NCBI GenBank assembly: GCA_963796275.1
Contig: CAWCKY010000004.1
Location: forward strand, 1,344,001 to 1,408,000
Reading direction: 5' to 3'
DNA length: 64,000 nt
Source: an uncultured Acidobacteriota bacterium
Lineage (GTDB): Bacteria > Acidobacteriota > Blastocatellia > RBC074
Part shown: positions 1-64,000 of the stretch, piece by piece
How the letters are laid out: each line of letters begins with the position of its first letter
Numbering within the stretch: position 1 is the first letter of the stretch
Notes under the pieces: generated by a model
Told to the model about the DNA's origin: nothing
Seen by the model: the letters and a program-made list of their open reading frames with translations, nothing else
The model's database searches: none
Translations under genes and position numbers: made by a program

Positions 1-3000
1 AAACGCCGAGCGCCCCCAGAAGCGGCAGGAGAGAGTCTGATAGAGGAGCCAGCGGTTCACCAACAAGTTCATCTGCGCATCCGGAGTCCGCACTTCGATT
101 GAGCCGAGGACGCGATCCCAGTGCTCCTCAACCCGGCTGAAGGCATCATCTACTTCCTGCGAGTTGCGGTACCGCCGGATCATCGCATGAACATGATCGA
201 TCCCGTCACCCTCGCCGAGCATGAAGATGATATCCCTTTCCTCGCCCGGATCGAGATCGATCATGACTTGTAAGGCGGCGCACGGATCCATCCCCGCACC
301 CGTCTTCCCGGAGAGCTTGGTGCGCTTGAGAGCGGCCGGAGATTCAGGTGTGCCGTTGCGTCCCAGGAACTCGGTGCGGTTTGCCGTCATGCTGCGTCGC
401 AGATTATTGACATCCGCAAACGCGACTCGCTGCGCAAACTCGTTGTTGTAACGGTTCACGGCTAACAGCGCGCCCGTCTCCGCGTCGATCTCGGTGACTA
501 TGTAAGGCGCCGACACCTCACGATTCACCCCCAGCACCAGCTCGGCGAAGCTGGTAGCGGATAATTGTCTCCTGCGATCGCTCTCATTTCTGAGACGGAG
601 GCGATGGATCTTTACCGGATCATCGAGTGGAACGAAGACCAGCAGCTCCTGATTTATCCCGTTGCTCCGTCGCTCGTACACGGAATAACCCTGCCCGTGG
701 CGGACGAGATATTCTCCGCCTGATCGGACCGGGCGCGGAGTCACCGTCCAGAACTCGCCGGTCTCTTCATCGCGCAGATAAATGGCCTCGCCGCACGGAT
801 CGGAGACGGCGTCGTTCGACCACGGAGTCAGGCGGTTCTCCCGGCTGTTTTCCGACCATGTGTAGCCCAGGCCCGATTCCGTCGCCAGGAAACCGAAGCG
901 CGCATTGGCAACAACATTCGCCCATGGCGCCGGCGGGAGTTCGGGAACCGTCTTGCCTTCGCCCAAAATAATTACGTATTCGCGCCCTTCCGACGTGAAG
1001 CCGCCCAGCCCATTGAAAAATTTGAGATTCGAAATGTTCGACTTGAAATCCGAAACGGGAGCCGGGAGTCGTTCGGGAAGACTTCCCGAGGCTGAAAATT
1101 TCGCCGGCGGCAATTGACTGTCGCGCGGCTGGCGGGTCAATTGAAGCGCCAGTTCTCCCCGGCGGCCAACGACGACGGCACGCGCGACGGTCAGCAACAG
1201 ATAGCGGTCATCTTCCGGCATCAGATCGGCGCGGCGTAAAAAGACGCCCCCCGGTTTATCCATCATTATATGTGCGGGACTGGTTCGGATCAGACTGAGC
1301 AGATACTCGTGCAGACCCTGCGCGTAACTGCTCGGATGTTCATTCAAAATAACCAGATCGACCGCCAGTCCCTTCATCCGCCAATATTCGTGAGCGCGCA
1401 GAAGCTGGCGCACGATCTCCGCCTCCTCGGTCTCGGCGATGCGCACCAGGATCACCGGCAGGTCTCCCGATATCCCGTAAGCCCAGAGTCCCGATTGCTG
1501 CTTCGTATTACGCTGCAAGACATCAGGCGGCGGCCGTAGTGAACCCTCCGAGTAGATGGCCTGCGACGCCAATTGCTGGAATATATGCGACTCATCCGCC
1601 GTGATATTGAGGTGCTGCAATTCGACCTGACTGTGCGTCCAGGCGAGCGCGAGGGCCCGGGTGACCGCACGCAGATCGTGGTACTTGTCGGCGAGCGCGA
1701 GAGCCGCCTCGCGCGTCGCCGCCGCCGCAATGGTGAATGCCACGCGCGCCGTCTCGCCCGGCCTGAGCCGCAGGCTCTGCCGCAGACTGGCGATCGGATC
1801 AAGAACGGCTCCCACAGTCCCCGAAAGCGGTTGCCCGAGAGCAACCATCACCGGGGAAGCGGGCGTGCGTCCGCGGCCGAGAAAACGCGCCCGGTCCGTT
1901 TCAAACTCGATCCCGAGAGCTGCTGGCGATGCCACCGCACCCGGAGTGCCTCCGCCGCCGAGGGCTCGCCCCTGCGAAGCCAGGACGCAGACGGCCCATG
2001 GCGGATATTCATCCGCCGATCGCGATCGTCGTGTGAAGAGCAACGCCACATCTTCGGGTATGAATTCGGACTGGACGAAGAGGTTACTGAAAGCGGGATG
2101 CGCCGCATCGGACGCGGCAGAGGCGAGCACTATTTCGCAATAACTGGTGATCTCCAGGTCGCGCGTCTGGCTGCTGCGATTGGTGATCGTAATGCGCCGC
2201 ACTTCCGCATCGTCCTCGGGCGAAACACCGATCTCGGTGTGGGTCTCAATCCCCGCATCGAGCCTATGAAACTCCGCCTTATCGGTCGAGAACGTGACCA
2301 GGTACGACTTGGGCTGTCGACCGGTGGGCTGAAACGCAGTGGACCAGAACTCGCCGCTGCGCGCGTCGCGCACGTAGCAGAACACACCCCAATCGTCGCG
2401 CGTCGGATCCTCGCGCCAGCGAGTGATTGCCATCCCCTTCCAGCGGCTAAATCCGCCGCCGGCGTTGGTGACCATCACCGTGTAGTTGCCGTTAGACATG
2501 AGATGCGCCTGAGGCGCCGCCGTATGCGGGGTGGTGAACCGTCGCGTGACAGGCGGCGTCAAGAGCCTGACGTTGGGACCAGCCGATACCTCTTCAGCGT
2601 GCGGGTGTGCGAGAGGCGCGTCGCGCGGTATGCGTTCCTGAAGCAGCAGCTCAGCCGACTGCACGAGCGGCTCAGCGTGGAATCGCTTCTGCATCGCATT
2701 GTCGTTGATCAGATTATCGAGCGCGATCAGGCTCATGCCGTGATGGTGTGCCATATAAGTTCTGACCACCGCGCCCGGCACCTGGGAATCGTCGGTCACC
2801 ACCTTCAGAGGCAAACGCGAGCGAGTGTAATCGATCGCATCATAATATCCGTAGCTCCCCTCCAGCCCGGCGGCCGCCAGCCGTTTGAGATTTCTCAATC
2901 CCTCGTGGGGCCGGACCGTCAGCGCGAGAAATGTGGCATATGGCGCAATGACCAGATCATCCGAGAGTCCGCGCTTGAGGCCGAGGCCCGGCACGCCGAA

Positions 3001-6000
3001 AGCCTGATACTGATAGTTCAGCGCCACGTCGCGCGCATTATAGGCAGATTCGGAGATTCCCCAGGGGACGCTATGTTGCGCACCGTATTCGATCTGCCGG
3101 TTGACTATGTTCTCGTACGTCTGATCGAGAAGTGTATTTTCATAAGTGCGCATGACGAGGAGCGGCATGAGGTATTCGAACATCGTCGCGGTCCACGAGA
3201 GAAGCGCCCTCCCGCTGCTGGTCGTTGTGAAGGCGCGTCCGAGGCGGAACCAGTGCTGTTGAGGCACCTGGTCGCGCGCGATGGCGACGAAGCTGGCGAG
3301 CCGAGCCTCCGATGCGAGCAGATCGTAATATGAGTTGTCTCGACGACCGTCGACCACGCTGTACCCGATCGAGAAGAGCTGGCGCCGCTCATCGAAGAGA
3401 AAACCGAAGTCCATCTCTTCGCTGAACTGCTGCGCGCGCTCGGCTATCCGCCGGTACTTCTCCGCCAGTCCCGCCGCGGCAGAGGCCGACCGGCGCAGGG
3501 CTCCGGCCAGCGGACTCGACCAGTTATGGCTATCCCGCAAACCTTCCCGGCTCACCAGTTGAGCCAGCGCTTCATCGCAATAATCCGGCATCTCGGCGAG
3601 CGAAGGCACACCGGGCGGCAACGCGAGTTGTTCGATGGGAGATTTGAGAAGAATAGATGCCCAGGGAGCGATGGTCTCCAGGTAGTGCCGGTGGCTCTGC
3701 ACCGCGCGTGTCAACTCCTCCGCCCAGAAGATGGCTTCCACGAAGTCCGACTTCCCTCCCAACGCGCGGACATCTCGCTCGATCCTCGCCGCCTGAACGG
3801 CGATCTCATCGAGCGCTTTGACCCAACCCGGGAGGGAATCCGCCGCAGACCCCATCTTGCGACGCAGCGCCGTGATCTGTTGCCCGAGAGATTTCATTCG
3901 CCCGGCGTCGCTCACATCCTTCGCGCCCGCCAGTTCCCACTCGAGCGACGTGAGCACATCACGCAGCCCTTCGAGAATGTTCGCGCCGATCAGTGGCCCG
4001 GCAATCGTCTCCAGACATCCCTGTTTGAGCGCGATCAGATGCCCGGCGAAGTTTCCGCTGTCGACCGTCGAGATGTATGTCGGCATGAGCGGCCGCAGCG
4101 TGTCAGTCTCATACCAGTTGTAGAAGTGGCCGCGGAACCGTTCGAGCTGCTCCAGCGACGAGCAGGTCTGTTCGATATCTTCGATCAGTTCTGAATGGTT
4201 GAGGTACCCCAGGTCATGCGCCGCGAGCGCCGAGAGCAGATACGTGCTGATATTGGTGGGCGAGGTGCGATGAGCGATGACGGCCTGAGGATCTTCTTGA
4301 AAGTTGTCGGGCGGCAGGTGGTGGTCTTCCGGACCGACGAAGGTTTCGAAGAAACGCCATGTCCTGCGCGAGACTCCGCCGCAGCTCGGCCCGTTCCCTC
4401 TCCGAGAGGATGAACTGGCGCACGGGCAGAGGGCGGCTGACCCAGTAAGCGATCAGCGGCGAGATGAGCCAGACTGTCAGGAACGGCGCCGCGACCGGCA
4501 GTCGCTCCGGAAAACGGAGCGAGACGAGGGCGAGCAAAGCCATCGCTATGGCGGAAGCGGGGCTCATCCATGACCAGAAGCTTTCCAGACTGAGATCGAG
4601 TTTCTGCTCGGCCTGCGCCGCGGTCACCCATTCCAAACGCCTCTTCTTGGATATCCACATCCGCCAGAGCGTGCGGATGATCGCATCTGCCATCAAATAA
4701 GCCTGGTGCGGCAGAAACGCAATCGTGAGTCCCACCTGATATGTGTTGCGCAGAGCATCTCCCCAGATATTCATGAGATAGCTCGTCCAGGGTACTTGAC
4801 GCGGATGAAGTATCAGAGAATTGCCGATGTGACTGTAGATGGGGAACGCGAGTATCAGAAGGATGAGCAGAGTCCAGAACAACGGCGAGCCCGGCAATAC
4901 TGTCCACGCGCAGGCCAGCGTCATCAGCATCCAGGGCGCCACCAGACTGCGGCGCAGGTTGTCGAATATCTTCCAGTACGATACGAGAGGCAAACGCTTG
5001 AGCAACCAGCCGATGATCTGCCAGTCGCCGCGCACCCAGCGGTATTGCCGCGCCGAGTATGCATGGTAGTGAGATGGGTAGTCATCGAACAATTCGATGT
5101 CGGTGACCAGAGCAGTGCGCGCATACAATCCTTCGAGCAGATCGTGACTGAGGATCGTATTCTCCGGGATCCGGCCCCCGAGCGCCGCCTCGAAAGCGTC
5201 AACGTCGTATATCCCTTTTCCTACATAGTTTCCCTCGCGGAAGATATCCTGATAGACGTCGGAGACGGCTTGTGTATAGGGGTCCACTCCGGTATTCCCG
5301 GAAAAGATGCGCGTAAAGAGCGATCGTCCGGCGCTCACCAGCGTGACGCTCACGCGCGGCTGCAATATGCCGTAGCCCTGTGTCACGCGCCCAGACCTCT
5401 CATCGTACTCCGCCCGGTTGAGCGGGTGAGCTATGGTGGCGATGAGCCGCCGCGCCGAGTCGCGCGGGAGTTGGGTATCGGCATCGAGCGTGATGACGTA
5501 TTTCACAGCACCCAGGATGCTCAGGTCCCCGATCTGCACGGTGTAACTCGATTGTGACGAGCCGCGAAGAAGGTGGTTGAACTCTTCGAGCTTCCCGCGT
5601 TTGCGCTCCCACCCCATCCAGCATTCTTCGCCTCCGTTCCACAACCGCCTTCGGTGGAAGAGATAAAATCGGTCCTGCCGGCCGTTGCCGTAGCGCGCGT
5701 TCAATCCACGCACTCCCTCGATCGCATGCTCGACCAGCACCTCGTCATCCGGCATGTGTTCCTGCGGCGCATCGGCGAAATCGGTCAGGAGGGCGAAATG
5801 GATGTTATCTTCCTGATTGGCGAGATGATGAATCTCCAGATGATCGATCAATTCCCTAACATTTTGCGTGCTCACAAGCATCGCCGGGACGACGACCATC
5901 GTGCGGGATTCTTGCGGGATGCCGTCCTTGAACTCTAACTTGGGCAGCACCTGCGGTTCCGTCGTGAAAGTCAGGTCGCGGTTGGTCGCGCTCACCGCCA

Positions 6001-7378
6001 GGTCACTCACCGGGATTATCAGTAGCAATGCCAACAGGACCAGTTCGGTATTACTCGCGCCGTGACCATGGGCGAAATCCAGCAGGAACCACGTGACGAG
6101 CCCAGTCACGAGTGCGATCATCCCGAGATAGAAAAATGCCGGGTATCTGGTCGAAATGCGGTTGGCGAGTTCAAACGGATCAGCCCAGTATCCGGATTCG
6201 GCTTCGAGCCGCGCCCGGCCGGGTCCGATGAGGTAATAACCGACGTGCGACCTGGCCGTATCGATCGAATCACTCGCCTCCCGTGCATATCGAAGCGTTC
6301 TCCCGGCGATCTCCACTTCCTGTAAACCCGTGCGCTTCGCGATCTTCTCGATCACCGAGCGGTAACGATTGCGCGTATCGAAATCCTGCAGAGCGTGAAC
6401 CCCGGCCGGATCATCGCGCAGCGCCAGTTCGACGAGACACGTGCGCTCAAAGAATTCTGCGTAGTCGATCGATGAGAGAAAGCGCATGCTGGTGATGACA
6501 TTTCCGGCCGATACCTGGTTGGCGGCCTGCCGGTGGTGCTCGATGCGCATCATCAGATCGCCGGTAGTCTCTTGCGCCGTCAAGCGTTGCTCCAGCCAGA
6601 GGAGTGCGGGGGTGATGCTCGAGCCCTGATCCCGCAGGCGCTGTAGGATATGAACGGCGAATGGCGTGCTGAGTTGCTCTCCGCCCTGTTGGCGTTCGGC
6701 CAGCATGATGAAGATGTCCCCCGGCCGCCGCTCAGAAGCTGACAATAGCTCATCGGCCCAAAGATCAGCGCGCTTGCGCTCATCCTGAGCCCAGAGCGTC
6801 TGCCTGGCCAGGCGCCGCATATTTTCAACCAGCGCGAGCCGGAGCATAATTGCGACAGCCCAAAGCTCTCCGATCGTTAGCGGAGCGACTTCCTGATATG
6901 CCAATACGAATCGCGCAAGCATCTCGGCGTCGAGCCGGCAGTCGCTTCGCTCGATGAGGGCAATGGCGATGGCGTAAACGCGCGGATAACCCGTATATGG
7001 ACCGCTGGCGAGTTTGGGGAGTTCGCGCAGGTAATGTCGAGGCAAATCCTCGCGGACCTCGCGCAGTTGCTCCTGCACTATGTGGAAGTTGTCCATCAAC
7101 CACTCGGCGGCGGGCGAGATGGTCTGCCCGCGCCGGACGTTTTCGGCAATCGCCCGATAGCAATTGGTCAAATATCGGCCGTTGTCTTCCAGACGATCGA
7201 GGAGCGGGCTGGGTTGTCGCCTGCCCTTCGTCGCCAGCGTATGTTGACTAGCCAACTCCTTCGCATATTGCTCGAGCCTTTCGAGGCTGCAGAGTTCGGC
7301 CCGAATCGGCTCATCGTCTTCCGCTAACTCCGTGTCCTGCCGGCGGCGAGAAGTCAACCCCCAGACTCCCAGGCACAT
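1..7378 (-). CDS. ndvB: Cyclic beta-1,2-glucan synthase (GT84 + glucoamylase-like + GH94 phosphorylase domains); 3'-partial, one +1 frameshift at ~4376
   Basis: ORF 4214..7561 carries Cgs motifs WERKRGKL, TLDADT, HDLLEG and RWVRGDWQ. After ~4376 the conserved text continues in another frame (RRTWRFFETFVGPEDHHLPPDNFQEDP). The same frame reads VRTPDAQMNLLVNRWLLYQTLSCRFWGRSAF (GH94) at the window edge. The likely start is ATG 7378; the ORF track extends to 7561. Confidence 0.9.
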
Positions 7379-7746
7379 AGTGCTAAAACTCAATAACAAA
7401 AGGAAAATATCGAACGATGCGTGATTATCCGCTACAAAAAACGCAAAATAACAATATGCACAAAACGAAAAAATTGCATCGCTCCCTCTTCCGTTTTTTG
7501 TTTTCCCTTCGCTACTCTTGTGATGTATCTTTTCGCTCAAATCGCTCAAAAAATTCGCCAACTTATTTTTTTACAACCCATTAGCGGCTACACTTGTTTT
7601 AAAAGTTGAGTTAGACTTTGCTTAAATGACCAGCCTATCACGCATTCGATTATTATCGAAATAAAACCAATTAAATAATCGATTGTGGGTAGGCTCTTAG
7701 CACATCGGATAATCCATGGGGTGTTCTAGACAGAAGGGAGGATGGT

Positions 7747-10700
7747 ATGGGCGACAACCTTAATGATAGCAGTCCAGATACCGCCGAACAAACGAGGGAA
7801 AAAAAAGATGGACACTTCTTCGTGGTTGGGCTCGGCGCATCTGCTGGAGGAATAAAGTCATTTAAGGAGTTTTTTTCGCACGTGCCTCCCCAGAGCGGAA
7901 TGGCATATGTCGTCATTCTGCACATGTCGCCTTCGCACGAGAGCAAACTGACGGAGATACTGCAACTGGCGACGAGGATTCCGGTGACACAGGTGTTAGA
8001 AACGGTCAAGATCGAACCTGACCACATCTATGTTATTCCGCCGAACCGGAGCCTCTCGATGAGAGACGGCAATTTAACGCTTTCGGAGATGACGCGGATC
8101 GAGGAGCGGCGCTCTCCCGTCGATATTTTTTTCCGCTCGCTCGCCGAGTCGAACGATTCACGAGCAGCCTGCGTTATTCTCTCGGGCACTGGGGCCAATG
8201 GCTCGATGGGTCTGAAACGAATCAAGGAGTTTGGCGGTATAGTTTTCGCTCAGGATCCGGCAGAAGCCGAGTACGACGATATGCCGCGCAATGCGATCGC
8301 CACCGGACTGGTCGACTTCATCTTGCCGGTGGCTCAGATGCCGGAGAAGATAATCGCATATAAGAATAACGTCGGCACGGTCCGCATTTCCAACGAGCCT
8401 TTGGAGCGCCACGAAACGGATGAGGCAGCACTGCGCGATATCTTCACTCAACTGAGGGTGCGGACCGGGCATGATTTCACCAACTATAAGCGGGCGACCA
8501 TGCTCCGCCGGATCGAGCGGCGGATCAACGTTTACGAGCTTTCCAACCTGCAGAGTTATGCCCACCTCATCCATGAGCATCCGGAAGAGGCGAGGTCGCT
8601 CCTCAGGGACTTGCTCATCAGCGTGACCAACTTCTTCCGCGACTCGGAGAGGTTTCAGGCGCTTGAAAAAAATATCATTCCGAAACTCTTTGAGAACAAA
8701 AGGGCCGGGGATAATGTGCGCGTCTGGGTCGCGGGCTGCGCCACTGGCGAAGAAGCCTACTCGATCGCGATGCTGCTGTCCGAATACGCCTCGGGTTCCA
8801 TCGATGCCCCGAACCTGCAAGTATTCGCGACCGACCTCGATGAAGAGTCGATCGCGGCGGCGCGCGAAGGATTCTACACAGATACCGAGGTGGCCGAGGT
8901 TTCGCCCGAGCGGCTGCGCCGGTTTTTTACCAAAGATGGAGAAGGTAACCGGGTGCGCCGGGAATTACGGGATATGGTGCTCTTTGCGGCGCATAACATC
9001 ATTAGAGACCCGCCGTTCTCGCAACTCAACCTCGTCTCCTGCCGCAACCTGCTCATCTATCTCAATCGGCCGGCGCAGGAGAAAGTGATGGAGGTTCTCC
9101 ACTTCGCCCTCCGCCCCGAAGGATATCTTTTCCTCGGGACCTCGGAGTCGATCAATGACGCCGCTCACCTCTTCATCACGACAGATAAAGATCATCGCAT
9201 CTATCAAAGTCGCGCAGTGACATCGCACATGTCATTTCCGCTCCCCAAAATGCCGCTTACCACGAGGATCGATCAGCGCCATAGAGAAGAGCGTGATGAG
9301 ACGCGTGCGCATGAGCGCCTGTCATACCTCGACCTGCATCTACGCCTGCTCGAGCAATTTGGCCCCCCCTCAGTCGTGGTCAATGAAAATTACGATATCG
9401 TACATTTATCGGAGCGGGCGGGTCAGTACATGCAATTCACCGGCGGCGAACCAACACACAACCTTCTCAGAGTCGTGCGCCCCGAACTGCGATTGGATTT
9501 GCGCACTGCTCTCTATCAAGCCGTGCAGAAACGAACCAACGTCGAGGCGCGCGGCTTGTACGTCCGCCTAAACAATCACACGCAGACTGTGAATCTGATA
9601 GTGCGTCCCATCATGCGCGATGACGATCCGGGGCGCGGCTTCATTCTCGTCATATTTGAGGAGGCGGACGAGACGGTGGGGAGTGAAGCCCCTCTCTCCA
9701 TAGAGGAGATCAGCCAGGCCGAACCGGTTGCTCACCAGCTTGAGGAAGAGCTTTTGCGCGTCAAAGCCCAGTTGCACGCGACCATCGAACAATACGAGAT
9801 ACAACATGAAGAATTGAAAGCCTCGAACGAAGAGCTACAGGCGATGAACGAGGAGTTGCGGTCGGCAGCCGAAGAGCTGGAGACGGGCAAAGAAGAGCTC
9901 CAATCGGTAAACGAGGAGTTGGTGACCGTCAATCAGGAGCTGAAGGTCAAGATCGAGGAACTCTCTCAGGCCAACAATGACTTTCAGAATCTGATGGCTT
10001 CGACCGGGATCGGCACCATCTTTCTCGACCGGTCTCTGCGCGTTAAACTCTTCACTCCGCGTGCTTGCGATATTTACAACCTGATCCCGGGCGATATTAA
10101 CCGCCCACTGATGGATATCACCACCAGACTCCTCTATGTCGACCTGATCGATGATGTTGAGCAGGTGCTCGATAAGCTGCATCCGGTCGAGCACGAAGTT
10201 CAGACGCGCGACGGAGGCTGGTATCTGGTGCGCCTGGTCCCTTATCGCACTAAGGAAGACCGCATTGAAGGGGCCGTCATTACTTTCATTGATATCACCT
10301 CGCGTAGGGCGGCGGCAGATACGCTGCGCCGCACGCGGGATGAGTTGGAGGTCCGCGTCAAAGAGCGCACGGGGGATTTGCAGACGGTGAATGATGCCTT
10401 GCAGAGTGAGGTCACTGAGCGCAGGGTCGCCGCGGACCGGGCGCGCGGATTGCTGCGGCGAATCATCACGGCTCAGGAGGATGAGCGTAGCCGCATCGCG
10501 CGCAACCTGCACGATCACCTGGGCCAGCAATTGACCGCGCTCCGGCTGCAGCTCGAAGCGATTAAAGATAAAGACGGCAACCGAAAGGAGCTCAATCAGT
10601 CGATTGAACAAGCGCAAATAATCGCCAAACAACTCGATATAGATGTGGATTTCCTCTCGTGGGAACTTCGTCCCGTTTCACTCGACCGCCTCCCTCTGGT

Positions 10701-11118
10701 GACGGCACTCTCCGATTTCGTGCTTGAGTGGTCGAAACATTTCAATATTCCGGCTGAATTTCATACTTCTGATATGGAGATAGGTCGTTTTCCTGAGAAT
10801 ATTGAAACCAATCTCTACCGCATCGCACAGGAGGCGCTCAATAACATCTATAAACATGCGCAAGCCACACTGGTGGACGTCATCTTCGAACGCAGGGACG
10901 ATCATGTCATGCTCATTATTGAAGATAACGGTCAGGGTTTCGATATGAACAAAGTGGCGGTTCAAGGTGGAGAAGAGAAAGGAATGGGATTGGTCGGCAT
11001 GCGTGAGCGAGTGGCCCTCATCGGAGGCACGCTCGAGGTTGAATCCCGATCGGGAGATGGCACAACCATCATCGTACGCGCACCTCTATCGTTATTAATA
11101 GAAAAACAAGGTGTATGA
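7747..11118 (+). CDS. CheB methylesterase-CheR methyltransferase-PAS-HisKA_3 histidine kinase fusion
   Basis: CheB motifs GASAGG and VILHM; CheR motifs VTNFFRD, GCATGEEAYS and SCRNLLIY; coiled coil NEELQAMNEEL; H-box ERSRIARNLHDHLGQ; ATPase boxes EALNNIYKHA, DNGQGF and GMGLVGMRER. Confidence 0.93.
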   Translation: MGDNLNDSSPDTAEQTREKKDGHFFVVGLGASAGGIKSFKEFFSHVPPQSGMAYVVILHMSPSHESKLTEILQLATRIPVTQVLETVKIEPDHIYVIPPNRSLSMRDGNLTLSEMTRIEERRSPVDIFFRSLAESNDSRAACVILSGTGANGSMGLKRIKEFGGIVFAQDPAEAEYDDMPRNAIATGLVDFILPVAQMPEKIIAYKNNVGTVRISNEPLERHETDEAALRDIFTQLRVRTGHDFTNYKRATMLRRIERRINVYELSNLQSYAHLIHEHPEEARSLLRDLLISVTNFFRDSERFQALEKNIIPKLFENKRAGDNVRVWVAGCATGEEAYSIAMLLSEYASGSIDAPNLQVFATDLDEESIAAAREGFYTDTEVAEVSPERLRRFFTKDGEGNRVRRELRDMVLFAAHNIIRDPPFSQLNLVSCRNLLIYLNRPAQEKVMEVLHFALRPEGYLFLGTSESINDAAHLFITTDKDHRIYQSRAVTSHMSFPLPKMPLTTRIDQRHREERDETRAHERLSYLDLHLRLLEQFGPPSVVVNENYDIVHLSERAGQYMQFTGGEPTHNLLRVVRPELRLDLRTALYQAVQKRTNVEARGLYVRLNNHTQTVNLIVRPIMRDDDPGRGFILVIFEEADETVGSEAPLSIEEISQAEPVAHQLEEELLRVKAQLHATIEQYEIQHEELKASNEELQAMNEELRSAAEELETGKEELQSVNEELVTVNQELKVKIEELSQANNDFQNLMASTGIGTIFLDRSLRVKLFTPRACDIYNLIPGDINRPLMDITTRLLYVDLIDDVEQVLDKLHPVEHEVQTRDGGWYLVRLVPYRTKEDRIEGAVITFIDITSRRAAADTLRRTRDELEVRVKERTGDLQTVNDALQSEVTERRVAADRARGLLRRIITAQEDERSRIARNLHDHLGQQLTALRLQLEAIKDKDGNRKELNQSIEQAQIIAKQLDIDVDFLSWELRPVSLDRLPLVTALSDFVLEWSKHFNIPAEFHTSDMEIGRFPENIETNLYRIAQEALNNIYKHAQATLVDVIFERRDDHVMLIIEDNGQGFDMNKVAVQGGEEKGMGLVGMRERVALIGGTLEVESRSGDGTTIIVRAPLSLLIEKQGV

Positions 11119-11130
11119 ACGAGGATTATC

Positions 11131-11784
11131 ATGCGCAAAATCCGCATCCTCATCGCTGAAGATCACGCAATGGTGCGCGAGGGGCTGAAGCTACTGATCG
11201 ATTCGCAACCGAATATGCAGGTAATCGGAGAGGCCGAGAACGGGCAGATTGCCGTCGCGCAGTCGCGGGAATTGATGCCAGACATCGTCCTGATGGACGT
11301 ATCGATGCCCGAGATGAATGGGTTAAAAGCGACCGAAAAACTCCGGCAGGAGTGCCCTCACATCAAGGTTTTGGCGCTCACCCGTCACCGGGACCAGGGG
11401 TTTTTGCAAGAGGTTATACGCGCCGGGGCTGCCGGCTACGTGCTCAAACAGAACACCGCTGCCGAACTGATCCACGCGATAGACGCGGTCGCTTCGGGGG
11501 GAAATTATCTGGATCCCGCCATCGCCGGAAAACTCATCGAGCGGTACGTCGGAGGACAGTCGAAAAACAACTCTGAGTCGCAGGGAGAGCTGAGTCCGCG
11601 CGAGGCTGAGGTCCTGCGCCTCATCGCATGGGGATACAGCAATAAGGAGATCGCCGGCCGCCTCGACATCAGCATTAAGACGGTCGAAGCGCACAAGGCT
11701 AATTCCAGCCGTAAACTGGGTTTGCATAGCCGAATCGATATAGTCCGTTTCGCCTTTCTGCAAGGCTGGCTGGAGGAGAATTAA
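11131..11784 (+). CDS. NarL/FixJ-family response regulator (REC + LuxR HTH)
   Basis: REC motifs AEDH and DIVLMDVSMPEMNG; HTH LSPREAEVLRLIAWGYSNKEIA...KTVEAH; starts 12 bp after the HisKA_3 kinase. Confidence 0.95.
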   Translation: MRKIRILIAEDHAMVREGLKLLIDSQPNMQVIGEAENGQIAVAQSRELMPDIVLMDVSMPEMNGLKATEKLRQECPHIKVLALTRHRDQGFLQEVIRAGAAGYVLKQNTAAELIHAIDAVASGGNYLDPAIAGKLIERYVGGQSKNNSESQGELSPREAEVLRLIAWGYSNKEIAGRLDISIKTVEAHKANSSRKLGLHSRIDIVRFAFLQGWLEEN

Positions 11785-11785
11785 T

Positions 11786-11873
11786 TGATAATTGATAATG
11801 GATAATGGATAATTCGTATGAATTGTTGTCACTGTGTATACGAATTATCAATTATCACTTATCAATTATCCAC
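11786..11873. repeat. Inverted heptamer-repeat hairpin (ATTGATA/ATGGATA arms vs TATCAAT/TATCCAC)
   Basis: attgata attgata atggata atggata attcgtat ... atacgaat tatcaat tatcact tatcaat tatccac, directly after the regulator stop codon. Confidence 0.7.
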
Positions 11874-12095
11874 TCTCTTCTGCCACTGGCATACGAAGAT
11901 AGATCTGTGTAGAATGGCTAGTCGCTTAGCGGGCTTGCACACAACTTGCTGCTGCGAAAGCTGGTTACCGATTCCATCAGGTTTCATTACATCAATGAGT
12001 GCTGACGATCTCAACCGCAGGCAACAGCCGGCGCAGGCCCTGTTCGGAAATTCGAAGACCCCAGAGTTTTCGTGTAAGCGGAGGCTACTATAGCT

Positions 12096-12701
12096 ATGAT
12101 CCGATGTTACCATTGCGGAACCGATAACCTCGACGGTTCCGAGTATTGTGACGAGTGCGGAAAGAAGTTCACAGCTGCGTCGGCGAGAAATTTTTCAACG
12201 GTACCATCGCCCACGCAGACGGCGCCTCCACCTCCCCCCGCATTTACACGTGAATCGGTCCAACCGAAACCGGCGACCCCTTATACACCTGCGCCTCCAC
12301 CCGTTCCGGCTCCTGTCCCGCACGAAGGCCATCGGGTAGATCATCATCCTGAAGAGAATGGAGAGACGCATGTGCGCGCCCGGCTGATCATCCAGCGAGG
12401 CGGCAAGGTCGGCAAAGAATTTCCCATCCAGAGCGATGAATCGCTGATTGGACGATGGGACGCTGATGGAGGCACTTTCCCCGATGTCGACCTTGATCAA
12501 GATGACCCCGAAGCGAAAGTTTCGCGCCGGCATGCGCGGATACACTTTATGAACGAGCAATTTCTGATTGAAGACCTGGGCAGCACCAATGGGACGTTCG
12601 TTAACCGTGGCCCCCGCCTGCTGCCGGGCGACAAGCAACCGCTCAACAACGGTGATGAGATCATCGTCGGCAAAACATTTCTAAAATTTGTCCTGAGTTG
12701 A
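12096..12701 (+). CDS. Zinc-ribbon + Pro-rich linker + FHA domain protein
   Basis: N-terminal CYHCG...YCDECG; FHA motifs IGR, VSRRHA and DLGSTNGTFVN. Confidence 0.9.
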   Translation: MIRCYHCGTDNLDGSEYCDECGKKFTAASARNFSTVPSPTQTAPPPPPAFTRESVQPKPATPYTPAPPPVPAPVPHEGHRVDHHPEENGETHVRARLIIQRGGKVGKEFPIQSDESLIGRWDADGGTFPDVDLDQDDPEAKVSRRHARIHFMNEQFLIEDLGSTNGTFVNRGPRLLPGDKQPLNNGDEIIVGKTFLKFVLS

Positions 12702-12716
12702 AATCAAAGTGTTGAT

Positions 12717-14196
12717 ATGCCTTTTTGTCCAGATTGTGGAGCGCCCACGACAGTCGGTGACCCTTTTTGTGGTGAATGTGGCGCAAAGCAGGATAATTCA
12801 ATCACCTCCACGGTCGCCCCGCAGAGAGAGGCGCGCACTGGAGTTATTAGCATGACCGGACCCGGAAATACCCCTGCAGGAATCCAACTTGCCCCAGGAA
12901 CACTACTGGTCGAACGATATAAAATCGTCAAGCGCATCGGAGGCGGTGGTATGGGATCGGTCTACCTGGCCGAAGACCAGAATCTGGCTAACCGTCCGGT
13001 CGCTGTCAAAGAGATGATCGAAATGTTCGCCGATGAGAATGCGCGCGGGAAAGCCATCGAAGACTTCAAACGCGAAGCCGAACTTCTCGCCCGGCTCGAT
13101 CATCCTTCTATTCCGACCATCTATCAGTATTTCTTCGACATCAATCGCGGTCGCTATTACCTCGGTCATGAAATACATCGATGGCGGCGACCTGGTGGCG
13201 CGCCAGCGCGCCGCGGGAGGCAAGGTCGATGAGCCGATCGTCACCAAATGGGGAGTCGATACGTGCGACGTTCTCCAATACATCCACTCGCAGGCTCCGC
13301 CGATCATTTATCGCGACCTGAAACCCGCAAACCTTATGATCGACGCACGCGCCAATCGGGTTATGCTGGTAGATTTCGGGATCGCGCGTTTCGTCACCCC
13401 GACGCAAAAAGGAGTGACTGCCATCGGCACCATGGGTTATGCTCCACCCGAGCTTTTTGCGGGCAATGTCGAGCCACGTTCCGATATTTATTCGCTGGGA
13501 GCGACCATGTTTCATCTCCTGACGGGCCAAGACCCGCAGGACAATCCGCTTCTGATTTTCGATTTCGCCAAGAACCCAAAACCGCGGCAGATCAATCCAT
13601 CCATCTCTCCGCAGATGGAAGAGTTGGTCTGCCGCGCCGTGGAACACAAGCCCGAAAACCGATTTGCATCCGCGAAAGCGTTCGGCCAGGCGCTGCAGGA
13701 ACATCTGCGCCACATCCATAACGGCGACGAGTTCCCGGTCGTCAATGCGTTCGAGATGCAGCCCGCATATGGAGCTTTGTTAGTCTGCATCAACTGCGGG
13801 CGCGAACTGGCCGTTGACGATGTCTTCTGCGCCTATTGCGGATTCAGGCAACCGTCGAAGCGTACGACGGCGCGGCTCATCGTCCTGGGGACCAACGAAA
13901 TGTCCGCCCAGTTTCCGCTCAACAGCGATGGCGATAATCTCATCGGGCGGGTGGATCCTAACCGCGGGATAAGGCCGGAAGTTGATTTATCGAAATATGA
14001 CCCGGCGGCGCGCGTCTCGCGCCGTCACGCCAGGATTGTCGTGCAGGGCACTCAGTTCTTCATCGAAGATCTCGGAAGCGCCAACGGCACGGTCATCAAT
14101 GGCTCGACTAAACTCTCCCAGGGGAGCCGCCATCTTTTGTTGAGCGGTGACGAACTCAAACTCGGAGAGACGACGCTCAAGTTCGTGGTTTCGTAA
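12717..14196 (+). CDS. Hanks-type Ser/Thr kinase with N-terminal zinc ribbon and C-terminal zinc ribbon + FHA; +1 frameshift at ~13164
   Basis: ORF 12717..13232 has CPDCG..FCGECG, GGGGMGSVY and VAVKE. ORF 13033..14196 has YRDLKPAN, DFG, GTMGYAPPE, CINCG..FCAYCG and an FHA domain (IGR..VSRRHA..GSANGT). Removing one G from ctcggtcatg joins them as YYLVMKYIDGGDL. Confidence 0.9.
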
Positions 14197-14353
14197 GACT
14201 TGAAATTGCGAAAATGATTACCCATTCACCACAAAAGTCGCTGAGGGCAAAACAGAGCATAAAAGCAAGGAGCGGATACCGCGCGAATCTCCGCGGCATC
14301 CCCATTTTGTGTTATGTCTTGATTGTGATTTTTGCTGGTATTTCTCAAATTTG

Positions 14354-14869
14354 ATGATGTTTCAAGCGACACAAGAGAGAGGCGAATCTTCGTCCGTCCG
14401 GTCGAAAGCTCAGAGCGGAGGCAGGGGGCAGAAACCCAATTATAGTTATGTCACCCTGGCCAGCCTCGGGTTGCGGACCGGCGCGTTCCTGATCGACTAT
14501 ATTCTCACTATGTTGATATTGGCTATCCCTCTCGTGCTCGCCGTATATCTCAAGCGACGCCTGCTCGCCGTCACCGCTGCAAATATCGTTGTCACCCTTG
14601 GTTATCTCATCACGGCAGGTGCGATTTTATACAATCTGGTTTACTCATGCGCGAAGACCGGACAGAGTCTCGGTAAGAGCTTCATCGGCCTGCGCGTGGT
14701 GCGGCTCGATGGAAAGCCGATGGATTACAAGACTGCGCTTACGCGCCATCTCGTCGGCTATCCCGTCTCCGCTCTCTGCCTGGGTCTGGGAATGTTATGG
14801 ATGTTCTGGGACGGTAAACAGCAAGGCTGGCACGACAAACTGGCGAAGACGATAGTGATTAAGGACTGA
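14354..14869 (+). CDS. RDD family membrane protein
   Basis: LASLGLRTGAFLIDY, GQSLGKSFIGLRVV and QGWHDKLAKTIV plus hydrophobic helices; start taken at ATG 14354 (ORF track gives 14309). Confidence 0.9.
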   Translation: MMFQATQERGESSSVRSKAQSGGRGQKPNYSYVTLASLGLRTGAFLIDYILTMLILAIPLVLAVYLKRRLLAVTAANIVVTLGYLITAGAILYNLVYSCAKTGQSLGKSFIGLRVVRLDGKPMDYKTALTRHLVGYPVSALCLGLGMLWMFWDGKQQGWHDKLAKTIVIKD

Positions 14870-14873
14870 TCAT

Positions 14874-16661
14874 ATGACGATTACTTATTGTGGGAAATGT
14901 GGGTCCGCCAATGGAAACAGCGCCCGTTATTGTCGACAATGCGGAGTGGAGTTGAGCAGCCAGTCCGGATTCTCCCCGCAATCGACACCCCTCAATGTGG
15001 AATTTTTCCCGAAACCCGGAACGAGAATTGCTAGAAGAGATGCGCAAAAGAACACTTCCTCATCTCAATCGGAACAGATAGTGATCTCCGCGAAGGGATC
15101 GATCTCCGATGACTCATCCTCGAGCGCCATAGAACCGGGGGATGCGGTGCAGGATCCGGTGGCGATCAGCAAATCATTGCGGCGCGTGCGCGCTTCCGGT
15201 TCGTTGATACTGGAAGTCGCCTCCAAGAAAAAACAGGATGAGATGAACGCTATCATTGCAATGGCGATCGAGGGGTTTGAGAAACAGCCCGAACGACCTG
15301 AGGAGACGCAGCAAGCGCCCACATCGACCCGATCGAATCCGGCCTTTGGCGAGTCGAAACAGCGCCCGCTCCCGGCGGCCGGCGTCCAGGTAAAAATTCC
15401 CAACGCGACGCAACCGCTGGAAATGGTGATTTCAACCTTCCAGGCGGTCTGGCGCAAAGCCGTCGATCTGATGACGACCTCATCGCCCCTTTCGGATTCC
15501 GGCACCACTGCCTCGGGCGGAGGTCCCATATATCCCAACGGTCCCTCTATCGTCCTCGCTCAGGCGTCCGGACTGAATACCAAACGCAACCTCAGTCCCA
15601 AGCTGATAGCCGGATTGATCGTGATCGCGCTGCTGATCAGCGTCGGCTTCTACCAGCTTATTCGAGATCGGCTGCTCTCTCCCGACCAATCTCTTAGTTC
15701 GGAGCGGGAACTGCAGAGTGCGGAAGAACAGAGCGTGAGGTACGTTCAACTCGGCAAGAACGCAAGCGAGAAGGGGCAATACGATGCCGCGATCGCAAAT
15801 TTCAGGACGGCACTCTCGATGACTCCCAACAAGTCGGACCTGGTCTTCATGATCGCGCAGACGCACTCATCAGCCGGCCAGACCGAAGAAGCGTTGAGAA
15901 CATACAAGGCAGTGCTGCGGATCGATCCGGAACATCTGCAGGCGCGTTTGAATGTGGCCCTGATCCATCGAGCTCGGGGAAACTGGAACGCAGCTTATGA
16001 GGAGTTCAAGCGCATCATCGCGCTCGATCAGAACAGCGAGGAAGCGAACGTAGCGTTAACGGCTATCGAAGCATATCAGGCAGACAGCGCGCAACCGCCG
16101 CCGCCCATCGTTACCACTGCGCGGCGTTCACGCGCGACATCGAGGAAAACTCTCGTACTTCCGCCGGCCACCACGGCGCGATCACAGCTAACGTTCTTTT
16201 CACCGGAAGTTCCCGCCACGCAGATCATCCGGCCCCCCGCCGCTTTGGGCAGCGATAACAAGGAAGACAACCCTGACCCGCGGGGCATCGCGGAATCCCG
16301 TAGGAATCTCGGTCTCCGTTTTCTCCAGGTTAGATTATATCGCGCTGCGATCAACGAATTTTTGGCCACGCTCCGGCTGACGCCGGACGATAAAGACATC
16401 TATTATTTCATGGCAACGGCTTTTTCCGGACTCGGGCAGCCTGAACAGGCGCACGATTACTACAAGCGCGTCGACCGAGGCCAGTACCTGCAAATCTCGC
16501 AAACCGGGGCGCGCAAGACCGAGAAGGCGGCGCGCGAAGCAGCGAAGAGGCGCGCAGAAATGTTGAAGAATGACCTCGAGAGCGAACAACAGAGTGAAGT
16601 CAGACAAGTGCCCGGAGGGAGCAATCCCTTCAGTAAAGCGCTCATGAATATCTTTAAATAA
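14874..16661 (+). CDS. Zinc-ribbon / low-complexity / single TM / TPR-repeat protein
   Basis: YCGKCG..YCRQCG at the N-terminus; Ser/Thr/Pro-rich region; TM LIAGLIVIALLISVGFY; TPR-like repeats (GQYDAAIANFRTAL, GNWNAAYEEFKRII). Confidence 0.8.
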   Translation: MTITYCGKCGSANGNSARYCRQCGVELSSQSGFSPQSTPLNVEFFPKPGTRIARRDAQKNTSSSQSEQIVISAKGSISDDSSSSAIEPGDAVQDPVAISKSLRRVRASGSLILEVASKKKQDEMNAIIAMAIEGFEKQPERPEETQQAPTSTRSNPAFGESKQRPLPAAGVQVKIPNATQPLEMVISTFQAVWRKAVDLMTTSSPLSDSGTTASGGGPIYPNGPSIVLAQASGLNTKRNLSPKLIAGLIVIALLISVGFYQLIRDRLLSPDQSLSSERELQSAEEQSVRYVQLGKNASEKGQYDAAIANFRTALSMTPNKSDLVFMIAQTHSSAGQTEEALRTYKAVLRIDPEHLQARLNVALIHRARGNWNAAYEEFKRIIALDQNSEEANVALTAIEAYQADSAQPPPPIVTTARRSRATSRKTLVLPPATTARSQLTFFSPEVPATQIIRPPAALGSDNKEDNPDPRGIAESRRNLGLRFLQVRLYRAAINEFLATLRLTPDDKDIYYFMATAFSGLGQPEQAHDYYKRVDRGQYLQISQTGARKTEKAAREAAKRRAEMLKNDLESEQQSEVRQVPGGSNPFSKALMNIFK

Positions 16662-16668
16662 GCGAAAA

Positions 16669-18408
16669 GTGCCACGACTGATTGTCAGAGCTACACCATC
16701 ACACGGCGACTCCGTCGTCGAATTGTCGAGATTGCGAACAACTATTGGCCGCTCGGCGCGCAATGACCTATGCGTGGAAGACCCGTTCGCATCGCGACTC
16801 CACGCGGAGGTGCGGAGACGCGGCGACAATTTCTGGATAAGTGACCTGGGGAGCGCCAACGGCACGACGGTCAACGGAGCGCGTCTGACGAATGTCCCGG
16901 CACAACTCCACGATCGCGATATCGTTAGCATCGGTGAAACCGAGATCGAATATTCTGAACGCGCCGATACCGCCCCGGCACGTGGGCGCACGAGCATACT
17001 CTATTCCGATTCGCCCATCGCCCCCACCCCCGAAGCGACGATCTCGGCGAGTTCCCGCAATTCGGCTGCCAACCTCCTCTCCTCTCTCGAAGTCTCGCAG
17101 CGGACGCAGGTGAGGGCCGCCGGCGCAGTCCACGCCGTCCAGGATGATACGCTAGCGGTCATCAGCGATGTCAGCGTGAAGCTCCTCTCGCCTCTCTCAC
17201 TCGATGAAACTTTGAAACAGGTTCTGGAATACGTCTTCAAGGCTGTGCCCGCTGACCGCGGGTACGTTATGCTGCTCGAAACTCCAGAGAACAACGCAAA
17301 GGCCGAGCCTGAACTGGTCTGTAAGGCGATGAAGACCCGAACGGCGACCACCGAGACGGAGACCGACGTCCAGCTCAGCCGCTCGATCACCGAGCAGGTG
17401 ATAAAACAGGGCATCTCCGTGCTCACCTCTGATGCGCTGCAGGATCCGCGATTTCAGGAGCGCAGTTCGGTCATGCTCAGCGGTATCCATTCAGTAATGG
17501 CCGTGCCGCTAGCAGTCGAGAGCCGTATCTCAGGGATGATCTATGTCGACAATCCGCTGCACACCAATCGCTTCACCAAGCGCGACCTACAATTGCTGAC
17601 CTACATTGCCGGAGTCGCTGCCATCCGCATCGAAAATATGAGGTTGCTCGAAGTACAGCAGGAACAGAAGCGGCTGGCTAACGAGCTGGCCTTGGCCAGT
17701 GAGATCCAACTGCGCCTGCATCCCGAGATCCCGCCGTCGCTTCCCGGCTATGAACTGATCGGCCTAAGTTTCCCCTGCTATGAGGTGGGCGGCGATTATT
17801 ACGACTTCATCGAGCAGCGCGATGGACGCTGCGTAATCGCACTCGGCGATGTCTCCGGCAAAGGAACGGCGGCTGCTCTACTCATGTCATCAGTACACGC
17901 CGCAGTGCGAGCGCACACGAGGACGAGGCTTTCCGCCGGTGAAGTCGTCAGCGAAATCAATCTGTATATCTACGACAATACGCCGGCGAACCGCTTCGTC
18001 ACACTCTTTTACAGCGAACTCGATCCCCGCACGCACCAGTTGACCTATATCAACGCGGGCCATAATTCTCCGCTCCTCGTTCGCGCGAGCGGAGAAGTAA
18101 CGCGTCTCGACATCGGCGGATTCCCTCTGGGGATAACCGAGTTCGGCGATTATCGCGAAGGGTGGGTGGAACTCGAGATGGGAGACGTATTGGTCATATA
18201 CTCCGACGGCGCGAGCGAGAGCCTCAACGAGCAGGGCGAGGAGTTCGGCGAGGCCCGTTTGATCGATCTCGTCCAGAAGAACCGCGGCCGGACAGCCGCC
18301 GGGCTGCGTGATCGCATTGACGAAGCGCTCACCAAATTCGTCGGAAAAGCCAAGACCGTCGATGACCTAACACTCGTGATATTAAAACGAAAGAGCCAGG
18401 ATGAATGA
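16669..18408 (+). CDS. FHA-GAF-SpoIIE (PP2C/RsbU-like) Ser/Thr phosphatase
   Basis: FHA IGRS..ASRLHA..GSANGT; GAF SVMAVPL..GMIYVD; SpoIIE motifs VGGDYYD, GDVSGKG, NAGH, YSDG and DDLT. Confidence 0.93.
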   Translation: MPRLIVRATPSHGDSVVELSRLRTTIGRSARNDLCVEDPFASRLHAEVRRRGDNFWISDLGSANGTTVNGARLTNVPAQLHDRDIVSIGETEIEYSERADTAPARGRTSILYSDSPIAPTPEATISASSRNSAANLLSSLEVSQRTQVRAAGAVHAVQDDTLAVISDVSVKLLSPLSLDETLKQVLEYVFKAVPADRGYVMLLETPENNAKAEPELVCKAMKTRTATTETETDVQLSRSITEQVIKQGISVLTSDALQDPRFQERSSVMLSGIHSVMAVPLAVESRISGMIYVDNPLHTNRFTKRDLQLLTYIAGVAAIRIENMRLLEVQQEQKRLANELALASEIQLRLHPEIPPSLPGYELIGLSFPCYEVGGDYYDFIEQRDGRCVIALGDVSGKGTAAALLMSSVHAAVRAHTRTRLSAGEVVSEINLYIYDNTPANRFVTLFYSELDPRTHQLTYINAGHNSPLLVRASGEVTRLDIGGFPLGITEFGDYREGWVELEMGDVLVIYSDGASESLNEQGEEFGEARLIDLVQKNRGRTAAGLRDRIDEALTKFVGKAKTVDDLTLVILKRKSQDE

Positions 18409-19636
18409 ACTGAAACAGATCATCTTCATACCGCTCCTCTCACTTCTGCCATGCGTCTTGTGGCTGTGGTATTTCTCGAGCCGCAGTCTGTACAAGCGTC
18501 CATCGATTCGCGTCCTGGGTGTGACATTCATCCTCGGAGCGGTGGCCACGGTCCCTGCTCTCTTTCTCAACCTGGAAGGCCAGAAGTTTTTCCGCGAGCA
18601 TCTCGGCGAAAGCCAGCTCTCGCATATTCTCGTGCTTTTATTCATCGTCGGGCCGGTGGAAGAGCTGGTCAAACTTCTGGTGGTTTATCTCTACGCTTAT
18701 CGAAAGCCTCAATTCGACGAACCGCTCGATGGTGTAATCTTCAGCGCCACCGCGGCGCTGGGATTCGCTGCGGTAGAGAATGTGGTCTATCTGGGACAGC
18801 ACGATCCAATGCTCGTTCTGTTGCGCGGCCCGCTTTCGAACCCGGGTCACGCGCTCTTTTCGGCGCTCTGGGGATTGAGCCTGAGCCGTGCGAAGGCGGC
18901 GCCCAATCTGGTGCGCACGCGTTTCCCGATCATCGCCGGCGGTCTGCTGCTTGCTTCGGTGCTTCATTCTCTCTTCGATATCCTACTTATTGCATCATCG
19001 AGATGGAGCATCGTCTTTTTCGGAATACTCGTGGCGGTAATGGCAGGCCTCTTCTTCTGGGTGCGTTCTCGCATCAGATTCCATACGGAAACATCGCCGC
19101 ACCGGGAAGGGACGCTCCTGATGCCGCTCTGGCGCTATTGCCAGGAATGTGGGGCGAGGGGAACGGCTGGCATGCGCTGCACGAAATGCGGCGGCTTCAT
19201 CCCGGAGCCCGACGAATTGCAGCTCTGTCCTGTCTGTTCGACAATGCAGCGACCGGGCGCAAAATTCTGTTCGCACTGCGGAGCCAACATCAAACTACCG
19301 GTCAGGGAGAACCTGGCCACGCGCCCCCACTTCGTCTCGGTCACGCCTGAAGGGCAAGAGCGCATCGCCTACATCATCAACCATAGCGATATAATGATCG
19401 GCCGCACCTTGAATAACGGGTTCGTCATCGAACACCCATCCGTCTCCAAGCGACACGCCCGCATCGTCGTCGAAAATAACGACTACGCGCTCTACGATCT
19501 GGGAAGCAGCAACGGCACGTTCGTCAACGGAAAAAGGATTATGGAGACGAAGCTGCAGGATGGATGCGAGGTGCGGTTCGGCCGCGCACATTATGTCTAT
19601 CGATCACACAAGAGCATGGCGGAAAAAACTGCCTAA
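18401..19636 (+). CDS. PrsW-family intramembrane metalloprotease fused to double zinc ribbon and FHA
   Basis: PrsW motifs VEELVK (EExxK), GFAAVEN (FxxxE), GHALFS and HSLFD (HxxxD); four CxxC pairs; C-terminal FHA (IGR..VSKRHA..GSSNGTFVN). Overlaps the upstream gene by 8 bp. Confidence 0.88.
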   Translation: MNELKQIIFIPLLSLLPCVLWLWYFSSRSLYKRPSIRVLGVTFILGAVATVPALFLNLEGQKFFREHLGESQLSHILVLLFIVGPVEELVKLLVVYLYAYRKPQFDEPLDGVIFSATAALGFAAVENVVYLGQHDPMLVLLRGPLSNPGHALFSALWGLSLSRAKAAPNLVRTRFPIIAGGLLLASVLHSLFDILLIASSRWSIVFFGILVAVMAGLFFWVRSRIRFHTETSPHREGTLLMPLWRYCQECGARGTAGMRCTKCGGFIPEPDELQLCPVCSTMQRPGAKFCSHCGANIKLPVRENLATRPHFVSVTPEGQERIAYIINHSDIMIGRTLNNGFVIEHPSVSKRHARIVVENNDYALYDLGSSNGTFVNGKRIMETKLQDGCEVRFGRAHYVYRSHKSMAEKTA

Positions 19637-19683
19637 CCGGAATTCGCCCACAAGAAAAATAAATTAAAAAAAGAAGAGTTTCT

Positions 19684-20025
19684 GCGTTTGGAGTTCCGCG
19701 TTTACGCGGTCTTTCCTCTCCGCACTTGATTTTCCTGACCACCGGAAGGCGCAACTCCCAACATTGAGATCGCGTTCGGAGTTCCGCGTTTACGCGGTCT
19801 TTCCTCTCCGCACTTGATTTTCCTGACTGCCGGAAGGCGCAACTCCCAACATTGAGATCGCGTTCGGAGTTCCGCGTTTACGCGGTCTTTCATCTCCGCA
19901 CTTGATTTTCCTGATCGCCGGAAGGCGCAACTCCCAACATTGAGATCGAGTTCGGAGTTCCGCGTTTACGCGGTCTTTCATCTCCGCACTTGATTTTCCT
20001 GACTGCCGGAAGGCGAACACCCAAC
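19684..20025. repeat. Tandem array of 4 x 88 bp REP-doublet units
   Basis: GGAGTTCCGCGTTTACGCGG recurs at 19690, 19778, 19866 and 19954. The intervening sequence is near-identical and ends in a degenerate inverted REP (gaaggcgcaactccc). Confidence 0.92.
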
Positions 20026-20147
20026 TCTCTCGCCTTCGCCTTTTGATTTCTCCTCTACTCTGTTTTACTATCGCGGCATCGTTAATCAGCTGACGACGGC
20101 CACCCCTAGCAGATTCATTTACGGCCATCCCACCTCTGAGGAAACCA

Positions 20148-23100
20148 ATGAACAGTTCTACCATATTGCTGTGCCTATCTCTGTTCTTCTGTCACCTGGA
20201 CGACCTAGATCACGCCAGCTTCGAGGGTTTAGTGACCGAATCTTCAAACAATGCCATCGTCGGAGCGCGTGTGACGCTGCACCACATCGGTAACAACAGC
20301 GAGCGATCGGTGATCACCGATCGGGAAGGCCATTATCGCTTCCCGAAGCTCGCCGCGGGAACATATGTCCTGCGCGTCGAAGCGACGGGATTTCAGAGCG
20401 TGCGATACGAAGGGATCGAGACGATCGCGGGGGTCACACAGCGCCGCGACTTTCGTCTGCAGCCGGCGGTCATCGAAGCTCAGATCACTATCGATGCCTC
20501 GACCGATACATCGATGATCGACACATCGCGGACGGTCGTTGGAGGGACCATTACCGCACAAGAGATCGAGGTGCTTCCCGTTGAAACACGCAACCCGCTC
20601 GACCTCGTCTACGCGTTGGCAGGCACATCGCCGCCGGCGTTCAGCGACCGCGATCTGGCGGAAGGAGACCAATCGGATAACTTCCAGCAAACGCCCGAAG
20701 AGGCCGGCGTATTTTCGCTCAACGGAGGGACGCCTTTTTCCAACAACATAACCATCGAGGGTATGGACAATAACGATGACCGCGGCGCTCGAGAGAGAAT
20801 CAATCTCTCTTCGCATTCCGTCGAAGAGGTACAGGTGATAACCAACCAGTTTTCATCCGAATACGGAAGGGCCTCGGGCGGGCGCGTCAACCTGCGAATA
20901 CGCGGAGGATCGAATAATCTCCGCGGTGAAGCCTTCTATTACTTGCGCGAAGAAAGCCTCAATGCCAATGACTTCAGACGCAATGCCGATCCGGCGCGCG
21001 GCGTTCGCCTCCCCTATCAAAACCATAACCCGGGCGCCAAAATCGGCGGGCCGATCATTCCTGACAGACTTTTTCTCTTCGGCGCTTATGAGTATGACTA
21101 CATCTACGACCGCGCGGAGATCTCGGCACTCCTTCCCGTCGAGACCAACCCCATATTTCCGCTGCCCAGACCTACCGGCGCCAATCTGGGGAGCACCTCG
21201 CATAACAGGATGGGCATCCCTGTCGATGTAAATGGAGGCGCGGCCGTCGGTCTCTACGACCTGCAGGTCACGACGCCACGCACGGCACACACTTTCCAAT
21301 CGCGAGCCGATTTCAAACCGGGAGCGCAGCATGACATATTCGCGATCTACACGCTGGCGCGCAATGTCGATGAGCGCGGCTTCCCCGGCGGGCGGCGCAC
21401 GCTGGACACAATCAGGCGGACCGGCAGAAGCAGCCAATCCATCGCATTTTCAGGGACCTCGGTCGTCACATCCTGGCTGATCAATAGCGCAAAATTTCAA
21501 TTCTCACGGCTAGCACCTGCCGACGCCCCTTCGGATAATGGCCCTGTCATCCTGATCGAGACAGACGATCCGCGCGATGTGGTCGGGCAATCTAGCGCGA
21601 ATCCCTTCACCAGGAGCGGGAGATTGACGGCGGGATCGAGCACGCTCGGCGGAACCGACCGCCGCGAAGAGCGCTATCAGATACAGGAGACGCTTAATTA
21701 CATCCGCGGTGGCCATACCTGGCGCCTCGGCGGAGACTTCCAGAAGATCCGCTCGCGCTTTATAGATATCTCCGATGCGACCGGAACCTTCTCATTCGCG
21801 ACTCCGGCCGATTTTCTCGCCAGCACGCCATCTCGGTACCAGCACCGTTTCAACACCGGTTCGGAACTGCGTAATAGCTATACCGCCATATTTCTGCAGG
21901 ATGATTGGCGGGTTCGCCCACATCTCACTCTCTCGTTGGGGTTACGCTGGGACAATGAAACTATCCTCAAAGACCGCAACAATTTCGGCCCCCGGGTATC
22001 ATTCGCCTGGGATCCCTTCCATACCAGCAGAACCGTGGTGCGCGGAGGTTTTGGGATTTTTTATAACAGAGTTTTGCTGCGCACGCTCGACGATTTTCTT
22101 TTGACCTCGAACACGATCGCGATCGATACGAACAACGAAGCAGCGGAACACCTCTTGACCGAATTGCAATTTCCGAATGCGCTTGCGGCGGATGACCCGA
22201 GAGTCGGCCAGTTGGGAGTGCGTGAATCCGGATTTCTGCGCCGCATTGGCGAAGGCTTCCGCATTCCTGAAAGTTACCAGGCCGCCCTCGGCTTTGAACG
22301 CGAATTCGGAGGCGAATACAAAATAGGGTTAAATTATGTATTCAGTCGCGGTCTTCATTTGTGGCGCGAGATCAATGCGAATGCGCCGCGTCTGCCCGTG
22401 GGATACCGCGATTTCACCGAATATTTGACCGCTCGCGAATTTGATAACACGCGCGACCCGATAACCCGCCGCCGTCCGATCACGGCGACGGGGAACGCCG
22501 ATACCGTACGGTTCAGCCTCAGCCAGGCCCCGAGCCAGGTCGTCAACGAAAACGGCAAGAGGATCGTAGTTATAGGCTTGAACAATACATCGACCAGCAA
22601 CCAATCGATATCGACCGCGGGAGCCCGCGCCGCCATCCGCAATCTCCGCCCTGATCCCACGGTAACTCAGGTAGAGGAACTGCAATCGCGCGGCAACAGC
22701 TACTATCACGGGCTGAATATCGAATTGCAGCGGCGGTTCATCGACCGGGTTTTCTTCCGAGCTTCATACACTCTCAGTAAGTTGATCGACGATGGAGTGG
22801 TCAATACATCCTCACCGCTAGTAAGCGGAAACTTCGTCCGCGAGAGAGCGCCGAGCCTGATGGACGCACGCCATCGGGTTACATTCAGCGGCAGTTATCT
22901 GATCCCACGATATTTCGGCGGAATCAATCTATCGGGGACTTTCACACTTTATTCGGCGCGCCCATTCTCGATCGGGATCAATGGAAATGACAGAAATCTC
23001 GATGACGTGAATAATGACCGGCCGATTTTTGGGGGCGAGGCGGATGAGATCATCTGGAGAGGCACCAGCGAGCCGCTTGACCAGGCTTTAGTCAACGGAT

Positions 23101-23381
23101 TTTCGCTACCTGTGATCGGCACGTCCGGCAATCTGCCGCGGAATGCGGGACGAGGGCCGAGGTCATACACACTCAATTTACGCCTATCGCGCGAGTTCGT
23201 CTTCACTGAAACCCGGACCGCCGAGATACAGGTGGAGGCATTCAATCCATTCAATACGACGGTTTATAGTTTCGGCAGCGAGTTTGTCGATTACACGCCC
23301 GCGAGACTGGGAGACTTCCTGACGCCTCCGCGAACGGTGAAACCGAGAACGATGCGAGTGGGATTGAAGGTGAAGTTTTAA
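20148..23381 (+). CDS. TonB-dependent receptor with carboxypeptidase-regulatory-like N-domain (acidobacterial Oar-like type)
   Basis: N-domain FEGLVT..GARVTL..GTYVLRVEATGF; VEEVQVITNQFSSEYGRASGG; FLQDDWRV..LTLSLGLRWD; C-terminal RTMRVGLKVKF ending in Phe. Confidence 0.92.
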   Translation: MNSSTILLCLSLFFCHLDDLDHASFEGLVTESSNNAIVGARVTLHHIGNNSERSVITDREGHYRFPKLAAGTYVLRVEATGFQSVRYEGIETIAGVTQRRDFRLQPAVIEAQITIDASTDTSMIDTSRTVVGGTITAQEIEVLPVETRNPLDLVYALAGTSPPAFSDRDLAEGDQSDNFQQTPEEAGVFSLNGGTPFSNNITIEGMDNNDDRGARERINLSSHSVEEVQVITNQFSSEYGRASGGRVNLRIRGGSNNLRGEAFYYLREESLNANDFRRNADPARGVRLPYQNHNPGAKIGGPIIPDRLFLFGAYEYDYIYDRAEISALLPVETNPIFPLPRPTGANLGSTSHNRMGIPVDVNGGAAVGLYDLQVTTPRTAHTFQSRADFKPGAQHDIFAIYTLARNVDERGFPGGRRTLDTIRRTGRSSQSIAFSGTSVVTSWLINSAKFQFSRLAPADAPSDNGPVILIETDDPRDVVGQSSANPFTRSGRLTAGSSTLGGTDRREERYQIQETLNYIRGGHTWRLGGDFQKIRSRFIDISDATGTFSFATPADFLASTPSRYQHRFNTGSELRNSYTAIFLQDDWRVRPHLTLSLGLRWDNETILKDRNNFGPRVSFAWDPFHTSRTVVRGGFGIFYNRVLLRTLDDFLLTSNTIAIDTNNEAAEHLLTELQFPNALAADDPRVGQLGVRESGFLRRIGEGFRIPESYQAALGFEREFGGEYKIGLNYVFSRGLHLWREINANAPRLPVGYRDFTEYLTAREFDNTRDPITRRRPITATGNADTVRFSLSQAPSQVVNENGKRIVVIGLNNTSTSNQSISTAGARAAIRNLRPDPTVTQVEELQSRGNSYYHGLNIELQRRFIDRVFFRASYTLSKLIDDGVVNTSSPLVSGNFVRERAPSLMDARHRVTFSGSYLIPRYFGGINLSGTFTLYSARPFSIGINGNDRNLDDVNNDRPIFGGEADEIIWRGTSEPLDQALVNGFSLPVIGTSGNLPRNAGRGPRSYTLNLRLSREFVFTETRTAEIQVEAFNPFNTTVYSFGSEFVDYTPARLGDFLTPPRTVKPRTMRVGLKVKF

Positions 23382-23469
23382 ACGGGGTGACCAAACTAAG
23401 CCGTAAGCGGTCAATTCCCGGCACTTCTACCCCGGGAACTGACCATAATCACAGCCGCGTAGCTTTAAT

Positions 23470-24332
23470 GTTTGGAGTTCCGCGTTTACACTGTCTTTAT
23501 CATTTCGGAAGATTACCGGACCGCCTGAAGGCGGAACTCCGAACTTCGCGTTTGGAGTTCCGCGTTTACGCGGTCTTTATCATTCAGAAGATTTCCGGAC
23601 CGCCTGAAGGCGGAACTCCGAACTTCGCGTTTGGAGTTCCGCGTTTACGCGGTCTTTATCATTTCGGAAGATTTCCGGACCGCCTGAAGGCGGAACTCCG
23701 AACTTCGCGTTTGGAGTTCCGCGTTTACGCGGTCTTTATCATTCAGAAGATTTCCGGACCGCCTGAAGGCGGAACTCCGAACTTCGCGTTTGGAGTTCCG
23801 CGTTTACGCGGTCTTTATCATTCAGAAGATTTCCGGACCGCCTGAAGGTGGAACTCCGAACTTCGCGTTTGGAGTTCCGCGTTTACGCGGTCTTTATCAT
23901 TTCGGAAGATTTCCGGACCGCCTGAAGGCGGAACTCCGAACTTCGCGTTTGGAGTTCCGCGTTTACGCGGTCTTTATCATTCAGAAGATTTCCGGACCGC
24001 CTGAAGGTGGAACTCCGAACTTCGCGTTTGGAGTTCCGCGTTTACGCGGTCTTTATCATTCGGAAGATTTCCGGACCGCCTGAAGGCGGAACTCCGAACT
24101 TCGCGTTTGGAGTTCCGCGTTTACGCGGTCTTTATCATTCAGAAGATTTCCGGACCGCCTGAAGGTGGAACTCCGAACTTCGCGTTTGGAGTTCCGCGTT
24201 TACGCGGTCTTTATCATTTCGGAAGATTTCCGGACCGCCTGAAGGCGGAACTCCGAACTTCGCGTTTGGAGTTCCGCGTTTACGCGGTCTTTATCATTCG
24301 GAAGATTTCCGGACCGCCAAAAGCGGTACTCG
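23470..24332. repeat. Tandem array of 11 x 79-80 bp REP doublets (REPIN/BIME-like)
   Basis: Units start at 23474, 23554, 23633, 23713, 23792, 23871, 23951, 24030, 24109, 24188 and 24268. Each reads GGAGTTCCGCGTTTACGCGGTC - spacer - GACCGCCTGAAGGCGGAACTCC - gaacttcgcgttt. The array lies between convergent genes. Confidence 0.95.
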
Positions 24333-24361
24333 CGTCCCAAAGGAATTGGCCACAAAACTCA

Positions 24362-26917
24362 CTACCTCGATATGGATAAATCAACACCGCGGTTTCTTCT
24401 AATCAATTGATCCAATTCGTGGGCTAATTTGGAGTTTCTATTCTCCAATATCTTCTGATTCTGTACTGCCGCTGCGAGATCTCCATCCCAAAGGTACAAT
24501 AATGCCAGTTTGAACCGCTCGTACTCTTTTTCCGGATGTGTACCCAGGTTTTTCTCAACCTCCTGGATAGCCTCTTTCGCTTCCCGCAGTTCGTAAATCG
24601 AACGGGACAGATTTTCAGATGCCACAGCACAGCTCTTATCCCAGTCACTCGCGGAACAAATACTAACAGCCTTGGACAAATGCTTCTTTGCATCGCGCCA
24701 TTCCTTATTTGCGACATGAACGAGACCGATATTATAGAGTGGCCCGAAACTCTCTTTGATCAAGAGCGCCCTGTTCGATGCCATTAGGCACAAATCGTAA
24801 TTCCCCAAGCTGTAATGGGCAAAACCGAGTTGTTGCCATGCCAGGTCGAGTCGGGAGTCGGTATCGACTGATTGCTGAAGTGGTATGATCGCTTCCGCGA
24901 ATTTCCCCTCATCCACGAGACTCGCGCCCAGATTATAAAATCCTATCGCCTCGCTTGAGATATCCGTTGGATAGACAATTTTTTTCCGCGATAGCTTATC
25001 CATTGGTATTGGCTGTTCTAGTGCATTTGGTTGCGCCTCGATGCTCGGTGATATCCGCTCACGCGTGGTTACAGGCTGGTTTCGTAATCCTGGCTGCTCC
25101 GATCCCCTCAGCCGAAAATACGAGCCTATAAAAAACCCGATGAGCAGGATCAATATCACAACCCGCCGGCTGTTTTTCCTGGTCGCAACTTCCCAATCTT
25201 TCGTCGCCTGTGCGAAGGATTGCTTCTCGCTCATCAATGAAGGAAGAAGACGCTGGCGGCTGTCTTCGATCTGACTCTTGACGCGGTTCAGATAAAATGC
25301 GCCGCTGCTTAATTCGAGCTCAAGCCGATGGCGCAACTCGTCGATCTCTTTTTCAACGGAGATGCGCGCCCGGTGCGTCACGCCATCGCCATTCGCTTCG
25401 AGAGTATCGAGCCGCGATTGGCGCATTTGAGGGATCCTTTCGTATGTCTCTTTCCGGTTCTGCAGTTCAACGAACTTGTCGATAAATCGTTCATCGGTAG
25501 CCTCCTCTTTCCATTTCTTTTCCAATTCGCGAACATTTTCATCAGCCTCGCGCATGACTGTCTGAATCTTGGCGACGATCGGGCTGTGAACTTTCGAACT
25601 CTTGAATCGGAAAAATCGCCATCCCTTATTTCTGGCGATACCCGCTACCACAACCCCAGCCAGCGCCAGTGTAAAGATGGAAGCCGTCGTAACCCCGATG
25701 GCGAATCCGGCGATTACCGCGATAACTAGAGCGAGAATCATGAATTTCGATCTCTCGCGCACAGCCTTCCACCCCAGATTGGAAGGTTCCAGCAATTCAT
25801 GTGAGACCGTGCGTACCGATGGAGTTGCCGGCGGAGGGCTTATCGATGAAATCTCTTGCCAGACCTCATCGAGCTTGAAGTGCACGCGCTTCCGCGCCTT
25901 CCCGTTTAGCGGGAAATTGAAGAGCCGTATCCTCGCGCCCGTTTCAATCCCGCACCAGGGACACTCGGGTAATTCCCGGAAATAATGATGCCCGCTGTGA
26001 AGACCGCATTTCTTCAGAGAAGTCGCCAATGACTCGAGCGGCGCGATCCATTCTTGTGGTTTGGGGCGCTCGTCGGCAATCGCCGATAAAAAAGCGCGGC
26101 GGAACAGTTCCGCGATCGGCTCGGGAATCGCATCCATCGACAAGGCGCCAGGCGGCTGCTTCATATCCCTCGATCCGGAATCGGCTCCGTATGCGAACCG
26201 GTGTTCCCTGATCGCCCTCAGCAACGACATCTCTCCTTCGCCCAAATAAAGGCCCGAGAATGGATGCCTGCCAAGGAAGAGAAGTTGGAATACCGCCACC
26301 GCCAGACCAAAAGAATCGTGAGCAGGTACGCGATTGACCTCACCGAGTGCTATTCCTTGCAACTCCGGCGGAGTGTATTCGGGGAAGCCTCCCTCACATC
26401 GATAAAATTTGCGGCCGGCCGACACCTGAAAACTGTCACAGTCGAGCAGAAAAATGGTCGCTCTCCTGGTGACGAGAATATTTTTGGGATTGACGTCCCC
26501 GATGACGAAACCGTGTTCGTGGACGTTGGCGATTGCCCGCACGATGTTTGCGGCCACGTATATCAGGAACTCCCAAGAGGCTTCGGGGAACGACTGCAGC
26601 CTGCTCTTTGGACTGTGGAGGGCGTGGACTTCTTTCCCCTCGTTGATCCTCTTCATCACAAACCCGACCACATCGCCTCCGGGGCGAGCGCGCAATATAT
26701 CGACGGGCCAGGCGGAGAGTTTGATTAACCTTCCCGTTCCGAGGCGCGAAAGCGTGATGAGCTTCTCGGACTTCTCCGGCGTTATCGGTCCGTGGTAAAT
26801 CTTGGCTGCGAGATCGCATCTGCCTTGAACTTCAAAAACCGCCCCCTCGCCGCCCGCGCCTAGAGGCTCTCCAGTTCGAACGATTTCCCCATCGGAGTTG
26901 TAAAAATTCTTATTCAT
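24362..26917 (-). CDS. yegI: YegI/TerY-K-type atypical Ser/Thr kinase with TM segments and C-terminal TPR domain
   Basis: LGAGGEGAVF, AAKIY, IGDVNPKN, LLDCDSFQ, YTPPELQG and GRHPFSG; C..H.GHHY...CPWC zinc site; hydrophobic segments; TPR repeats; sits in an operon with PP2C and vWA genes. Confidence 0.85.
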   Translation of the reverse strand: MNKNFYNSDGEIVRTGEPLGAGGEGAVFEVQGRCDLAAKIYHGPITPEKSEKLITLSRLGTGRLIKLSAWPVDILRARPGGDVVGFVMKRINEGKEVHALHSPKSRLQSFPEASWEFLIYVAANIVRAIANVHEHGFVIGDVNPKNILVTRRATIFLLDCDSFQVSAGRKFYRCEGGFPEYTPPELQGIALGEVNRVPAHDSFGLAVAVFQLLFLGRHPFSGLYLGEGEMSLLRAIREHRFAYGADSGSRDMKQPPGALSMDAIPEPIAELFRRAFLSAIADERPKPQEWIAPLESLATSLKKCGLHSGHHYFRELPECPWCGIETGARIRLFNFPLNGKARKRVHFKLDEVWQEISSISPPPATPSVRTVSHELLEPSNLGWKAVRERSKFMILALVIAVIAGFAIGVTTASIFTLALAGVVVAGIARNKGWRFFRFKSSKVHSPIVAKIQTVMREADENVRELEKKWKEEATDERFIDKFVELQNRKETYERIPQMRQSRLDTLEANGDGVTHRARISVEKEIDELRHRLELELSSGAFYLNRVKSQIEDSRQRLLPSLMSEKQSFAQATKDWEVATRKNSRRVVILILLIGFFIGSYFRLRGSEQPGLRNQPVTTRERISPSIEAQPNALEQPIPMDKLSRKKIVYPTDISSEAIGFYNLGASLVDEGKFAEAIIPLQQSVDTDSRLDLAWQQLGFAHYSLGNYDLCLMASNRALLIKESFGPLYNIGLVHVANKEWRDAKKHLSKAVSICSASDWDKSCAVASENLSRSIYELREAKEAIQEVEKNLGTHPEKEYERFKLALLYLWDGDLAAAVQNQKILENRNSKLAHELDQLIRRNRGVDLSISR

Positions 26918-26944
26918 GGCTTTAGGGTTTCATGGCTTCTGTTT

Positions 26945-27700
26945 TTATCTTCTGGTCGCCAGGATCAGTGTCTTGTCATCATCCGTCCTCCCGTTGATCC
27001 TGTCAGAATTCAAATATTCGACCAGTGAATCCGAGAGCTCTCTTGAATATCCAATGCGGCGCGGCCGCAGCCAGGCGAACATCGATGCGAAGTATGGCGC
27101 ATATGCCTTCCGGGTGCGGTAGTCTAACACCAGATTTTGAATCCCATCCGTGAAAAGCGCGACCTCGTCGATACCAGAGGTATTCATCTCACAGTAAATC
27201 TTATCCGCAGCATCGTCATCGGTCAAAAAATTGGTCGAATTGGCATATTCGCCCTGTTGCGGCCAGCAAACGCAACGATATTCGTCTTCTCCGGCGGAGG
27301 CGACGATCGCGCCGTCACCGATTTGAAAATATGCCGCCTGTTCCCTTCCCACAACCGCCGCCAGCAGTGTGCAGGCGTATTCCCTGGGCGATTCGCCAGC
27401 CCATCTCGCGGCTATACTTTGAAACCTGCCGATCCAGCCGTGAATGAAATCATCGACGAGCTGTTCCCAGGTTTTTCCTCCATCAAAATGTGACTTGACA
27501 TCTGCGACCAACAGATCACAAGCCAGAATCGAGCCCAGATTGGCACGAACCGCGCTGCCAGCGCCATCCGATGCAACAGCCAGCAGAATTTCTTCTCCCT
27601 GTGGCCCGTTAAAAACCTCGGCTCGACACGAGTCCTGACAAGTCATCGCGGATTTGTTATGTGATGTACCGGCGACCGAGGCTAATCCATATTTCCACAT
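26945..27700 (-). CDS. yegK: YegK/TerY-P-type PP2C phosphatase
   Basis: ASVAGTSH..CQD, AVASDGAGSA, QIGDG, GEYANSTNFLTD, FTDG and RTDDDKTL. Confidence 0.9.
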   Translation of the reverse strand: MWKYGLASVAGTSHNKSAMTCQDSCRAEVFNGPQGEEILLAVASDGAGSAVRANLGSILACDLLVADVKSHFDGGKTWEQLVDDFIHGWIGRFQSIAARWAGESPREYACTLLAAVVGREQAAYFQIGDGAIVASAGEDEYRCVCWPQQGEYANSTNFLTDDDAADKIYCEMNTSGIDEVALFTDGIQNLVLDYRTRKAYAPYFASMFAWLRPRRIGYSRELSDSLVEYLNSDRINGRTDDDKTLILATRR

Positions 27701-27751
27701 AAACAGTTTTTAGTTTTCAGGCGCAGATACCGGAAATCCGGAGTCAAAAAC

Positions 27752-28549
27752 TCATAATGAAGCCCAGCCATCGGGTGACACAGGATTCTTGAGTTCGACG
27801 TCGTCTCCGGGACTTGAGCGTGATACGTAGGCCAGCGAAGACGAGAGCCACATAAACATCTCCCGAAAACGCATGCCGGTGAGTTTGAGCGGCTGCCGGA
27901 CTGAAATATTCCGGAGTAAGTCGAAATTAGCGCCCTCAACCCCGACGGCGAAAAAAGCGAACGCCTTTGAGTCCTCTCCTGCCCGGACAAGATCGGCCGC
28001 GCGTTCCCAATTGTCGGTCGGCTCACCATCGCTGATCAAAAAAATCCACGGCCGGTAGTAGGATATCCCGTTTTGCCGATAGGCGGCCTTTCGCTCATTC
28101 ACTATTTCAATGGCCTTTTCGATCGCGGTTCCCATCGGTGTGTCACCTTCAGCGCCTAGCGTGGGAGGGCTGAATAGATCGGGAGACTGAAATTCCGTAA
28201 TTCGCTTGACCGGGCCAAAGGTCATCAATGACAGCTCGACCCGTTTGATCGCCAGCCCATCGGTCAACAGAGCGGTCCTGAAAGCCATGAGGCCCGCGTT
28301 CAGCTCATCGATCGGCCTCACTCTTCTGATGGATATCGAATCGTTGAGTATCTTCTGGACAGGCGAGAGCGACGGCGAAACGGCCTTCACATGATTCATT
28401 GACCCCGAAGTATCCAGGAGGAGGACGCACGGACAGCGCGGCTCCGGGTTATCGACGAATTCGGGATCGGGAAACGGGACCTGGTCTTGAAATTCGTTCA
28501 CGTATAGATTACTCCCAGTAAGTAAGAGCCACAGCAAACTTTTTTTCAA
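27752..28549 (-). CDS. yegL: YegL/TerY-type vWA domain protein
   Basis: [18 protein letters not shown] (MIDAS), [32 protein letters not shown] and WLSSSL; the start could instead be GTG 28501. Confidence 0.92.
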
Positions 28550-28832
28550 ACACTATCTTCCTTATCCCTGCTCATATCCCTGCAATTGCTGCTGTGGATT
28601 CTATCATCGAAAAGACGCCAAAACACCACCGGCGGTTCCCAAATGTATGAATGGTTCTCTGTAAATACTACGATTGGTGCATAAATCATCGTTATTTATC
28701 TGAGGAGTGTTCAAAATTAATCTCCAACATAATCTATTTTCACGCAGCTCACGCCCGGGTGCACCTTACAATCGTTGACGTTTGCCCCCCTCAATTTAGT
28801 CGCACGACTAATTTGCTAGACGCGAATTTTTG

Positions 28833-29462
28833 TCATTTTGCGACTTTTTTGGTTCTCTCAGAGTTTTCGCTCGATTTCTTATGATTATCTACGGACTTCA
28901 ACACCTCTAGCTCGAAGATAATCTCCTTGCCCCGCACGATCGCGTTAACATACTGCTCCCAGAACTTGCGAAAGAACCTCAAGCTGGGATACGAATTATC
29001 GAGATTTATCAACAATTCAAATCCAAATGGCTTCCAAAGGTTCAGTACGGTCACACGGGTCCGGCGCTCACGAAATCGAACCTCGGTATAAAAAGGAAAA
29101 ACTTCGCGCCCTTCGATCAAATTGCGGAACGAATAACTGTTGAGATGGTTGCGGTGTGTCAGGTCAGTAGCAAAATCGGGATTTGTCCAATGAGGTGCGA
29201 TAAGCTTGACCAATCCGCCGGGCCGCGTGATGCGGTGTAATTCCATCACTACTGCCAATGGATCACGGACATGTTCGATAACGTGGCGGCCGATTACTTC
29301 ATCGAACTGGTTATCGGGGAAAGGATAGGGTATATCGTCGAGATCGTGGATCACGTCGGCAGCACTGCGCTGGTTGACATCCATACCGATTGCGCCGGGA
29401 ATCTTGTTGGTTCCGCAGCCGATGTCGAGCACGCGAGGGCTTGCCTCATAGCTTCGGCTCAT
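28833..29462 (-). CDS. Class I SAM-dependent methyltransferase
   Basis: VLDIGCG motif I, PFPDNQFD and HVIEH..ELHRITRPGG. Confidence 0.85.
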   Translation of the reverse strand: MSRSYEASPRVLDIGCGTNKIPGAIGMDVNQRSAADVIHDLDDIPYPFPDNQFDEVIGRHVIEHVRDPLAVVMELHRITRPGGLVKLIAPHWTNPDFATDLTHRNHLNSYSFRNLIEGREVFPFYTEVRFRERRTRVTVLNLWKPFGFELLINLDNSYPSLRFFRKFWEQYVNAIVRGKEIIFELEVLKSVDNHKKSSENSERTKKVAK

Positions 29463-29584
29463 TACTTTAGACTTCCTTACTCTGGAACATCTGCTTCGCT
29501 GCTACAGCAAACAAGAAGTCGTAGTTTAGCACAGCCTTCATTTGTGTTTTTGTCTTATTGTGTTTTTTGTGGTCAGTCCCATTC

Positions 29585-32500
29585 TCAATCAGGCTGATAA
29601 TTCAGATTCGGCGCGAGCCATCGCTCGATTTCGCCTGTATCCATGCCTTTGCGGCGAGCGTAATCTTCAACCTGATCGCGCTCGATCTTGCCGAGGGCGA
29701 AGTATTTAGCTTCAGGATGTGCGAGGTAGAGGCCGCTGATAGAGCTCGCGGGAATCATTGCAAATGACTCTGTCAGTGTGATTCCGATACTATTTTCAGT
29801 ATTCAGCAAATCGAACAACAAGCGCTTCTCGGTGTGATCTGGCTGAGCCGGATAGCCCGGAGCCGGCCGTATCCCACGATATTTTTCTTTGATCAGTTCT
29901 TCGATGCTGAGGTCTTCATCGAGACCGTACCCCCATTCTTCGCGCGCCCGCTTGTGCAACAACTCGGCAAAGGCCTCGGCCAGACGGTCTGCCAGCGCCT
30001 TCGCCATAATCGAGCTGTAATCGTCGAGATCACTCTCGAACTGAGCGCAAAGTTCGGAGAGACCGAAGCCCGTCGTAAGGGCGAATCCCCCGATGTAATC
30101 GGCCCGGCCCGATGATCTGGGCGCGATGAAATCGGCGAGCGCGTGATTGAATTGCCCCTCACGCTTCTCACCCTGCTGGCGCAAGGTATGAAACGTGGTG
30201 AGGATAGTCGCGCGCGCTTCGCCGGGATAGACTTCGATGTCATCACCGAAAGCGTTGGCCGGCCAGAAGCCGTATACGGCGTGGGCCTTGAGCTCTCTTC
30301 GGTTGACGATGCGCGCGAGCAAATTCTGCGCATCTTCGTATAACTTGCGGGCCTGCGCTCCGCTGGACGGGTCATCGAGTATGCGCGGGAATATCCCTTT
30401 CAACTCCCACGCGTGAAAGAATGGCGACCAATCGATGAATGGCGTTATTTGCTCGAGCGGATAATTTTTCAGAAGCCTGACGCCCGTGAATTCAGGTTTG
30501 GCGATCTCGGTCGTCGCCCAATCAATCGGCGTCCGGTTGGCGCGCGCCTTTTCGAGCGTGAGCAATGGCCGCTGGTCCCGCCTGGCTTCATAGAGTTCCC
30601 GGTCGCGATTCTGCTCGCTGAGGTTCTTCAAAGCGAAACGGCTGCGCGTCTCGGCGTTGACCAGAGCCCCGACCACCGGAACGGCGCGTGATGCGTCGAG
30701 AACGTGAACGACGGGCGGTTCGTAGTTCGGCGCGATCTTAACAGCCGTATGCACACGGCTGGTCGTCGCGCCGCCGATCAGCAATGGAGTAGTGAAGCCC
30801 TCGCGCTGCATCTCGCGCGCGACGTGAACCATCTCGTCGAGGGATGGGGTGATGAGCCCGCTCAATCCGATGATGTCTACCTTCTCTTCGTGCGCGACTC
30901 TCAACAGCTTCTCGCAAGGTACCATCACGCCCAGGTCGATGACCTGGTAGTTGTTACATGCCAGCACGACCCCCACTATGTTTTTGCCTATGTCGTGTAC
31001 GTCGCCCTTGACGGTGGCCATCAGAATTTTGCCCTGGGCCCGTCCATTTCCATGCGCCGCCTTCTCTTCGTCCATGAAAGGTTCCAGATAAGCGACTGCC
31101 TTCTTCATGACGCGGGCGGATTTCACCACCTGCGGCAAAAACATCTTGCCCGAACCGAAGAGATCGCCGACCACATTCATTCCGTCCATCAACGGCCCTT
31201 CGATGACGGCCAGCGGTCTGCCATATTTCTGCCGTGCTTCCTCGGCATCCGCCTCGATGAAATCGGCGTTGCCCTTGACCAGCGCATGCGACAAACGTTC
31301 TTCCACCGTACCTGTGCGCCACTCCTCTTCTTTCGCTTCTACCTTGTCCTGCTTTTTGACCGTTTCGGCAAAGGCGATCAGTCTTTCAGTCGAATCCGGC
31401 CGCCGATTGAGCAGGACATCTTCGACCAGTTCAAGCAGGTTTTGGGGATCTCATCATAGACGGTGAGCTGGCCGGCGTTGACGATGCCCATGTCCATCCC
31501 GGCCTTGATCGCGTGATAGAGGAAAGCCGAATGCATCGCCTCGCGCACGGTATTGTTGCCGCGGAACGAAAACGAAATGTTGCTCACGCCTCCACTGACT
31601 TTCGCCAAAGGCAGATTTTCTTTGATCCACTTGGTCGCGCGGATGAAATCGACCGCGTAATTGTTGTGTTCATCCATCCCAGTCGCGACGGTCAGGATAT
31701 TCGGGTCGAAGATGATGTCCTGCGGCGGAAAACCTATTTCGTCGGCCAAAATGCGATAGGCGCGCCCGCATATCTCTATCCGGCGTTCTAAATTATCCGC
31801 CTGCCCCTTCTCGTCAAATGCCATCACGATGACCGCCGCGCCGTAACGGCGGATCAGACTCGCCTGCTCTCTGAATTTTTCTTCGCCTTCCTTGAGCGAG
31901 ATGGAATTGACTACGGCCTTGCCCTGCACACATCTAAGACCCGCCTCGATAACCGACCATTTGGAAGAGTCGATCACCAGCGGCACGCGGGCGATATCGG
32001 GCTCGGCGGCGATGAGGTTGAGGAATCTGACCATGGCCGCTTCCGAATCGAGCATCCCCTCATCCATGTTGACGTCGATCAGCTGGGCGCCGTTCTCGAC
32101 CTGCTGGCGCGCAACGGCCAATGCCTCTTCAAACTGGTCGTTGAGAATCAGTTTGGCAAATTTGGGCGATCCCGTGACGTTCGTGCGCTCGCCGATATTG
32201 ACGAAGTTGGTATCGGGCCGCAGCGTCAATGGCTCGTAGCCGCTCAGCCGCAGGTATGGCTCGACTTTAGCCGGCACGTGCGGGGGACAGTCTTTTACCG
32301 CCTCAGCAATCGCGCGGATATGATCGGGCGTGGTGCCGCAGCAGCCGCCGACGAAGTTGAGCCAGCCATTCTGAGCCCACTCCCGCAACTGCGGGGCCAT
32401 GGTTTCTGGCGTCTCCGGAAAACCGGTAGGCGAGAGCGGATCGGGCAGACCGGCATTGGGATATGCGCTTATGTATATGGGCGCGACCGAGGCCAGCTCT

Positions 32501-33303
32501 TCGATGAACGGGCGCATCTCTTTGGGACCGAGCGCGCAGTTGATCCCGATGCTGAAAAGCTGCATGTGCGAGACGGAATTCCAGTAAGCCTCTACCGTCT
32601 GGCCGCTGAGCGTGCGCCCGCTCGCATCGGTGATCGTAAAGGAGCACATAACCGGGACTTTTCTTCCCGTCTCACCGAAATATTGTTGAATTGCGAAGAG
32701 CGCGGCTTTCGAATTGAGCGAATCGAAGACCGTTTCCACCAGCAAAATATCGACGCCCCCGTCCATCAGCCCGCGCACCTCCTCGTAGTAGGCTCGCGCC
32801 ACCTCTTCGAATGTCACGGCGCGAAAGGCCGGGTTGTTGACATCTGGCGAGAGCGAGGTTGTGCGATTGGTAGGCCCGATCGATCCGGCGGCGAAACAGA
32901 TGCGCTCGGGATGTTCCGCTATGAATGCATCGACTGCCTGCCGGGCGATACTCGCCGCCGCAAGGTTTATCTCATAAGCCAGATGCTCCAACTTATAATC
33001 GGCGAGCGATATCGACTGCGCTGTGAAGGTATTAGTCTCGATGATATCAGCGCCGGCTTCGAGGTATTGGCGATGTATTTCAGCAACTATTCGAGGCTGC
33101 GTAAGGCAAAGCAGGTCGTAGTTGCCTTTGAGATCATGCGGCCAGTCTTTGAACCGGTCGCCGCGGTAAGCGGCTTCGTCCAGATTGTAGCGCTGAGCCA
33201 TCGTGCCCATCGCGCCGTCTATGATGACGATGCGCTGGCGGAGAAGTTGTTCGAGCCTTTTTTCGGTATTCGGATAATTGCTCACTTCAAATGATCTAAT
33301 CAC
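29585..33303 (-). CDS. metH: B12-dependent methionine synthase; -1 frameshift at ~31441
   Basis: [32 protein letters not shown] and NSISLKEG in ORF 31378..33303. [28 protein letters not shown] and RPAPGYPA in ORF 29585..31306. The frames join at [13 protein letters not shown]. Confidence 0.95.
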
Positions 33304-33346
33304 TAACGTACTTCACTGATGATGGGTAAACCGTCGGCGAATATCC

Positions 33347-33414
33347 ACCACAAAAATCACAAATTGAAAATCAAGCGGCACCTGTTCATGCATTCTCAAT
33401 TGTGATTTTTGTGG
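33347..33414. repeat. Imperfect inverted repeat (CCACAAAAATCACAA ... TTGTGATTTTTGTGG)
   Basis: 15-bp arms visible directly, between the hypothetical gene and metH. Confidence 0.65.
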
Positions 33415-33439
33415 CCCAATTCTCACCGCATTCCGGATC

Positions 33440-34360
33440 CTATTTCAAACTGGCATAATCAAATACCTCGATGGTGTAATCCTCCGTCATCGGCTCGCAA
33501 ATATCCTGTATCTGTTGGCAGTTGATACGGCCGATATTCCAGAACCAGAAGCCTTCCGCCACGCGCGTCGACCCGAATACCATCGGTGCATTTTTAAAAA
33601 TGTAGTCGCCGCCTCGATTGTCGATCTTCATATCCTTGGGCCAGACGGCGATCCGGGCGAATACTTTATCGTTTGCATCGATCCAGATTTTGCCCTCGAG
33701 TTCCGGAGTGACCCTCGTATATTGATTATAGAAAAAGTTGGTACAACCGCTGAAATTGATCGAGATCATCTCCCTTCCCGCTACCGTTTCGCGCTGCCGA
33801 TCATGCAGATCGCAATACCTGAGAACCTTTTGAGCATCAAAACCCACGGCGCGAGCGCCCCACATACCCCGCTTCCAGGCGGCGAAATGTCCCCATTCGA
33901 TGGGACCCTGGTTGAATGCGTAGAAGCTGCTCGATCTGTTCTTCTTCTCCATTTTCTTCCGTGCCTTCGATCGCTTCTTCGCGACCTTTTCCGGTGAAAC
34001 GAGTTTGCCGTTCTTTTCGACTAATACCTTTTCCCCCTTCATCTGTTTGCCCCAATATCTCGGTAGGAATACTTCATAGGTCTCCGATTTCACCTCCGTG
34101 GTCCCATTTCCTTTGGTCTTGCGAATGACCTTGCGCCATTTGTAACTGTAATCGGTGACCCCCCGCAACGAGAGTATCGACTGCTCTTCCGTGTTGAATT
34201 TCACCTCGCGTATCAGATCGGAAATAGTTGGTACGGGCCCGTCCGTTGAAACAGCTGCATCCTGGCCGAAGACTGCTGGTTGCATTAAAAATATGATCGA
34301 CAAACCGATAAGCCGGAGACAGCTAAATTTCACCATTTGCAATGACCTTGCAACAAACAT
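33440..34360 (-). CDS. Hypothetical exported protein
   Basis: 306 aa ORF with a GGAGG RBS, signal-peptide-like N-terminus and a beta-rich region (GKIWIDANDKVFARI). Confidence 0.7.
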   Translation of the reverse strand: MFVARSLQMVKFSCLRLIGLSIIFLMQPAVFGQDAAVSTDGPVPTISDLIREVKFNTEEQSILSLRGVTDYSYKWRKVIRKTKGNGTTEVKSETYEVFLPRYWGKQMKGEKVLVEKNGKLVSPEKVAKKRSKARKKMEKKNRSSSFYAFNQGPIEWGHFAAWKRGMWGARAVGFDAQKVLRYCDLHDRQRETVAGREMISINFSGCTNFFYNQYTRVTPELEGKIWIDANDKVFARIAVWPKDMKIDNRGGDYIFKNAPMVFGSTRVAEGFWFWNIGRINCQQIQDICEPMTEDYTIEVFDYASLK

Positions 34361-34589
34361 ATCAACCCTCCGTGTGAAGAACGTTTATGCGGTTCTGCCG
34401 CTTGAAACACGAAAGATGTGGGGGTCTTCCGCGGTGAAGTCAGGAGATTTTGGAGAAACTCATTCTACCGCATTTTTTTTGATTGTTCAGCAGCCCAAGG
34501 CAAATCCGCTGAAATCGAAAACTGCTAACACAATCCTGATCCAAAACCTCTATTATCTAGATGTGACTTAGAAATTAAATATGTGTCTG

Positions 34590-36443
34590 TCACCTCAGCG
34601 CTTCAAAGACTTCCAGCGCGTGTGGGATCTTTCCAAACGGCGCAGACACTTGTACGCCCTGCACATACGGGCGCGCCTCCATCAACATCTCCTGCGCGAT
34701 CCTGACTCCCTCTTTTAATGCCGCCGCGCCATCAGCCGCTGAACGCATCCGCTCGAGGACGGTTTCAGGTACCGAAACCCCCGGCACTTCATTGTTCAAA
34801 AATTCCGCGTTGCGAAAACTGGTCAATGGCCAAATGCCGGGGATGATCGGAATGCGGCAGTGCTCGATCCGCTTGAGGAACAATATCAATTGTTCGACAT
34901 CGAAAACCGGCTGCGTGATCGCAAATTCCGCCCCCGCCTCTACCTTCCACTCAAAGCGACGAATCTCGTGATCGAGATCGATAGCGCCGGGATTCACGCC
35001 TACGCCGATGACGAAGGACGTCGGTTTGCCGATCGGATTTCCACCCGGATCTATCCCGTGGTTCAATCGATTGACGAGGTTCGTCAGCCCTATCGCATCG
35101 ATATCGAAGACGGCCGTCGCATCCGGATAAGGCCCCATCTTCGGCGGATCACCCGTGACCAGAAGAAAGTTGCGCAGCCCCAGCGCGGCCGCGCCGAGCA
35201 GGTCGGAAAACATACCAAGCAAATTGCGGTCGCGGCAGGCGTAGTGAGTGACTGCCTCGATGCCCACCTGCTGTTCGATGATGAGCGAGACAGCCAATGC
35301 GCCCATGCGCGACTGCGCGCGCGGGCCATCGGGTACATTGACGGCGTCGACGCCCGCATCTTTCAGGGTACGCACCCCCTCGATCATCTTCGATGGATCG
35401 CAGCCTTTGGGAGGAACTATTTCCACGCTGGTAACGAACCGGCCGTCCGCGAGGCCCTGGGCAAACCGAGAACGCTCGCCGAATGGCGTCGGATCGACCT
35501 TAACGCTCTGTTCCTCTAAGGTGATCGCTCTCACGGTTTGGCGGGTTGGACTCAAAGCGCGGACGGCGTCAACCATCAATTTGATATGCTCCGATGTCGT
35601 CCCGCAGCAGCCGCCTATGAACTTGACGCCCGCGTTGATCAATCGCTTCGCGTACTTGGCCATATACTCGGGCGATGCCAGATACATCTGACGACCCTGC
35701 ACATCGCGCGGCAAACCGGCGTTGGGCTGCGCGGCGAGGCGACGGGTCGTGAGCGGGCGCATCTTCTCGATCGCCTCCAGGATGATTTGTGGCCCGACCG
35801 AACAGTTCAACCCTATAATGTCGCCTTCCTCTTTATTGAGCCATTGATCCAGACGCTGCGTGAAAATCTCAGGCGATGTGCCGTATGCCGTCTCGCCGTG
35901 ATCGTTGATCGTCATCTGCGCGAATATGACGTGATCGCACAGTTCGCGGACGGCGCGGATCGCCTGGTGCATCTCAGCCAGATCCTGAAAGGTCTCGAGC
36001 ACGAAGCAATCGACGCCTCCCTCCAGCAGCGCCTGCGCCTGTTCCTTAAAGAGGTCCTTTGCCTCATCCACCGATGTCGGTCCGTAAGGCTCTATGCGAA
36101 CCCCGAGAGGCGAGATGGCGCCGGCTACGAAGACATCGTGTTTGGCCGACTCAGCGGCGCTGCGCGCCAGTCTTGCGGCGGCGGCATTGATATCGGGCAG
36201 CTTTTCCTCTAGTCCCTGCTGTGCAAGTTTAAGCCGCGATGCGCCGTATGTGTTGGTTTCGATAATCTCGGCGCCGGCCCTGATATATTCGCGGTGAATA
36301 TCGACGATGAGATCAGGCGAAGAGAGATTCAGTTCATCGTAGCTTCGATTGATGTAAACGCCCTTGGTGTAAATCATCGTACCCATCGCGCCATCAAAGA
36401 CGCGAACGCGGTCATCCTGAATGAAATCCCGAAATTGATCCAT
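34590..36443 (-). CDS. yitJ: Bifunctional homocysteine S-methyltransferase / 5,10-methylenetetrahydrofolate reductase
   Basis: DGAMGT, GLNCSVGP and GGCCGT (Hcy-MT domain); VEIVPPKG, CRDRN, VTGDPP and AITQPVFD (MTHFR domain). Confidence 0.92.
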   Translation of the reverse strand: MDQFRDFIQDDRVRVFDGAMGTMIYTKGVYINRSYDELNLSSPDLIVDIHREYIRAGAEIIETNTYGASRLKLAQQGLEEKLPDINAAAARLARSAAESAKHDVFVAGAISPLGVRIEPYGPTSVDEAKDLFKEQAQALLEGGVDCFVLETFQDLAEMHQAIRAVRELCDHVIFAQMTINDHGETAYGTSPEIFTQRLDQWLNKEEGDIIGLNCSVGPQIILEAIEKMRPLTTRRLAAQPNAGLPRDVQGRQMYLASPEYMAKYAKRLINAGVKFIGGCCGTTSEHIKLMVDAVRALSPTRQTVRAITLEEQSVKVDPTPFGERSRFAQGLADGRFVTSVEIVPPKGCDPSKMIEGVRTLKDAGVDAVNVPDGPRAQSRMGALAVSLIIEQQVGIEAVTHYACRDRNLLGMFSDLLGAAALGLRNFLLVTGDPPKMGPYPDATAVFDIDAIGLTNLVNRLNHGIDPGGNPIGKPTSFVIGVGVNPGAIDLDHEIRRFEWKVEAGAEFAITQPVFDVEQLILFLKRIEHCRIPIIPGIWPLTSFRNAEFLNNEVPGVSVPETVLERMRSAADGAAALKEGVRIAQEMLMEARPYVQGVQVSAPFGKIPHALEVFEALR

Positions 36444-36546
36444 ACAAAAAAAGAAAGCAGATAGTTGACAGTTGAATGAAGAATGAAGAATGAACCCGAC
36501 TATCGCCTATCAATCGTGCGCTATCAACTAAACAAAAGCCTCGCTT

Positions 36547-36579
36547 AAATAAAAAGCCTCGCGCAAAGTCACGCGAGGC
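36547..36579 (-). terminator. Intrinsic terminator of the riboswitch expression platform
   Basis: Minus strand GCCTCGCG-tgactttg-CGCGAGGC followed by TTTTTATTT, about 100 nt upstream of yitJ. Confidence 0.85.
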
Positions 36580-36626
36580 GTTCTTTCCATTCTTTTCATT
36601 CCTTCGATGCGGTGCACCACGAGCAG

Positions 36627-36675
36627 CCTTTTAGCAGTTTTTTTCGTGGAGCAAGTCGCCATAAATCGCCACGCG
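36627..36675 (-). ncRNA. SAM-II (SAM_alpha-like) riboswitch aptamer
   Basis: Minus strand CGCGTGGCGATTTATGGCGACTTGCTCCACGAAAAAAACTGCTAAAAGG. It has P1 CGTGG/CCACG, the conserved GATTT..TTGC loop and 3' GCTAAA, and lies upstream of methionine genes. Confidence 0.85.
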
Positions 36676-36691
36676 CTAATTCTAAAAATGG

Positions 36692-36720
36692 AATGTATCG
36701 CGCCAGCCTTGTGGTGTCAA
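36692..36720 (-). promoter_or_regulatory. Sigma70-type promoter for the SAM-II leader / yitJ
   Basis: TTGACA-17 nt-TACATT immediately upstream of the aptamer. Confidence 0.7.
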
Positions 36721-36827
36721 GGCGGGCGGCCCGTTCATTTAATATCCGTGCGATTCGGCGCAAAACGTGAGCATCGTCGGCTAATCCACTATTGATATAC
36801 CGCACGCACAGGGCGTATTCTCATCCT

Positions 36828-38399
36828 ATGACAGATCGAACTCCCTGCAGTATACTCGATTACCTCACAGCAAATGCCTCACAGTACGGCGAGAGGCCTG
36901 CCATCATTTGCGACAGCCATTCGATCAGCTACCGCGAACTAATCGATCAAAGCGCTCAGTGCCGCGGCGCGTTGCAGGAGCTGGGGATCGAACGGGGCGA
37001 CCGCGTCGCGCTGATCATGTGCGATGGGCCGGAGTGGGCTCTGGCGCTGATAGGCATTATCAGTATGGGCGCGATAGCGGTGCCGTGCAGCACTATGGCA
37101 AAAGCGCCGGAGCTGACTTATATCCTCAATGATTGCGGCGTGAAGGCCGCCATCATCACGCCTGATCAGTTCGAAACGATCATGGCCGCATGGCAAAACG
37201 CCCCCGCTCTGCAAACGGTCTTGCTGGCCGGAGCTGAAGAGTCTCCGGCGGAAGAGAGTCTGTTGCGTTTCGAGCGATTGCTGGCGGAAGCCACACCGGT
37301 GCCGATGGCGGAATTTAACGCCGAGACGCTCGCCATCATCCTGTATACGTCGGGCAGCACCGGCCAACCGAAAGGTGCGGTCCACCGGCACGGCGACTTT
37401 CCGGTTATCATCGAGAGATGCGGGCGCAAGGTTTACGAGATATCACAGGTAGACCGACTCTTCTCCACTTCACGCTTGTTCTTCGCTTACGGGCTGGGCA
37501 ACAGTTTCTCCGTGCCTCTTGGTCTGGGCGCCACGAGTATTCTCTGCCGCGAGCGTCCGACGCCGCCCGTGATCGCACGCATACTCGCAAACGAAAAACC
37601 CACTGTTTTCTTCGCAGTCCCGGCCGTCTTTCGCGGGCTGCTCGAATACATGCATCAGGGAAATGAACTGAAGACCGATTCCATCAGATTCTGCGTCTCG
37701 GCGGGAGAGTGTCTGCCGGCACAGATATTTCACGAGTGGAAGGAGGCTACCGGACTCGACATCGTCGATGGAATCGGATCGACAGAGCTGTTCTATATGT
37801 TCATCTCAAATCGGTGCGACGATATACGGCCGGGAAGCTCCGGCCTGCCGATAGATGGATACGAGATACGACTGGTCGATGAACGGGGCGGCATAATCGA
37901 TGGCGCAGGGCGCGGCGATCTCTACGTCAAAGGCGCGTCCGCTCTGACTTCTTACTGGAACAACCCGGATAAGACAGCCGAGACGATCAGCCAGGGATGG
38001 GTGAAGACCGGCGATGTATACCGCCGCGATGAAGAGGGCTTCTACTGGTTCGAAGGGCGAAGCGACGATCTCTTTAAGTCGTCGGGACTCTGGGTCTCTC
38101 CGGGCGATGTGGAAGCCGCGCTCTGTTCTCATCCGTCTGTCCTCGAAGCCGCAGTCATCGCCGAAAAAAGTGCGGACGGAACAAACCTCGTCGCCGCTTA
38201 CGTCGTATTGCGGCCCGGTATCGGACCAGATGGCGAGATAGTGGAGACACTTCAGTCGCACGCTTCGGATATCCTTCCACGTTACAAGCAGCCCAGGCGC
38301 ATTTATTTTCTCGATCAGTTGCCGCGTACCGCGACCGGCAAGATGCAGCGCTTCAAATTGCGTGGCCGCAACCATACCAACTGCGCCTCGGTTGACTGA
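36828..38399 (+). CDS. Benzoate-CoA ligase family AMP-binding enzyme
   Basis: LYTSGSTGQPKG, LFFAYGLGN, VSAGE, DGIGSTE, TGDVY, GRSDD and PRTATGK. Confidence 0.88.
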   Translation: MTDRTPCSILDYLTANASQYGERPAIICDSHSISYRELIDQSAQCRGALQELGIERGDRVALIMCDGPEWALALIGIISMGAIAVPCSTMAKAPELTYILNDCGVKAAIITPDQFETIMAAWQNAPALQTVLLAGAEESPAEESLLRFERLLAEATPVPMAEFNAETLAIILYTSGSTGQPKGAVHRHGDFPVIIERCGRKVYEISQVDRLFSTSRLFFAYGLGNSFSVPLGLGATSILCRERPTPPVIARILANEKPTVFFAVPAVFRGLLEYMHQGNELKTDSIRFCVSAGECLPAQIFHEWKEATGLDIVDGIGSTELFYMFISNRCDDIRPGSSGLPIDGYEIRLVDERGGIIDGAGRGDLYVKGASALTSYWNNPDKTAETISQGWVKTGDVYRRDEEGFYWFEGRSDDLFKSSGLWVSPGDVEAALCSHPSVLEAAVIAEKSADGTNLVAAYVVLRPGIGPDGEIVETLQSHASDILPRYKQPRRIYFLDQLPRTATGKMQRFKLRGRNHTNCASVD

Positions 38400-38785
38400 C
38401 GATAAATAATCGGTGCCGGAACATTTGGAAGCGCGATTCTTCGGACTGGCGCGGAACCGATCGCATCACTCAACTGGTCAAGAGGTTACACCTCGGCCAC
38501 ATATCGAGTGCCAAGACTATTCCAGCGAACCCGCTCTTGCATACACCTCTCGCAATACAATCTCGCCGTATATCTCTACCTGATGAATTTGTCTTCAGAA
38601 ATCCCGATCAGTGAAATTACTCTGATCTACAGGAAGATCAATGTGGAACTATGTTTGCAGGTCAAATTCGCAGATAGTGACTAAACGTAAATTTGATTCT
38701 AAAACGAAGCGAAATAGATACATTTTGACAGGCGCCGATACACACTTATGTAGAGCTAAGTATCATTTTCGCTCACAATCAAAGA

Positions 38786-39907
38786 ATGAAGAAGTACAAA
38801 CGGATTACTTTCGCCGGTCGGATGTTGGGCAAGCAATTGTTTCTGGTAATAGCTCTGCTCTTCTTCGCAGAATTCTTGCATTGGGCGATTACCGACCCGA
38901 AGCCAGCCTCGGTCGCATCATCACCAAGAGCGCCCAAGATTCTTTGGGAAAATTCAGAACAGCCGGGGCAAACGGGGCAAACGGGGCAATCCAGCCAAAA
39001 GGGGCATGGCGACCTCGTCAACTCCCTGACTTTTTCCACTGATGGGCGAATGCTGGCATCTGTCGACGCCGGCTCAGACATAAAGGTGTGGCGGGTCGAA
39101 GACGGAGGACTGGTGTATACGCTCGGGCAAGATAAGAGCGGTCCGCATTGCCTCGCTTTTTCGCCTGATGGGAAACTGTTGGTGGCCGCTTCAGGGGGGG
39201 CCACCAGGAATCTATCATTCTACCGCGCGGCGGACGGATCATCGCTACGCACAATCACTGCGCACAAGAATGGGACAAATACCATCGCCTTCACTCCCGA
39301 TGGGACGCTGCTCGCCTCGGGCGGGCGCGATCACAAACTAAGGCTCTGGCGGGTGTCCGACGGCGCACTGGTTAAGGAACTCAATCAGGGAGCTCGCATT
39401 ATTTCACTCGCCTTCTCTCCCGATGGGGGAGTGATCGCGGCAGGAGACCGCAACGGCAGGATCAAGTTATGGCGCGCGGCTGATGAGACGCAGCTCGGCG
39501 TCATCGATGCCCACACGGAATATGTCTTCTCACTCGCATTTTCACCGACCGGTTCGATGCTGGCTTCGGGCGGGGGTGATGAGAGCTTAAAGCTGTGGGC
39601 CATACCTGGCGGGAAATCGATACGCGCCGTAACTATTCCCAACAGCGGAACGGCAACCTCAGTCGCATTCTCATCCGATGGGCAGTCGGTGAACGCGATA
39701 ACTTCCGAATTGGTGACTTCGCCCGCTAATACGATGCAATCGCTGGGCGCCATTCGCTCGTGGCGCATCGCCGACGGCGCCTTATTTTCCATATTCGACC
39801 AGCAGACAGACTCTAGCGTTAACGCCATCGCGCTTTCGCCCAACGGCAGCCTGTTGGGATACGGACGGCAGGACGGCGGCGTAGTCTTGGCCCGCATCCC
39901 GTTTTGA
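38786..39907 (+). CDS. WD40-repeat beta-propeller protein with N-terminal TM/signal
   Basis: About 7 repeats of AFSPDG..LASG..D..KLW. Confidence 0.9.
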   Translation: MKKYKRITFAGRMLGKQLFLVIALLFFAEFLHWAITDPKPASVASSPRAPKILWENSEQPGQTGQTGQSSQKGHGDLVNSLTFSTDGRMLASVDAGSDIKVWRVEDGGLVYTLGQDKSGPHCLAFSPDGKLLVAASGGATRNLSFYRAADGSSLRTITAHKNGTNTIAFTPDGTLLASGGRDHKLRLWRVSDGALVKELNQGARIISLAFSPDGGVIAAGDRNGRIKLWRAADETQLGVIDAHTEYVFSLAFSPTGSMLASGGGDESLKLWAIPGGKSIRAVTIPNSGTATSVAFSSDGQSVNAITSELVTSPANTMQSLGAIRSWRIADGALFSIFDQQTDSSVNAIALSPNGSLLGYGRQDGGVVLARIPF

Positions 39908-40108
39908 CTAAATCTCAGCAGACCGCATTTACAAGGGACACGCTATCGCGATAAAAAGCTATGATGCTTTTTTATGGAATCGTTCGCGTCTTCGTGTATG
40001 AGGCTCTTATAACCATGAAAATAACCACCATGAAGAATCGGTGAGAACGACGATTTTTCCTCTCTTCGCCTTCTTCGGTTTTTCGTGTTTGCAGAGGAGG
40101 GCGTTCTT

Positions 40109-40711
40109 ATGCTGTTTTGGTTATCTCCCCCTGACATTTTTTCGATGGAGATGTTTCACCTGGGATCGCCAGTGATCGAGAAGGTGCTGCGTCCGATGAT
40201 CATTTACATCTTTCTCGTCGCGGTGTTGCGCATCTTCGGTAAGCGAGAGCTGGCGCAGCTCAATCCGTTCGATCTGGTCGTGCTGCTCTCGCTTTCCAAC
40301 ACGGTCCAAAACGCCATCATAGGAAACGACGACTCGGTGACCGGTGGCCTGATCGGCGCATTTACGCTGCTCGCGACTAATTACCTGGTCGTTCGCTTCC
40401 TCTTTCGCCATCGACGGCTCGATCAGATAATCGAAGGCAAACCTGCTGTTTTGATCGCGCACGGGAAACTGAAAACCCGCGCGCTGGCGAAAGAGTTGTT
40501 GTCGGAATCGGAGTTGCTCACCGTCGCGCGCCGCCAGGGATTCAAAAGCCTTAAAGAGATTGACCGATGCATTCTCGACCCGAGCGGAAATTTTATAATC
40601 GAAGGGAAATCACCGGCGGTCGCGGATCAACAGTATGCCGAGCTTATCAAGCAGTTGAATCAGATCAACCAACAGCTGGGCGAACTCAGGCAGCAGATCC
40701 AGACACGTTGA
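40109..40711 (+). CDS. DUF421 (YetF-like) membrane protein
   Basis: LRIFGKRELAQLNPFDLVVLL and IIEGKPAVLI; GAGGAGG RBS 8 nt before ATG 40109. Confidence 0.88.
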   Translation: MLFWLSPPDIFSMEMFHLGSPVIEKVLRPMIIYIFLVAVLRIFGKRELAQLNPFDLVVLLSLSNTVQNAIIGNDDSVTGGLIGAFTLLATNYLVVRFLFRHRRLDQIIEGKPAVLIAHGKLKTRALAKELLSESELLTVARRQGFKSLKEIDRCILDPSGNFIIEGKSPAVADQQYAELIKQLNQINQQLGELRQQIQTR

Positions 40712-40827
40712 TTTGTAAGAATGTGAGCGCGCGCGGCCTCGCGTGCTTCCGCTCGTATGACGATCTTTCACCGGAAACCACGGCGCGCGAGGCCGCGCGG
40801 GGGCTGGGGTTTCAGAGGAGACGAAAA

Positions 40828-41808
40828 ATGGATTATGTGAATTTGGGGAATACCGGACTGCAGGTATCGCGCCTGTGCCTCGGCTGCATGACTTACGGTG
40901 TGCCCGATCGCGGCGCGCATCCCTGGACGCTGGATGAAGAGCAAAGCCGCCCTTTCATCCGCCGCGCGCTCGAGCTCGGCATAAATTTCTTTGATACATC
41001 CAATAGCTACTCGGATGGGACGAGCGAGGAAATATTGGGCCGCGCGATTCGCGACTTCGGTTCCCGGGATGAAGTAGTCATCGCCACCAAGGTTTTTTTT
41101 CAGATGCGAAAAGGCCCGAACGGCCGCGGTCTATCGCGTAAGTCGATCATGACCGAGATCGATGCCAGCCTGCGGCGCCTCGGCATGGACTACATCGACC
41201 TCTACCAAATTCACCGCTGGGATTACAACACGCCGATCGAGGAGACGCTCGAAGCGTTGCATGATCTCATCAAACAGGGCAAGGTCCGTTACATCGGCGC
41301 GTCGTCTATGTTCGCCTGGCAATTCTGCAAGTCGCTCTATTTGGCAAGTCAACTCGGATGGACGCGATTCGCGACGATGCAGAATCACTACAATCTGCTC
41401 TATCGCGAAGAGGAACGAGAGATGATGCCGCTGTGCTCAGCTGAAGGTATAGGCGTGCTGCCATGGAGTCCGCTGGCGCGGGGCCGCCTGACGCGCGAAT
41501 GGGGAGAGAATACCCGTCGGATGGAGACCGACGACGTCGGAAAGAAACTCTACGGCGGAACAGAAGACGCAGACCGCCGGATCGTCGAGCGCGTGGGCGA
41601 GATCGCGGTGAAGCGCGGAGCGACGCGCGCACAGGTGGCCCTGGCCTGGATGCTGCAGAATGAATTCGTTACCGCGCCCATCATCGGCGCATCTCAACCA
41701 CATCATCTGGAAGATGCCGTCGCTGCGTTATCGCTCAATCTTTCGGTCGAAGAGATATCCACGCTCGAGGAACCCTATGTACCTCATAGCATCGCCGGCT
41801 TCTCCTGA
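40828..41808 (+). CDS. Aldo/keto reductase (YajO/IolS-like)
   Basis: LGNTGLQVSRLCLGCM, FFDTSNSY, IATK, YIDLYQIHRWD and PWSPLARG; AGGAG RBS before ATG 40828. Confidence 0.93.
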   Translation: MDYVNLGNTGLQVSRLCLGCMTYGVPDRGAHPWTLDEEQSRPFIRRALELGINFFDTSNSYSDGTSEEILGRAIRDFGSRDEVVIATKVFFQMRKGPNGRGLSRKSIMTEIDASLRRLGMDYIDLYQIHRWDYNTPIEETLEALHDLIKQGKVRYIGASSMFAWQFCKSLYLASQLGWTRFATMQNHYNLLYREEEREMMPLCSAEGIGVLPWSPLARGRLTREWGENTRRMETDDVGKKLYGGTEDADRRIVERVGEIAVKRGATRAQVALAWMLQNEFVTAPIIGASQPHHLEDAVAALSLNLSVEEISTLEEPYVPHSIAGFS

Positions 41809-41833
41809 TTAGCCCGAACCGCAAAAATTCGCC

Positions 41834-41877
41834 AAAAAAAGACGCAAAATTCGTGTCCCGATTTTCGCGTCTTTTTT
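41834..41877. terminator. Bidirectional intrinsic terminator
   Basis: AAAAAAAGACGC...GCGTCTTTTTT hairpin between the convergent AKR and TonB receptor genes. Confidence 0.7.
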
Positions 41878-41902
41878 ATGGGTTAACCGGTTAATTCTTT
41901 GA

Positions 41903-44900
41903 CTAAAATGTCAGCTTGAGTCCGAGTTGTATCTGTCGCGAATCCGTCACTGTCGAAGTAATCCTTCCTGCTGCCGACGGTGTCGTAGCCACTCCCTCGG
42001 GGCTGACACCCGTAAAAACGACCAGGCCTGAAGGCACGGCGAAGTTCGGATGGTTCGGCAGATTGAAGACCTCGGCACGGAATTGAAGCGCGCGATTTTC
42101 ACCGAGCGGAAAAGATTTGCCAACCGAGGCATCGATGCCGATCATTCCGGGGCCGATCAGCGTATTGCGTCCGAGCGTTCCGCGCGTATTGGCCGCGGGT
42201 ACCTCGAATGCGTTCGGATCATAATAGAGGTTCGGCCCGCCCAGTATCGGATTGATCGTGCTGCCCGGTTTCACGTTCGGCCGCTCGTGCGCCGAGAAGC
42301 TGGTCGTGTTGAGATTCCCCGAACGGTTAAAGCCCAGCCTCACGGTGAACGGCACGCCGGAACGAATCGCGCCGATGTTATTTATCTGCCAACCTTTCAA
42401 GAGAGCCCCGGCTACCCCTTTAGCCTTGCGCCCGAACGGCAGGTCATAGGTCCAGTTGAAGGTCAGATTGTGTTTGATGTGAAAGGCCGACAACCCGCGA
42501 TCGAGTGTGCGGTCATACCAGTCCAGCACGTACTGCACGTTGTTGACGAAGTCCTGCGAGTTAATCCCGCTCGAGTCGTCGATCGAGCGTGCGTAGGTAT
42601 AGGAGAGTTGTGTGCGCAGCCCCCCCGCATAACGCTTGACAACCGAGACCTGCGCCGAATTGTAGAACGATTGCGCATCGGTCACGCGCTGCCAGATGCC
42701 CGTGAAATTCGGATTGCGCCGCCCCATTGTCGGCTGATAGGTCTTCACCCCGTTGACTATCGTTTCGGGCGCCAGGTTAGCGTCGCCCAAACGAATGAGA
42801 TGATTTCCCCGCGAACCGGCATAGGCCAGAGTCATATCGAAGCCGCCGGGCAATGAGCGCTGAACGCTCAGGTTGTATTGCATAATGTAGGGCGTCTGCA
42901 TATCGAAGTTGGCTGTCTGCACTTGCGCCGGGATGGGGGCGTTCGGGTTGAAGTTGGCGAGGATGTTGGGGAACGGTATCGGCGCGATTCTGCTGTCGAG
43001 CGAGGTCCGCGTGGTAAACGGCGGATTGAGGCTGCCGGAGAAGAAATAATACTTCGGCAGTATTTGGTCATAGAACATGCCGAATCCGGCGCGGATCGCG
43101 GTCTTTCCGTCACCGAACGGATCCCACGCGATCCCGATCCTGGGCGCGAAATTCTTCAGCGAGGGATTGTTGTGCCACGGATCGCCGACCGTGATCTGGC
43201 TATCGGTCACCTGCCGCAGGTTGGAGATCTTTCCGTTTACCTCAGTTGGCACGGTCACAAACTCATAACGCAATCCCAGATTGATGGTGAGATGCGGTCT
43301 CAACTTGAAATCATCCTGAATGAAAAACCCGAAGAGCGACTGTCGGTAACCCCGCACCGGATCGATCCTGCCTGGCACGGCCAGGTCGACGCTGTTGGGG
43401 CGTCCCTGCAGGAAGCGCTCGAGGTTGTCGAAAATGACGACGCCGCCCCTCTGACTGACGGTGTTCTGGTTGAACTGGAGCCGCTGAGCCAGCCCTCCGA
43501 ATTTCAAACCGTGCGAGCCACGGGTCATAAATATCGTATCGCTCACCTGAAAGTTGTTCAGGCGATCGAGCCTCGGCAGTCGAAAATCGCCACCCAGTTC
43601 AGTCACCAGTCCGGAGATATTGATCGCACCGAATGGCTCGCCGGGAATGAACAATAACGACTCGGGGATGTCGATGGTGCGCTGGTTCTCGGCTTCCTGC
43701 ACCGACCGATTGAAGCCAAACTGCGCGGTGTTGATCGCACCCGAAGCGAAAGTATGCAGATATTCCATTGTTAAATATTGGTTGCGCGAGCGCTCCTTGG
43801 TAAATGCCACCGGCGGCCTATTGGCTATCTGGCGATTTACGTCGCCGTGGTCGAATGTGTATCGGCCCCAAAGCTTGTTGCGTTCGGAGAGCTGGTGATC
43901 GATCCGGCCCTGGAAGAAATATTCATCGGTCGGTTGTAAAGTCGAAAAGAAGTACTCACCGCCGCCGCTCAACAGGCCCCTTGAATTCCTGATCAGTCTG
44001 CCGTTGACTCGGGGGAAAAAAAGGTCGAGATAGTTCGGAATGCTTGGATGGAGCCCCACATTGCGGAACTGCGGCGACCCATCCTGATTGAAGAGCGGTT
44101 CCCCAATCCGATCGGCAGCCTGTAACAGCCCCTGGCGCGCATTGTCATCGGGCACGGTTGTCAGGCCGGTGATGCCCAGTCGTTCGATCAACCCTTCAAA
44201 AGCAGCGAAAAAGAACGTTTTCTCCTTGCGGATCGGGCCTCCGAGAACTCCGCCCATTTGATTGCGCTTGAATGGCGGGATCGGCAAGTCCTGCCGGTCG
44301 AAGTAGTTCTTGGCGTCGAGCGCTGAATTGCGATGGAAGTGGAAGAGAGACCCGTGATAGCTGTTCGTCCCCGAACGCGTGACCGCATTGATGACGCCGC
44401 CGGAGGAACGCCCGAATTCCGCCGAGTAGGCATTGGTCAACACCTGAAATTCCAGGATAGCCTCGACGCCGAGCAGCACGCCGGCAACCGATCCGGGCGT
44501 CTTGTTGTAGACATTATTGATGTCGGTGCCGTCGAGCAGGAAATTGTTCTGTTCAGGGCGCGCGCCATTAATCGAGATCTTGGGCGTGCGCCCGCCGATC
44601 GCATCGTTTCCTGCAGCCAGCGCCGCGCTCACGCCCGTCTGCAGCAGGGCGAGTTGCTGGAATGAGCGGCCATTGAGCGGCAGATCGCGGATTTCATCCT
44701 TGGTGACGAGGCCGCTGAGCGCCGCCGATGTGATATTGACTGCCGGCGCTGAAGCCTCGACCGTGACCAGGCTCTCGAGCTGGCCGACGGCCAGTGTCGC
44801 ATCGGCTACTACATCCTGACCGACAGCGAGCGTGACGCCTCGCCGCAGGTGAGGCTGAAAACCGGCGGCCGTCACGCGCACCTCGTAATCGCCGGATGGC

Positions 44901-45130
44901 AACAGCGGCATCCGGTAATTACCATTGGCATTGGTGGCCGTAGTTTGCGTGAGGCCGGTCGCCACGTTGCGCACTTCGACCTTGGCGTTTGCGACAGTAG
45001 CGCCGCTCTCGTCAGTCACTGTTCCCTGTATGCTCGCGCCAACCGTTTGCCCGAAAGCAATGCCGCTGTAGAAGAACCATGGGGCGATCAAAAGGGTAGA
45101 CAGGCTGAAGACAATCGTACGAAAGTTCAT
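41903..45130 (-). CDS. TonB-dependent receptor with carboxypeptidase-regulatory-like domain
   Basis: Signal peptide; IQGTVTDESGA; LPLNGRSFQQLA; EFQVLTNAYSAEFGRSSGG; FIQDDFK; C-terminal RQIQLGLKLTF. Confidence 0.93.
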   Translation of the reverse strand: MNFRTIVFSLSTLLIAPWFFYSGIAFGQTVGASIQGTVTDESGATVANAKVEVRNVATGLTQTTATNANGNYRMPLLPSGDYEVRVTAAGFQPHLRRGVTLAVGQDVVADATLAVGQLESLVTVEASAPAVNITSAALSGLVTKDEIRDLPLNGRSFQQLALLQTGVSAALAAGNDAIGGRTPKISINGARPEQNNFLLDGTDINNVYNKTPGSVAGVLLGVEAILEFQVLTNAYSAEFGRSSGGVINAVTRSGTNSYHGSLFHFHRNSALDAKNYFDRQDLPIPPFKRNQMGGVLGGPIRKEKTFFFAAFEGLIERLGITGLTTVPDDNARQGLLQAADRIGEPLFNQDGSPQFRNVGLHPSIPNYLDLFFPRVNGRLIRNSRGLLSGGGEYFFSTLQPTDEYFFQGRIDHQLSERNKLWGRYTFDHGDVNRQIANRPPVAFTKERSRNQYLTMEYLHTFASGAINTAQFGFNRSVQEAENQRTIDIPESLLFIPGEPFGAINISGLVTELGGDFRLPRLDRLNNFQVSDTIFMTRGSHGLKFGGLAQRLQFNQNTVSQRGGVVIFDNLERFLQGRPNSVDLAVPGRIDPVRGYRQSLFGFFIQDDFKLRPHLTINLGLRYEFVTVPTEVNGKISNLRQVTDSQITVGDPWHNNPSLKNFAPRIGIAWDPFGDGKTAIRAGFGMFYDQILPKYYFFSGSLNPPFTTRTSLDSRIAPIPFPNILANFNPNAPIPAQVQTANFDMQTPYIMQYNLSVQRSLPGGFDMTLAYAGSRGNHLIRLGDANLAPETIVNGVKTYQPTMGRRNPNFTGIWQRVTDAQSFYNSAQVSVVKRYAGGLRTQLSYTYARSIDDSSGINSQDFVNNVQYVLDWYDRTLDRGLSAFHIKHNLTFNWTYDLPFGRKAKGVAGALLKGWQINNIGAIRSGVPFTVRLGFNRSGNLNTTSFSAHERPNVKPGSTINPILGGPNLYYDPNAFEVPAANTRGTLGRNTLIGPGMIGIDASVGKSFPLGENRALQFRAEVFNLPNHPNFAVPSGLVVFTGVSPEGVATTPSAAGRITSTVTDSRQIQLGLKLTF

Positions 45131-45389
45131 TGAAGCGCCTCCTGCAATTCCCGTGAGCGTCCGCGCTCACGAAAGTTGTTCTGTTTCAAGAGGTCGTCCG
45201 CAACATCATGAACGACACCTTATTGTTTTAGTAACACTGTTCGTATTCGATTCTGATGTATAAGTCTTGCTTCTTTCTATTCTCTCTATTCTTTCTCGAT
45301 GAGGAGCAGTAAAGCCATTTCGAACGGTGGCGGTATTCTACAACCAGAAAAAGGATCGAGGAATAGATAATAGGCTGAGGAAAGTAAAA

Positions 45390-45456
45390 CGGAGGTAGAA
45401 GAATTCGAACCTTCGGTAGAGGTTTAGTCCCCACGATGGTTTAGCAAACCGCCGCC
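45390..45456 (-). repeat. Degenerate copy of the 3' two-thirds of tRNA-Ser(GCT) (att-like direct repeat)
   Basis: cggaggtagaagaattcgaaccttcggtagaggtttagtccccacgatggtttagcaaaccgccgcc aligns to 51364-51431 with about 7 transitions and 1 indel, in the same orientation. Confidence 0.9.
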
Positions 45457-45806
45457 CGGTCGCATAAAGTACTACGATGGTTTAGCAAACCGCCGCCCTA
45501 TCACGTGAAGTACTATGGCGAGGATGACCATATAGAACAGCTCCGAGCCGTAGGTCATGATCGGTCATTAGCTAAGGCTCGCTCTCGAACAAGCTCGCGC
45601 CCGCGCCGGAGACGCTTCCCGAGAAATCAAGCTGCAACCGAGTCTCATTGATTACACTCTCGATCCGTAGATGGAGAGTTATCTCCATCTATAGTTGTAC
45701 CCGTCGGTCATCTCAAAGTATCAATCAAATCACCTCGCTGGGTAGATGGCGTGAGGCAGCCTTGATGGTACCCTCCTCGATGTACCATAGAAAGAGACTG
45801 CATCTC

Positions 45807-46037
45807 TTAGCCTTTGTTCAAGCGTCGTGTACTTACGGCATGGGCCTGGTATTTACGGGCGACTTGCGCCATTCCCAGTCCGCCGTCCAGTTCGGCGAGG
45901 ACTTTCAATTCGAACTCTTTGGTGAACTGCCATCGCTGGAGGCCTGTTTTCTTCTTGAGACGCATTGTTAAGTGTCTTTCCGCTGTCGTCAGCGAATTTA
46001 CAAATTAACTTTTTGTCTCATCTAGGTTCACCTCACA
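45807..46037 (-). mobile_element. IS3-family remnant (truncated OrfA HTH plus probable left end)
   Basis: 45965->45807 reads MRLKKKTGLQRWQFTKEFELKVLAELDGGLGMAQVARKYQ...stop, resembling HTH_Tnp_1. Upstream TGTGAGGTGAACCTAGATGAGACA resembles an IS3-type TG-starting IR. Confidence 0.65.
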
Positions 46038-46103
46038 ACAACCACCACAATCCTGGGCATGCGCCTTGTGTCCTAGACGTGTGCCTCGGGAGGGAAAGGG
46101 TAT

Positions 46104-47684
46104 ATGAATACACTCAACAAACTTACGTTGAATTGCGTCTTATTGGCGTTCTTGATAATGGACTTGACTGTCTCTACACGAGCGCAAAATATCGCGGGGG
46201 CGAACTCTAGCCTCCAGGAAGCAATGCAGGAGTCTCCGGATCGTCAGCCTCCGGGCGGGACCGATACGACGCAGCGACTCCGCTTTTGGAACGAGATCGC
46301 CCTGAAAGCCAATGGGCGTGATCACGCGCGCCTGGCCCCCCTGAGACCGAATCAACCGGGCCCGCTCCGGACTGCCCGCGCGTTCTCCATCGTGCATATC
46401 GCGATATTCGACGCATACAATGCGATCGTGGGAGGTTACGAGAGCTACACCGGCTTTACCCCGATCTTGGGAGGGAGCGCCACTAATCTTGAGGAGGAGG
46501 ATATCGATATAGAAGGCGCCAAAAGGCGCGCATCGGTAGATGCGGCGATTATCCAGGCGGCCGCCACTACGCTGAAGGCTCTCTATCCATCCCAGGCGAC
46601 GGATATCGAAAACGTTCGGCGGGTAGACCTCCTCTCGATTCCCGCTGGGTCGGCGAAAAACAACGGGATAGCAATCGGACAGCAGGCGGCGAATGCGATT
46701 TTGTCGCGCAGGAGCAATGACGGCTCTCAGCATAACGAGCCGGTTTACGGCGTCGGATATATCCCAAATCCGGCCTTCGGCAAGTGGCGTCGGGATCCGG
46801 TCTCAACTACGCCGGAGAACCCCGGACTCGCTCTCGGGGCGTTCTGGAGCGCGCTGGTTCAGCCTTTTGTCATACTTTCCGCCGGCCAGTTCAAGCCTGT
46901 TCCACCGCCCCCCCTGTCGAGCTTGGCTTACGCTTTGGCGTTCACTGAGGTGAAACTGTTAGGCGGCGACCCCGAACAAGGCACGCCGACGCAGCGGACC
47001 GCGGACCAGACGATCGCCGGAATCTACTGGGGTTACGACGGAACGCCGTTCGTAGGCACACCGAACCGGCTCTACAATCAAATTGCGGTGCATATCGCCA
47101 CCCTGAAGGGAACCAGAGGCATCAGGCTCGCGCGGCTGTTGGCTCTGGTGAATGTGGCGATGGCCGACGCCGGCCTTGCTTGCTGGGAGGCGAAGTATCG
47201 CGAGGAATTCTGGCGGCCGATTACCGGCATCCGGCAAGGCAATAACGACCCCAACCCACTCACCATCAGAGATCCGAACTTCATTCCGCTCGGCTCGCCG
47301 GCCAGCAACACCAACGGGCCGAATTTCACGCCGCCCTTCCCGGCGTATACGTCCGGCCACGCGACCTTCGGGGGCGCTCTCTTCCAGGCGCTGCGCAGAT
47401 TTTACCGGACCGATGCGATCCCCTTCAGCTTCATTTCGGACGAGTTCAACGGGGTGACGCGGGACAATCAGGGTAATGTGCGCCCAATTGTTCTGCGTAG
47501 TTTCGCCACGCTTACAGCGGCCGAAGAAGAGAACGGCCAGAGCCGCATCTATCTCGGCGTCCACTGGCGCTTTGATAAGACCGAAGGGATCGAACAAGGC
47601 AGACGGGTGGGTGATTACGTCTTCAACAATTCCTTCCGGAAACGGACTTTCGGCGGGGCACTTATCCCCGATGACAACGAGTAA
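46104..47684 (+). CDS. Vanadium-dependent haloperoxidase (PAP2 superfamily), secreted
   Basis: Vanadate-binding motifs KYREEFWRP, PPFPAYTSGH and SRIYLGVHWRFD; WNEIAL and AIFDAYN in the N-region; signal peptide; GGGAGG upstream. Confidence 0.88.
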   Translation: MNTLNKLTLNCVLLAFLIMDLTVSTRAQNIAGANSSLQEAMQESPDRQPPGGTDTTQRLRFWNEIALKANGRDHARLAPLRPNQPGPLRTARAFSIVHIAIFDAYNAIVGGYESYTGFTPILGGSATNLEEEDIDIEGAKRRASVDAAIIQAAATTLKALYPSQATDIENVRRVDLLSIPAGSAKNNGIAIGQQAANAILSRRSNDGSQHNEPVYGVGYIPNPAFGKWRRDPVSTTPENPGLALGAFWSALVQPFVILSAGQFKPVPPPPLSSLAYALAFTEVKLLGGDPEQGTPTQRTADQTIAGIYWGYDGTPFVGTPNRLYNQIAVHIATLKGTRGIRLARLLALVNVAMADAGLACWEAKYREEFWRPITGIRQGNNDPNPLTIRDPNFIPLGSPASNTNGPNFTPPFPAYTSGHATFGGALFQALRRFYRTDAIPFSFISDEFNGVTRDNQGNVRPIVLRSFATLTAAEEENGQSRIYLGVHWRFDKTEGIEQGRRVGDYVFNNSFRKRTFGGALIPDDNE

Positions 47685-47707
47685 TACTCGATTAGATAAA
47701 GAGCGCC

Positions 47708-48270
47708 GTGGATGTCGCAGTAAGGCAAGCCAGTTGGATCGCCGAGCAGCTGACGGCAGAGACGAGCCCCGAGATAGCTCTGGACGGCAGCTATGGCAAT
47801 CTCAAATTCTTTCGTGGGATACGCGGCGTGAGAAGTTTTGCGACGGCCCGAATGCGAAATGATAGGGTGCTCTACCAAATCCCGCAGACACCCGCTGAAG
47901 GCGAACCGATGAAGCCTGGACGTCCACCGAAATATGGCCAGGAATTCCGCTTCGCTGACCCCCAGACTTGGCCGACACCGGATGAAGTCCTCGAGTTTGA
48001 AAACGCGCAATATGGGCGTGTCCGTCTGCAATTGTGGTCAACCTTACGATTCCGGACGAAAAAGAATGAGATTGTTGATATCCCCGCCGTTGTCCGCTCG
48101 CAGATTCATTTGGAGAGGGACCAGCCGCCCGCACCGCATTGGTACGGAGTACATAATGGGACGACAGAAGAGACCACTCTGGGTCGCGTCTTTGAGTGCA
48201 TCACGCATCGTTGGCCGATAGAGCCCGCCAACCGATTTCGCAAAGAAAGACTCTACGCCGAGCTGCCGAA
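47708..48270 (+). pseudogene. IS701-like DDE transposase internal fragment
   Basis: LDGSYGN..F, RMRNDRVLY, GRPPKYG..F..DPQTW and RWPIEPANRFRK; the N- and C-termini are missing. Confidence 0.75.
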
Positions 48271-48727
48271 TGTAGTCGGTAAAATAGGGAGTGGGAATGG
48301 AGAGTCGTGGCTTTTCTCCACTCTCCACTTCCTATTTCCCATTTTTCTGTGCCACATCTTTCTGGTCGACAAACACTTTGGATAAATTATCAGGGCAATC
48401 CGTCGGCGAGATACCCGGCGGAGGGATCGATCTCTTTCCCGCTTCCGCCTTTCTCATTCCTATCACACTAATCCCTCGGTATAGTCCGAGGGCGCTCGTT
48501 ACTGCTCGAAGCTGACAAGCGCTGATTCGCTCACTTTGTAGGCGCATCTTCCGTCGCGTCACGTTTGGCGGCTTCGGCCTTGCGTCTTTGATCCAAGCAT
48601 CGTAGCCTGAATAGGATCAACAAACTGATTAATCACTGTCGCTTTCACGCCACTTAATTCTCTCTGCCGAGATTACGCCACTGATTAGTCCCTAACACCG
48701 GGTAATTCCACTCGGAAGAATTCAAAC

Positions 48728-49087
48728 ATGGAGCACCAGCGCCTCGTGCTGAAGCGGATGCTCTATCTAGACAATAACGCAAAAGGGGAGTTTATGAAGA
48801 ACCAACCGGGAATGGCCGTGGGACCAACTGTGGTAACGGCGCAGGATGATGAATGGGGGCGTCAGAGACGCGAAGAACTACAAAAGGAGGCCGCAGACTT
48901 TGAGGCTCAACTTGCCGCACTGGAGCAGGAATACGCCCGCTCTTCCGCGATAGCCAAAATACTCGGCCGAGCCTTAGGATTCGGGGCCGCCGGCAAGCTG
49001 GAGCGGGCCCGATTCAAGGTAAGTTACAAGCGGGAGCAGTTAGCTGAATTCGAGTCCCTGCATCCCGACGCGCGCACAAAACGGTAA
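48728..49087 (+). CDS. Hypothetical coiled-coil protein
   Basis: 119 aa ORF with helical composition; alternative start ATG 48794 has a GGGGAG RBS. Confidence 0.5.
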   Translation: MEHQRLVLKRMLYLDNNAKGEFMKNQPGMAVGPTVVTAQDDEWGRQRREELQKEAADFEAQLAALEQEYARSSAIAKILGRALGFGAAGKLERARFKVSYKREQLAEFESLHPDARTKR

Positions 49088-49130
49088 TTTCGTGATTGTA
49101 AACTGAGATCGGCGACGTTATTATCGCTAC

Positions 49131-49601
49131 TCAGCCTTTATGCCCGCGGCGGGTCAATTCTTGGCGCGCGAGCCTTCTGACCTGGGAACAATCCATTATC
49201 CAAGAGGCTGCATTTGTCGCTCCGGAGAGCCAGTTCGCGCCTACCCTGCGCACATAATTCCCACTTACATCACGGAGCGATGCCGCCTCCTGTACATCTT
49301 TAGAGCCGACATTGGCCGCGACCCGAACGAGCACCTTTTCCAGCGCGCCGACGGCGGCTTTCGCGATGGCATAGTGAGAGCTACCTTCGATCAGGTTGAT
49401 CAGCGGTTTGACAGCTTGCGCGTCGCCGATATCGCCGAGCACATGCGCCGCGTCCTTCCGCGCCAGATGAGATTCGTCAACGAGCGATGCCAGCAAGGCA
49501 GCCAGCGCCCGTGGATTTCGTGATCTGCTCAACCCTTTGATGGCGCGCCGTCGCGTTTGAACGTTGCTTGACTTCAATCGTCGTAAGTTCCACCACAACA
49601 T
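49131..49601 (-). CDS. HEAT-repeat (PBS lyase-like) protein
   Basis: RRRAIKGL, RKDAAHVLGDIGDAQAVKPLINL and AAVGALEK; GGGGAG RBS. Confidence 0.8.
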   Translation of the reverse strand: MLWWNLRRLKSSNVQTRRRAIKGLSRSRNPRALAALLASLVDESHLARKDAAHVLGDIGDAQAVKPLINLIEGSSHYAIAKAAVGALEKVLVRVAANVGSKDVQEAASLRDVSGNYVRRVGANWLSGATNAASWIMDCSQVRRLARQELTRRGHKG

Positions 49602-49619
49602 AGCTCCCCTTTTTTTGGC

Positions 49620-49859
49620 TCAATCCGGTGTCGGCCAAGTTTCGCTCATCACGAGCACTCGCTTGAGTTCCTTCCCTGCGATACCAAAAAACGACGCCAT
49701 CTGTTTCAGTTGCTCTCGCCCGGTATATTCCGCCGGCGTTGAACAAAACCGCTCGATCCCGGGGGTGAAATCCACACATCTCATGCTCTTCGGCTTGTTG
49801 TGTCCTCTGGAACAATCACCATTCGCCTGCTGGAGCACACAAAATTCACACAGCTTCAT
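49620..49859 (-). CDS. Small Cys-rich hypothetical protein
   Basis: MKLCEFC...C...H...C...FC; AAGGCGG RBS-like site before ATG 49859; ends 18 bp before the HEAT gene. Confidence 0.65.
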   Translation of the reverse strand: MKLCEFCVLQQANGDCSRGHNKPKSMRCVDFTPGIERFCSTPAEYTGREQLKQMASFFGIAGKELKRVLVMSETWPTPD

Positions 49860-49917
49860 AACCGCCTTATTCCGTATTTTGATCGAGCTTAAAATCAATC
49901 ACAATTGATTCGGGAGT

Positions 49918-50112
49918 TCATAAGCCGTTGTTGACCGGGACCATCGAAATGCTCGCAATTAGCCCGATTATTCTACCCTTAGCTGATACTGTCAGAATCT
50001 CTCCATTCTTTGCTTGAAAGCGCCAACGAAACTCGAGCTTTTCGTTTTTGTTAGATTCGAACTGCGCCACCCTCGGGCGCATCGGGTAAGGCTCAGAGAT
50101 CCGCGTGATCAC
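49918..50112 (-). pseudogene. YegP/DUF1508-like small protein or fragment
   Basis: FE...EFRWRFQAKNGEILTVS resembles the DUF1508 motif; the C-terminal half looks degenerate. Confidence 0.5.
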
Positions 50113-50154
50113 TGAACGTTCACTTCCTGCGCCACTAGTTTGGACAAGAGAGAG

Positions 50155-50478
50155 TTAGTCGCTGGGTCGTCCGGCAGATAACACCCTTGAGACAGATAGT
50201 TGATTGGCCCCTTCTCGGTTGACCTCTACGCCATCATTCCCGCCGGCATCTCGATTGTCGCGCTCACTTTTCAATTCCGGGGTGGTTATGAATTCGAAAC
50301 TTATCAGCCCGCGATCGACCTCTTCGAGCGCGATGCGCGTCGCCCTCGTATTTGCAATTCGAATAAGCGGTCGTGCGCCCTTGTGAATCTGTACGGCGCG
50401 CTGGGCCGCAATCAATACCTTGAGAAACCTGTTATCACTTGTGACATTATTCATTGTATTAGTCTGTGTTGCTTTCAT
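50155..50478 (-). CDS. rpoZ: RNA polymerase omega subunit-like protein (paralog outside the usual gmk-rpoZ locus)
   Basis: DNRFLKVLIAAQRAVQIHKGARPLI...RATRIALEEVDRGLI matches the omega consensus NRY.LV..AA.RA.Q...G...KP..IAL.E...G.I. Confidence 0.78.
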   Translation of the reverse strand: MKATQTNTMNNVTSDNRFLKVLIAAQRAVQIHKGARPLIRIANTRATRIALEEVDRGLISFEFITTPELKSERDNRDAGGNDGVEVNREGANQLSVSRVLSAGRPSD

Positions 50479-50702
50479 ATCGATCAATAAACATCGTACT
50501 CGAAGCGAAGCTGGAAACCGCCGCCGGCTACGAGGCGGTGTTCTAGCCATTCGGGCCGAGCCTTGGGATGATGGATAAATACCTCGTTCCCGCGCTCAAT
50601 ATCGCTCGGTCTCCTCCCTCGACATTCGAGCTAACAAATCGAGGTAAACCCTGAATCATCGTTGGCCGATGAATTTGACATGTGCGCGCCGTCATCACAT
50701 TC

Positions 50703-50954
50703 CTAATCTCTCGGCTTAGCCTCGTCTACTTTGAGCGTTTTTCCATTAAGGCTATGACCGTTGAATTTCTCTTTGACTGCGTTAGCCGCTTCTCTAGAGT
50801 TCATTTCAACGAAACCAAAGCCCTTTGATCGTCCTGTCTCTCGGCTGGAGATCACCTGACACGATTCCACCACCCCGACGGCGCTGAACAGATCGCGGAT
50901 TTCCGTACTGGTGGTCGCCTCCGCGAGGTTACCGACAAATAATTTAACTGACAT
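50703..50954 (-). CDS. RRM-domain RNA-binding protein (Rbp type)
   Basis: RNP2 LFVGNL, RNP1 KGFGFVEM and C-terminal LKVDEAKPR. Confidence 0.95.
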   Translation of the reverse strand: MSVKLFVGNLAEATTSTEIRDLFSAVGVVESCQVISSRETGRSKGFGFVEMNSREAANAVKEKFNGHSLNGKTLKVDEAKPRD

Positions 50955-51151
50955 AAGTTATAGACCTTCTTTCTTGAATGGTTGGAGGCAGGACGAATGG
51001 TTCGTAAGAATACCTACAGAGAGGAGAGACCATCCCTAAAAACTTTCTGAAGATTTCCAACAGATATTTGGAAGGTGAGCTGTGTATTTCAGTAATCTGG
51101 AAGATTCCAGATGAACTGATGAAGAGAGTGAGCTAGGCTCAATTCTCATCC

Positions 51152-51180
51152 ACACTACGCTGGGCAGGTAGCGTTGTCAA
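51152..51180 (-). promoter_or_regulatory. Sigma70-type promoter for the RRM gene (about 190 nt leader)
   Basis: TTGACA-17 nt-TAGTGT on the minus strand. Confidence 0.5.
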
Positions 51181-51362
51181 CCTCAGGCGCCTATAAAGTT
51201 TTGCTGGAAGTCCAATCAACAAGAATCACATTACTCCAATGACAGAAACGCTGGTTCGGTCGCGCAAGCACCTAACCTTTTTGTTCGCAATTTGATAATA
51301 AGAATACCCGGAAGATTGGGTAATTTGTAGAACTAAATTTAGGGTGGAACTTAATGAAAAAG

Positions 51363-51454
<92 letters not shown>

Positions 51455-51463
51455 ACAAGCGGC

Positions 51464-51492
51464 ATTGTCATCATGCCAGCTGTCTCTGTCAA
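51464..51492 (-). promoter_or_regulatory. Putative tRNA promoter
   Basis: TTGACA-17 nt-GACAAT, 9 nt upstream of the tRNA. Confidence 0.5.
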
Positions 51493-51583
51493 GCTGTAAT
51501 TCATTCAATTTTCGACAATTTCCGATTCACTAACCGGGATATTAATTATAGGATTGCCCGCGAGCCGGAAAGGATCATCTGTG

Positions 51584-52153
51584 ATGCCGAAAGATAGGGC
51601 GGATCATGAATCTGGCGCCATCCGTCACCAGTACGAAGATTATGGTGTGAAGGGATATTACACACGATTCGGCTCGGAATACCGCAATCCTCACGAACCC
51701 ATTATCGCGGAAGTTCTACGCGCGGCGTTCGAACGATGGCAGCTCGACCTAACTCGAGTGCTCGACCTCGCCTGCGGAAGCGGCGAAGTCACGCTCGCGC
51801 TGCAGGATCTGGGCTGCACAGATATCGATGGCATCGATCCACACACAGGGGAAGCCTATCTGGCCCGAACCGGGCAGAAGGCGGAAAAATTCAGTTTCGA
51901 GCAGATAGCTGGAGGGGAGCTTGACGGGCGCAATTATAGCCTCGTCGTGTGCAGCTTCGGCCTCCACTTAATAGATGTTTCATGGCTGCCGTCGTTACTC
52001 GCCCGGCTCAGCTCCATCTCAAACCGTTTGCTCGTGGTTACGCCGCACAAACGGCCTGCGATCAAAACCGAATGGGGATGGACGTTCGAGGACGAACTGG
52101 TGATCGAAAGAGTGCGCGCCCGCATATACACAGTTTGGTTTCCCGGTAATTAG
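51584..52153 (+). CDS. Class I SAM-dependent methyltransferase
   Basis: VLDLACGSGE, GIDP and YSLVVCSFGLH; AAGGA RBS. Confidence 0.85.
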   Translation: MPKDRADHESGAIRHQYEDYGVKGYYTRFGSEYRNPHEPIIAEVLRAAFERWQLDLTRVLDLACGSGEVTLALQDLGCTDIDGIDPHTGEAYLARTGQKAEKFSFEQIAGGELDGRNYSLVVCSFGLHLIDVSWLPSLLARLSSISNRLLVVTPHKRPAIKTEWGWTFEDELVIERVRARIYTVWFPGN

Positions 52154-52215
52154 ACCCCGGACAGCCGAAAACCAAACTGAAAGCTACACTGATAAATATT
52201 TCTTGAGGAGATCCC

Positions 52216-53898
52216 TTGACCTTGCTACTCCTAATGCTGCAAACGAACACAGCGCGTCTGGTGGCGATCGATTATGTGGTACTCGCGCTCTATTTCATTA
52301 TTATCTTCGCCATCGGTTACTACTTCGCCCGCAAAGAACGGACGACCACCGACTATTTCCTGGCGAGCCGCGACGTCGCGTGGTGGGCGATAGGCGCATC
52401 TCTCTTCTCATCCAACATCGGCAGCGAGCATTTCATCGGGTTGGCCGGCACAGGCGCCGCATCGGGAATGGCGGTCGGCCACTTCGAGTGGCTCGCCGCG
52501 ATCATCCTGCTCATCCTCGGCTGGGTCTTCGTGCCGTTCTATCTGCGATCGAACGTTTACACCATGCCGGAATTCCTCGAGCGGCGCTACAGTAGTACCT
52601 GCCGCATCTACCTCGCGAGCATTTCACTCATCGCTTACGTCTTCACCAAAATCGCGGTCGCCATTTTCGCGGGAGCGATAGTGCTCGAGGCAGTCCTGGG
52701 TTGGAATATGGTGCAGAGTTCGCTCGCGCTGGTGATCGCCACCGGCATCTACACAGTCGCCGGGGGACTGGCCGCCGTCATCTATACGGAGGTGATACAG
52801 ACCGTGATTCTGGTGGGCGGCGCGCTGTTGCTGATGTTCATAGGCTTGAATGAGGTCGGAGGATGGGAAGGTTTGCGCGCTCAGGTTCCTCCCGATTTTT
52901 TTCATATGATGAAGCCGCCGAGCGACAGTGAGTTCCCATGGACCGGGATATTTTTCGGTGCGCCGATACTCGGCATCTGGTACTGGTGCACTGATCAGGT
53001 CATTGTGCAACGAGTCTTGTCGGCCAAAGATATCGGTCATGCCAAAGCTGGGACGGTGGTGGCTGGATTCTTGAAAATCCTGCCCGTCTTTATGCTCATC
53101 GTCCCCGGGATGACCGCGCGAGCGCTCTATCCGTCGGAGATGGCGGCGAATTCGAACTCGGCGTTCCCTCTCCTGGTCATCAGATTGATGCCCGTGGGAT
53201 TGCAGGGGATTATGGTTGCAGCAATGCTGGCAGCGCTCATGTCGAGCCTGAGCGCGGTCTTCAATTCGAGCTCGACCATCTTCACGATCGATTTTTATAG
53301 GAAGTTCCGCCCGCACGCCACGGAGCGCCAACTGGTTAATGTGGGCCGGTTGGCGACGATCATCATGGTTGTACTCGGCCTCTCGTGGATTCCGTTCATG
53401 AGCCGCATCAGCTCACAGCTCTACGTTTATCTGCAGAGCGTACAGGCATATATAGCGCCGCCGATTGCGGCGGTCTTTCTGCTCGGAGTCTTCTGGAAGC
53501 GCATCAACAGCCAGGGTGCAATTTCTGCCCTGCTGGCCGGATTCGTGCTCGGAGCGCTGCGATTCATCCTAGAAGTCGCATACGCTGGCTCCCTTCCCTC
53601 AGGTCTCCTGGGTTTTTATGTCGGGATGAATTTCCTGCATTTCGCCGCATTCATGTTCGCCATCTGTCTGCTGATACTTGTGGGCGTGAGTTTACTGACT
53701 CCCGCGCCCAGCGCAGAGAAGGTCAGCGGCCTTACATTTCAAACGGTTCGTGAGAAAGTATCGATGGCGGATATCGAGGCGCCCAGCATACTCGATGCTC
53801 CCGCGGAAGCGGAGACGCCCCTGTGGAGGCGCATCAACACGGCATTTGCCGGCGCATTGATCGTGATTATGATCTCGCTATGGGTATATTTTCGGTAA
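52216..53898 (+). CDS. Sodium:solute symporter (SGLT-like sugar/inositol transporter)
   Basis: DYFLASR, SNIGSEHFIGLAG, TMPEFLERRY, YWCTDQVIVQR and AALMSSL; many TM helices. Confidence 0.93.
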   Translation: MTLLLLMLQTNTARLVAIDYVVLALYFIIIFAIGYYFARKERTTTDYFLASRDVAWWAIGASLFSSNIGSEHFIGLAGTGAASGMAVGHFEWLAAIILLILGWVFVPFYLRSNVYTMPEFLERRYSSTCRIYLASISLIAYVFTKIAVAIFAGAIVLEAVLGWNMVQSSLALVIATGIYTVAGGLAAVIYTEVIQTVILVGGALLLMFIGLNEVGGWEGLRAQVPPDFFHMMKPPSDSEFPWTGIFFGAPILGIWYWCTDQVIVQRVLSAKDIGHAKAGTVVAGFLKILPVFMLIVPGMTARALYPSEMAANSNSAFPLLVIRLMPVGLQGIMVAAMLAALMSSLSAVFNSSSTIFTIDFYRKFRPHATERQLVNVGRLATIIMVVLGLSWIPFMSRISSQLYVYLQSVQAYIAPPIAAVFLLGVFWKRINSQGAISALLAGFVLGALRFILEVAYAGSLPSGLLGFYVGMNFLHFAAFMFAICLLILVGVSLLTPAPSAEKVSGLTFQTVREKVSMADIEAPSILDAPAEAETPLWRRINTAFAGALIVIMISLWVYFR

Positions 53899-54017
53899 TC
53901 GGTTGTCGGTTGTCGGTTGCCGGTAGTAGTTCGGAACCTTTTGATAACCAAATGATAAAACTGGATCGGTAGAATTATGGCCGCCAACCGACAACCGGCA
54001 ACCGGCAACCGACAACC
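53899..54017. repeat. Inverted heptamer-repeat hairpin (TCGGTTG x3-4 ... CAACCGR x4-5)
   Basis: tcggttg tcggttg tcggttg ccggtag ... ccaaccg acaaccg gcaaccg gcaaccg acaacc. Confidence 0.8.
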
Positions 54018-54025
54018 ATTTTCTG

Positions 54026-54553
54026 ATGCTCATCACCAGTTATAAACCCAATGTAACGGCGGCGCGTGCGAACGCGATGTTCCGCGATTCGTTTCGCGAG
54101 TTGAGGTATGGGCGTCTACGGGTCGTCATTGATTTCCACCTGCCTTATTACCTATTTATGGTTAGGGTGATAAACGGTCGAAATTCTATCGACTCCCTCT
54201 ACGGCATAGATGCCATAACCGGCCGACTCGACCTCTATCAATTCGGGAATAAATGGACGGCCGAGAAATGCCGCGAGGTTGATACATCCTATTCCCTTCC
54301 GCCGCAAATAGATCCGCAGTTAGCGTTCGATCGTCTGCAAGAGAAAATGTTGCGGATGATCTTTATGCGGGGGGTTTTTAAGCTGAGAGGATGGAAGGTG
54401 AGCGGAAATATGATCCAAAGATTCCATATTCCCTATTGGATCGGTGTGTACGAGCGTGGGAATAACGCGCATCTGGAAGTAATCGATGCGGTGCGAGGGC
54501 GATTTGAGGGAGCGAAGGTGCGCGAAATGATGGTCGGTTGGTTTACCTCCTGA
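54026..54553 (+). CDS. Hypothetical protein
   Basis: 175 aa ORF filling the gap between co-directional genes, with internal motifs FHLPYY/FHIPYW and IDAITG/IDAVRG. Confidence 0.7.
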   Translation: MLITSYKPNVTAARANAMFRDSFRELRYGRLRVVIDFHLPYYLFMVRVINGRNSIDSLYGIDAITGRLDLYQFGNKWTAEKCREVDTSYSLPPQIDPQLAFDRLQEKMLRMIFMRGVFKLRGWKVSGNMIQRFHIPYWIGVYERGNNAHLEVIDAVRGRFEGAKVREMMVGWFTS

Positions 54554-54572
54554 TTGATGGAGGTAATGAGGT

Positions 54573-54601
54573 TTGTCAACATATTGACCCACGCCTATAA
54601 T
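54573..54601 (+). promoter_or_regulatory. Sigma70-type promoter for the TPR gene
   Basis: TTGTCA-17 nt-TATAAT. Confidence 0.55.
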
Positions 54602-54773
54602 GTGCCCCTCTCGTGTTTCCCACCTGGTTTCAAATTCCGAATCCAGGTATAGCGCCGCCATCCTCCCGGCTCGATTTGAAGTTTCGGCATGCAACGTTTA
54701 GAGTTATCGATGTTCTTCTAAAGCGCGGCTTTTATATGCGAATCGGCCGTCGCTGAATTGAAGGAGGAGATTA

Positions 54774-55859
54774 ATGACGAGATTGTGGCGCACAATTAAT
54801 TGCTTCGTTCTTATCTGCTTGGCCACGACTGCCGCCTCCGCCGGGTTTTTCGATTGGGAGAAGGCAGTCTCGCTTTACAAACAAGGCCAGTTTCGCGAGG
54901 CAATCGCAGAATTCCAGAAAGTCCTGGCTGAACATCCGGACCACCCTGACAGTTGGAAGTTCGTTGGTCTGGCCTATTATCAATTAAAAGATTATCAAGC
55001 GGCGGTCGCCCCCCTGGAAAAAGCCCTGACATTAAAACGCACTGAAGGGCGCAACGATTCGGACCTGGTTCGCGCACTCGGGCAGTCTCATCTCTCGATC
55101 AAACAGTACGATAAGGCGCTCCCTTATCTGGAAACGCTGGCCAGAGTGCAGATGAATTCGGCTGCCAACTATTACATGCTGGGCGTCACCTACGCGAATC
55201 TCAACCGTCCGGAAGATGCTGCCGAAGCTTTCCAGAAAGCCGTCAAGCTCGATCCCAAAGATGCCGATTCATGGTATTTCATCGGCGTTCAGCAATTTCG
55301 CAACGGCAAGCTGGTTGAAGCCATCGCCTCGCTGAAGAGCGGCCTGGCTGTCTCCCCGAAAAACGTCGAGATGCTCGGGCTGTACGCCGAAGCATTGCTG
55401 AGACAGGGGGCAGCCGAAACCGACGAGAAAAAATCGGATGCGCACTTTGACGAAGCGGTCCGTACCTCGGTTACCTTGAAGTCGCTGCGCGATGACGCGG
55501 CCTCGAATGAACTGCTGGGGCGCGCATATCTTGCTTCGAAAAAATATACCAATGCCGAGCTGACGCTTTCGCGGGCGCTCGAAACGACCAAACAACCATC
55601 CGCCGCGCTCTACTTCAACCTCGGGTTCGCCCACGCGCAGAACAAATCGTGGGCTCGCGCCGCCGAAATGCTGGCCCAGGCTGACAAACTAAATCCCGAC
55701 GATCTCAACACACTTTATTATCTCGGATACGTTCAAGAAAACCTGCGCCACTACCCGCAGGCGCTTGACGCATATGCGCGTGCGTACGAAGCCAGCGGAC
55801 GCACCAACGCCGATTTGAAAGCGAGTATTGATCGCGTCACCCCGCTGGTGAAGCAGTGA
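54774..55859 (+). CDS. Secreted tetratricopeptide repeat protein
   Basis: Signal peptide, AAGGAGGAG RBS and about 8 TPR repeats. Confidence 0.9.
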   Translation: MTRLWRTINCFVLICLATTAASAGFFDWEKAVSLYKQGQFREAIAEFQKVLAEHPDHPDSWKFVGLAYYQLKDYQAAVAPLEKALTLKRTEGRNDSDLVRALGQSHLSIKQYDKALPYLETLARVQMNSAANYYMLGVTYANLNRPEDAAEAFQKAVKLDPKDADSWYFIGVQQFRNGKLVEAIASLKSGLAVSPKNVEMLGLYAEALLRQGAAETDEKKSDAHFDEAVRTSVTLKSLRDDAASNELLGRAYLASKKYTNAELTLSRALETTKQPSAALYFNLGFAHAQNKSWARAAEMLAQADKLNPDDLNTLYYLGYVQENLRHYPQALDAYARAYEASGRTNADLKASIDRVTPLVKQ

Positions 55860-55861
55860 AA

Positions 55862-55923
55862 TTCAGTTTTCAGTTTTTAGTTTTTAGTTGGGACATCAAA
55901 TCTGAAACTGAAAACTAAAAACT
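55862..55923. repeat. Inverted heptamer-repeat hairpin (TTTCAGT/TTTTAGT vs ACTGAAA/ACTAAAA)
   Basis: ttcagtt ttcagtt tttagtt tttagtt ... ctgaaactgaaaactaaaaact, right after the TPR stop codon. Confidence 0.7.
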
Positions 55924-56050
55924 TTTTCAACTTGGTTTCAATCTTCCTCACTTTGATTTAGTATTTACGCCGGGCGTGCACCAGTGCGCCCTTTTAAATA
56001 TTCATACCGATCTGGTATCCAAGTCCTTGAATGGTTAGGAGGAGGTATCC

Positions 56051-57712
56051 GTGAGAAATAAGCGGCAGCGCTATTTGTTCTTTGTTCCTACGATAATCTG
56101 TCTGATCGGCGTCGCATTACTCAGTTCCCAGGCTATTACGGGCGCATTCACAAATGATAAGGCCTCACAGGATAAACTGTTTCGTGATTACGTTCGTGGA
56201 ATTGGGATCATACGGGAAAATTACGTCCAGGAACTCGAATACGAACCGCTGACGACGGCTGCCGTTCAAGGTATGCTCCGGGCGCTCGACCCGCACTCCA
56301 ACTATTATGATCGCAAGGCTTTCGATGACATGCGGATGGAGCAGCGGAGCCAGTACTACGGCATCGGCGCTTCCATCCAGCAACGTTTTCGCGGCGTCTA
56401 TATCATCGAGCCGTTCAAGGACACCCCCGCGGCGCGCGCCGGATTGCGCTTCGGCGATCAGATAGTTGCCATCGATGGACAAAATACGGACGGATGGAAT
56501 TCTGACAAAGTCCGCGACACTCTGCGAGGCGAGTTAGGCTCCGAGGTGAAGGTGGCGGTCAGGCGCGCCGGATTGAATGAACCGTTAACAGTCAAAATCG
56601 AGCGCGCGGCGGTCGATCTGCCTTCCATCTCGTCTTTCTATATCACGCGTCCGGGCGTCGGATATATCGGCTTGTCGCGCGGATTCCACTCGACCACGAG
56701 CGACGAATTGATCGCTGCGATTGCCAATCTGAAGTCCCAGGGAATGAGCTCGCTCGTGCTCGATCTGCGCCAGAATCCCGGCGGATTCCTCGATCAGGCG
56801 ATCAGGGTTGCCGACAAATTCCTGCATCGCGGTCAAACGATCGTCTCCGTGCGCGGCCGCGATGGCCGGCCCGGCGACAAAGATTGGCCCGCCGAATCGG
56901 GTATGCCCGAAAATTTTCCGATGGTGGTTATGATCGATGATGGCTCGGCCTCGGCCTCTGAAATTGTTGCGGGCGCGATTCAGGACCACGACCGCGGTCT
57001 GATCGTCGGCGAACCGAGTTTCGGTAAGGGGTTGGTGCAGACCATTTATCCGCTCACCGGAGGCGTCGGCCTGACGTTGACAACGGCCCGCTATTACACG
57101 CCCAGCGGCCGGTTGATCCAGCGCGATTACTCTAACGGCTCTAGTTATGAGTATCATTTCCGCCGCAATTCGAATGGATCCCAATCCGCAACGCCCGCGC
57201 CGCGCAGTGATCAGCGCCGCACCGACACCGGCCGCCTCGTCTACGGGGGTGGTGGTATCGAGCCGGACATCAAGGTCGTACCGAAGCCGACCACCGATAT
57301 TCAAGCAGCGATCTGGACGACGGGTCTGTTTTCATTCGTGCGTGAATTGATGGCGGGAAATGTCGCCCCCGCCTCGCATTTCAAACGCAATGGGCCGGAA
57401 TTCAGTCATCAGCCGAACTTCGATGAGTTCGTAATCACCGATGAAATAATGAAAGCCTATCGTGAGTTTATGGTCGATTTCATCGCCAAAAACCAGGAAT
57501 TAGGCTTGACCATCTCGATGGTCGATGAAAACCTGCAATGGTCGCGTAACAAAATCAGAGAAGAGGTTCTGCTCGCCGCTTATGGCCAGGACGTGCAGAG
57601 AAGGATTATGACGGATCAGGATGAACAACTTCAGCGCGCTATTCTCGAGATGCCGCAAGCAGCGCAGCTGGCCGACCGCGCCCGCAGACTGAATCGAACT
57701 TCGAAAAAGTGA
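56051..57712 (+). CDS. ctpA: S41 carboxy-terminal processing protease
   Basis: LDPHSNY, PDZ YGIG, LDLRQNPGG, SASASEIVAGA, SFGKGLVQ and TTARYYTPSGR. Confidence 0.92.
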   Translation: MRNKRQRYLFFVPTIICLIGVALLSSQAITGAFTNDKASQDKLFRDYVRGIGIIRENYVQELEYEPLTTAAVQGMLRALDPHSNYYDRKAFDDMRMEQRSQYYGIGASIQQRFRGVYIIEPFKDTPAARAGLRFGDQIVAIDGQNTDGWNSDKVRDTLRGELGSEVKVAVRRAGLNEPLTVKIERAAVDLPSISSFYITRPGVGYIGLSRGFHSTTSDELIAAIANLKSQGMSSLVLDLRQNPGGFLDQAIRVADKFLHRGQTIVSVRGRDGRPGDKDWPAESGMPENFPMVVMIDDGSASASEIVAGAIQDHDRGLIVGEPSFGKGLVQTIYPLTGGVGLTLTTARYYTPSGRLIQRDYSNGSSYEYHFRRNSNGSQSATPAPRSDQRRTDTGRLVYGGGGIEPDIKVVPKPTTDIQAAIWTTGLFSFVRELMAGNVAPASHFKRNGPEFSHQPNFDEFVITDEIMKAYREFMVDFIAKNQELGLTISMVDENLQWSRNKIREEVLLAAYGQDVQRRIMTDQDEQLQRAILEMPQAAQLADRARRLNRTSKK

Positions 57713-57804
57713 TGGAGCAGCGAGTCTGGGGTCCGTAATTTGCAATCCGGAGTCGATCGCCGGCTTACGTACTCCGGACTACAGACCGCGGCCTTCAGAT
57801 TCAG

Positions 57805-59565
57805 ATGCTCAATATCTCGCGCAAAAAGATTGTTCTATCCTTGATCGTGATCCTGCTGATCGCGATCGGCCTATGGTTCTATACCCGCCGCGTACAACGC
57901 GTCTTATTAGCCTCATATGTTCCCCAATCCGCGCTCGGCTATCTTGAGATCAACGACTGGCCCAGATTATTGGACCGTTTTACATCGACGGTGGCGTGGC
58001 AACGGCTGGCGCCCGTTTACGGGATCGACAATAAGTTGAATTTCATCGGCAAGGCTGGCTGGCTGGCGAATTTAACGGGCTTCGGCGAGCCGGCTATTCT
58101 AGCCCGCACGCAGTTTGCCCTCGTCGTCTCGGGTCTTGAAGTGAACGGCGAAGAGGTCAGACCGCGAGTGGCACTGATCGCCGAAACTCACAGCGACGCC
58201 GAGGACCTGCGCAAGGTTCTCGATAAGCGATTGCCTGAGCTTGCCCGCCGGGTCTATGGACGCGAGGTCAGGGAGACCGGCGAATATAGCGGGGTTCCGG
58301 TGATCAGTTTCGCCGGAGAAAACCCGGGACGGCGAATATTCTCCGCTCAGATCGAAGGCGGGTTAATCCTGGCCAATCATTCAGAGCCGCTGCGCGCATG
58401 CATCGATACGAGGCTTGGCCGGACGCCTTCAATGGCCGACAACTTCTACCTGGAGAACGCCCGCCCGCTGATCGGAGCGGATAGCGATATATTCGGATTT
58501 ATCACGGGCGAGGGGGTTACACGGCTGTTGGGATTCGGGGCATTCCTTCTCTCCAACAGCGCTCTCCGCAGTACCGGCATCACAGAGATCCTGGACGAGG
58601 TGTTATCCGACCTGGCCTCCCGCACCTCTGATGGAATAGCTTACAGCACGACCTTTAAAAACGGAGAGACGCTTGACCGGTATAGCCTGCTCTTCAAACC
58701 CGACCTGGTCGAAAGCATCAGGTCCGTCATTAAAGTCAACCCCAGTGAACCGCAGTCGCTCAATTTCATACCATCTGCAGTCAAAGACGTGACGATATTC
58801 AATGTCGAAAATCCCGACAAGACGCTCGATGGCATAGAGGCCGCGGTCTCGGCGCGGATCGGCGTGGGACATAGCTTCCTTCTGCATCAATTCATGCTCG
58901 GCGCCCGCGGGGTATTCCTCGGGATGAAATCTGGCGACAGCCTGCAGACCGCGATCGGGAATGAGATAGCGAGTTTCAGCCCCGCAAAAGACGCACAGGA
59001 GCGCGTCTGGCTGATCGCCATCCGTGATCGCCAACAGGCGGTACGCATAATCGAGCGATACCTGTCTCAATCCGGGCCGCCCGGAGCGACTGGCCGAAGA
59101 GCGGACGAAGTGAATCGCTCAGCGATCGTGTATGAATTTTATGCCAACCGTGAGATCCTCAATTCGAGAGATGCGAAAAAAGGTTCCGCCGCAATACTGG
59201 GAGATTTCATTGCACTCGGTCGTCGGGGGACTCTCATTGAATTGGTCGATGCTCTGATCGAGGGACAAAATCTCAAAGCGGCGCTGCGTTCAGTTCCGGC
59301 GAGCGGACCGGCGCCCGTTCAGGGTATGGTGATAGGGCTCTCTTCGGTAAAACGCGAATCGGGAGAGATGATGTCCGCCTTGGCGCAGAGGTTGGGTGGT
59401 CGGCAGAAGCCGCCATCGGGAACTACCACGCTCGACCGGTTGCCATTTGCCTCGAGCGCCACATCGCTCAACGATCAGGGTTTCTACATTGAATCACATT
59501 CGCCATTCGGTAATTTCCCCTTCTTCGTTTCTCTCGTCGAGAGCACAACAAGTGACATAAAATGA
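57805..59565 (+). CDS. Membrane-anchored hypothetical protein (DUF3352-like)
   Basis: N-terminal TM anchor, then LASYVPQSALGYLEI and a second SLNFIPS-type repeat; the family assignment is tentative. Confidence 0.7.
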   Translation: MLNISRKKIVLSLIVILLIAIGLWFYTRRVQRVLLASYVPQSALGYLEINDWPRLLDRFTSTVAWQRLAPVYGIDNKLNFIGKAGWLANLTGFGEPAILARTQFALVVSGLEVNGEEVRPRVALIAETHSDAEDLRKVLDKRLPELARRVYGREVRETGEYSGVPVISFAGENPGRRIFSAQIEGGLILANHSEPLRACIDTRLGRTPSMADNFYLENARPLIGADSDIFGFITGEGVTRLLGFGAFLLSNSALRSTGITEILDEVLSDLASRTSDGIAYSTTFKNGETLDRYSLLFKPDLVESIRSVIKVNPSEPQSLNFIPSAVKDVTIFNVENPDKTLDGIEAAVSARIGVGHSFLLHQFMLGARGVFLGMKSGDSLQTAIGNEIASFSPAKDAQERVWLIAIRDRQQAVRIIERYLSQSGPPGATGRRADEVNRSAIVYEFYANREILNSRDAKKGSAAILGDFIALGRRGTLIELVDALIEGQNLKAALRSVPASGPAPVQGMVIGLSSVKRESGEMMSALAQRLGGRQKPPSGTTTLDRLPFASSATSLNDQGFYIESHSPFGNFPFFVSLVESTTSDIK

Positions 59566-59681
59566 GAATCCGAAACGGAAAGGAAACCAAATAAGACAAA
59601 CTGAGGCAACGAGGCAAAAAGCTTGATATCATTGCCTTTTTTCCTCTTCGTCATTTTGATCCTCGAAGTCACTAACGCACC

Positions 59682-60383
59682 GTGAACTCTAATCCTTCTG
59701 CAGAAAAAAAAATTCTTCTCCGTGCACTTGACCTGACAAAAATCTACTCCGGCCGCGCGGGAGATCTCATCGTATTCCGCGACCTCAATCTGGAGGTCGC
59801 CCGCGGCGAGACCGTGGCGGTCGTGGGCGCTTCGGGAGCTGGTAAATCAACGCTTTTGCACCTACTTGGGGGACTAGACCGAGTGACGTCCGGCAGTATA
59901 AAAATCGATGAGTTTGACATAACAAAATCCGCTGAGCTAGACTTGGCGCGCTTCCGAAATCGACAAATAGGATTTGTTTTTCAGTTTCATCATCTGTTAC
60001 CCGAGTTTTCTGCCACAGAAAATGTTATGATGCCGATGCTCATAAATGGCGCGGATAAACGCGCGGCGAAAACCCGCGCTGGAGATCTTTTAAAACGTGT
60101 TGGGCTGGAGGGGCGCGCCGAGCACCGCCCAGGCGAACTTTCAGGTGGAGAGCAGCAGCGTGTGGCGCTTGCGCGAGCGCTTGCCTGTTCGCCGCTTCTC
60201 CTGCTCGCGGACGAACCGACCGGCAACCTGGATCATCAGACGGGCGAAGAGGTACATGCGGTCATCAAGCAATTGCAAGCGGAGGAGCGGCTGACCGCGA
60301 TTATAGCGACCCATAACGAGAGGCTCGCTTCGACTTGCAATCGCGTGCTGCGTCTGGAAAATAGTAGGTTGAATGATCTATAA
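59682..60383 (+). CDS. lolD: ABC transporter ATP-binding protein, LolD type
   Basis: GASGAGKST, GFVFQFHHLLPEF (LolD motif), LSGGEQQR and LADEPTGNLD. Confidence 0.88.
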   Translation: MNSNPSAEKKILLRALDLTKIYSGRAGDLIVFRDLNLEVARGETVAVVGASGAGKSTLLHLLGGLDRVTSGSIKIDEFDITKSAELDLARFRNRQIGFVFQFHHLLPEFSATENVMMPMLINGADKRAAKTRAGDLLKRVGLEGRAEHRPGELSGGEQQRVALARALACSPLLLLADEPTGNLDHQTGEEVHAVIKQLQAEERLTAIIATHNERLASTCNRVLRLENSRLNDL

Positions 60384-60411
60384 ATTTCAAGATTGAGAAA
60401 GTAGAGTCCGG

Positions 60412-62835
<2,424 letters not shown>

Positions 62836-62917
62836 CGCGAGCCCGGGTAACGCCCTATGATGGCCCCCAGCCTCACCTGTGCCTAAACGGATTACCCCCT
62901 TTATTAATCCGACAGCA

Positions 62918-62946
62918 TTGGCGTCTGTCGTTCATTCTCGTATAAT
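62918..62946 (+). promoter_or_regulatory. Sigma70-type promoter for bamA
   Basis: TTGGCG-17 nt-TATAAT. Confidence 0.5.
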
Positions 62947-63102
62947 ACACGATCTTAAAAAATTGCCCTGCAACCTTGGCGATGTGGATCGTTCATGAGC
63001 TGAATGTTTTCGGCATCCCCGTGCCGTGACGCCGGAAATTGCACGACTCCGTGCGCATTTGAGGTTCATCGAAGATCTAGATTGTTTAGGAGGAGAAGTT
63101 TC

Positions 63103-64000
<898 letters not shown>

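Follow-up and report, generated by a model that had tools for sequence, protein, structure and literature searches.

A lineage-conserved Blastocatellia operon that may build a switchable Ser/Thr phospho-signalling complex at the inner membrane

Described phospho-signalling systems and the locus

The mycobacterial and actinobacterial fhaA-fhaB(fipA)-pstP-rodA-pbpA-pknA-pknB cluster combines Hanks kinase(s) and a PP2C phosphatase with at least two FHA proteins, which read the pThr marks of the kinase at the membrane. Sulfolobus ArnA, a four-Cys zinc finger joined to an FHA domain, binds phosphorylated ArnB (PMC6509490), and the pair forms an archaellum repression module with the kinases ArnC/ArnD and PP2A (PMC6509490, PMC7472852). 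Bacillus subtilis PrsW is the site-1 protease for RsiW, the anti-sigma-W factor and a single-pass substrate (PMC3482391). In type VI secretion (T6SS) the kinase PpkA and phosphatase PppA set pThr on a membrane component, and binding by Fha switches the machine on (PMC3953482).

We analysed a window of 64,000 nt from a 1.64 Mb contig (row P0001), in which six co-directional genes occupy 12096-19636 of the plus strand (Table 1), the kinase gene lying between genes 1 and 3. The order, the gaps (15, 157, 4, 7 and -8 nt from gene 1 to gene 6) and the domains are as the initial annotation gave them, except that its 'ZnR-kinase-ZnR-FHA' protein is not a single ORF here. Its counts of four FHA proteins (genes 1, 2, 5 and 6, by Pfam) and four zinc-ribbon (ZnR) proteins (genes 1, 2, 4 and 6, by exact CxxC motif count) are borne out. 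Exact CxxC-x(9-10)-CxxC units number six (one each in genes 1 and 4, two each in genes 2 and 6), and Pfam zinc-ribbon matches, at 19-24 bits, all fall short of curated cut-offs of 25-27. Hydropathy gives no TM segment in genes 1, 2 and 5.

Table 1. Features of the cluster and its flanks (window coordinates)
Feature	Position	Strand	Description	Basis
Upstream intergenic region	11785..12095	+	Probable promoter region of the cluster	Sequence
Gene 1	12096..12701	+	Zinc ribbon, Pro-rich linker, FHA; 201 aa	Pfam FHA, E 3e-16
Gene 2, 5' piece	12717..13232	+	Zinc ribbon and kinase N-lobe; frame 0	Pkinase profile 1-69
Gene 2, 3' piece	13033..14196	+	Kinase C-lobe, zinc ribbon, FHA; frame +1	Pkinase 74-257, 1.1e-27; FHA 4.3e-14 (Pfam)
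Frameshift site in gene 2	13160..13167	+	One extra base	Comparison with relatives
Gene 3	14354..14869	+	RDD-family membrane protein	Pfam RDD 2.3e-26
Gene 4	14874..16661	+	N-terminal zinc ribbon, Ser/Thr-rich region, TM, TPR	Pfam, e.g. TPR_2 7.7e-18
Gene 5	16669..18408	+	FHA-GAF-SpoIIE/PP2C phosphatase	Pfam FHA 3.7e-20, GAF 4.2e-14, SpoIIE/PP2C 6.6e-50
Gene 6	18401..19636	+	PrsW-family intramembrane protease, double zinc ribbon, FHA	Pfam PrsW 1.7e-39, FHA 1.6e-20
Tandem repeat	19684..20025	+	88-nt unit, 3.9 copies	TRF

Like the mycobacterial cluster, the operon joins a Hanks kinase, a PP2C phosphatase and at least two FHA proteins, and gene 1 is organised like FhaA, with a small N-terminal domain followed by a long disordered linker and then the FHA domain at the C-terminus. 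Unlike that cluster, the operon lacks genes for a PASTA sensor, RodA or a PBP, its kinase is soluble with an FHA domain of its own, and its phosphatase is of the SpoIIE/RsbU type with FHA and GAF domains; the PrsW, RDD and ZnR-TM-TPR proteins and the six zinc ribbons have no mycobacterial counterpart. The NCBIfam models FhaB (FhaB_Rv0019c) and TagH score 42-68 bits (cut-off 125) and 36-50 bits (cut-off 120). The T6SS switch pairs a kinase and a phosphatase with a pThr mark and an FHA reader at the membrane, as proposed for the Blastocatellia operon; T6SS genes are missing from this cluster, in which the membrane enzyme carries an FHA domain of its own by fusion.

Upstream of gene 1 there is an 84-nt AT-rich palindrome (11787-11870), and the fold of 11775-11885 reaches -37.8 kcal/mol (z -6.6). 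Promoter-like hexamers lie inside the palindrome and are therefore weak evidence for a promoter. A GGAGG Shine-Dalgarno sequence stands 11 nt ahead of the gene 1 ATG; a 91-aa ORF at 11818-12093 has no Pfam match and no tblastn match in 80 related loci. Behind gene 6, each 88-nt copy holds a GC hairpin with a T-rich tail (terminator-like matches at 19696, 19784, 19872 and 19960), so the array may serve as the cluster terminator. The core of the repeat recurs in a second array (23470-24318), and the repeat is absent from all 80 related loci. A vWA-PP2C-kinase trio lies 5-9 kb downstream of the cluster on the other strand (24362-28549).

Conservation of the cluster among relatives

The cluster is real and lineage-conserved in soil Acidobacteria of the class Blastocatellia, and it is more than a chance grouping, since relatives have this set of six genes grouped as well. 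Among loci in which 8 kb or more is available upstream of PrsW, 49 of 52 hold the complete set with order and strand unchanged; the initial annotation had named failure to co-occur in relatives as grounds for rejection, and these loci do not refute it. Per gene, among loci with enough flank, presence amounts to 64/66 for gene 5, 59/60 for gene 4, 57/57 for gene 3, 52/53 for the kinase and 51/52 for gene 1. Median intergenic gaps in relatives are 32-129 nt, on a single strand. Variants are a locus with genes 3 to 6 kept and genes 1 and 2 missing (L047), two with PrsW-FHA and no phosphatase (L039, L045), and one in which a ZnR-linker-RDD protein replaces the separate genes 3 and 4 (L080). Around PrsW no families other than these six are found repeatedly. 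Flanks vary, the commonest flank gene being a TonB-like OMP (14 loci).

It might be argued that such differing flanks betray an anti-phage or conflict system, with kinase, FHA proteins and protease as sensor and effector, the more so because the kinase halves match the PADLOC kinase models PD-T4-6 and mad6 and PrsW domains are found in polymorphic toxin systems (PMC3482391). The PADLOC matches are generic to the kinase domain, however, the other five proteins match nothing in PADLOC, Pfam finds no toxin or nuclease domain in the cluster, and near-universal presence in a single gene order within the clade is unlike patchy defence islands; we regard this explanation as very improbable.

A full-text literature search for the six-gene operon found no paper describing it, in keeping with the view of the initial annotation that no characterised system is known with such a composition. 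Other phyla use the same domain vocabulary in other combinations (PrsW+FHA, PrsW-DZR, PrsW-RDD, kinase-RDD and DZR-FHA-RDD), as single fused uncharacterised proteins; PrsW+FHA clusters there are labelled Chloroflexota (58 members), Bacillota (155) and Actinomycetota (74).

The kinase gene and its extra base

The 5' piece of gene 2 is meaningful up to about 13163, its final ~23 codons being out-of-frame read-through, and the 3' piece from about 13165. The extra base between them is absent from 14/14 nearest relatives (L070 and L071 read CTC-GTC at the site), and 55 of 56 relatives encode the kinase in one uninterrupted ORF (460-518 aa). Relatives retain the VAVK Lys, YRDLKPAN, DFG and the activation-loop Thr (conserved at 87-100%). 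The parts list behind the 'complete' writer-reader-eraser circuit first proposed is correct by Pfam, but the writer gene is frameshifted in the window, and unless the frameshift is a sequencing error the circuit lacks an intact writer.

The module may instead be decaying in this genome, with a real frameshift and a cluster that either does not function or has been rewired to use a different kinase. The sequence as given does contain the extra base, which does not lie in a long homopolymer run, and the second kinase/PP2C/vWA cluster could supply kinase activity. Against this, nothing but the extra base disrupts the reading frame of a gene that is conserved in other respects, neither kinase half carries a further disabling change, the other five genes are intact, and nearly all relatives keep the kinase whole. 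Moreover, the housekeeping methionine synthase gene (metH), elsewhere in the window, appears to be frameshifted as well, within a run of A, which points to assembly indel errors; in another MAG (L070) the kinase gene has two further single-base insertions at different sites. Decay is a minority reading, and we judge the frameshift about twice as likely to be an assembly error as to mark a real pseudogene.

Adaptor, phosphatase, membrane proteins and the proposed circuit

The product of gene 1 resembles a soluble ArnA-like adaptor. It shares with ArnA a four-Cys zinc finger (CxxC..CxxC at residues 4-21), a Pro/Gln-rich linker and an FHA domain, and aligns end to end with ArnA chain 5a8i_A, zinc ribbon included (residues 3-189 against 4-193, E 3.8e-11). 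Phosphorylation-dependent FHA docking under Hanks kinases and a phosphatase would be a further, proposed likeness to ArnA/ArnB. Differences are that ArnA is archaeal, has a vWA partner (ArnB) missing from the Blastocatellia cluster, and is not encoded beside a kinase, PrsW or RDD protein.

These similarities raise the alternative that gene 1 is itself the output, acting like GarA/OdhI or ArnA on enzymes or transcription outside the operon, while the membrane proteins including PrsW only sense or anchor and regulation does not act on proteolysis. Its FHA domain best matches GarA/OdhI structures (the NCBIfam OdhI model matches under its cut-off, 61 against 200 bits), gene 1 looks like a copy of the ZnR-FHA tail of the kinase (FHA domains 50% identical across 108 aa), and gene 4 has no conserved substrate motif. 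We nonetheless consider this unlikely, since the PrsW catalytic residues are invariant, which is unexpected for a mere anchor, L047 lacks genes 1 and 2 while keeping genes 3 to 6, and neither a target gene nor a vWA partner belongs to the conserved cluster.

The classical substrates of SpoIIE/RsbU-type PP2Cs are STAS-domain partners of non-Hanks kinases. The closest solved structures to gene 5 are phosphatases of this type, and no STAS-domain partner is present in the cluster. Its metal-binding Asp motifs are conserved across 70 sequences, and its FHA-GAF linker carries Thr101, Thr108 and Thr124, conserved at 94-99%.

Gene 4 matches many Pfam TPR families and has one TM segment (245-263, hydropathy), exactly one also being predicted in 60 of 62 homologues; its TPR repeats are probably periplasmic. 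Outside the zinc ribbon, the ~220-aa Ser/Thr-rich region shows little conservation. The idea that FHA domains dock in this cytoplasmic part found no support: no Thr is conserved there, the single conserved cytoplasmic motif is present in just 25/62 homologues, and the conserved linker Thr residues are located in the phosphatase and PrsW proteins. Gene 3 has three TM segments (hydropathy) and an alternative GTG start at 14309. PrsW-RDD fusions occur elsewhere (P0157, P0228, P0391, P0392, the proteins for the Pfam check being picked by length, not randomly) but are scarce, clustering at 90% identity into just 3 groups; P0157 matches gene 6 with 33% identity (E 3e-40) and gene 3 with 28% (E 9e-14). 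Atlas clusters comprise 58 members for PrsW+RDD, 100 for Pkinase+RDD and 126 for DZR+FHA(+RDD), and a cyanobacterial kinase-RDD fusion is tabulated in PMC2176072. Judged by such fusions, the PrsW protease probably works together with the RDD protein.

Gene 6 scores 135.9 bits with Pfam PrsW (cut-off 23.5) and 104 with the NCBIfam PrsW equivalog, under its cut-off of 225. Residues E87, E88, K91, E126, H150, H189 and D193 are invariant in 15/15 homologues and conserved in 79. The eight zinc-ribbon Cys are likewise invariant in the 15 aligned homologues. Hydropathy finds five strong TM segments and by itself suggests seven, N-out and C-in. Among the best 150 of 1.84 billion representatives, just two others match the Blastocatellia PrsW-DZR-FHA protein along its whole length (P0121, 59%; P0122, 46%). 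Like B. subtilis PrsW, gene 6 carries the conserved Glu/His motifs of the family, and it has a neighbouring gene for a membrane protein that is single-pass and N-in (compare RsiW). Unlike it, gene 6 has a cytoplasmic double zinc ribbon and FHA and is embedded in a kinase/phosphatase operon. Anti-sigma cleavage, the established PrsW role that the initial annotation cites, does not carry over, as the cluster and the window ORFs scanned hold no sigma/anti-sigma gene; nor did Pfam and the conserved neighbours in relatives reveal a transcription factor, sigma or anti-sigma factor in the cluster.

An invariant motif, SPHREGT(238)LLMP with a 100% conserved Thr238, lies where the final membrane helix of PrsW gives way to the zinc ribbons. 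Its position exactly at this junction, together with a tail paralogous to gene 1, could mean that PrsW cuts itself there on signal, freeing a gene 1-like soluble adaptor. The earlier proposal of this kind concerns exported toxins, whereas the gene 6 tail must stay cytoplasmic (zinc ribbons, FHA), and hydropathy places most catalytic residues toward the outer leaflet, which makes self-processing distinctly improbable, more so than output through gene 1.

The preferred reading is a membrane-anchored writer/reader/eraser module in which FHA domains would assemble kinase, phosphatase and PrsW protease. The kinase, PP2C and PrsW proteins keep their catalytic residues, and the translations show the phospho-threonine-binding residues (GR...SxxH...NG) in all four FHA domains. 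The soluble kinase would autophosphorylate on its activation-loop Thr and also phosphorylate conserved Thr in disordered segments of partner proteins, the phosphatase-linker residues and PrsW Thr238 being the best candidates. The FHA domains of genes 1, 2, 5 and 6 would read these marks, so that kinase, phosphatase and adaptor gather at the membrane proteins PrsW, RDD and TPR, while the common four-Cys ribbons may act as a second, constitutive assembly tag. Such phospho-dependent docking would gate PrsW proteolysis, with the adjoining ZnR-TM-TPR protein as the likeliest substrate, although its lack of a conserved Thr argues against it. The phosphatase would reset the system. Possible entry points for signals are the intramembrane site of RDD, the TPR domain on the periplasmic side and the GAF domain, and the gene 1 protein may relay the signal to targets beyond the operon.

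Summarizing, we see about an even chance that Blastocatellia possess here a self-contained Ser/Thr phospho-signalling operon building a switchable inner-membrane complex, the kinase frameshift being a likely assembly error. It would be an apparently undescribed signalling device, in which a kinase and a phosphatase are accompanied by four phospho-threonine readers and by a membrane protease.

Composition and conservation of the cluster

The operon is a conserved set of intact enzymes and readers. All of its ORFs lie on the + strand between 12096 and 19636 (see the table), with intergenic gaps of 15, 157, 4, 7 and -8 nt. ORFs and gaps agree with the initial annotation, whose interpretation is also reasonable as a list of parts, since the domains are matched by Pfam. 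Its reading of the kinase as one ORF fails, however: a frameshift was overlooked and the domain is split over frames 0 and +1.

Each of the four FHA domains scores above the Pfam (PF00498) cut-off (E 4e-14 to 2e-20), and the residues predicted to bind phospho-threonine (GR, SxxH and NG) are visible in all four and conserved in aligned relatives. For the zinc ribbons the Pfam scores are under the curated cut-offs, so the evidence for these calls is the Cys pattern together with its conservation. There are six exact CxxC-x(9-10)-CxxC units: one in gene 1, two in gene 2, one in gene 4 and two in gene 6. Hydropathy gives no transmembrane segment for genes 1, 2 and 5, three for the RDD protein (gene 3), one for gene 4 (residues 245-263) and five strong ones for PrsW (gene 6). 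A 91-aa ORF at 11818-12093 was rejected as a seventh gene, having no Pfam match and no relatives.

Features of the cluster and its surroundings, with positions in the window
Feature	Position	Strand	Content
Two-component genes	7747-11784		1123-aa CheB-CheR-PAS-HisKA_3-HATPase hybrid kinase and NarL/LuxR response regulator, directly upstream of the palindrome and gene 1
Palindrome	11787-11870		84 nt, AT-rich, near-perfect, GATAAT-like repeats; between response-regulator stop and gene 1
Gene 1, adaptor	12096-12701	+	N-terminal four-Cys ribbon, C-terminal FHA (Pfam E 3e-16)
Gene 2, kinase, 5' piece	12717-13232	+	Frame 0: first ribbon, Pkinase profile positions 1-69
Gene 2, kinase, 3' piece	13033-14196	+	Frame +1: Pkinase profile positions 74-257, second ribbon, FHA
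Gene 3	14354 (or 14309) to 14869	+	RDD (Pfam E 2.3e-26)
Gene 4	14874-16661	+	N-terminal ribbon, then many TPR families (Pfam)
Gene 5, phosphatase	16669-18408	+	FHA 3.7e-20, GAF 4.2e-14, SpoIIE-type PP2C 6.6e-50 (Pfam E)
Gene 6	18401-19636	+	PrsW 1.7e-39, double zinc ribbon, FHA 1.6e-20 (Pfam E)
Tandem array	19684-20025		88-nt unit, 3.9 copies; immediately upstream of the outer-membrane protein gene
TonB-like outer-membrane protein gene	20148-23381
Tandem array	23470-24318		79-nt unit, 10.7 copies; immediately downstream of the outer-membrane protein gene
Second Ser/Thr signalling trio	24362-28549	-	Kinase-TPR 24362-26917 (851 aa), PP2C_2 26945-27700, vWA 27752-28549
MetH (methionine synthase)	31378-33303 and 29585-31306	-	Two ORFs, frame-broken
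DUF421/YetF-like ORF	40085-40711 (region 40085-41808)		Profile positions 3-71 of 129 only
DDE_5 transposase fragment	47708-48385		Profile positions 182-253 of 272 only
tRNA gene	51364-51454	-	Only Rfam match in the whole window at gathering scores

For comparison, 15 PrsW-ZnR-FHA homologues were aligned and one genome per species was scanned. This matched 165 stretches, 117 of them encoding a relative, and the best 80 of the 117 were used as loci. Their PrsW proteins are 46-83% identical to that of the window (best segment). Of the 52 loci whose flank upstream of PrsW reaches 8 kb or more, 49 carry genes 1-5 there, with strand and order unchanged; the six genes do stay together in relatives, as the initial annotation's reading of them as one unit would have it. 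When presence is counted only where a locus has the flank needed for the gene concerned, the phosphatase is found in 64/66 of these best 80 loci, gene 4 in 59/60, RDD in 57/57, gene 1 in 51/52, and the kinase in 52/53 (3' part) and 51/52 (5' part). Median gaps between the cluster genes in relatives are 32-129 nt.

The exceptions are the following. Locus L047 has genes 3-6 and lacks genes 1 and 2, and in L039 and L045 PrsW-FHA is preceded by unrelated genes. Gene 4 of L070 is divergent and was scored missing at 40% coverage. The most distant locus, L080, has no ZnR-TM-TPR gene 4 and contains inserted genes; its 361-aa RDD protein (L080:7022-8107) has its own N-terminal zinc ribbon and a linker of about 200 aa, and between the kinase and this ZnR-linker-RDD gene lie two ORFs that have no Pfam match and a gene for a Uma2-family endonuclease. 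An apparent fusion of genes 4 and 5 in L036 (1145 aa) was dismissed as an artefact of a run of X from masked N.

When the ORFs of 100 aa or more in the 80 loci are clustered, the six families of the cluster are the only ones to recur, antisense shadow ORFs aside. The commonest flank gene is the TonB-like outer-membrane protein (14/80 loci), of which the window has a copy. The two tandem arrays on either side of that copy have the core hairpin TTCCGCGTTTACGCGGTCTTT in common; the window has 15 occurrences of it where 0 are expected, and it is missing from all 80 related loci. They are not CRISPR arrays, because whole units are 95-96% alike; three short ORFs at 23387-24379 are artefacts of the second array and were discarded as genes. 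On the other side of the cluster, the CheB/CheR-histidine kinase and NarL-type regulator are found in none of the 80 related loci. The palindrome that follows them occurs once in the window and folds at -37.8 kcal/mol (z -6.6); it could serve as a terminator or operator, or be what is left of a small mobile element. In an Rfam search of 11000-20500 with E up to 0.1, the sole matches were two to plant miRNAs, below threshold and both on this palindrome.

By record title, 68 of the 80 loci belong to Acidobacteria(ota), Blastocatellia or Blastocatellales, and 12 to Heliomicrobium or Heliobacteriaceae, a Bacillota name (L004, L005, L010, L015, L018, L021, L023, L029, L031, L033, L057 and L060). 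The labels of these 12 probably do not fit the sequences, because in PrsW they share 70-77% identity with the window and the operon is the same wherever the upstream flank suffices.

The interrupted kinase gene

The Hanks-type kinase domain (PF00069) of gene 2 breaks off at profile positions 69/74 and has no one complete reading frame. Alignment places one extra base at about 13160-13167, missing in 14/14 nearest relatives; since loci L070 and L071 show CTC-GTC at the site, the change in the window looks like G to GG. The rest of the gene is free of disabling changes, and the catalytic residues (Gly-loop, VAxK Lys, (H/Y)RD loop, DFG and an APE-like motif) are present across the two pieces. The kinase is a single ORF of 460-518 aa in 55 of the 56 relatives in which both halves were found, the sole exception being L070 with two single-base insertions at other sites. 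All 55 full-length relatives keep the Gly-loop, VAVK, YRDLKPAN, DFG and the activation-loop Thr; a catalytic loop with Tyr (YRD) is a variant known from PKA. A search with the 3' piece against proteins of 600-2000 aa returned kinase-ZnR-FHA matches of 54-59% identity labelled Pyrinomonadaceae/Blastocatellia, but this size range excluded the orthologues of 494-518 aa and is uninformative on the frameshift.

Programmed +1 frameshifting was rejected: the site has no slippery run, and the same 14 relatives lack the extra base. True decay of the locus in this genome seems to us somewhat unlikely; we put the odds of an assembly indel against a real pseudogene at about two to one. The assembly reading is favoured because MetH also changes frame and the window is part of a 1.64-Mb contig. 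MetH has S-methyl_trans and Pterin_bind in one ORF and the B12-binding and activation domains in the other; the switch of frame falls near 31450-31460 within an A-run, with the downstream frame open 72 nt into the upstream ORF. This break resembles a one-base deletion and is probably an assembly indel. The closest relative, P0002, has a 96% identical PrsW. Elsewhere in the window the DUF421/YetF-like ORF overlaps an aldo/keto reductase ORF by 145 nt, the reductase domain beginning at residue 102, which may reflect a mis-called start or another frameshift.

Protease, RDD, adaptor and phosphatase

Gene 6 belongs to the PrsW family (PF13367; 135.9 bits against a Pfam cut-off of 23.5). Against NCBIfam NF033739, the equivalog for PrsW of the B. 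subtilis type, it scores 104.4 bits where the curated cut-off is 225, and all six proteins stay below the cut-off of every NCBIfam model. It is a member of the Pfam family but not an equivalog of B. subtilis PrsW, and its context differs as well: sigma or anti-sigma domains were found neither in the cluster nor in those ORFs of the 64-kb window that were scanned. E87, E88, K91, E126, H150, H189 and D193 are invariant in 15/15 PrsW homologues and conserved in 79 sequences, and we take the Glu and His residues among them to be catalytic, as in the family. In the 79-sequence PrsW alignment and that of the phosphatase, partial ORFs at contig ends were dropped and one ORF per locus was kept; from those of the kinase and gene 1, kinases below 450 aa and gene 1 homologues of at least 330 aa were left out. 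A hydropathy profile over 15 homologues, combined with the positive-inside rule, suggests that PrsW has seven helices, its N-terminus lying outside and its C-terminus inside.

The RDD protein (PF06271) scores 93 bits against a cut-off of 24. According to PMC12419801, the RDD family has no known function and an intramembrane binding site that faces the cytoplasm. No solved structure matched the PrsW or RDD parts by sequence.

A HMMER search with gene 6 of 1.84 billion cluster representatives gave 46,390 matches at E <=1e-3. Among the best 150 of these only two others match over the full length, P0121 (59%) and P0122 (46%); Pfam finds PrsW and FHA in both and a double zinc ribbon in P0122. Many of the matches are about 270-340 aa long and cover the PrsW-ribbon part only (query positions about 8-297). 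Of 28 proteins chosen by length for Pfam, a non-random sample, 11 combine PrsW with a double zinc ribbon at the C-terminus and one carries an N-terminal ribbon; two are PrsW-RDD fusions (P0157 and P0228) and one is a PrsW-ankyrin protein. In P0157 the PrsW-ribbon part shares 33% identity with gene 6 (E 3e-40) and the RDD part 28% with gene 3 (E 9e-14), and as a query P0157 found two further PrsW-RDD fusions and an RDD protein with a TPR-type domain.

Similar combinations appear in the ESM Atlas, whose results are leads rather than alignments, though the domain contents of a cluster are valid by themselves. Its PrsW+FHA clusters carry the labels Chloroflexota (58 members), Bacillota (155) and Actinomycetota (74). 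RDD is combined with PrsW (58 members), Pkinase (100), ZnR (102) and GYF (298); a double ribbon+FHA cluster with RDD in its name has 126 members, and GYF+PrsW has 56. The PrsW+FHA combination is therefore not confined to Acidobacteriota, which makes it less rare and more general. A tblastn search of plasmids with PrsW-FHA gave a single match, in Nonomuraea, to the FHA part only. A 2007 survey (PMC2176072) lists a kinase-RDD fusion in Trichodesmium. That PrsW and RDD have cytoplasmic partner domains in common, and are now and then joined in one protein, is the main argument that genes 3 and 6 probably work together.

Residues 3-189 of gene 1 align end to end with residues 4-193 of ArnA, an archaeal zinc finger-FHA protein (E 3.8e-11), with ribbon and FHA included and the Cys pairs aligned, and its FHA shares 50% identity with the one at the C-terminus of the kinase. 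Gene 1 may pass the signal outward, like ArnA or GarA. That the output runs through this adaptor only is unlikely in our view: archaeal ArnA-like proteins use a vWA partner, and the cluster holds none. A vWA gene on the other strand of the window looks unrelated to the cluster. It forms the second Ser/Thr signalling trio with a PP2C_2 gene and a kinase-TPR gene; the product of the latter may be a pseudokinase, because its kinase domain scores 31.3 bits, just below the Pfam cut-off of 31.7.

The phosphatase domain of gene 5 (PF07228, SpoIIE/RsbU branch) scores 170 bits against a cut-off of 25, and its metal-binding Asp motifs (GGDYYDF, LGDVSGKG, SDG and DDLT) are kept in 70 sequences. The closest solved structures are RssB-like, Rv1364c, SiaA and SpoIIE. 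No STAS-domain substrate or GHKL anti-sigma kinase, as in partner switching, was found among the six genes or their recurrent neighbours.

Candidate phospho-sites are three Thr in the kinase activation loop (conserved 87-100%), Thr101, Thr108 (T-S-I-L) and Thr124 in the FHA-GAF linker of gene 5 (94-99%), and Thr238 of PrsW, which lies in the invariant SPHREGTLLMP between the last helix and the ribbons (100%). The initial annotation had proposed the cytoplasmic region of gene 4 as an FHA docking platform, and here conservation lends no support. In 50 of 62 homologues (those of 400-800 aa) this long region is poorly conserved, the ribbon excepted, and no conserved Thr was found outside its folded domains. 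A juxtamembrane [AS]Q[AS]SG motif was rejected as a general cleavage or docking site, being present in only 25/62 homologues and missing in L080. Multi-site phosphorylation of a disordered region does not require fixed positions.

A possible phospho-gated protease

These data are consistent with the following scheme. The soluble kinase would phosphorylate itself and disordered segments of partner proteins, and the four FHA domains would read these marks, so gathering kinase, phosphatase and adaptor at the membrane proteins PrsW, RDD and gene 4; the common zinc ribbons could act as an additional, constitutive tag. Docking would then control proteolysis by PrsW, with the neighbouring single-pass gene 4 protein as the likeliest substrate, and the phosphatase would return the system to its start. 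The signal could enter through RDD, the periplasmic TPR part or the GAF domain. Processing by PrsW of its own polypeptide has been proposed for PrsW-toxin fusions (PMC3482391), and we consider it quite improbable for gene 6. A conflict or anti-phage function appears highly improbable: in PADLOC-DB 2.0 the two kinase pieces match generic kinase models only and the other five proteins have no match.

More broadly, we tentatively propose, while thinking it rather unlikely to hold in full, that PrsW proteolysis is phospho-gated through the fused FHA and a pThr mark set by the Hanks kinase, that RDD is an obligate membrane cofactor or sensor, and that the operon is the unfused form of a widespread, unrecognised signalling principle. 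PrsW and RDD each recur fused to ribbons, FHA, kinase or each other in several phyla, and the Blastocatellia operon would for this reason be an unfused, dissectable form.

Bacterial Ser/Thr kinase/FHA/PP2C modules are known, as is PrsW as a site-1 protease; to our knowledge no characterised system joins the two, and no function is known for RDD. The same kinase/PP2C/FHA logic is seen in the mycobacterial FhaA/FhaB-PstP-PknA/B cluster, in PpkA/PppA/Fha of the T6SS (PMC3953482) and in ArnA/ArnB (PMC6509490, PMC7472852). The initial annotation knew of no characterised system of this composition, and the main texts of openly available papers likewise yielded no description of the operon and no paper pairing PrsW with RDD. 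PrsW and 'FHA domain' meet in work on polymorphic toxins, and intramembrane protease, forkhead-associated and threonine kinase in a review of M. tuberculosis virulence.

With a kinase, a phosphatase, four FHA readers, PrsW and RDD kept together, the cluster would be a ready-made test case. It could be used to test pThr control of intramembrane proteolysis, the role of RDD and the contribution of the ubiquitous small zinc ribbons on bacterial membrane proteins. If the module merely tunes a local housekeeping process, the result is a useful annotation and nothing beyond. If the phospho-gated PrsW/RDD reading is true, it would give RDD its first function. The cluster would also extend what little is known of signalling in Acidobacteriota, a phylum abundant in soil.

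Follow-up and report, generated by a model that had tools for sequence, protein, structure and literature searches.

Genes and features of the locus

The window, a 64-kb stretch of DNA from a soil acidobacterium whose open reading frames (ORFs) were matched against Pfam and NCBIfam, carries five co-directional ORFs on its minus strand (50703-50954, 50155-50550, 49918-50112, 49620-49898 and 49131-49601; Table 1). A reading of the sequence alone had taken these to be five small genes. All five ORFs are indeed present on that strand, and four are intact, encoding an RRM protein, the RNA polymerase omega subunit, a 79-aa Cys-rich protein and a 156-aa HEAT protein, but the fifth, described as YegP-like, is a DUF1508 pseudogene. 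Apart from DUF1508, the genes are real: comparison with relatives (labelled L001 onward, with gene families f6, f10, f16 and f19) gives dN/dS values of 0.15-0.41, and purifying selection in this range acts on the RRM, omega, Cys-rich and HEAT genes as well as on a convergent gene.

Table 1. Position, strand and basis of assignment of the features at the locus (window coordinates)
Feature	Position	Strand	Basis or remark
Type-2 promoter and leader-start element	51092..51182	-	Alignment, nhmmer profile
5' leader of the RRM gene	50955..51145	-	~190 nt; transcription start inferred from the -10
RRM RNA-binding protein, single domain, 83 aa	50703..50954	-	PF00076
RRM-omega spacer, 248 nt	50455..50702	-	Deletion junction and 27-nt conserved element
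RNA polymerase omega subunit, rpoZ-type, 99 aa	50155..50454	-	PF01192; start by alignment
DUF1508 (YegP-family) pseudogene	49900..50070	-	tblastn, comparison with L003 and L023
Cys-rich protein, 79 aa, uncharacterised family	49620..49859	-	Homologue searches
HEAT-repeat protein, 156 aa	49131..49601	-	PF13646
Stem-loop followed by UUU, candidate end of transcription unit	49100..49137	-	Folding
Convergent coiled-coil-like protein, 97 aa, with type-3 upstream element	48601..49087	+	Conservation in relatives
tRNA-Ser(GCT), upstream of the RRM promoter	51362..51454	-	ARAGORN, Rfam
IS701-family transposase fragment	47708..48385	+	DDE_5, NF041680

The RRM protein matches RRM_1 over residues 5-75 of 83 (E=1.3e-22; 79.8 bits against a cut-off of 20.7), scores 83.7 bits against the NCBIfam model NF058537, Rbp_regulator, which is under its cut-off of 100, and is 89-90% identical to its counterparts in L001 and L002 (dN/dS 0.15-0.20). 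Its promoter hexamers lie where they had been placed, TTGACA (51180-51175) and TAGTGT (51157-51152) being separated by 17 nt, and the -35 and the start of the leader are conserved in 15 of 15 aligned relatives. A consensus scan missed this promoter because its -10 matches at only 3 of 6 positions; the scan was in any case uninformative, since it found 4 sites against 2.5 +/- 1.6 in shuffled sequence. The RRM gene has its own conserved promoter, and the leader has the proposed length of about 190 nt. This leader folds at -49.3 kcal/mol (z = -2.37; 1 of 200 shuffles as stable), is conserved in L001 and L002 and partly in L023, and matched no family in an Rfam search. Further upstream, the tRNA-Ser(GCT) gene (Rfam tRNA, 59.6 bits) forms a unit separate from the RRM gene and is flanked by a promoter-like site (51492-51464) and a terminator-like site (51322-51305).

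Alignment with 13 homologues (mean column identity 81%) moves the start of omega to 50454 and gives a protein of 99 aa, so that the gap after the RRM gene, previously given as 225 bp, is in fact 248 nt. Within this spacer, homology to L001 and L002 breaks at a deletion junction at about 50537-50570, where L002 holds 2143 nt (carD and groEL) and L001 holds 1285 nt. A 27-nt element at 50503-50529 is nearly invariant across four genomes, the window differing at its first base and the other 26 being identical. A terminator in this gap had been named as a feature that would separate the units. A scan of the spacer returned no canonical terminator, and folding showed a GC hairpin of modest stability with UUU after it at about 50517-50540 (-23.7 kcal/mol and z = -1.35 for the window sequence); it is strong in L002 only (-33.3 kcal/mol, z = -3.67) and is not conserved in L001 or L003.

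The YegP-like ORF had been counted as a functional member of the group, and this part of the proposal is not supported. In the window, the DUF1508 match reaches 16.4 bits, under the Pfam cut-off of 22, and tblastn with an intact DUF1508 protein covers only the N-terminal half, residues 1-32 of 71, after which homology carries on in another frame. Relative to L003 and L023, the gene has been broken by an altered start (ATG>GTG), a frameshift caused by a 1-nt deletion, and a stop codon (TAC>TAG). An intact copy in L011 matches PF07411 at E=1.5e-14.

The HEAT gene follows the Cys-rich gene after 18 nt, as had been noted, and this gap holds a GGGGAG Shine-Dalgarno sequence. Its product matches HEAT_2 (PF13646; E=1.1e-16, 61.3 against a cut-off of 27.7) and HEAT_PBS (PF03130; 26.8 against 20.9), belongs to a narrow family (75 of 803 candidates at E<=1e-3) and evolves with a dN/dS of 0.29 relative to L003. 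Its C-terminal ~55 aa are conserved in the family alignment and match no known family, the best Atlas score being 0.75. The stem-loop behind it overlaps the HEAT stop codon and extends into the 43-nt spacer before the convergent gene (-14.9 kcal/mol, z = -2.46; 6 of 200 shuffles as stable).

The convergent gene probably starts at an ATG at 48794; its product is conserved in L001, L003 and L045 and matches no family above a curated cut-off, with marginal Pfam matches at E of 0.02 or worse. A conserved type-3 element (48601-48699) lies upstream of this gene, and is also found upstream of RRM genes in L042, L045, L046 and L047. Synteny with L001 and L003 stops at about 48579, and the far side of the neighbourhood is bounded by the transposase fragment (DDE_5, E=6e-10), which aligns to NF041680 over profile positions 155-345 of 439 only.

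The Cys-rich protein belongs to an orphan family

The start of the Cys-rich gene is at 49859, yielding a product of 79 aa. The motif CxxC..C..H..C..C had been read from its sequence; the histidine of this motif is not conserved. C4, C7, P23, C28 and F31 do not vary at all, conservation of C16 is 90% or higher, and that of C39 is lower. Conservation extends over the full length of the protein, including its C-terminal helices, and the gene has a dN/dS of 0.17-0.26. The protein is probably built of a metal-binding N-terminal part followed by two C-terminal helices.

Searches for known relatives were negative at several levels. The protein has no Pfam or NCBIfam match at E<=0.1 and no PDB relative at E<=10, and comparison of 34 family members with Pfam at E<=10 gave nothing consistent, the sole repeated match being zf-MYST (2 of 34). 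The nearest Atlas clusters (scores 0.92-0.94) are without a Pfam family. A homologue search found all 135 of 135 candidates, every name given at source being "hypothetical protein", and a profile search recovered 66 representatives at E<=1e-3 among 1.84 billion. So far, the family has been found in Acidobacteriota only. AlphaFold models of the protein are of low confidence (pLDDT 62 and 53).

The Cys-rich gene is linked to RNA polymerase and RNA-binding protein genes

A genome scan confirmed 49 of 139 pattern matches as loci, counted at species level and other than the window. All 49 are Blastocatellia or Acidobacteriota MAGs of one class, and the counts that follow, taken within 3 kb of the Cys-rich gene, are therefore not independent: much of the co-occurrence reflects shared descent. 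The five genes had been proposed to form a unit; as a set, they occur in 0 of 49 loci. Pairs of them do co-occur more often than expected by chance, with the Cys-rich gene accompanied by RRM in 35 of 49 loci, HEAT in 16, omega in 15 and DUF1508 in 14. Four further genes lie within the same distance, namely the Tudor-like f6 (25 of 49), CarD/CdnL (15), groEL (10) and IF-1 (7), and omega or CarD is present in 27 of 49 loci (union taken by hand from lists). A neighbourhood centred on the Cys-rich gene is seen in all 49 fetched loci, in differing gene combinations, and the gene is persistently linked across these Blastocatellia loci to genes for RNA-polymerase-associated and RNA-binding proteins.

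The arrangement of these genes is variable. Omega lies within about 2 kb of the Cys-rich gene in three arrangements: co-directional and upstream of it (7 loci), co-directional and downstream (4 loci), or downstream but on the other strand (4 loci). These three orders sit on the deepest branches of the Cys-rich tree (midpoint root only), and the adjacent omegas follow the Cys-rich clades. The HEAT match begins no more than about 65 nt past the end of the Cys-rich match, on the same strand, in 14 loci. DUF1508 is mostly found on the opposite strand, in the carD operon, and not beside the Cys-rich gene. The neighbourhood CarD matches PF02559 and PF21095, both over their cut-offs. The f6 family, of which the window has no member, combines an N-terminal C4 zinc ribbon with a C-terminal half that has no Pfam or NCBIfam match; the best PDB profile match of this half is weak (UvrD 4c2t_A, residues 678-725, E=0.014), and the half also matches, at E=1.6, the C-terminal domain of UvrD on its own (7egt_B).

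Set against its closest relatives, the window has lost carD and groEL as well as f6, and these deletions produced its gene order. The nearest approaches to the five-gene set are L003, which reads omega-DUF1508-Cys-HEAT-f6 and whose left flank is too short to judge RRM, and L002. HEAT and DUF1508 have been lost from L001 and L002, and such losses within the window's own clade make several members look dispensable.

Could the Cys-rich protein instead be a substrate or partner of nearby radical-SAM enzymes, for example as a modified peptide or protein or as an Fe-S carrier, with the transcription link being incidental? A radical-SAM enzyme, f19, is encoded on the same strand and no more than 3 kb away in 10 of 49 loci, and its best NCBIfam similarities, though weak, are to radical SAM/SPASM proteins, the highest being to PapB-type ranthipeptide maturases (35.7 against 340 bits, far under the cut-off). 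A B12-binding radical-SAM enzyme, f16, is found at up to the same distance in 9 of 49, and four to five conserved cysteines in 79 residues would suit such a role. However, these enzymes have no homologue in the window, nor in most loci; in the mapped loci f19 and the Cys-rich gene are kept apart by an RRM gene that has a promoter and leader of its own; and the Cys-rich protein is conserved over its whole length (dN/dS about 0.2) rather than in the leader-plus-variable-core pattern of a precursor. We regard this explanation as extremely unlikely. The narrower idea of a RiPP precursor with an adjacent maturase is not supported, as a search of the window gave no radical-SAM homologue and the Cys-rich protein is conserved from end to end.

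The omega gene is probably not part of a dedicated stress operon

RNA_pol_Rpb6 (PF01192) matches omega at 41.7 bits against a cut-off of 26. The match to the NCBIfam rpoZ equivalog TIGR00690 is 21.5 bits, under the cut-off of 23.6, and other NCBIfam omega or K models fall far under theirs. A homologue search returned 259 of 283 candidates at E<=1e-3, and all those named at source are called omega. The protein has a C-terminal tail of 40 aa that is conserved in the window's subclade only, and it evolves faster than its neighbours (dN/dS 0.32-0.41). The 64-kb window has one omega-like ORF, as does each of 14 loci, and L045 has two. The omega had been described as a paralogue; with a single omega-like ORF in the window and homologues called omega, this description is not supported, and the gene looks like the cell's ordinary rpoZ. 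In other bacteria, rpoZ is often flanked by gmk or coaBC. In the two loci inspected for this, L028 and L010, omega has neither of them nearby, and because of this missing context and the two omega-like genes in one genome, its housekeeping status is unproven.

These points bear on another possibility, that the five genes are an operon dedicated to stress, whose omega paralogue would remodel RNA polymerase together with the YegP-like, Cys-rich and HEAT proteins while a housekeeping rpoZ lies elsewhere in the genome. Such an operon would fit L045, where the two omega-like genes lie within 7 kb: the copy adjacent to the Cys-rich gene groups with the Cys-linked omegas (69-76% identity to the L042, L046 and L047 copies), and the other shares no more than 55% identity with any omega of the set. 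It would also fit the missed rpoZ cut-off, the elevated dN/dS and the missing gmk or coaBC context. Nevertheless, the gene order it requires is unique to the window and was made by deletions, its YegP-like member is a pseudogene, a 248-nt deletion scar parts RRM from omega, and the window has only one omega-like ORF, whose homologues (259 of 283 candidates) are highly conserved and, where named at source, are called omega. A dedicated stress operon is therefore very unlikely in our assessment.

A promoter and leader element is shared between units

The promoter of the RRM gene and the start of its leader form a conserved element of ~95 nt, which we term type 2, consisting of the -35 TTGACA, the -10-like TAGTGT and, after these, a CU-rich stretch with a small hairpin on either side. 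Across an alignment of 15 sequences, TTGAC and the core of the leader are invariant. An nhmmer profile built on the element matches the window once, at 51182-51092 (E=4.9e-26), and yields 30 matches from 25 sources. The next gene is RRM in 4 of these 30 copies, a carD-operon family in 12, omega in 2 and the Cys-rich gene in 1; the remaining copies precede the radical-SAM family f16 (2), f10 (1) or unassigned genes (8). In L010 the element lies 91 nt upstream of omega, and the single copy that heads the Cys-rich gene itself is in L039. Alignment and profile search thus tie the RRM, carD, omega and Cys-rich units to a common promoter and leader element, and its presence before RRM, carD, omega-Cys or Cys units suggests that they share regulation. 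Because the stems of the hairpins are the same in every aligned copy, covariation is uninformative about RNA structure, and the element could be a DNA site and not an RNA one.

The linkage could be inherited synteny without common function, in which unrelated small housekeeping or orphan genes are kept near one another only by descent from one ancestor with this order and the element is a reused strong promoter type. The restriction of all loci to Blastocatellia or Acidobacteriota would be expected on this explanation, as would the absence of the exact five-gene set from all 49 and the repeated loss of members in the window's clade; nor does covariation back an RNA role for the element, or any functional annotation tie the Cys-rich or HEAT protein to transcription. 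Yet the gene order has been reshuffled many times and omega, RRM, CarD or f6 still lies within 3 kb of the Cys-rich gene, and these neighbours are strongly enriched for RNA polymerase and RNA-binding proteins rather than random. A reused promoter would also leave unexplained why conservation of the element runs about 60 nt beyond the -10 into transcribed sequence, at E values down to 1e-28, before different genes. Inherited synteny alone is a possible explanation that we consider somewhat unlikely.

A proposed, loosely organised transcription and RNA neighbourhood

We put at about an even chance the reading that the window holds a locally trimmed copy of a small-gene neighbourhood centred on the Cys-rich protein, and that this neighbourhood is a loosely organised, co-regulated transcription and RNA accessory set. 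The module suggested by the sequence-only reading is partly supported in this form, as a loose, co-regulated neighbourhood with a transcription and RNA theme and not as a fixed five-gene operon.

How might such a set work? Because the spacers are short, omega, the dead DUF1508, the Cys-rich gene and HEAT are probably one transcription unit, which would end at the stem-loop after HEAT. The Cys-rich protein may bind metal via C4, C7, C16 and C28 and may work at RNA polymerase or close to it, probably as a partner of the HEAT protein and, in genomes that have it, of the Tudor-like protein. As for the RRM protein, it would be an RNA chaperone, and its long leader, together with the CU-rich stretch common to the leaders, could allow feedback control, a proposal modelled on the Bacteroides RRM proteins that are induced by cold. 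The stress role and polymerase remodelling originally suggested are speculative, the stress role being drawn by analogy from bacterial RRM proteins of that kind.

A stronger version of the accessory-set reading would make the Cys-rich, HEAT and Tudor-like proteins new, Blastocatellia-specific polymerase accessory factors genetically coupled to omega and CarD, joined in a regulon by the ~95-nt element, with RRM proteins reading the CU-rich RNA part of the element; the result would be a cold-shock-like circuit in which RRM proteins and polymerase binders take the place of Csp proteins. We think this version unlikely.

Comparison with known systems

Acidobacteria are among the most abundant soil bacteria, and their gene regulation is little characterised experimentally. 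For the orphan Cys-rich family and its HEAT and zinc-ribbon/Tudor-like partners, linkage to omega, CarD and RRM is the sole functional clue. The neighbourhood offers testable candidates both for accessory factors of RNA polymerase and for post-transcriptional control by RRM proteins within the phylum, and shows long conserved leaders that are absent from Rfam. If the linkage reflects inherited synteny only, the locus amounts to no more than routine annotation, with rpoZ, an rbp gene, a pseudogene and two hypothetical proteins.

The closest parallels for the RRM gene are single-domain proteins. The cyanobacterial Rbp proteins are also RNA-binding proteins with a single RRM domain. With the Bacteroides proteins RbpA, RbpB and RbpC the window protein shares a small size (about 80 aa), one RRM_1 domain, a long leader (about 190 nt here) and several paralogues per genome. 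In the available text of PMC13370968, Bacteroides RRM-1 proteins are described as cold-induced and self-repressing, with 5' UTRs of 122-155 nt in B. thetaiotaomicron, and that of PMC11697453 describes RbpB as a global RNA-binding protein. Unlike in the Bacteroides system, the leader start seen in the window elsewhere heads carD or omega units, the leaders are unlike any Rfam family, and the protein misses the Rbp_regulator cut-off.

The omega gene resembles rpoZ in carrying an Rpb6/omega domain over the Pfam cut-off and in having homologues named omega at source, but it differs in falling under the TIGR00690 cut-off, in its 40-aa tail and in its linkage to the orphan Cys-rich gene in 15 of 49 loci. 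For DUF1508, the family of E. coli YegP, the available text of a preprint (10.1101/2024.11.21.623966) describes presence in stress-induced genes and the formation of dimers; intact neighbours elsewhere match PF07411, and the window copy is a pseudogene.

Among small RNA-polymerase-binding factors are RbpA, the WhiB-like proteins and CarD/CdnL of Actinobacteria and myxobacteria. A true CarD/CdnL gene, with RID and CarD_C domains, belongs to the same neighbourhood in 15 of 49 loci and has been deleted from the window. The Cys-rich family is without sequence similarity to any Pfam family, so its resemblance to RbpA and WhiB-like proteins is by analogy only: like them, it is about 80 aa long with conserved cysteines, and it could hold zinc or an Fe-S cluster. 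Binding of the UvrD C-terminal domain to RNA polymerase is described in the available text of PMC5397179, PMC8318588 and 10.1101/2020.07.06.189035. The C-terminal half of f6 resembles the PcrA/UvrD Tudor domain, at weak E-values, and f6 carries an N-terminal zinc ribbon in place of the helicase.

Gene content and boundaries of the region

The genes considered here, most of them on the minus strand, are collected in the Table below. They encode an RRM protein, an omega subunit of the rpoZ type (99 aa), a 79-aa Cys-rich protein and a 156-aa HEAT-repeat protein, with the remnant of a YegP-like (DUF1508) gene between omega and the Cys-rich gene. The hexamer pair upstream of the RRM gene is not listed by a consensus promoter scanner because its -10 fits just three of six positions; over the whole region the scanner was uninformative (4 sites against 2.5 +/- 1.6 in shuffled sequences). 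The 18 nt between the Cys-rich and HEAT genes contain a GGGGAG ribosome-binding site, and a stem-loop followed by UUU (-14.9 kcal/mol, z = -2.46) spans the HEAT stop codon and part of the short spacer after it. An Rfam scan of window positions 48500-51700 at E<=1 returned nothing above threshold except the tRNA; the sub-threshold matches were a plastid 3'-UTR family (45.5 bits against 68, on the opposite strand over the tRNA) and mir-488.

Features of the window, in window coordinates
Feature	Position	Strand	Remarks
tRNA-Ser(GCT)	51362-51454	-	upstream of RRM promoter
Promoter-like hexamers	TTGACA 51180-51175; TAGTGT 51157-51152	-	17-nt spacer; read from sequence
Leader of RRM gene	~190 nt, after hexamers	-	folding -49.3 kcal/mol, z = -2.37
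RRM gene	50954-50703	-	RRM_1 E=1.3e-22
RRM-omega spacer	248 nt	-	between RRM gene and omega
27-nt element	50503-50529	-	upstream of omega
omega	50454-50155	-	Rpb6/omega 41.7 bits, cut-off 26
DUF1508 remnant	about 50070-49900	-	pseudogene
Cys-rich gene	49859-49620	-	no Pfam or NCBIfam model
HEAT gene	49601-49131	-	HEAT_2 E=1.1e-16
Convergent 97-aa gene	48794-49087	+	next gene beyond HEAT
Type-3 element	48601-48699	+	upstream of convergent gene
IS701-family transposase fragment	47708-48385	+	profile positions 155-345 of 439 matched
Methionine synthase domains	29585-33303	-	two adjacent ORFs
Second signalling group	24362-28549	-	kinase-TPR protein, PP2C phosphatase, VWA protein
Signalling cluster	12096-19636	+	four FHA-domain ORFs (split kinase included), GAF-SpoIIE phosphatase, PrsW protease, RDD and TPR proteins
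Split Ser/Thr kinase	12717-14196	+	Pkinase profile 1-69 and 74-257 on two overlapping ORFs

The truncated transposase sits at the end of synteny with L001 and L003, two of the three closest relatives of the window (L001-L003). Beyond the convergent gene, L001 and L002 carry a small basic-protein gene and a second RRM paralogue, where the window has the transposase fragment; the L003 stretch has neither gene there.

The YegP-like reading frame is a pseudogene

The sequence-only reading described a five-gene stress module, RRM - omega - YegP-like - Cys-rich - HEAT. As a description of the window this largely holds, except for the YegP-like gene, which is dead. In related loci, intact DUF1508 genes code for 65-79 aa (a single ORF reads longer, and only by way of an upstream start); the L011 copy, the one that was searched against Pfam, hits PF07411 at E=1.5e-14. 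Alignment of the window copy is limited to residues 1-32 of 71, and the homologous reading resumes in another frame; compared with L003 and L023, it has an ATG to GTG change at the start, a 1-nt deletion and a TAC to TAG change. Some frameshifts in this contig may be assembly errors, because a protein-kinase gene is also split over two overlapping ORFs, whether by a true frameshift or by misassembly. Despite this caveat, three separate lesions in one small gene argue for real decay of DUF1508. The methionine synthase of the window is likewise divided, with the B12-binding and activation domains on one ORF and the homocysteine S-methyltransferase and pterin-binding domains on the other, an arrangement that may be natural or due to a frameshift.

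The neighbourhood is persistent but fluid

An alignment-based scan for the Cys-rich protein, with one genome per GTDB species, gave 139 pattern matches, from which 49 loci were confirmed, all in Blastocatellia or Acidobacteriota MAGs. Ten of them bear Heliobacteriaceae-type titles (those titled Heliomicrobium or Heliobacteriaceae include L004, L013, L016, L019, L024, L025, L032, L033 and L036). These look like mislabelled bins, since their Cys-rich genes, together with the neighbourhoods, nest inside Acidobacteriota clades.

Genes within 3 kb of the Cys-rich gene, for all loci and for loci flanked by 3 kb or more on each side
Gene	All loci	Full flanks
RRM	35/49	19/28
f6 (118-aa zinc-ribbon protein)	25/49	12/28
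HEAT	16/49 (L011 copy interrupted by a stop)	10/28
omega	15/49	9/28
CarD/CdnL	15/49	
DUF1508	14/49	9/28
groEL	10/49	5/28
IF-1	7/49	3/28

RRM, omega, DUF1508 and HEAT together lie within 3 kb of the Cys-rich gene in none of the 49 loci, and the five genes are thus not a conserved unit; two loci, both short-flanked, have none of the four. The most frequent order is RRM > Cys > HEAT > f6, upstream of which lies a divergently transcribed operon made up of an unknown 92-aa gene, carD, DUF1508 and a gene of family f10. Omega precedes the Cys-rich gene in the same orientation in 7 loci; it follows it in the same orientation in 4 and in the opposite orientation in 4. In a tree of the Cys-rich protein (75 columns, midpoint root, many open forks), omega-linked orders form the deepest clade and a basal grade, and RRM > Cys > HEAT > f6 occupies derived clades. 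Linkage of these genes is thus persistent but fluid.

Two of the recurrent neighbours bear on a proposed link to RNA polymerase. CarD/CdnL was identified by its RID and CarD_C domains, both above cut-offs. The f6 protein (L003:1934-2287 and 24 other loci), about 118 aa long, carries a C4 zinc ribbon in its N-terminal part and is highly conserved in its C-terminal half. Neither Pfam nor NCBIfam has a model for the family, and the best PDB profile match of the C-terminal half is the UvrD C-terminal region (4c2t_A 678-725, E=0.014). In L045, about 10 kb (2200-12060) are dense with such genes: an Hfq-related gene, rpsU (S21), infA, a Crp-like ORF (by eye), an omega-like paralogue, a CI-type HTH gene and a CPXCG zinc protein, and then a coiled-coil gene, groEL, DUF1508, the Cys-rich gene, a radical-SAM gene and a second omega.

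The persistence could also be pure inherited synteny. Every locus comes from one class, and members have been lost repeatedly; we nevertheless consider this explanation rather unlikely. A tie of the Cys-rich protein to nearby radical-SAM enzymes, which are found in 9-10 of the 49 loci, seems to us very improbable.

The arrangement in the window is derived

The closest relatives, with 84-85% identity to the window in the Cys-rich protein, point to a history of losses. At the window junction 50570/50537, nucleotide homology shows that L002 carries 2143 nt (CarD/CdnL and GroEL) and L001 1285 nt. The adjacency of RRM and omega in the window is therefore a scar left by deletion. At the junction 49121/49114, about 420 nt with the f6 gene are present in L001 and L003 and have been deleted from the window. 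No homologue of f6, carD, groEL, infA, f10, f16 (B12-binding radical-SAM), f19 (radical-SAM) or f22 turned up in the window by tblastn at E<=0.01. L001 has lost DUF1508 and most of HEAT, and L002 has lost HEAT. The neighbourhood is thus eroding in the window's clade.

RRM, omega and the Cys-rich gene are intact in every relative that could be checked (the RRM region of L003 lies past the contig end). Against L001-L003, dN/dS is 0.15-0.20 for RRM, 0.17-0.26 for the Cys-rich gene, 0.32-0.41 for omega, 0.29 for HEAT and 0.28-0.37 for the convergent gene; all five are under purifying selection.

Omega as housekeeping subunit or paralogue

The omega ORF as called has 131 codons; when it is aligned to 13 homologues that are each about 100 aa long, the start falls on the 33rd codon. 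The protein narrowly misses the NCBIfam rpoZ equivalog (21.5 bits, cut-off 23.6). Of 283 candidates in a homologue search, 259 reached E<=1e-3; all that carry a name from their source are called omega, and they come from Blastocatellia or Chloracidobacterium MAGs. The 64-kb window has a single omega-like ORF, as does each of 14 loci, and L045 has two. There, the omega adjacent to the Cys-rich gene clusters with those next to the Cys-rich gene in L042, L046 and L047 (69-76% identity); the other, near rpsU, infA and the Hfq-related gene, has at most 55% identity to any omega in the set. The usual neighbours of rpoZ are gmk and coaBC, and neither was found around omega in L028 and L010. We give about one chance in four to a second, canonical rpoZ elsewhere in the source genome, and a dedicated operon built around an omega paralogue, as the sequence-only reading had it, is quite improbable.

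Upstream elements are shared among genes of the neighbourhood

Three conserved elements recur upstream of these genes. The type-2 element consists of the RRM promoter plus some 60 nt at the beginning of its leader, and aligns with 14 other loci with the TTGAC and a leader core invariant. An nhmmer profile found 30 copies in 25 sources, with a single copy in the window. The gene next downstream belongs to the carD-operon family in 12 cases and is RRM in 4, omega in 2 (in L010 the element lies 91 nt upstream of a compact omega > Cys pair), a radical-SAM gene of family f16 in 2, the Cys-rich gene in 1 (L039), f10 in 1 and unassigned in 8. Neither of its two small hairpins shows any variation, and covariation is therefore no guide to whether it acts as RNA or as DNA.

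The type-1 leader, about 200 nt long, immediately precedes the other, second RRM paralogue in 29 of the 49 loci (for example L011:9265-9470), and a search of the window found no copy. In the predicted structure 97% of cells are paired, against 34-43% with partners slid, and compensatory changes occur at 7 pairs, a count reached by 1 of 500 shuffles. It has no counterpart in Rfam, a scan of L011, L008 and L001 having returned no match at all. The type-1 leader is a candidate new cis-regulatory RNA of RRM genes.

The type-3 element, which holds two copies of a ~12-nt direct repeat, is found upstream of the convergent gene in the window, L001 and L003, and ahead of RRM genes in the more distant loci L042, L045, L046 and L047. 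By eye, a short CU-rich stretch is present in all three types. Upstream of omega lies a 27-nt element in variable surroundings: its last 26 bases are the same in the window and in all of L001-L003, and the window departs from the others at the first. It folds into a strong hairpin in L002 alone, and its reading as a conserved terminator was rejected on that ground.

The Cys-rich and HEAT proteins

The Cys-rich protein belongs to a small family with no Pfam or NCBIfam model and no PDB relative. All 135 candidates matched in a homologue search, every source-given name being "hypothetical protein", and a profile search of 1.84 billion representatives returned just 66 proteins at E<=1e-3. The nearest ESM Atlas clusters (scores 0.92-0.94) are without a Pfam family and are Acidobacteriota wherever taxa are recorded. 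In the family, C4, C7, P23, C28 and F31 are invariant and C16 nearly so; the His of the motif first read as CxxC..C..H..C..C is not conserved. AlphaFold models have mean pLDDT of 62.0 (20 sequences) and 53.3 (34 sequences) and agree solely on two predicted C-terminal helices. For the C-terminal region of the HEAT protein, the ESM Atlas gave no lead (top score 0.75).

A putative role in transcription and RNA handling

Among the matches listed in the open-access literature, none links an Acidobacteria or Blastocatellia RRM, omega, CarD or Cys-rich family, and none describes the neighbourhood, the Cys-rich family or the leaders. What was proposed as a previously undescribed module gives way to something looser: the five genes belong to a real neighbourhood with a transcription and RNA theme, undescribed in the literature covered, whose functional role is putative.

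These genes may constitute a loose and co-regulated group of accessory factors for transcription and RNA. The Cys-rich protein could hold a metal via its four conserved cysteines and may act at or near RNA polymerase, together with the HEAT protein, which the close spacing suggests is translationally coupled to it, and elsewhere with f6. The polymerase theme derives from the identification of CarD/CdnL and from the best match of f6 to the UvrD C-terminal region; two sources describe the C-terminal Tudor domain of PcrA/UvrD as one that interacts with RNA polymerase (PMC5397179; 10.1101/2020.07.06.189035). By analogy, the RRM protein would be an RNA chaperone under feedback control via its own leader, the model being the RRM-1 proteins of Bacteroides, which are induced by cold, act as their own repressors and have 5' UTRs of 122-155 nt (PMC13370968).

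Follow-up and report, generated by a model that had tools for sequence, protein, structure and literature searches.

A second gene for RNA polymerase's omega subunit, here designated omega2, was found in the window (the whole stretch of 64,000 nucleotides that was analyzed) in a genome of a soil bacterium that also carries the canonical, gmk-linked rpoZ. By homology, omega2 was identified as a true paralog of omega. It belongs to an old, lineage-specific paralog clade that appears to have arisen inside the class Blastocatellia (Acidobacteriota) and is kept in many, not all, genera. Since the omega paralog lies beside a chaperonin paralog and shares a leader with RNA-binding, translation-initiation and anti-sigma-type genes, an alternative omega is the best explanation, and omega2 may be a stress-linked omega that is used when the module is on, a function to which we give about an even chance.

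Among the core subunits of bacterial RNA polymerase, omega is, to our knowledge, the one that is understood least. Proposals that it acts in beta-prime folding, in assembly of the core, in sigma competition and in the sensing of ppGpp are still debated. Passages of PMC7700224 describe omega as binding the N- and C-terminal parts of beta-prime and preventing beta-prime aggregation, and E. coli RNA polymerase lacking omega as co-purifying with GroEL and losing activity without it. Part of PMC4227741 reports that a cyanobacterial rpoZ mutant is heat-sensitive, and the abstracts of PMC4227741 and PMC3985657 state that omega affects sigma recruitment. A full-text search of the literature, with supplements outside it, returned no account of an omega paralog family, of a specialized omega core-subunit paralog or of the omega2 module.

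Two omega genes in one genome

The genome (9.46 Mb, seven contigs) contained exactly two matches to PF01192 above the cut-off. The canonical rpoZ was located at C3:292418-292558 in the order yicC-gmk-rpoZ-coaBC, on a different contig from omega2, and the two proteins were 50% identical over 62 amino acids. A Pfam scan of the open reading frames near omega2 found no gmk, coaBC or spoT; the neighbors were RRM, hyp64, hyp92 and HEAT genes. A sequence-only reading of this DNA had proposed an extra rpoZ paralog away from these three genes and had named a separate gmk-linked rpoZ elsewhere in the genome as a check, and both were borne out. The extra gene is:

50155..50454, minus strand: omega2, extra RNA polymerase omega (RpoZ) paralog, 99 amino acids; assigned from the PF01192 match, the conserved start, the clade of 42 extra omegas and the core dN/dS

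The open frame described earlier (50155..50478, minus strand, 107 amino acids) remains open back to an ATG at 50550 and contains the motifs that had been quoted for an omega-like core. The ATG at 50454 (MNNV or MKNV) is conserved in the five closest orthologs and the ATG at 50478 is not, so that the likely product has 99 amino acids and the start at 50478 was given up. No strong ribosome-binding site precedes the conserved ATG, and the close orthologs, except L070, likewise have no obvious Shine-Dalgarno sequence.

The omega-like core was confirmed by the match to Pfam PF01192 (RNA_pol_Rpb6, the omega/Rpb6 family), which scored 42.3 bits against a gathering cut-off of 26 (E 7.8e-11, profile positions 7-53 of 53) and is, on this profile comparison, far above chance. 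With the NCBIfam rpoZ equivalog TIGR00690, the other model named for checking the assignment, the score of 22.1 bits was slightly under the curated cut-off of 23.6, which fits a diverged paralog; the scores with other omega and RpoK equivalogs of NCBIfam were far under their cut-offs. A profile built from 11 extra omegas was colinear with E. coli omega residues 13-68 (E 2e-12, interrupted by a gap of one residue) and matched 26 distinct omega sequences in the PDB, aligning colinearly with the beta-prime-binding N-terminal region of the solved omegas.

The C-terminal tail of about 40 amino acids, which had been called disordered, is real (about 42 amino acids) and common only to the closest relatives; its disorder is compatible with an AlphaFold2 model of omega2 alone (11-row alignment), which was of low confidence (mean pLDDT 62, pTM 0.26). 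Helices were modeled at residues 17-32 and 48-55; beyond residue 60 the model showed no secondary structure, and in the tail the pLDDT was 49-61.

The clade of extra omegas

A maximum-likelihood tree of 42 rows, from which rows representing the same place fetched twice were left out, separated 11 extra omegas from 31 canonical copies by one branch (support 98/95) and nested them among the canonical omegas of their own family. A species-level genome collection was then scanned with an alignment of the extras and the best 80 of 206 relatives were used. Classed by their neighbors, these comprised 41 canonical and 39 extra copies, and the titles of the 80 records named Blastocatellia or Acidobacteriota metagenome-assembled genomes, apart from nine of Heliomicrobium/Heliobacteriaceae and one of Ectothiorhodospiraceae. 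In the pooled tree (122 rows, 108 distinct), 42 extras and the long-branch row L146 formed one set with support 97; when L146 was omitted, the 42 extras formed a single clade against 65 canonical copies (FastTree, support 98). With only 69 alignment columns behind these trees, most of their inner branches are poorly resolved.

Among 41 related genomes, extra matches above the cut-off occurred only in the window's own family, in 10 of 25 genomes including its own, and one further genome had a second PF01192 match below the cut-off. In every genome with several copies, one was gmk-linked and the others lay elsewhere. Of the 61 genomes of the family with a completeness of 90% or more, 28 had two or three PF01192 matches, in a pattern consistent within genera: all genomes of g15 (12/12) and g2 (6/6), 4/5 of g6 and none of g12 (0/16) or g8 (0/6). 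The remaining genera with extras gave 2/3, 1/3, 1/3 and 1/2, and four genera stood at 0/1. In an even sample of the phylum (201 genomes), six had two PF01192 matches: two belong to the window's family, three to a second family in the same class and one to a different class. The extras of the second family (L151-L153) lie near radical-SAM or STAS genes and have K or L where those of the window's family have Q. The counts include four unpublished genomes (G004, G105, G129 and G220), on which no claim rests. G024:C179, a third PF01192 match in G024 (31.8 bits), lies at a contig end, gave no tblastn match and was entered in none of the trees.

Nine core positions vary neither among the 42 extras nor among the 65 canonical copies, and five differ systematically (canonical to extra: S to N, I to V, K/R to Q, S to A and V to I). 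Q in place of K/R was considered as an exclusive mark of the extras and was rejected, since the gmk-linked copy in G236 (L149) has Q and the extras L151-L153 have K or L. The replacement of the usual KP by RA, noted earlier in the window's copy, is a tendency of the clade and is not fixed: R occurs in 27 and A in 29 of the 42 extras, compared with K in 65/65 and P in 38/65 canonical copies. At one site the window's omega2 stands alone, with V where the other 41 extras have K/R and all 65 canonical copies have K.

A recurring gene module

Neighbors were sought by tblastn within about 5 kb of the 39 extra and 41 canonical loci drawn from the best 80 of 206 relatives, using the window's neighbors and those of other extra loci as queries, and families were assigned by Pfam and NCBIfam. 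The following were found beside the extras:

GroEL paralog: 18/39 extra loci
small Cys-rich protein hyp92: 18/39 extra loci
RRM protein: 14/39 extra loci
STAS protein: 12/39 extra loci
hyp119: 7/39 extra loci
B12-binding radical-SAM/DUF4070 protein: 6/39 extra loci, plus 7 distant ones
IF-1-like protein: 6/39 extra loci
protein of two sigma-region-4-like HTH domains: 5/39 extra loci

At least one of these neighbors was present at 34 of the 39 extra loci, and every one of them was found at 0/41 canonical loci. The IF-1-like protein scored 100.3 bits with TIGR00008 (cut-off 61.15). The order of the module genes differs between genomes, and the same neighbors in varying order are typical of functional linkage rather than of frozen synteny.

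A sister cluster in the same genome (C4:503-530 kb) has no omega and holds three RRM, two radical-SAM and two CarD genes, FtsH, a fatty-acid desaturase, GroEL, three Crp/cNMP-type regulators, STAS, a DEAD-box helicase, hyp92 and hyp119. The classic low-temperature genes of cyanobacteria and E. coli include those for RRM-type RNA-binding proteins, DEAD-box helicases, desaturases and IF-1, and it is by comparison with these gene sets that the module is called stress-type.

No Pfam family was found for hyp92, and its matches in the protein atlas were unnamed Acidobacteriota clusters only. It is present in 45 of the 61 family genomes, including 14/16 of g12, a genus without an extra omega. Strict co-occurrence of hyp92 and omega2 was rejected on this count, and the presence of hyp92 in genera without omega2 indicates that the module does not depend on omega2.

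The module in the window

The genes around omega2 in the window, with the element upstream of them, are:

51066..51192, minus strand: promoter-like box (TTGACA, 17 nt, TAGTGT) and conserved leader of about 75 nt; 18 copies collected
50703..50954, minus strand: RRM-type RNA-binding protein, 83 amino acids, first gene of the putative operon; PF00076, 79.8 bits; 88-90% identity in L067, L069 and L070
50505..50537, minus strand: 3'-end remnant of a STAS (anti-sigma-antagonist-type) gene; 85-90% matches to STAS 3' ends elsewhere in the genome and in L068/L072
49918..50112, minus strand: hyp64, small open reading frame of 64 amino acids, weakly DUF1508/HVO_2922-like; homolog in L069, L070 and L071
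49620..49898, minus strand: hyp92, small Cys-rich protein of an Acidobacteriota-only family; 80-85% identity in L067-L071; called the most conserved partner of omega2
49131..49601, minus strand: HEAT-repeat protein, 156 amino acids; PF13646, 61.3 bits; homolog in L067, L071 and L127
48728..49087, plus strand: hyp119, conserved hypothetical protein of 119 amino acids, convergent to the operon; 70-76% identity in L067, L070 and L071

The hyp64 scores were below the cut-offs (PF07411, E 0.0088; NF041908, E 7.6e-5). In tblastn, hyp119 matched eight segments at seven places in its own genome, and it is the last gene of the region common to L067, L070 and L071.

The module in the window measures 2.65 kb (48579..51228) and aligned at 75-91% DNA identity, intergenic parts included, with five other Blastocatellia loci (L067-L071), the homology ending at both borders (on the left at 48579). 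In these loci, a further 1.3-2.1 kb, carrying GroEL and STAS, separates the RRM gene from omega2; this stretch is missing from the window. The alignment jumps from 50570 to 50537 in the window as opposed to 784 to 2069 in L067 and 2770 to 4913 in L069, and the last 33 nt or so of STAS remain at 50505..50537. GroEL and STAS were, on this alignment, deleted from the window's module.

The shared putative promoter and leader

A stretch of about 125 nt that precedes the RRM gene (51192..51066) recurs in the same genome and in relatives. In the 18 aligned copies, TTGACA is present in 16 and is followed by about 17 nt, a variable -10-like box and the leader of about 75 nt, parts of which hardly vary. 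Omega2 itself is directly preceded by a copy in L035, of the same genus, and in L042, and a STAS-omega2 pair is preceded by one in L068; others precede RRM genes, here and elsewhere. The window's genome has four strong and three weak copies, all at module clusters. The leader matched no Rfam family (E up to 1), and RNAalifold predicted 13 pairs, none with a compensatory change. It is classed as a conserved putative regulatory element.

No intrinsic terminator was predicted on the minus strand between 51192 and 49131, which makes a single transcript of leader, RRM, omega2, hyp64, hyp92 and HEAT genes plausible.

Selection on omega2 and the possibility of a relic

The omega2 frame is intact and colinear with its orthologs to the end. 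Over the core (55 codons), dN/dS was 0.19-0.29 against five orthologs, and the tail was near-neutral, with values of 0.38-1.58 across all pairs. The canonical omega of the same genomes gave 0.09-0.34. Within the other lineage, dN was 0.14-0.17 for omega2 versus 0.03-0.06 for the canonical omega, a non-synonymous rate that is three to five times faster.

These values bear on the alternative that survived best, a decaying duplicate: the window's omega2 would be the relic of an imported, already truncated module and no longer a polymerase subunit, even if the family works elsewhere. The V substitution, the lost GroEL and STAS and the trimmed islet are what give this reading weight for the present allele. 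V replaces the K/R of 41/41 other extras and the K of 65/65 canonical copies, the deletion lies directly upstream, a transposase-like open reading frame and a broken islet border flank the gene, and the conserved ATG follows no strong ribosome-binding site. Decay would not, however, account for the intact, colinear frame, for the constraint on the core or for the intact state of leader, RRM gene and genes downstream; the close orthologs other than L070 also have no obvious Shine-Dalgarno sequence. We regard a relic as unlikely and the stress-linked alternative omega as the better reading of omega2.

Folding of omega2 with beta-prime fragments

The rpoC gene of the window's genome is broken over many reading frames in the assembly, most likely through indel errors, and was unusable; the intact beta-prime (1443 amino acids) of a relative, G275, which holds L067, was therefore taken. 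The window's omega2 was folded, with an alignment, together with fragments 330-720, 880-1000 and 1160-1400 of this protein. The score was 0.54 (runs 0.52-0.56) compared with 0.01 for the best control, a result graded as weak support, obtained with a relative's beta-prime in pieces. The pLDDT of the partner was 52 or more, agreement between the runs covered at least 38% of contacts, and the score fell to 0.01 when the fragment 330-720 was replaced. In calibration, 58 of 80 solved complexes and 2 of 110 mismatches reached the mark, only 7 of those 80 and both mismatches doing so at 0.60 or less. Omega with beta-prime is a textbook pair solved many times, so the score, which may reflect likeness to omega only, is no proof that omega2 binds.

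The fold also bears on a role off the polymerase, in which the omega-fold protein would, for example, serve the linked GroEL paralog as co-factor or client adaptor, or titrate an omega partner as a decoy. Such a role would suit the five systematic differences from canonical omega, the faster evolution, the tight linkage to a chaperonin and small uncharacterized proteins and the narrowly missed equivalog model. On the other hand, the alignment to solved omegas spans all of the beta-prime-binding region and contains a single 1-residue gap, the nine invariant core positions are shared, and the fold with beta-prime fragments gave 0.54 against controls of at most 0.01, a weak result possibly due to likeness. 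An off-polymerase role is, taken together, improbable.

Possible function of an alternative omega

In the preferred reading, omega2 would retain the fold that binds beta-prime and would occupy the omega site of the polymerase once the module is turned on, probably by a cold-, drying- or dormancy-type stress, as suggested by cold-shock gene sets. There it would aid the folding of beta-prime and the assembly of the core together with the linked chaperonin, and it would perhaps shift the sigma preference. Several observations were counted against an alternative omega, 1) the V at the K/R site, 2) the loss of GroEL and STAS, 3) the faster evolution, 4) the near-neutral tail, 5) the TIGR00690 miss, 6) the occurrence of hyp92 without omega2, 7) the weak fold score with a relative's fragments, 8) the lack of an integrase and 9) the lack of a clean empty site.

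A wider reading, which we consider doubtful, is that Blastocatellia possess a second, stress-dedicated set for gene expression and protein quality under one shared promoter/leader, in which omega2 and the linked chaperonin would assemble a distinct RNA polymerase isoform and the module could pass from lineage to lineage as a cassette. The set would comprise omega2, the extra CarD, the IF-1-like protein, the protein of two sigma-region-4-like HTH domains, the GroEL and FtsH paralogs, the RRM proteins and the DEAD-box helicase.

Omega2 resembles canonical RpoZ (PF01192, TIGR00690) in fold family, in the alignment with E. coli omega 13-68, in the invariant core residues and in its similar size. 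It differs in being a second copy outside yicC-gmk-rpoZ-coaBC with its own clade, in five group-specific substitutions including Q for K/R, in faster evolution, in scoring just under the equivalog cut-off and in its linkage to chaperone, RNA-binding and regulator genes. Both partners of the relationship described for E. coli, omega and the chaperonin, lie side by side at 18/39 omega2 loci. In E. coli, GroEL substitutes for a missing omega, whereas at omega2 loci both are extra paralogs that are apparently co-expressed, and in the window GroEL is deleted. The duplication of a general component into a condition- or locus-specific version, as proposed for omega2, is also seen in NusG/RfaH, alternative sigma factors and CarD copies; NusG/RfaH is presented in part of PMC7593976 as a specialized paralog of a general transcription factor. 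The likeness to such paralogs extends to the sister cluster of the same genome, with its two CarD genes, FtsH, GroEL and Crp-type regulators.

Such alternative omegas, a natural family conserved in many genomes and tied to the chaperonin that stands in for omega in E. coli and also to RNA-binding, translation-initiation and anti-sigma-type genes, would offer a comparative system for asking what omega does and whether exchange of a core subunit serves regulation. It would also indicate that the gene for a polymerase subunit can move between lineages in a small cassette. If the reading of a distinct isoform is true, it would provide the first bacterial example of polymerase forms defined by alternative omega subunits.

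Probable transfer of the module and the candidate tRNA-Ser islet

Between the window's genome and the five genomes of L067-L071, dS was 1.49-3.15 for yicC, gmk and coaBC (one value saturated) and 0.65-1.22 for the canonical omega, compared with 0.28-0.85, mostly 0.35-0.5, for the module genes. Among the five themselves, housekeeping (0.25-0.68) and module values (0.13-0.65) were alike, with one outlying RRM pair (dS 2.3) that is probably not orthologous. Against two genomes of the same genus, the module-type genes of the window's genome gave 0.98-2.7. The low module dS and high housekeeping dS in the same genome pairs point to transfer within the class, and the module most likely came, on these divergences, from within or near the L067-L071 lineage, by an import that looks recent. 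Codon bias of expressed genes could account for part of the low module dS. The horizontal movement proposed earlier fits these values as regards another Blastocatellia lineage.

The module lies next to a tRNA gene, and the elements at the two ends of the candidate islet and the single mobility-type frame within it are:

51362..51454, minus strand: tRNA-Ser(GCT), 3' end facing the module; ARAGORN; Rfam RF00005, 59.6 bits
45390..45514, minus strand: degenerate direct copy of tRNA-Ser, from the anticodon stem to the 3' end, with a 41-nt tandem duplication; repeat families D1/D2
47708..48385, plus strand: DDE_5 transposase-like open reading frame, just outside the shared module; PF13546, 39.5 bits, profile positions 182-253 of 272

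The partial copy (repeat families D1/D2) matches tRNA-Ser at 86% over 43 nt and at 63% over 41 nt, and was not called a tRNA by ARAGORN. Between the two lies a candidate integrated islet of 5.85 kb (45515..51361) with a vanadium-chloroperoxidase/PAP2-like gene, the DDE_5 transposase-like frame and the omega2 module. GC content dips to 0.45-0.51 over about 49.6-51.7 kb, compared with 0.55-0.61 in the flanks.

The tRNA island of the sequence-only reading was upheld in part. Like tRNA-targeted genomic islands, the islet abuts a tRNA 3' end and has a partial direct repeat of the tRNA on its far side, 5.85 kb off, and the divergence suggests import, a foreign origin that applies to the 2.65-kb module only. 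Unlike them, it is only 5.85 kb long, is a mosaic and has no integrase, the DDE_5 transposase-like fragment being the sole mobility match in a Pfam scan of the open reading frames in 45.6-51.4 kb. The left 3 kb or so of the islet had no DNA match in G001, G002, G275 or G276. In G001 the arrangement differs, with tRNA-Ser and the right-flank genes on separate contigs, and the same-genus genomes offered no clean empty site.

That an omega from an unrelated donor arrived on a mobile tRNA island and acts alone as a global transcription switch is highly improbable and in its donor part largely refuted, for although the tRNA-Ser adjacency with its partial repeat, the low dS to another lineage and the GC dip would agree with it, the nearest omega2 relatives in the scan and the trees are all Blastocatellia, the clade nests among the family's own omegas, no integrase is present, 72,556 plasmid and 50,697 phage records yielded no tblastn match to omega2 (E 1e-3), and the extras, far from standing alone, sit with chaperone, RNA-binding and regulatory genes of the module at 34/39 loci.

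A supposed IS3-type fragment at 45810-45965, read by eye, was discarded, since it gave no Pfam match at E 0.01 and occurs as a single copy in the genome. The DDE_5-like open reading frame has three further copies in the genome at 87% amino acid identity.

A shared promoter-like box and leader

A leader of about 75 nt, together with a conserved promoter-like box, was common to the operons of the module that recurs around omega2, the extra RNA polymerase omega paralogue, and accompanied the RRM (RNA-binding protein), omega2, STAS, HTH and CarD/FtsH operons. The copies were located as follows.

Copies of the promoter-like box and leader
Window 51066-51192, - strand: one copy
L035:5120-5198 (locus in a relative): one copy
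L042:7193-7261 and L042:6137-6220 (locus in a relative): two copies
L068:4328-4456 (one of the five closest omega2 loci): one copy
Own genome: C4:511898-512030 and C4:525037-525336

No Rfam family was found for the shared element, and no covariation was found in the predicted RNA pairs of the leader. It may be a novel Blastocatellia cis-regulatory element.

A sister cluster, C4:503000-530000 (L161, L162), in the same genome as the window carried second copies of genes for expression and proteostasis. It contained two CarD genes, FtsH, GroEL, a DEAD-box helicase, three RRM genes and a fatty-acid desaturase, as well as three Crp-type regulators, STAS and two B12-radical-SAM genes; no omega gene was found in this cluster.

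Omega genes in other genomes

Some Blastocatellia genomes had two extra omegas, each with its own module variant, as on the contig where L069 and L072 lay about 20 kb apart, the L072 omega being followed by a B12-radical-SAM gene. Three matches to PF01192, the omega/Rpb6 family, were present in some genomes of the family survey. The sole match in genome G005 (92% complete), C17:38040-38514, was directly upstream of a homologue of hyp92, the small Cys-rich protein that often neighbors omega2; either the canonical omega is absent from this assembly or the arrangement is different there.

An IF-1-like gene adjoined omega2 in several genomes (L035:4323-4550, TIGR00008 100 bits; also L076, L091, L092, L127, L137 and L141). 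The single IF-1 match of the window's genome was only 55% identical to this omega2-linked gene.

Nine records (L101, L104, L109, L118, L119, L125, L126, L142 and L143) were titled Heliomicrobium or Heliobacteriaceae. All except L143 had the canonical yicC-gmk-rpoZ-coaBC locus, with yicC, gmk and coaBC 54-74% identical to those of the Blastocatellia genome under study, and the taxon labels of the nine look doubtful.

Assembly quality and repeats

The genome's only rpoC (beta-prime), C6:1266086-1270106, was broken across many reading frames, probably by indel errors in the assembly, so that single-base details elsewhere in this genome must be read with caution.

A short element downstream of the TPR gene (window 55862-55923) matched G002, a genome of the same genus, at dozens of sites on both strands with about 76-83% identity, and looks like a REP/MITE-like palindromic repeat. 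A DDE_5 transposase-like ORF (window 47708-48385), which covered the Pfam profile in its last part only, had three more copies on contigs C4 and C7 at 87% amino acid identity.
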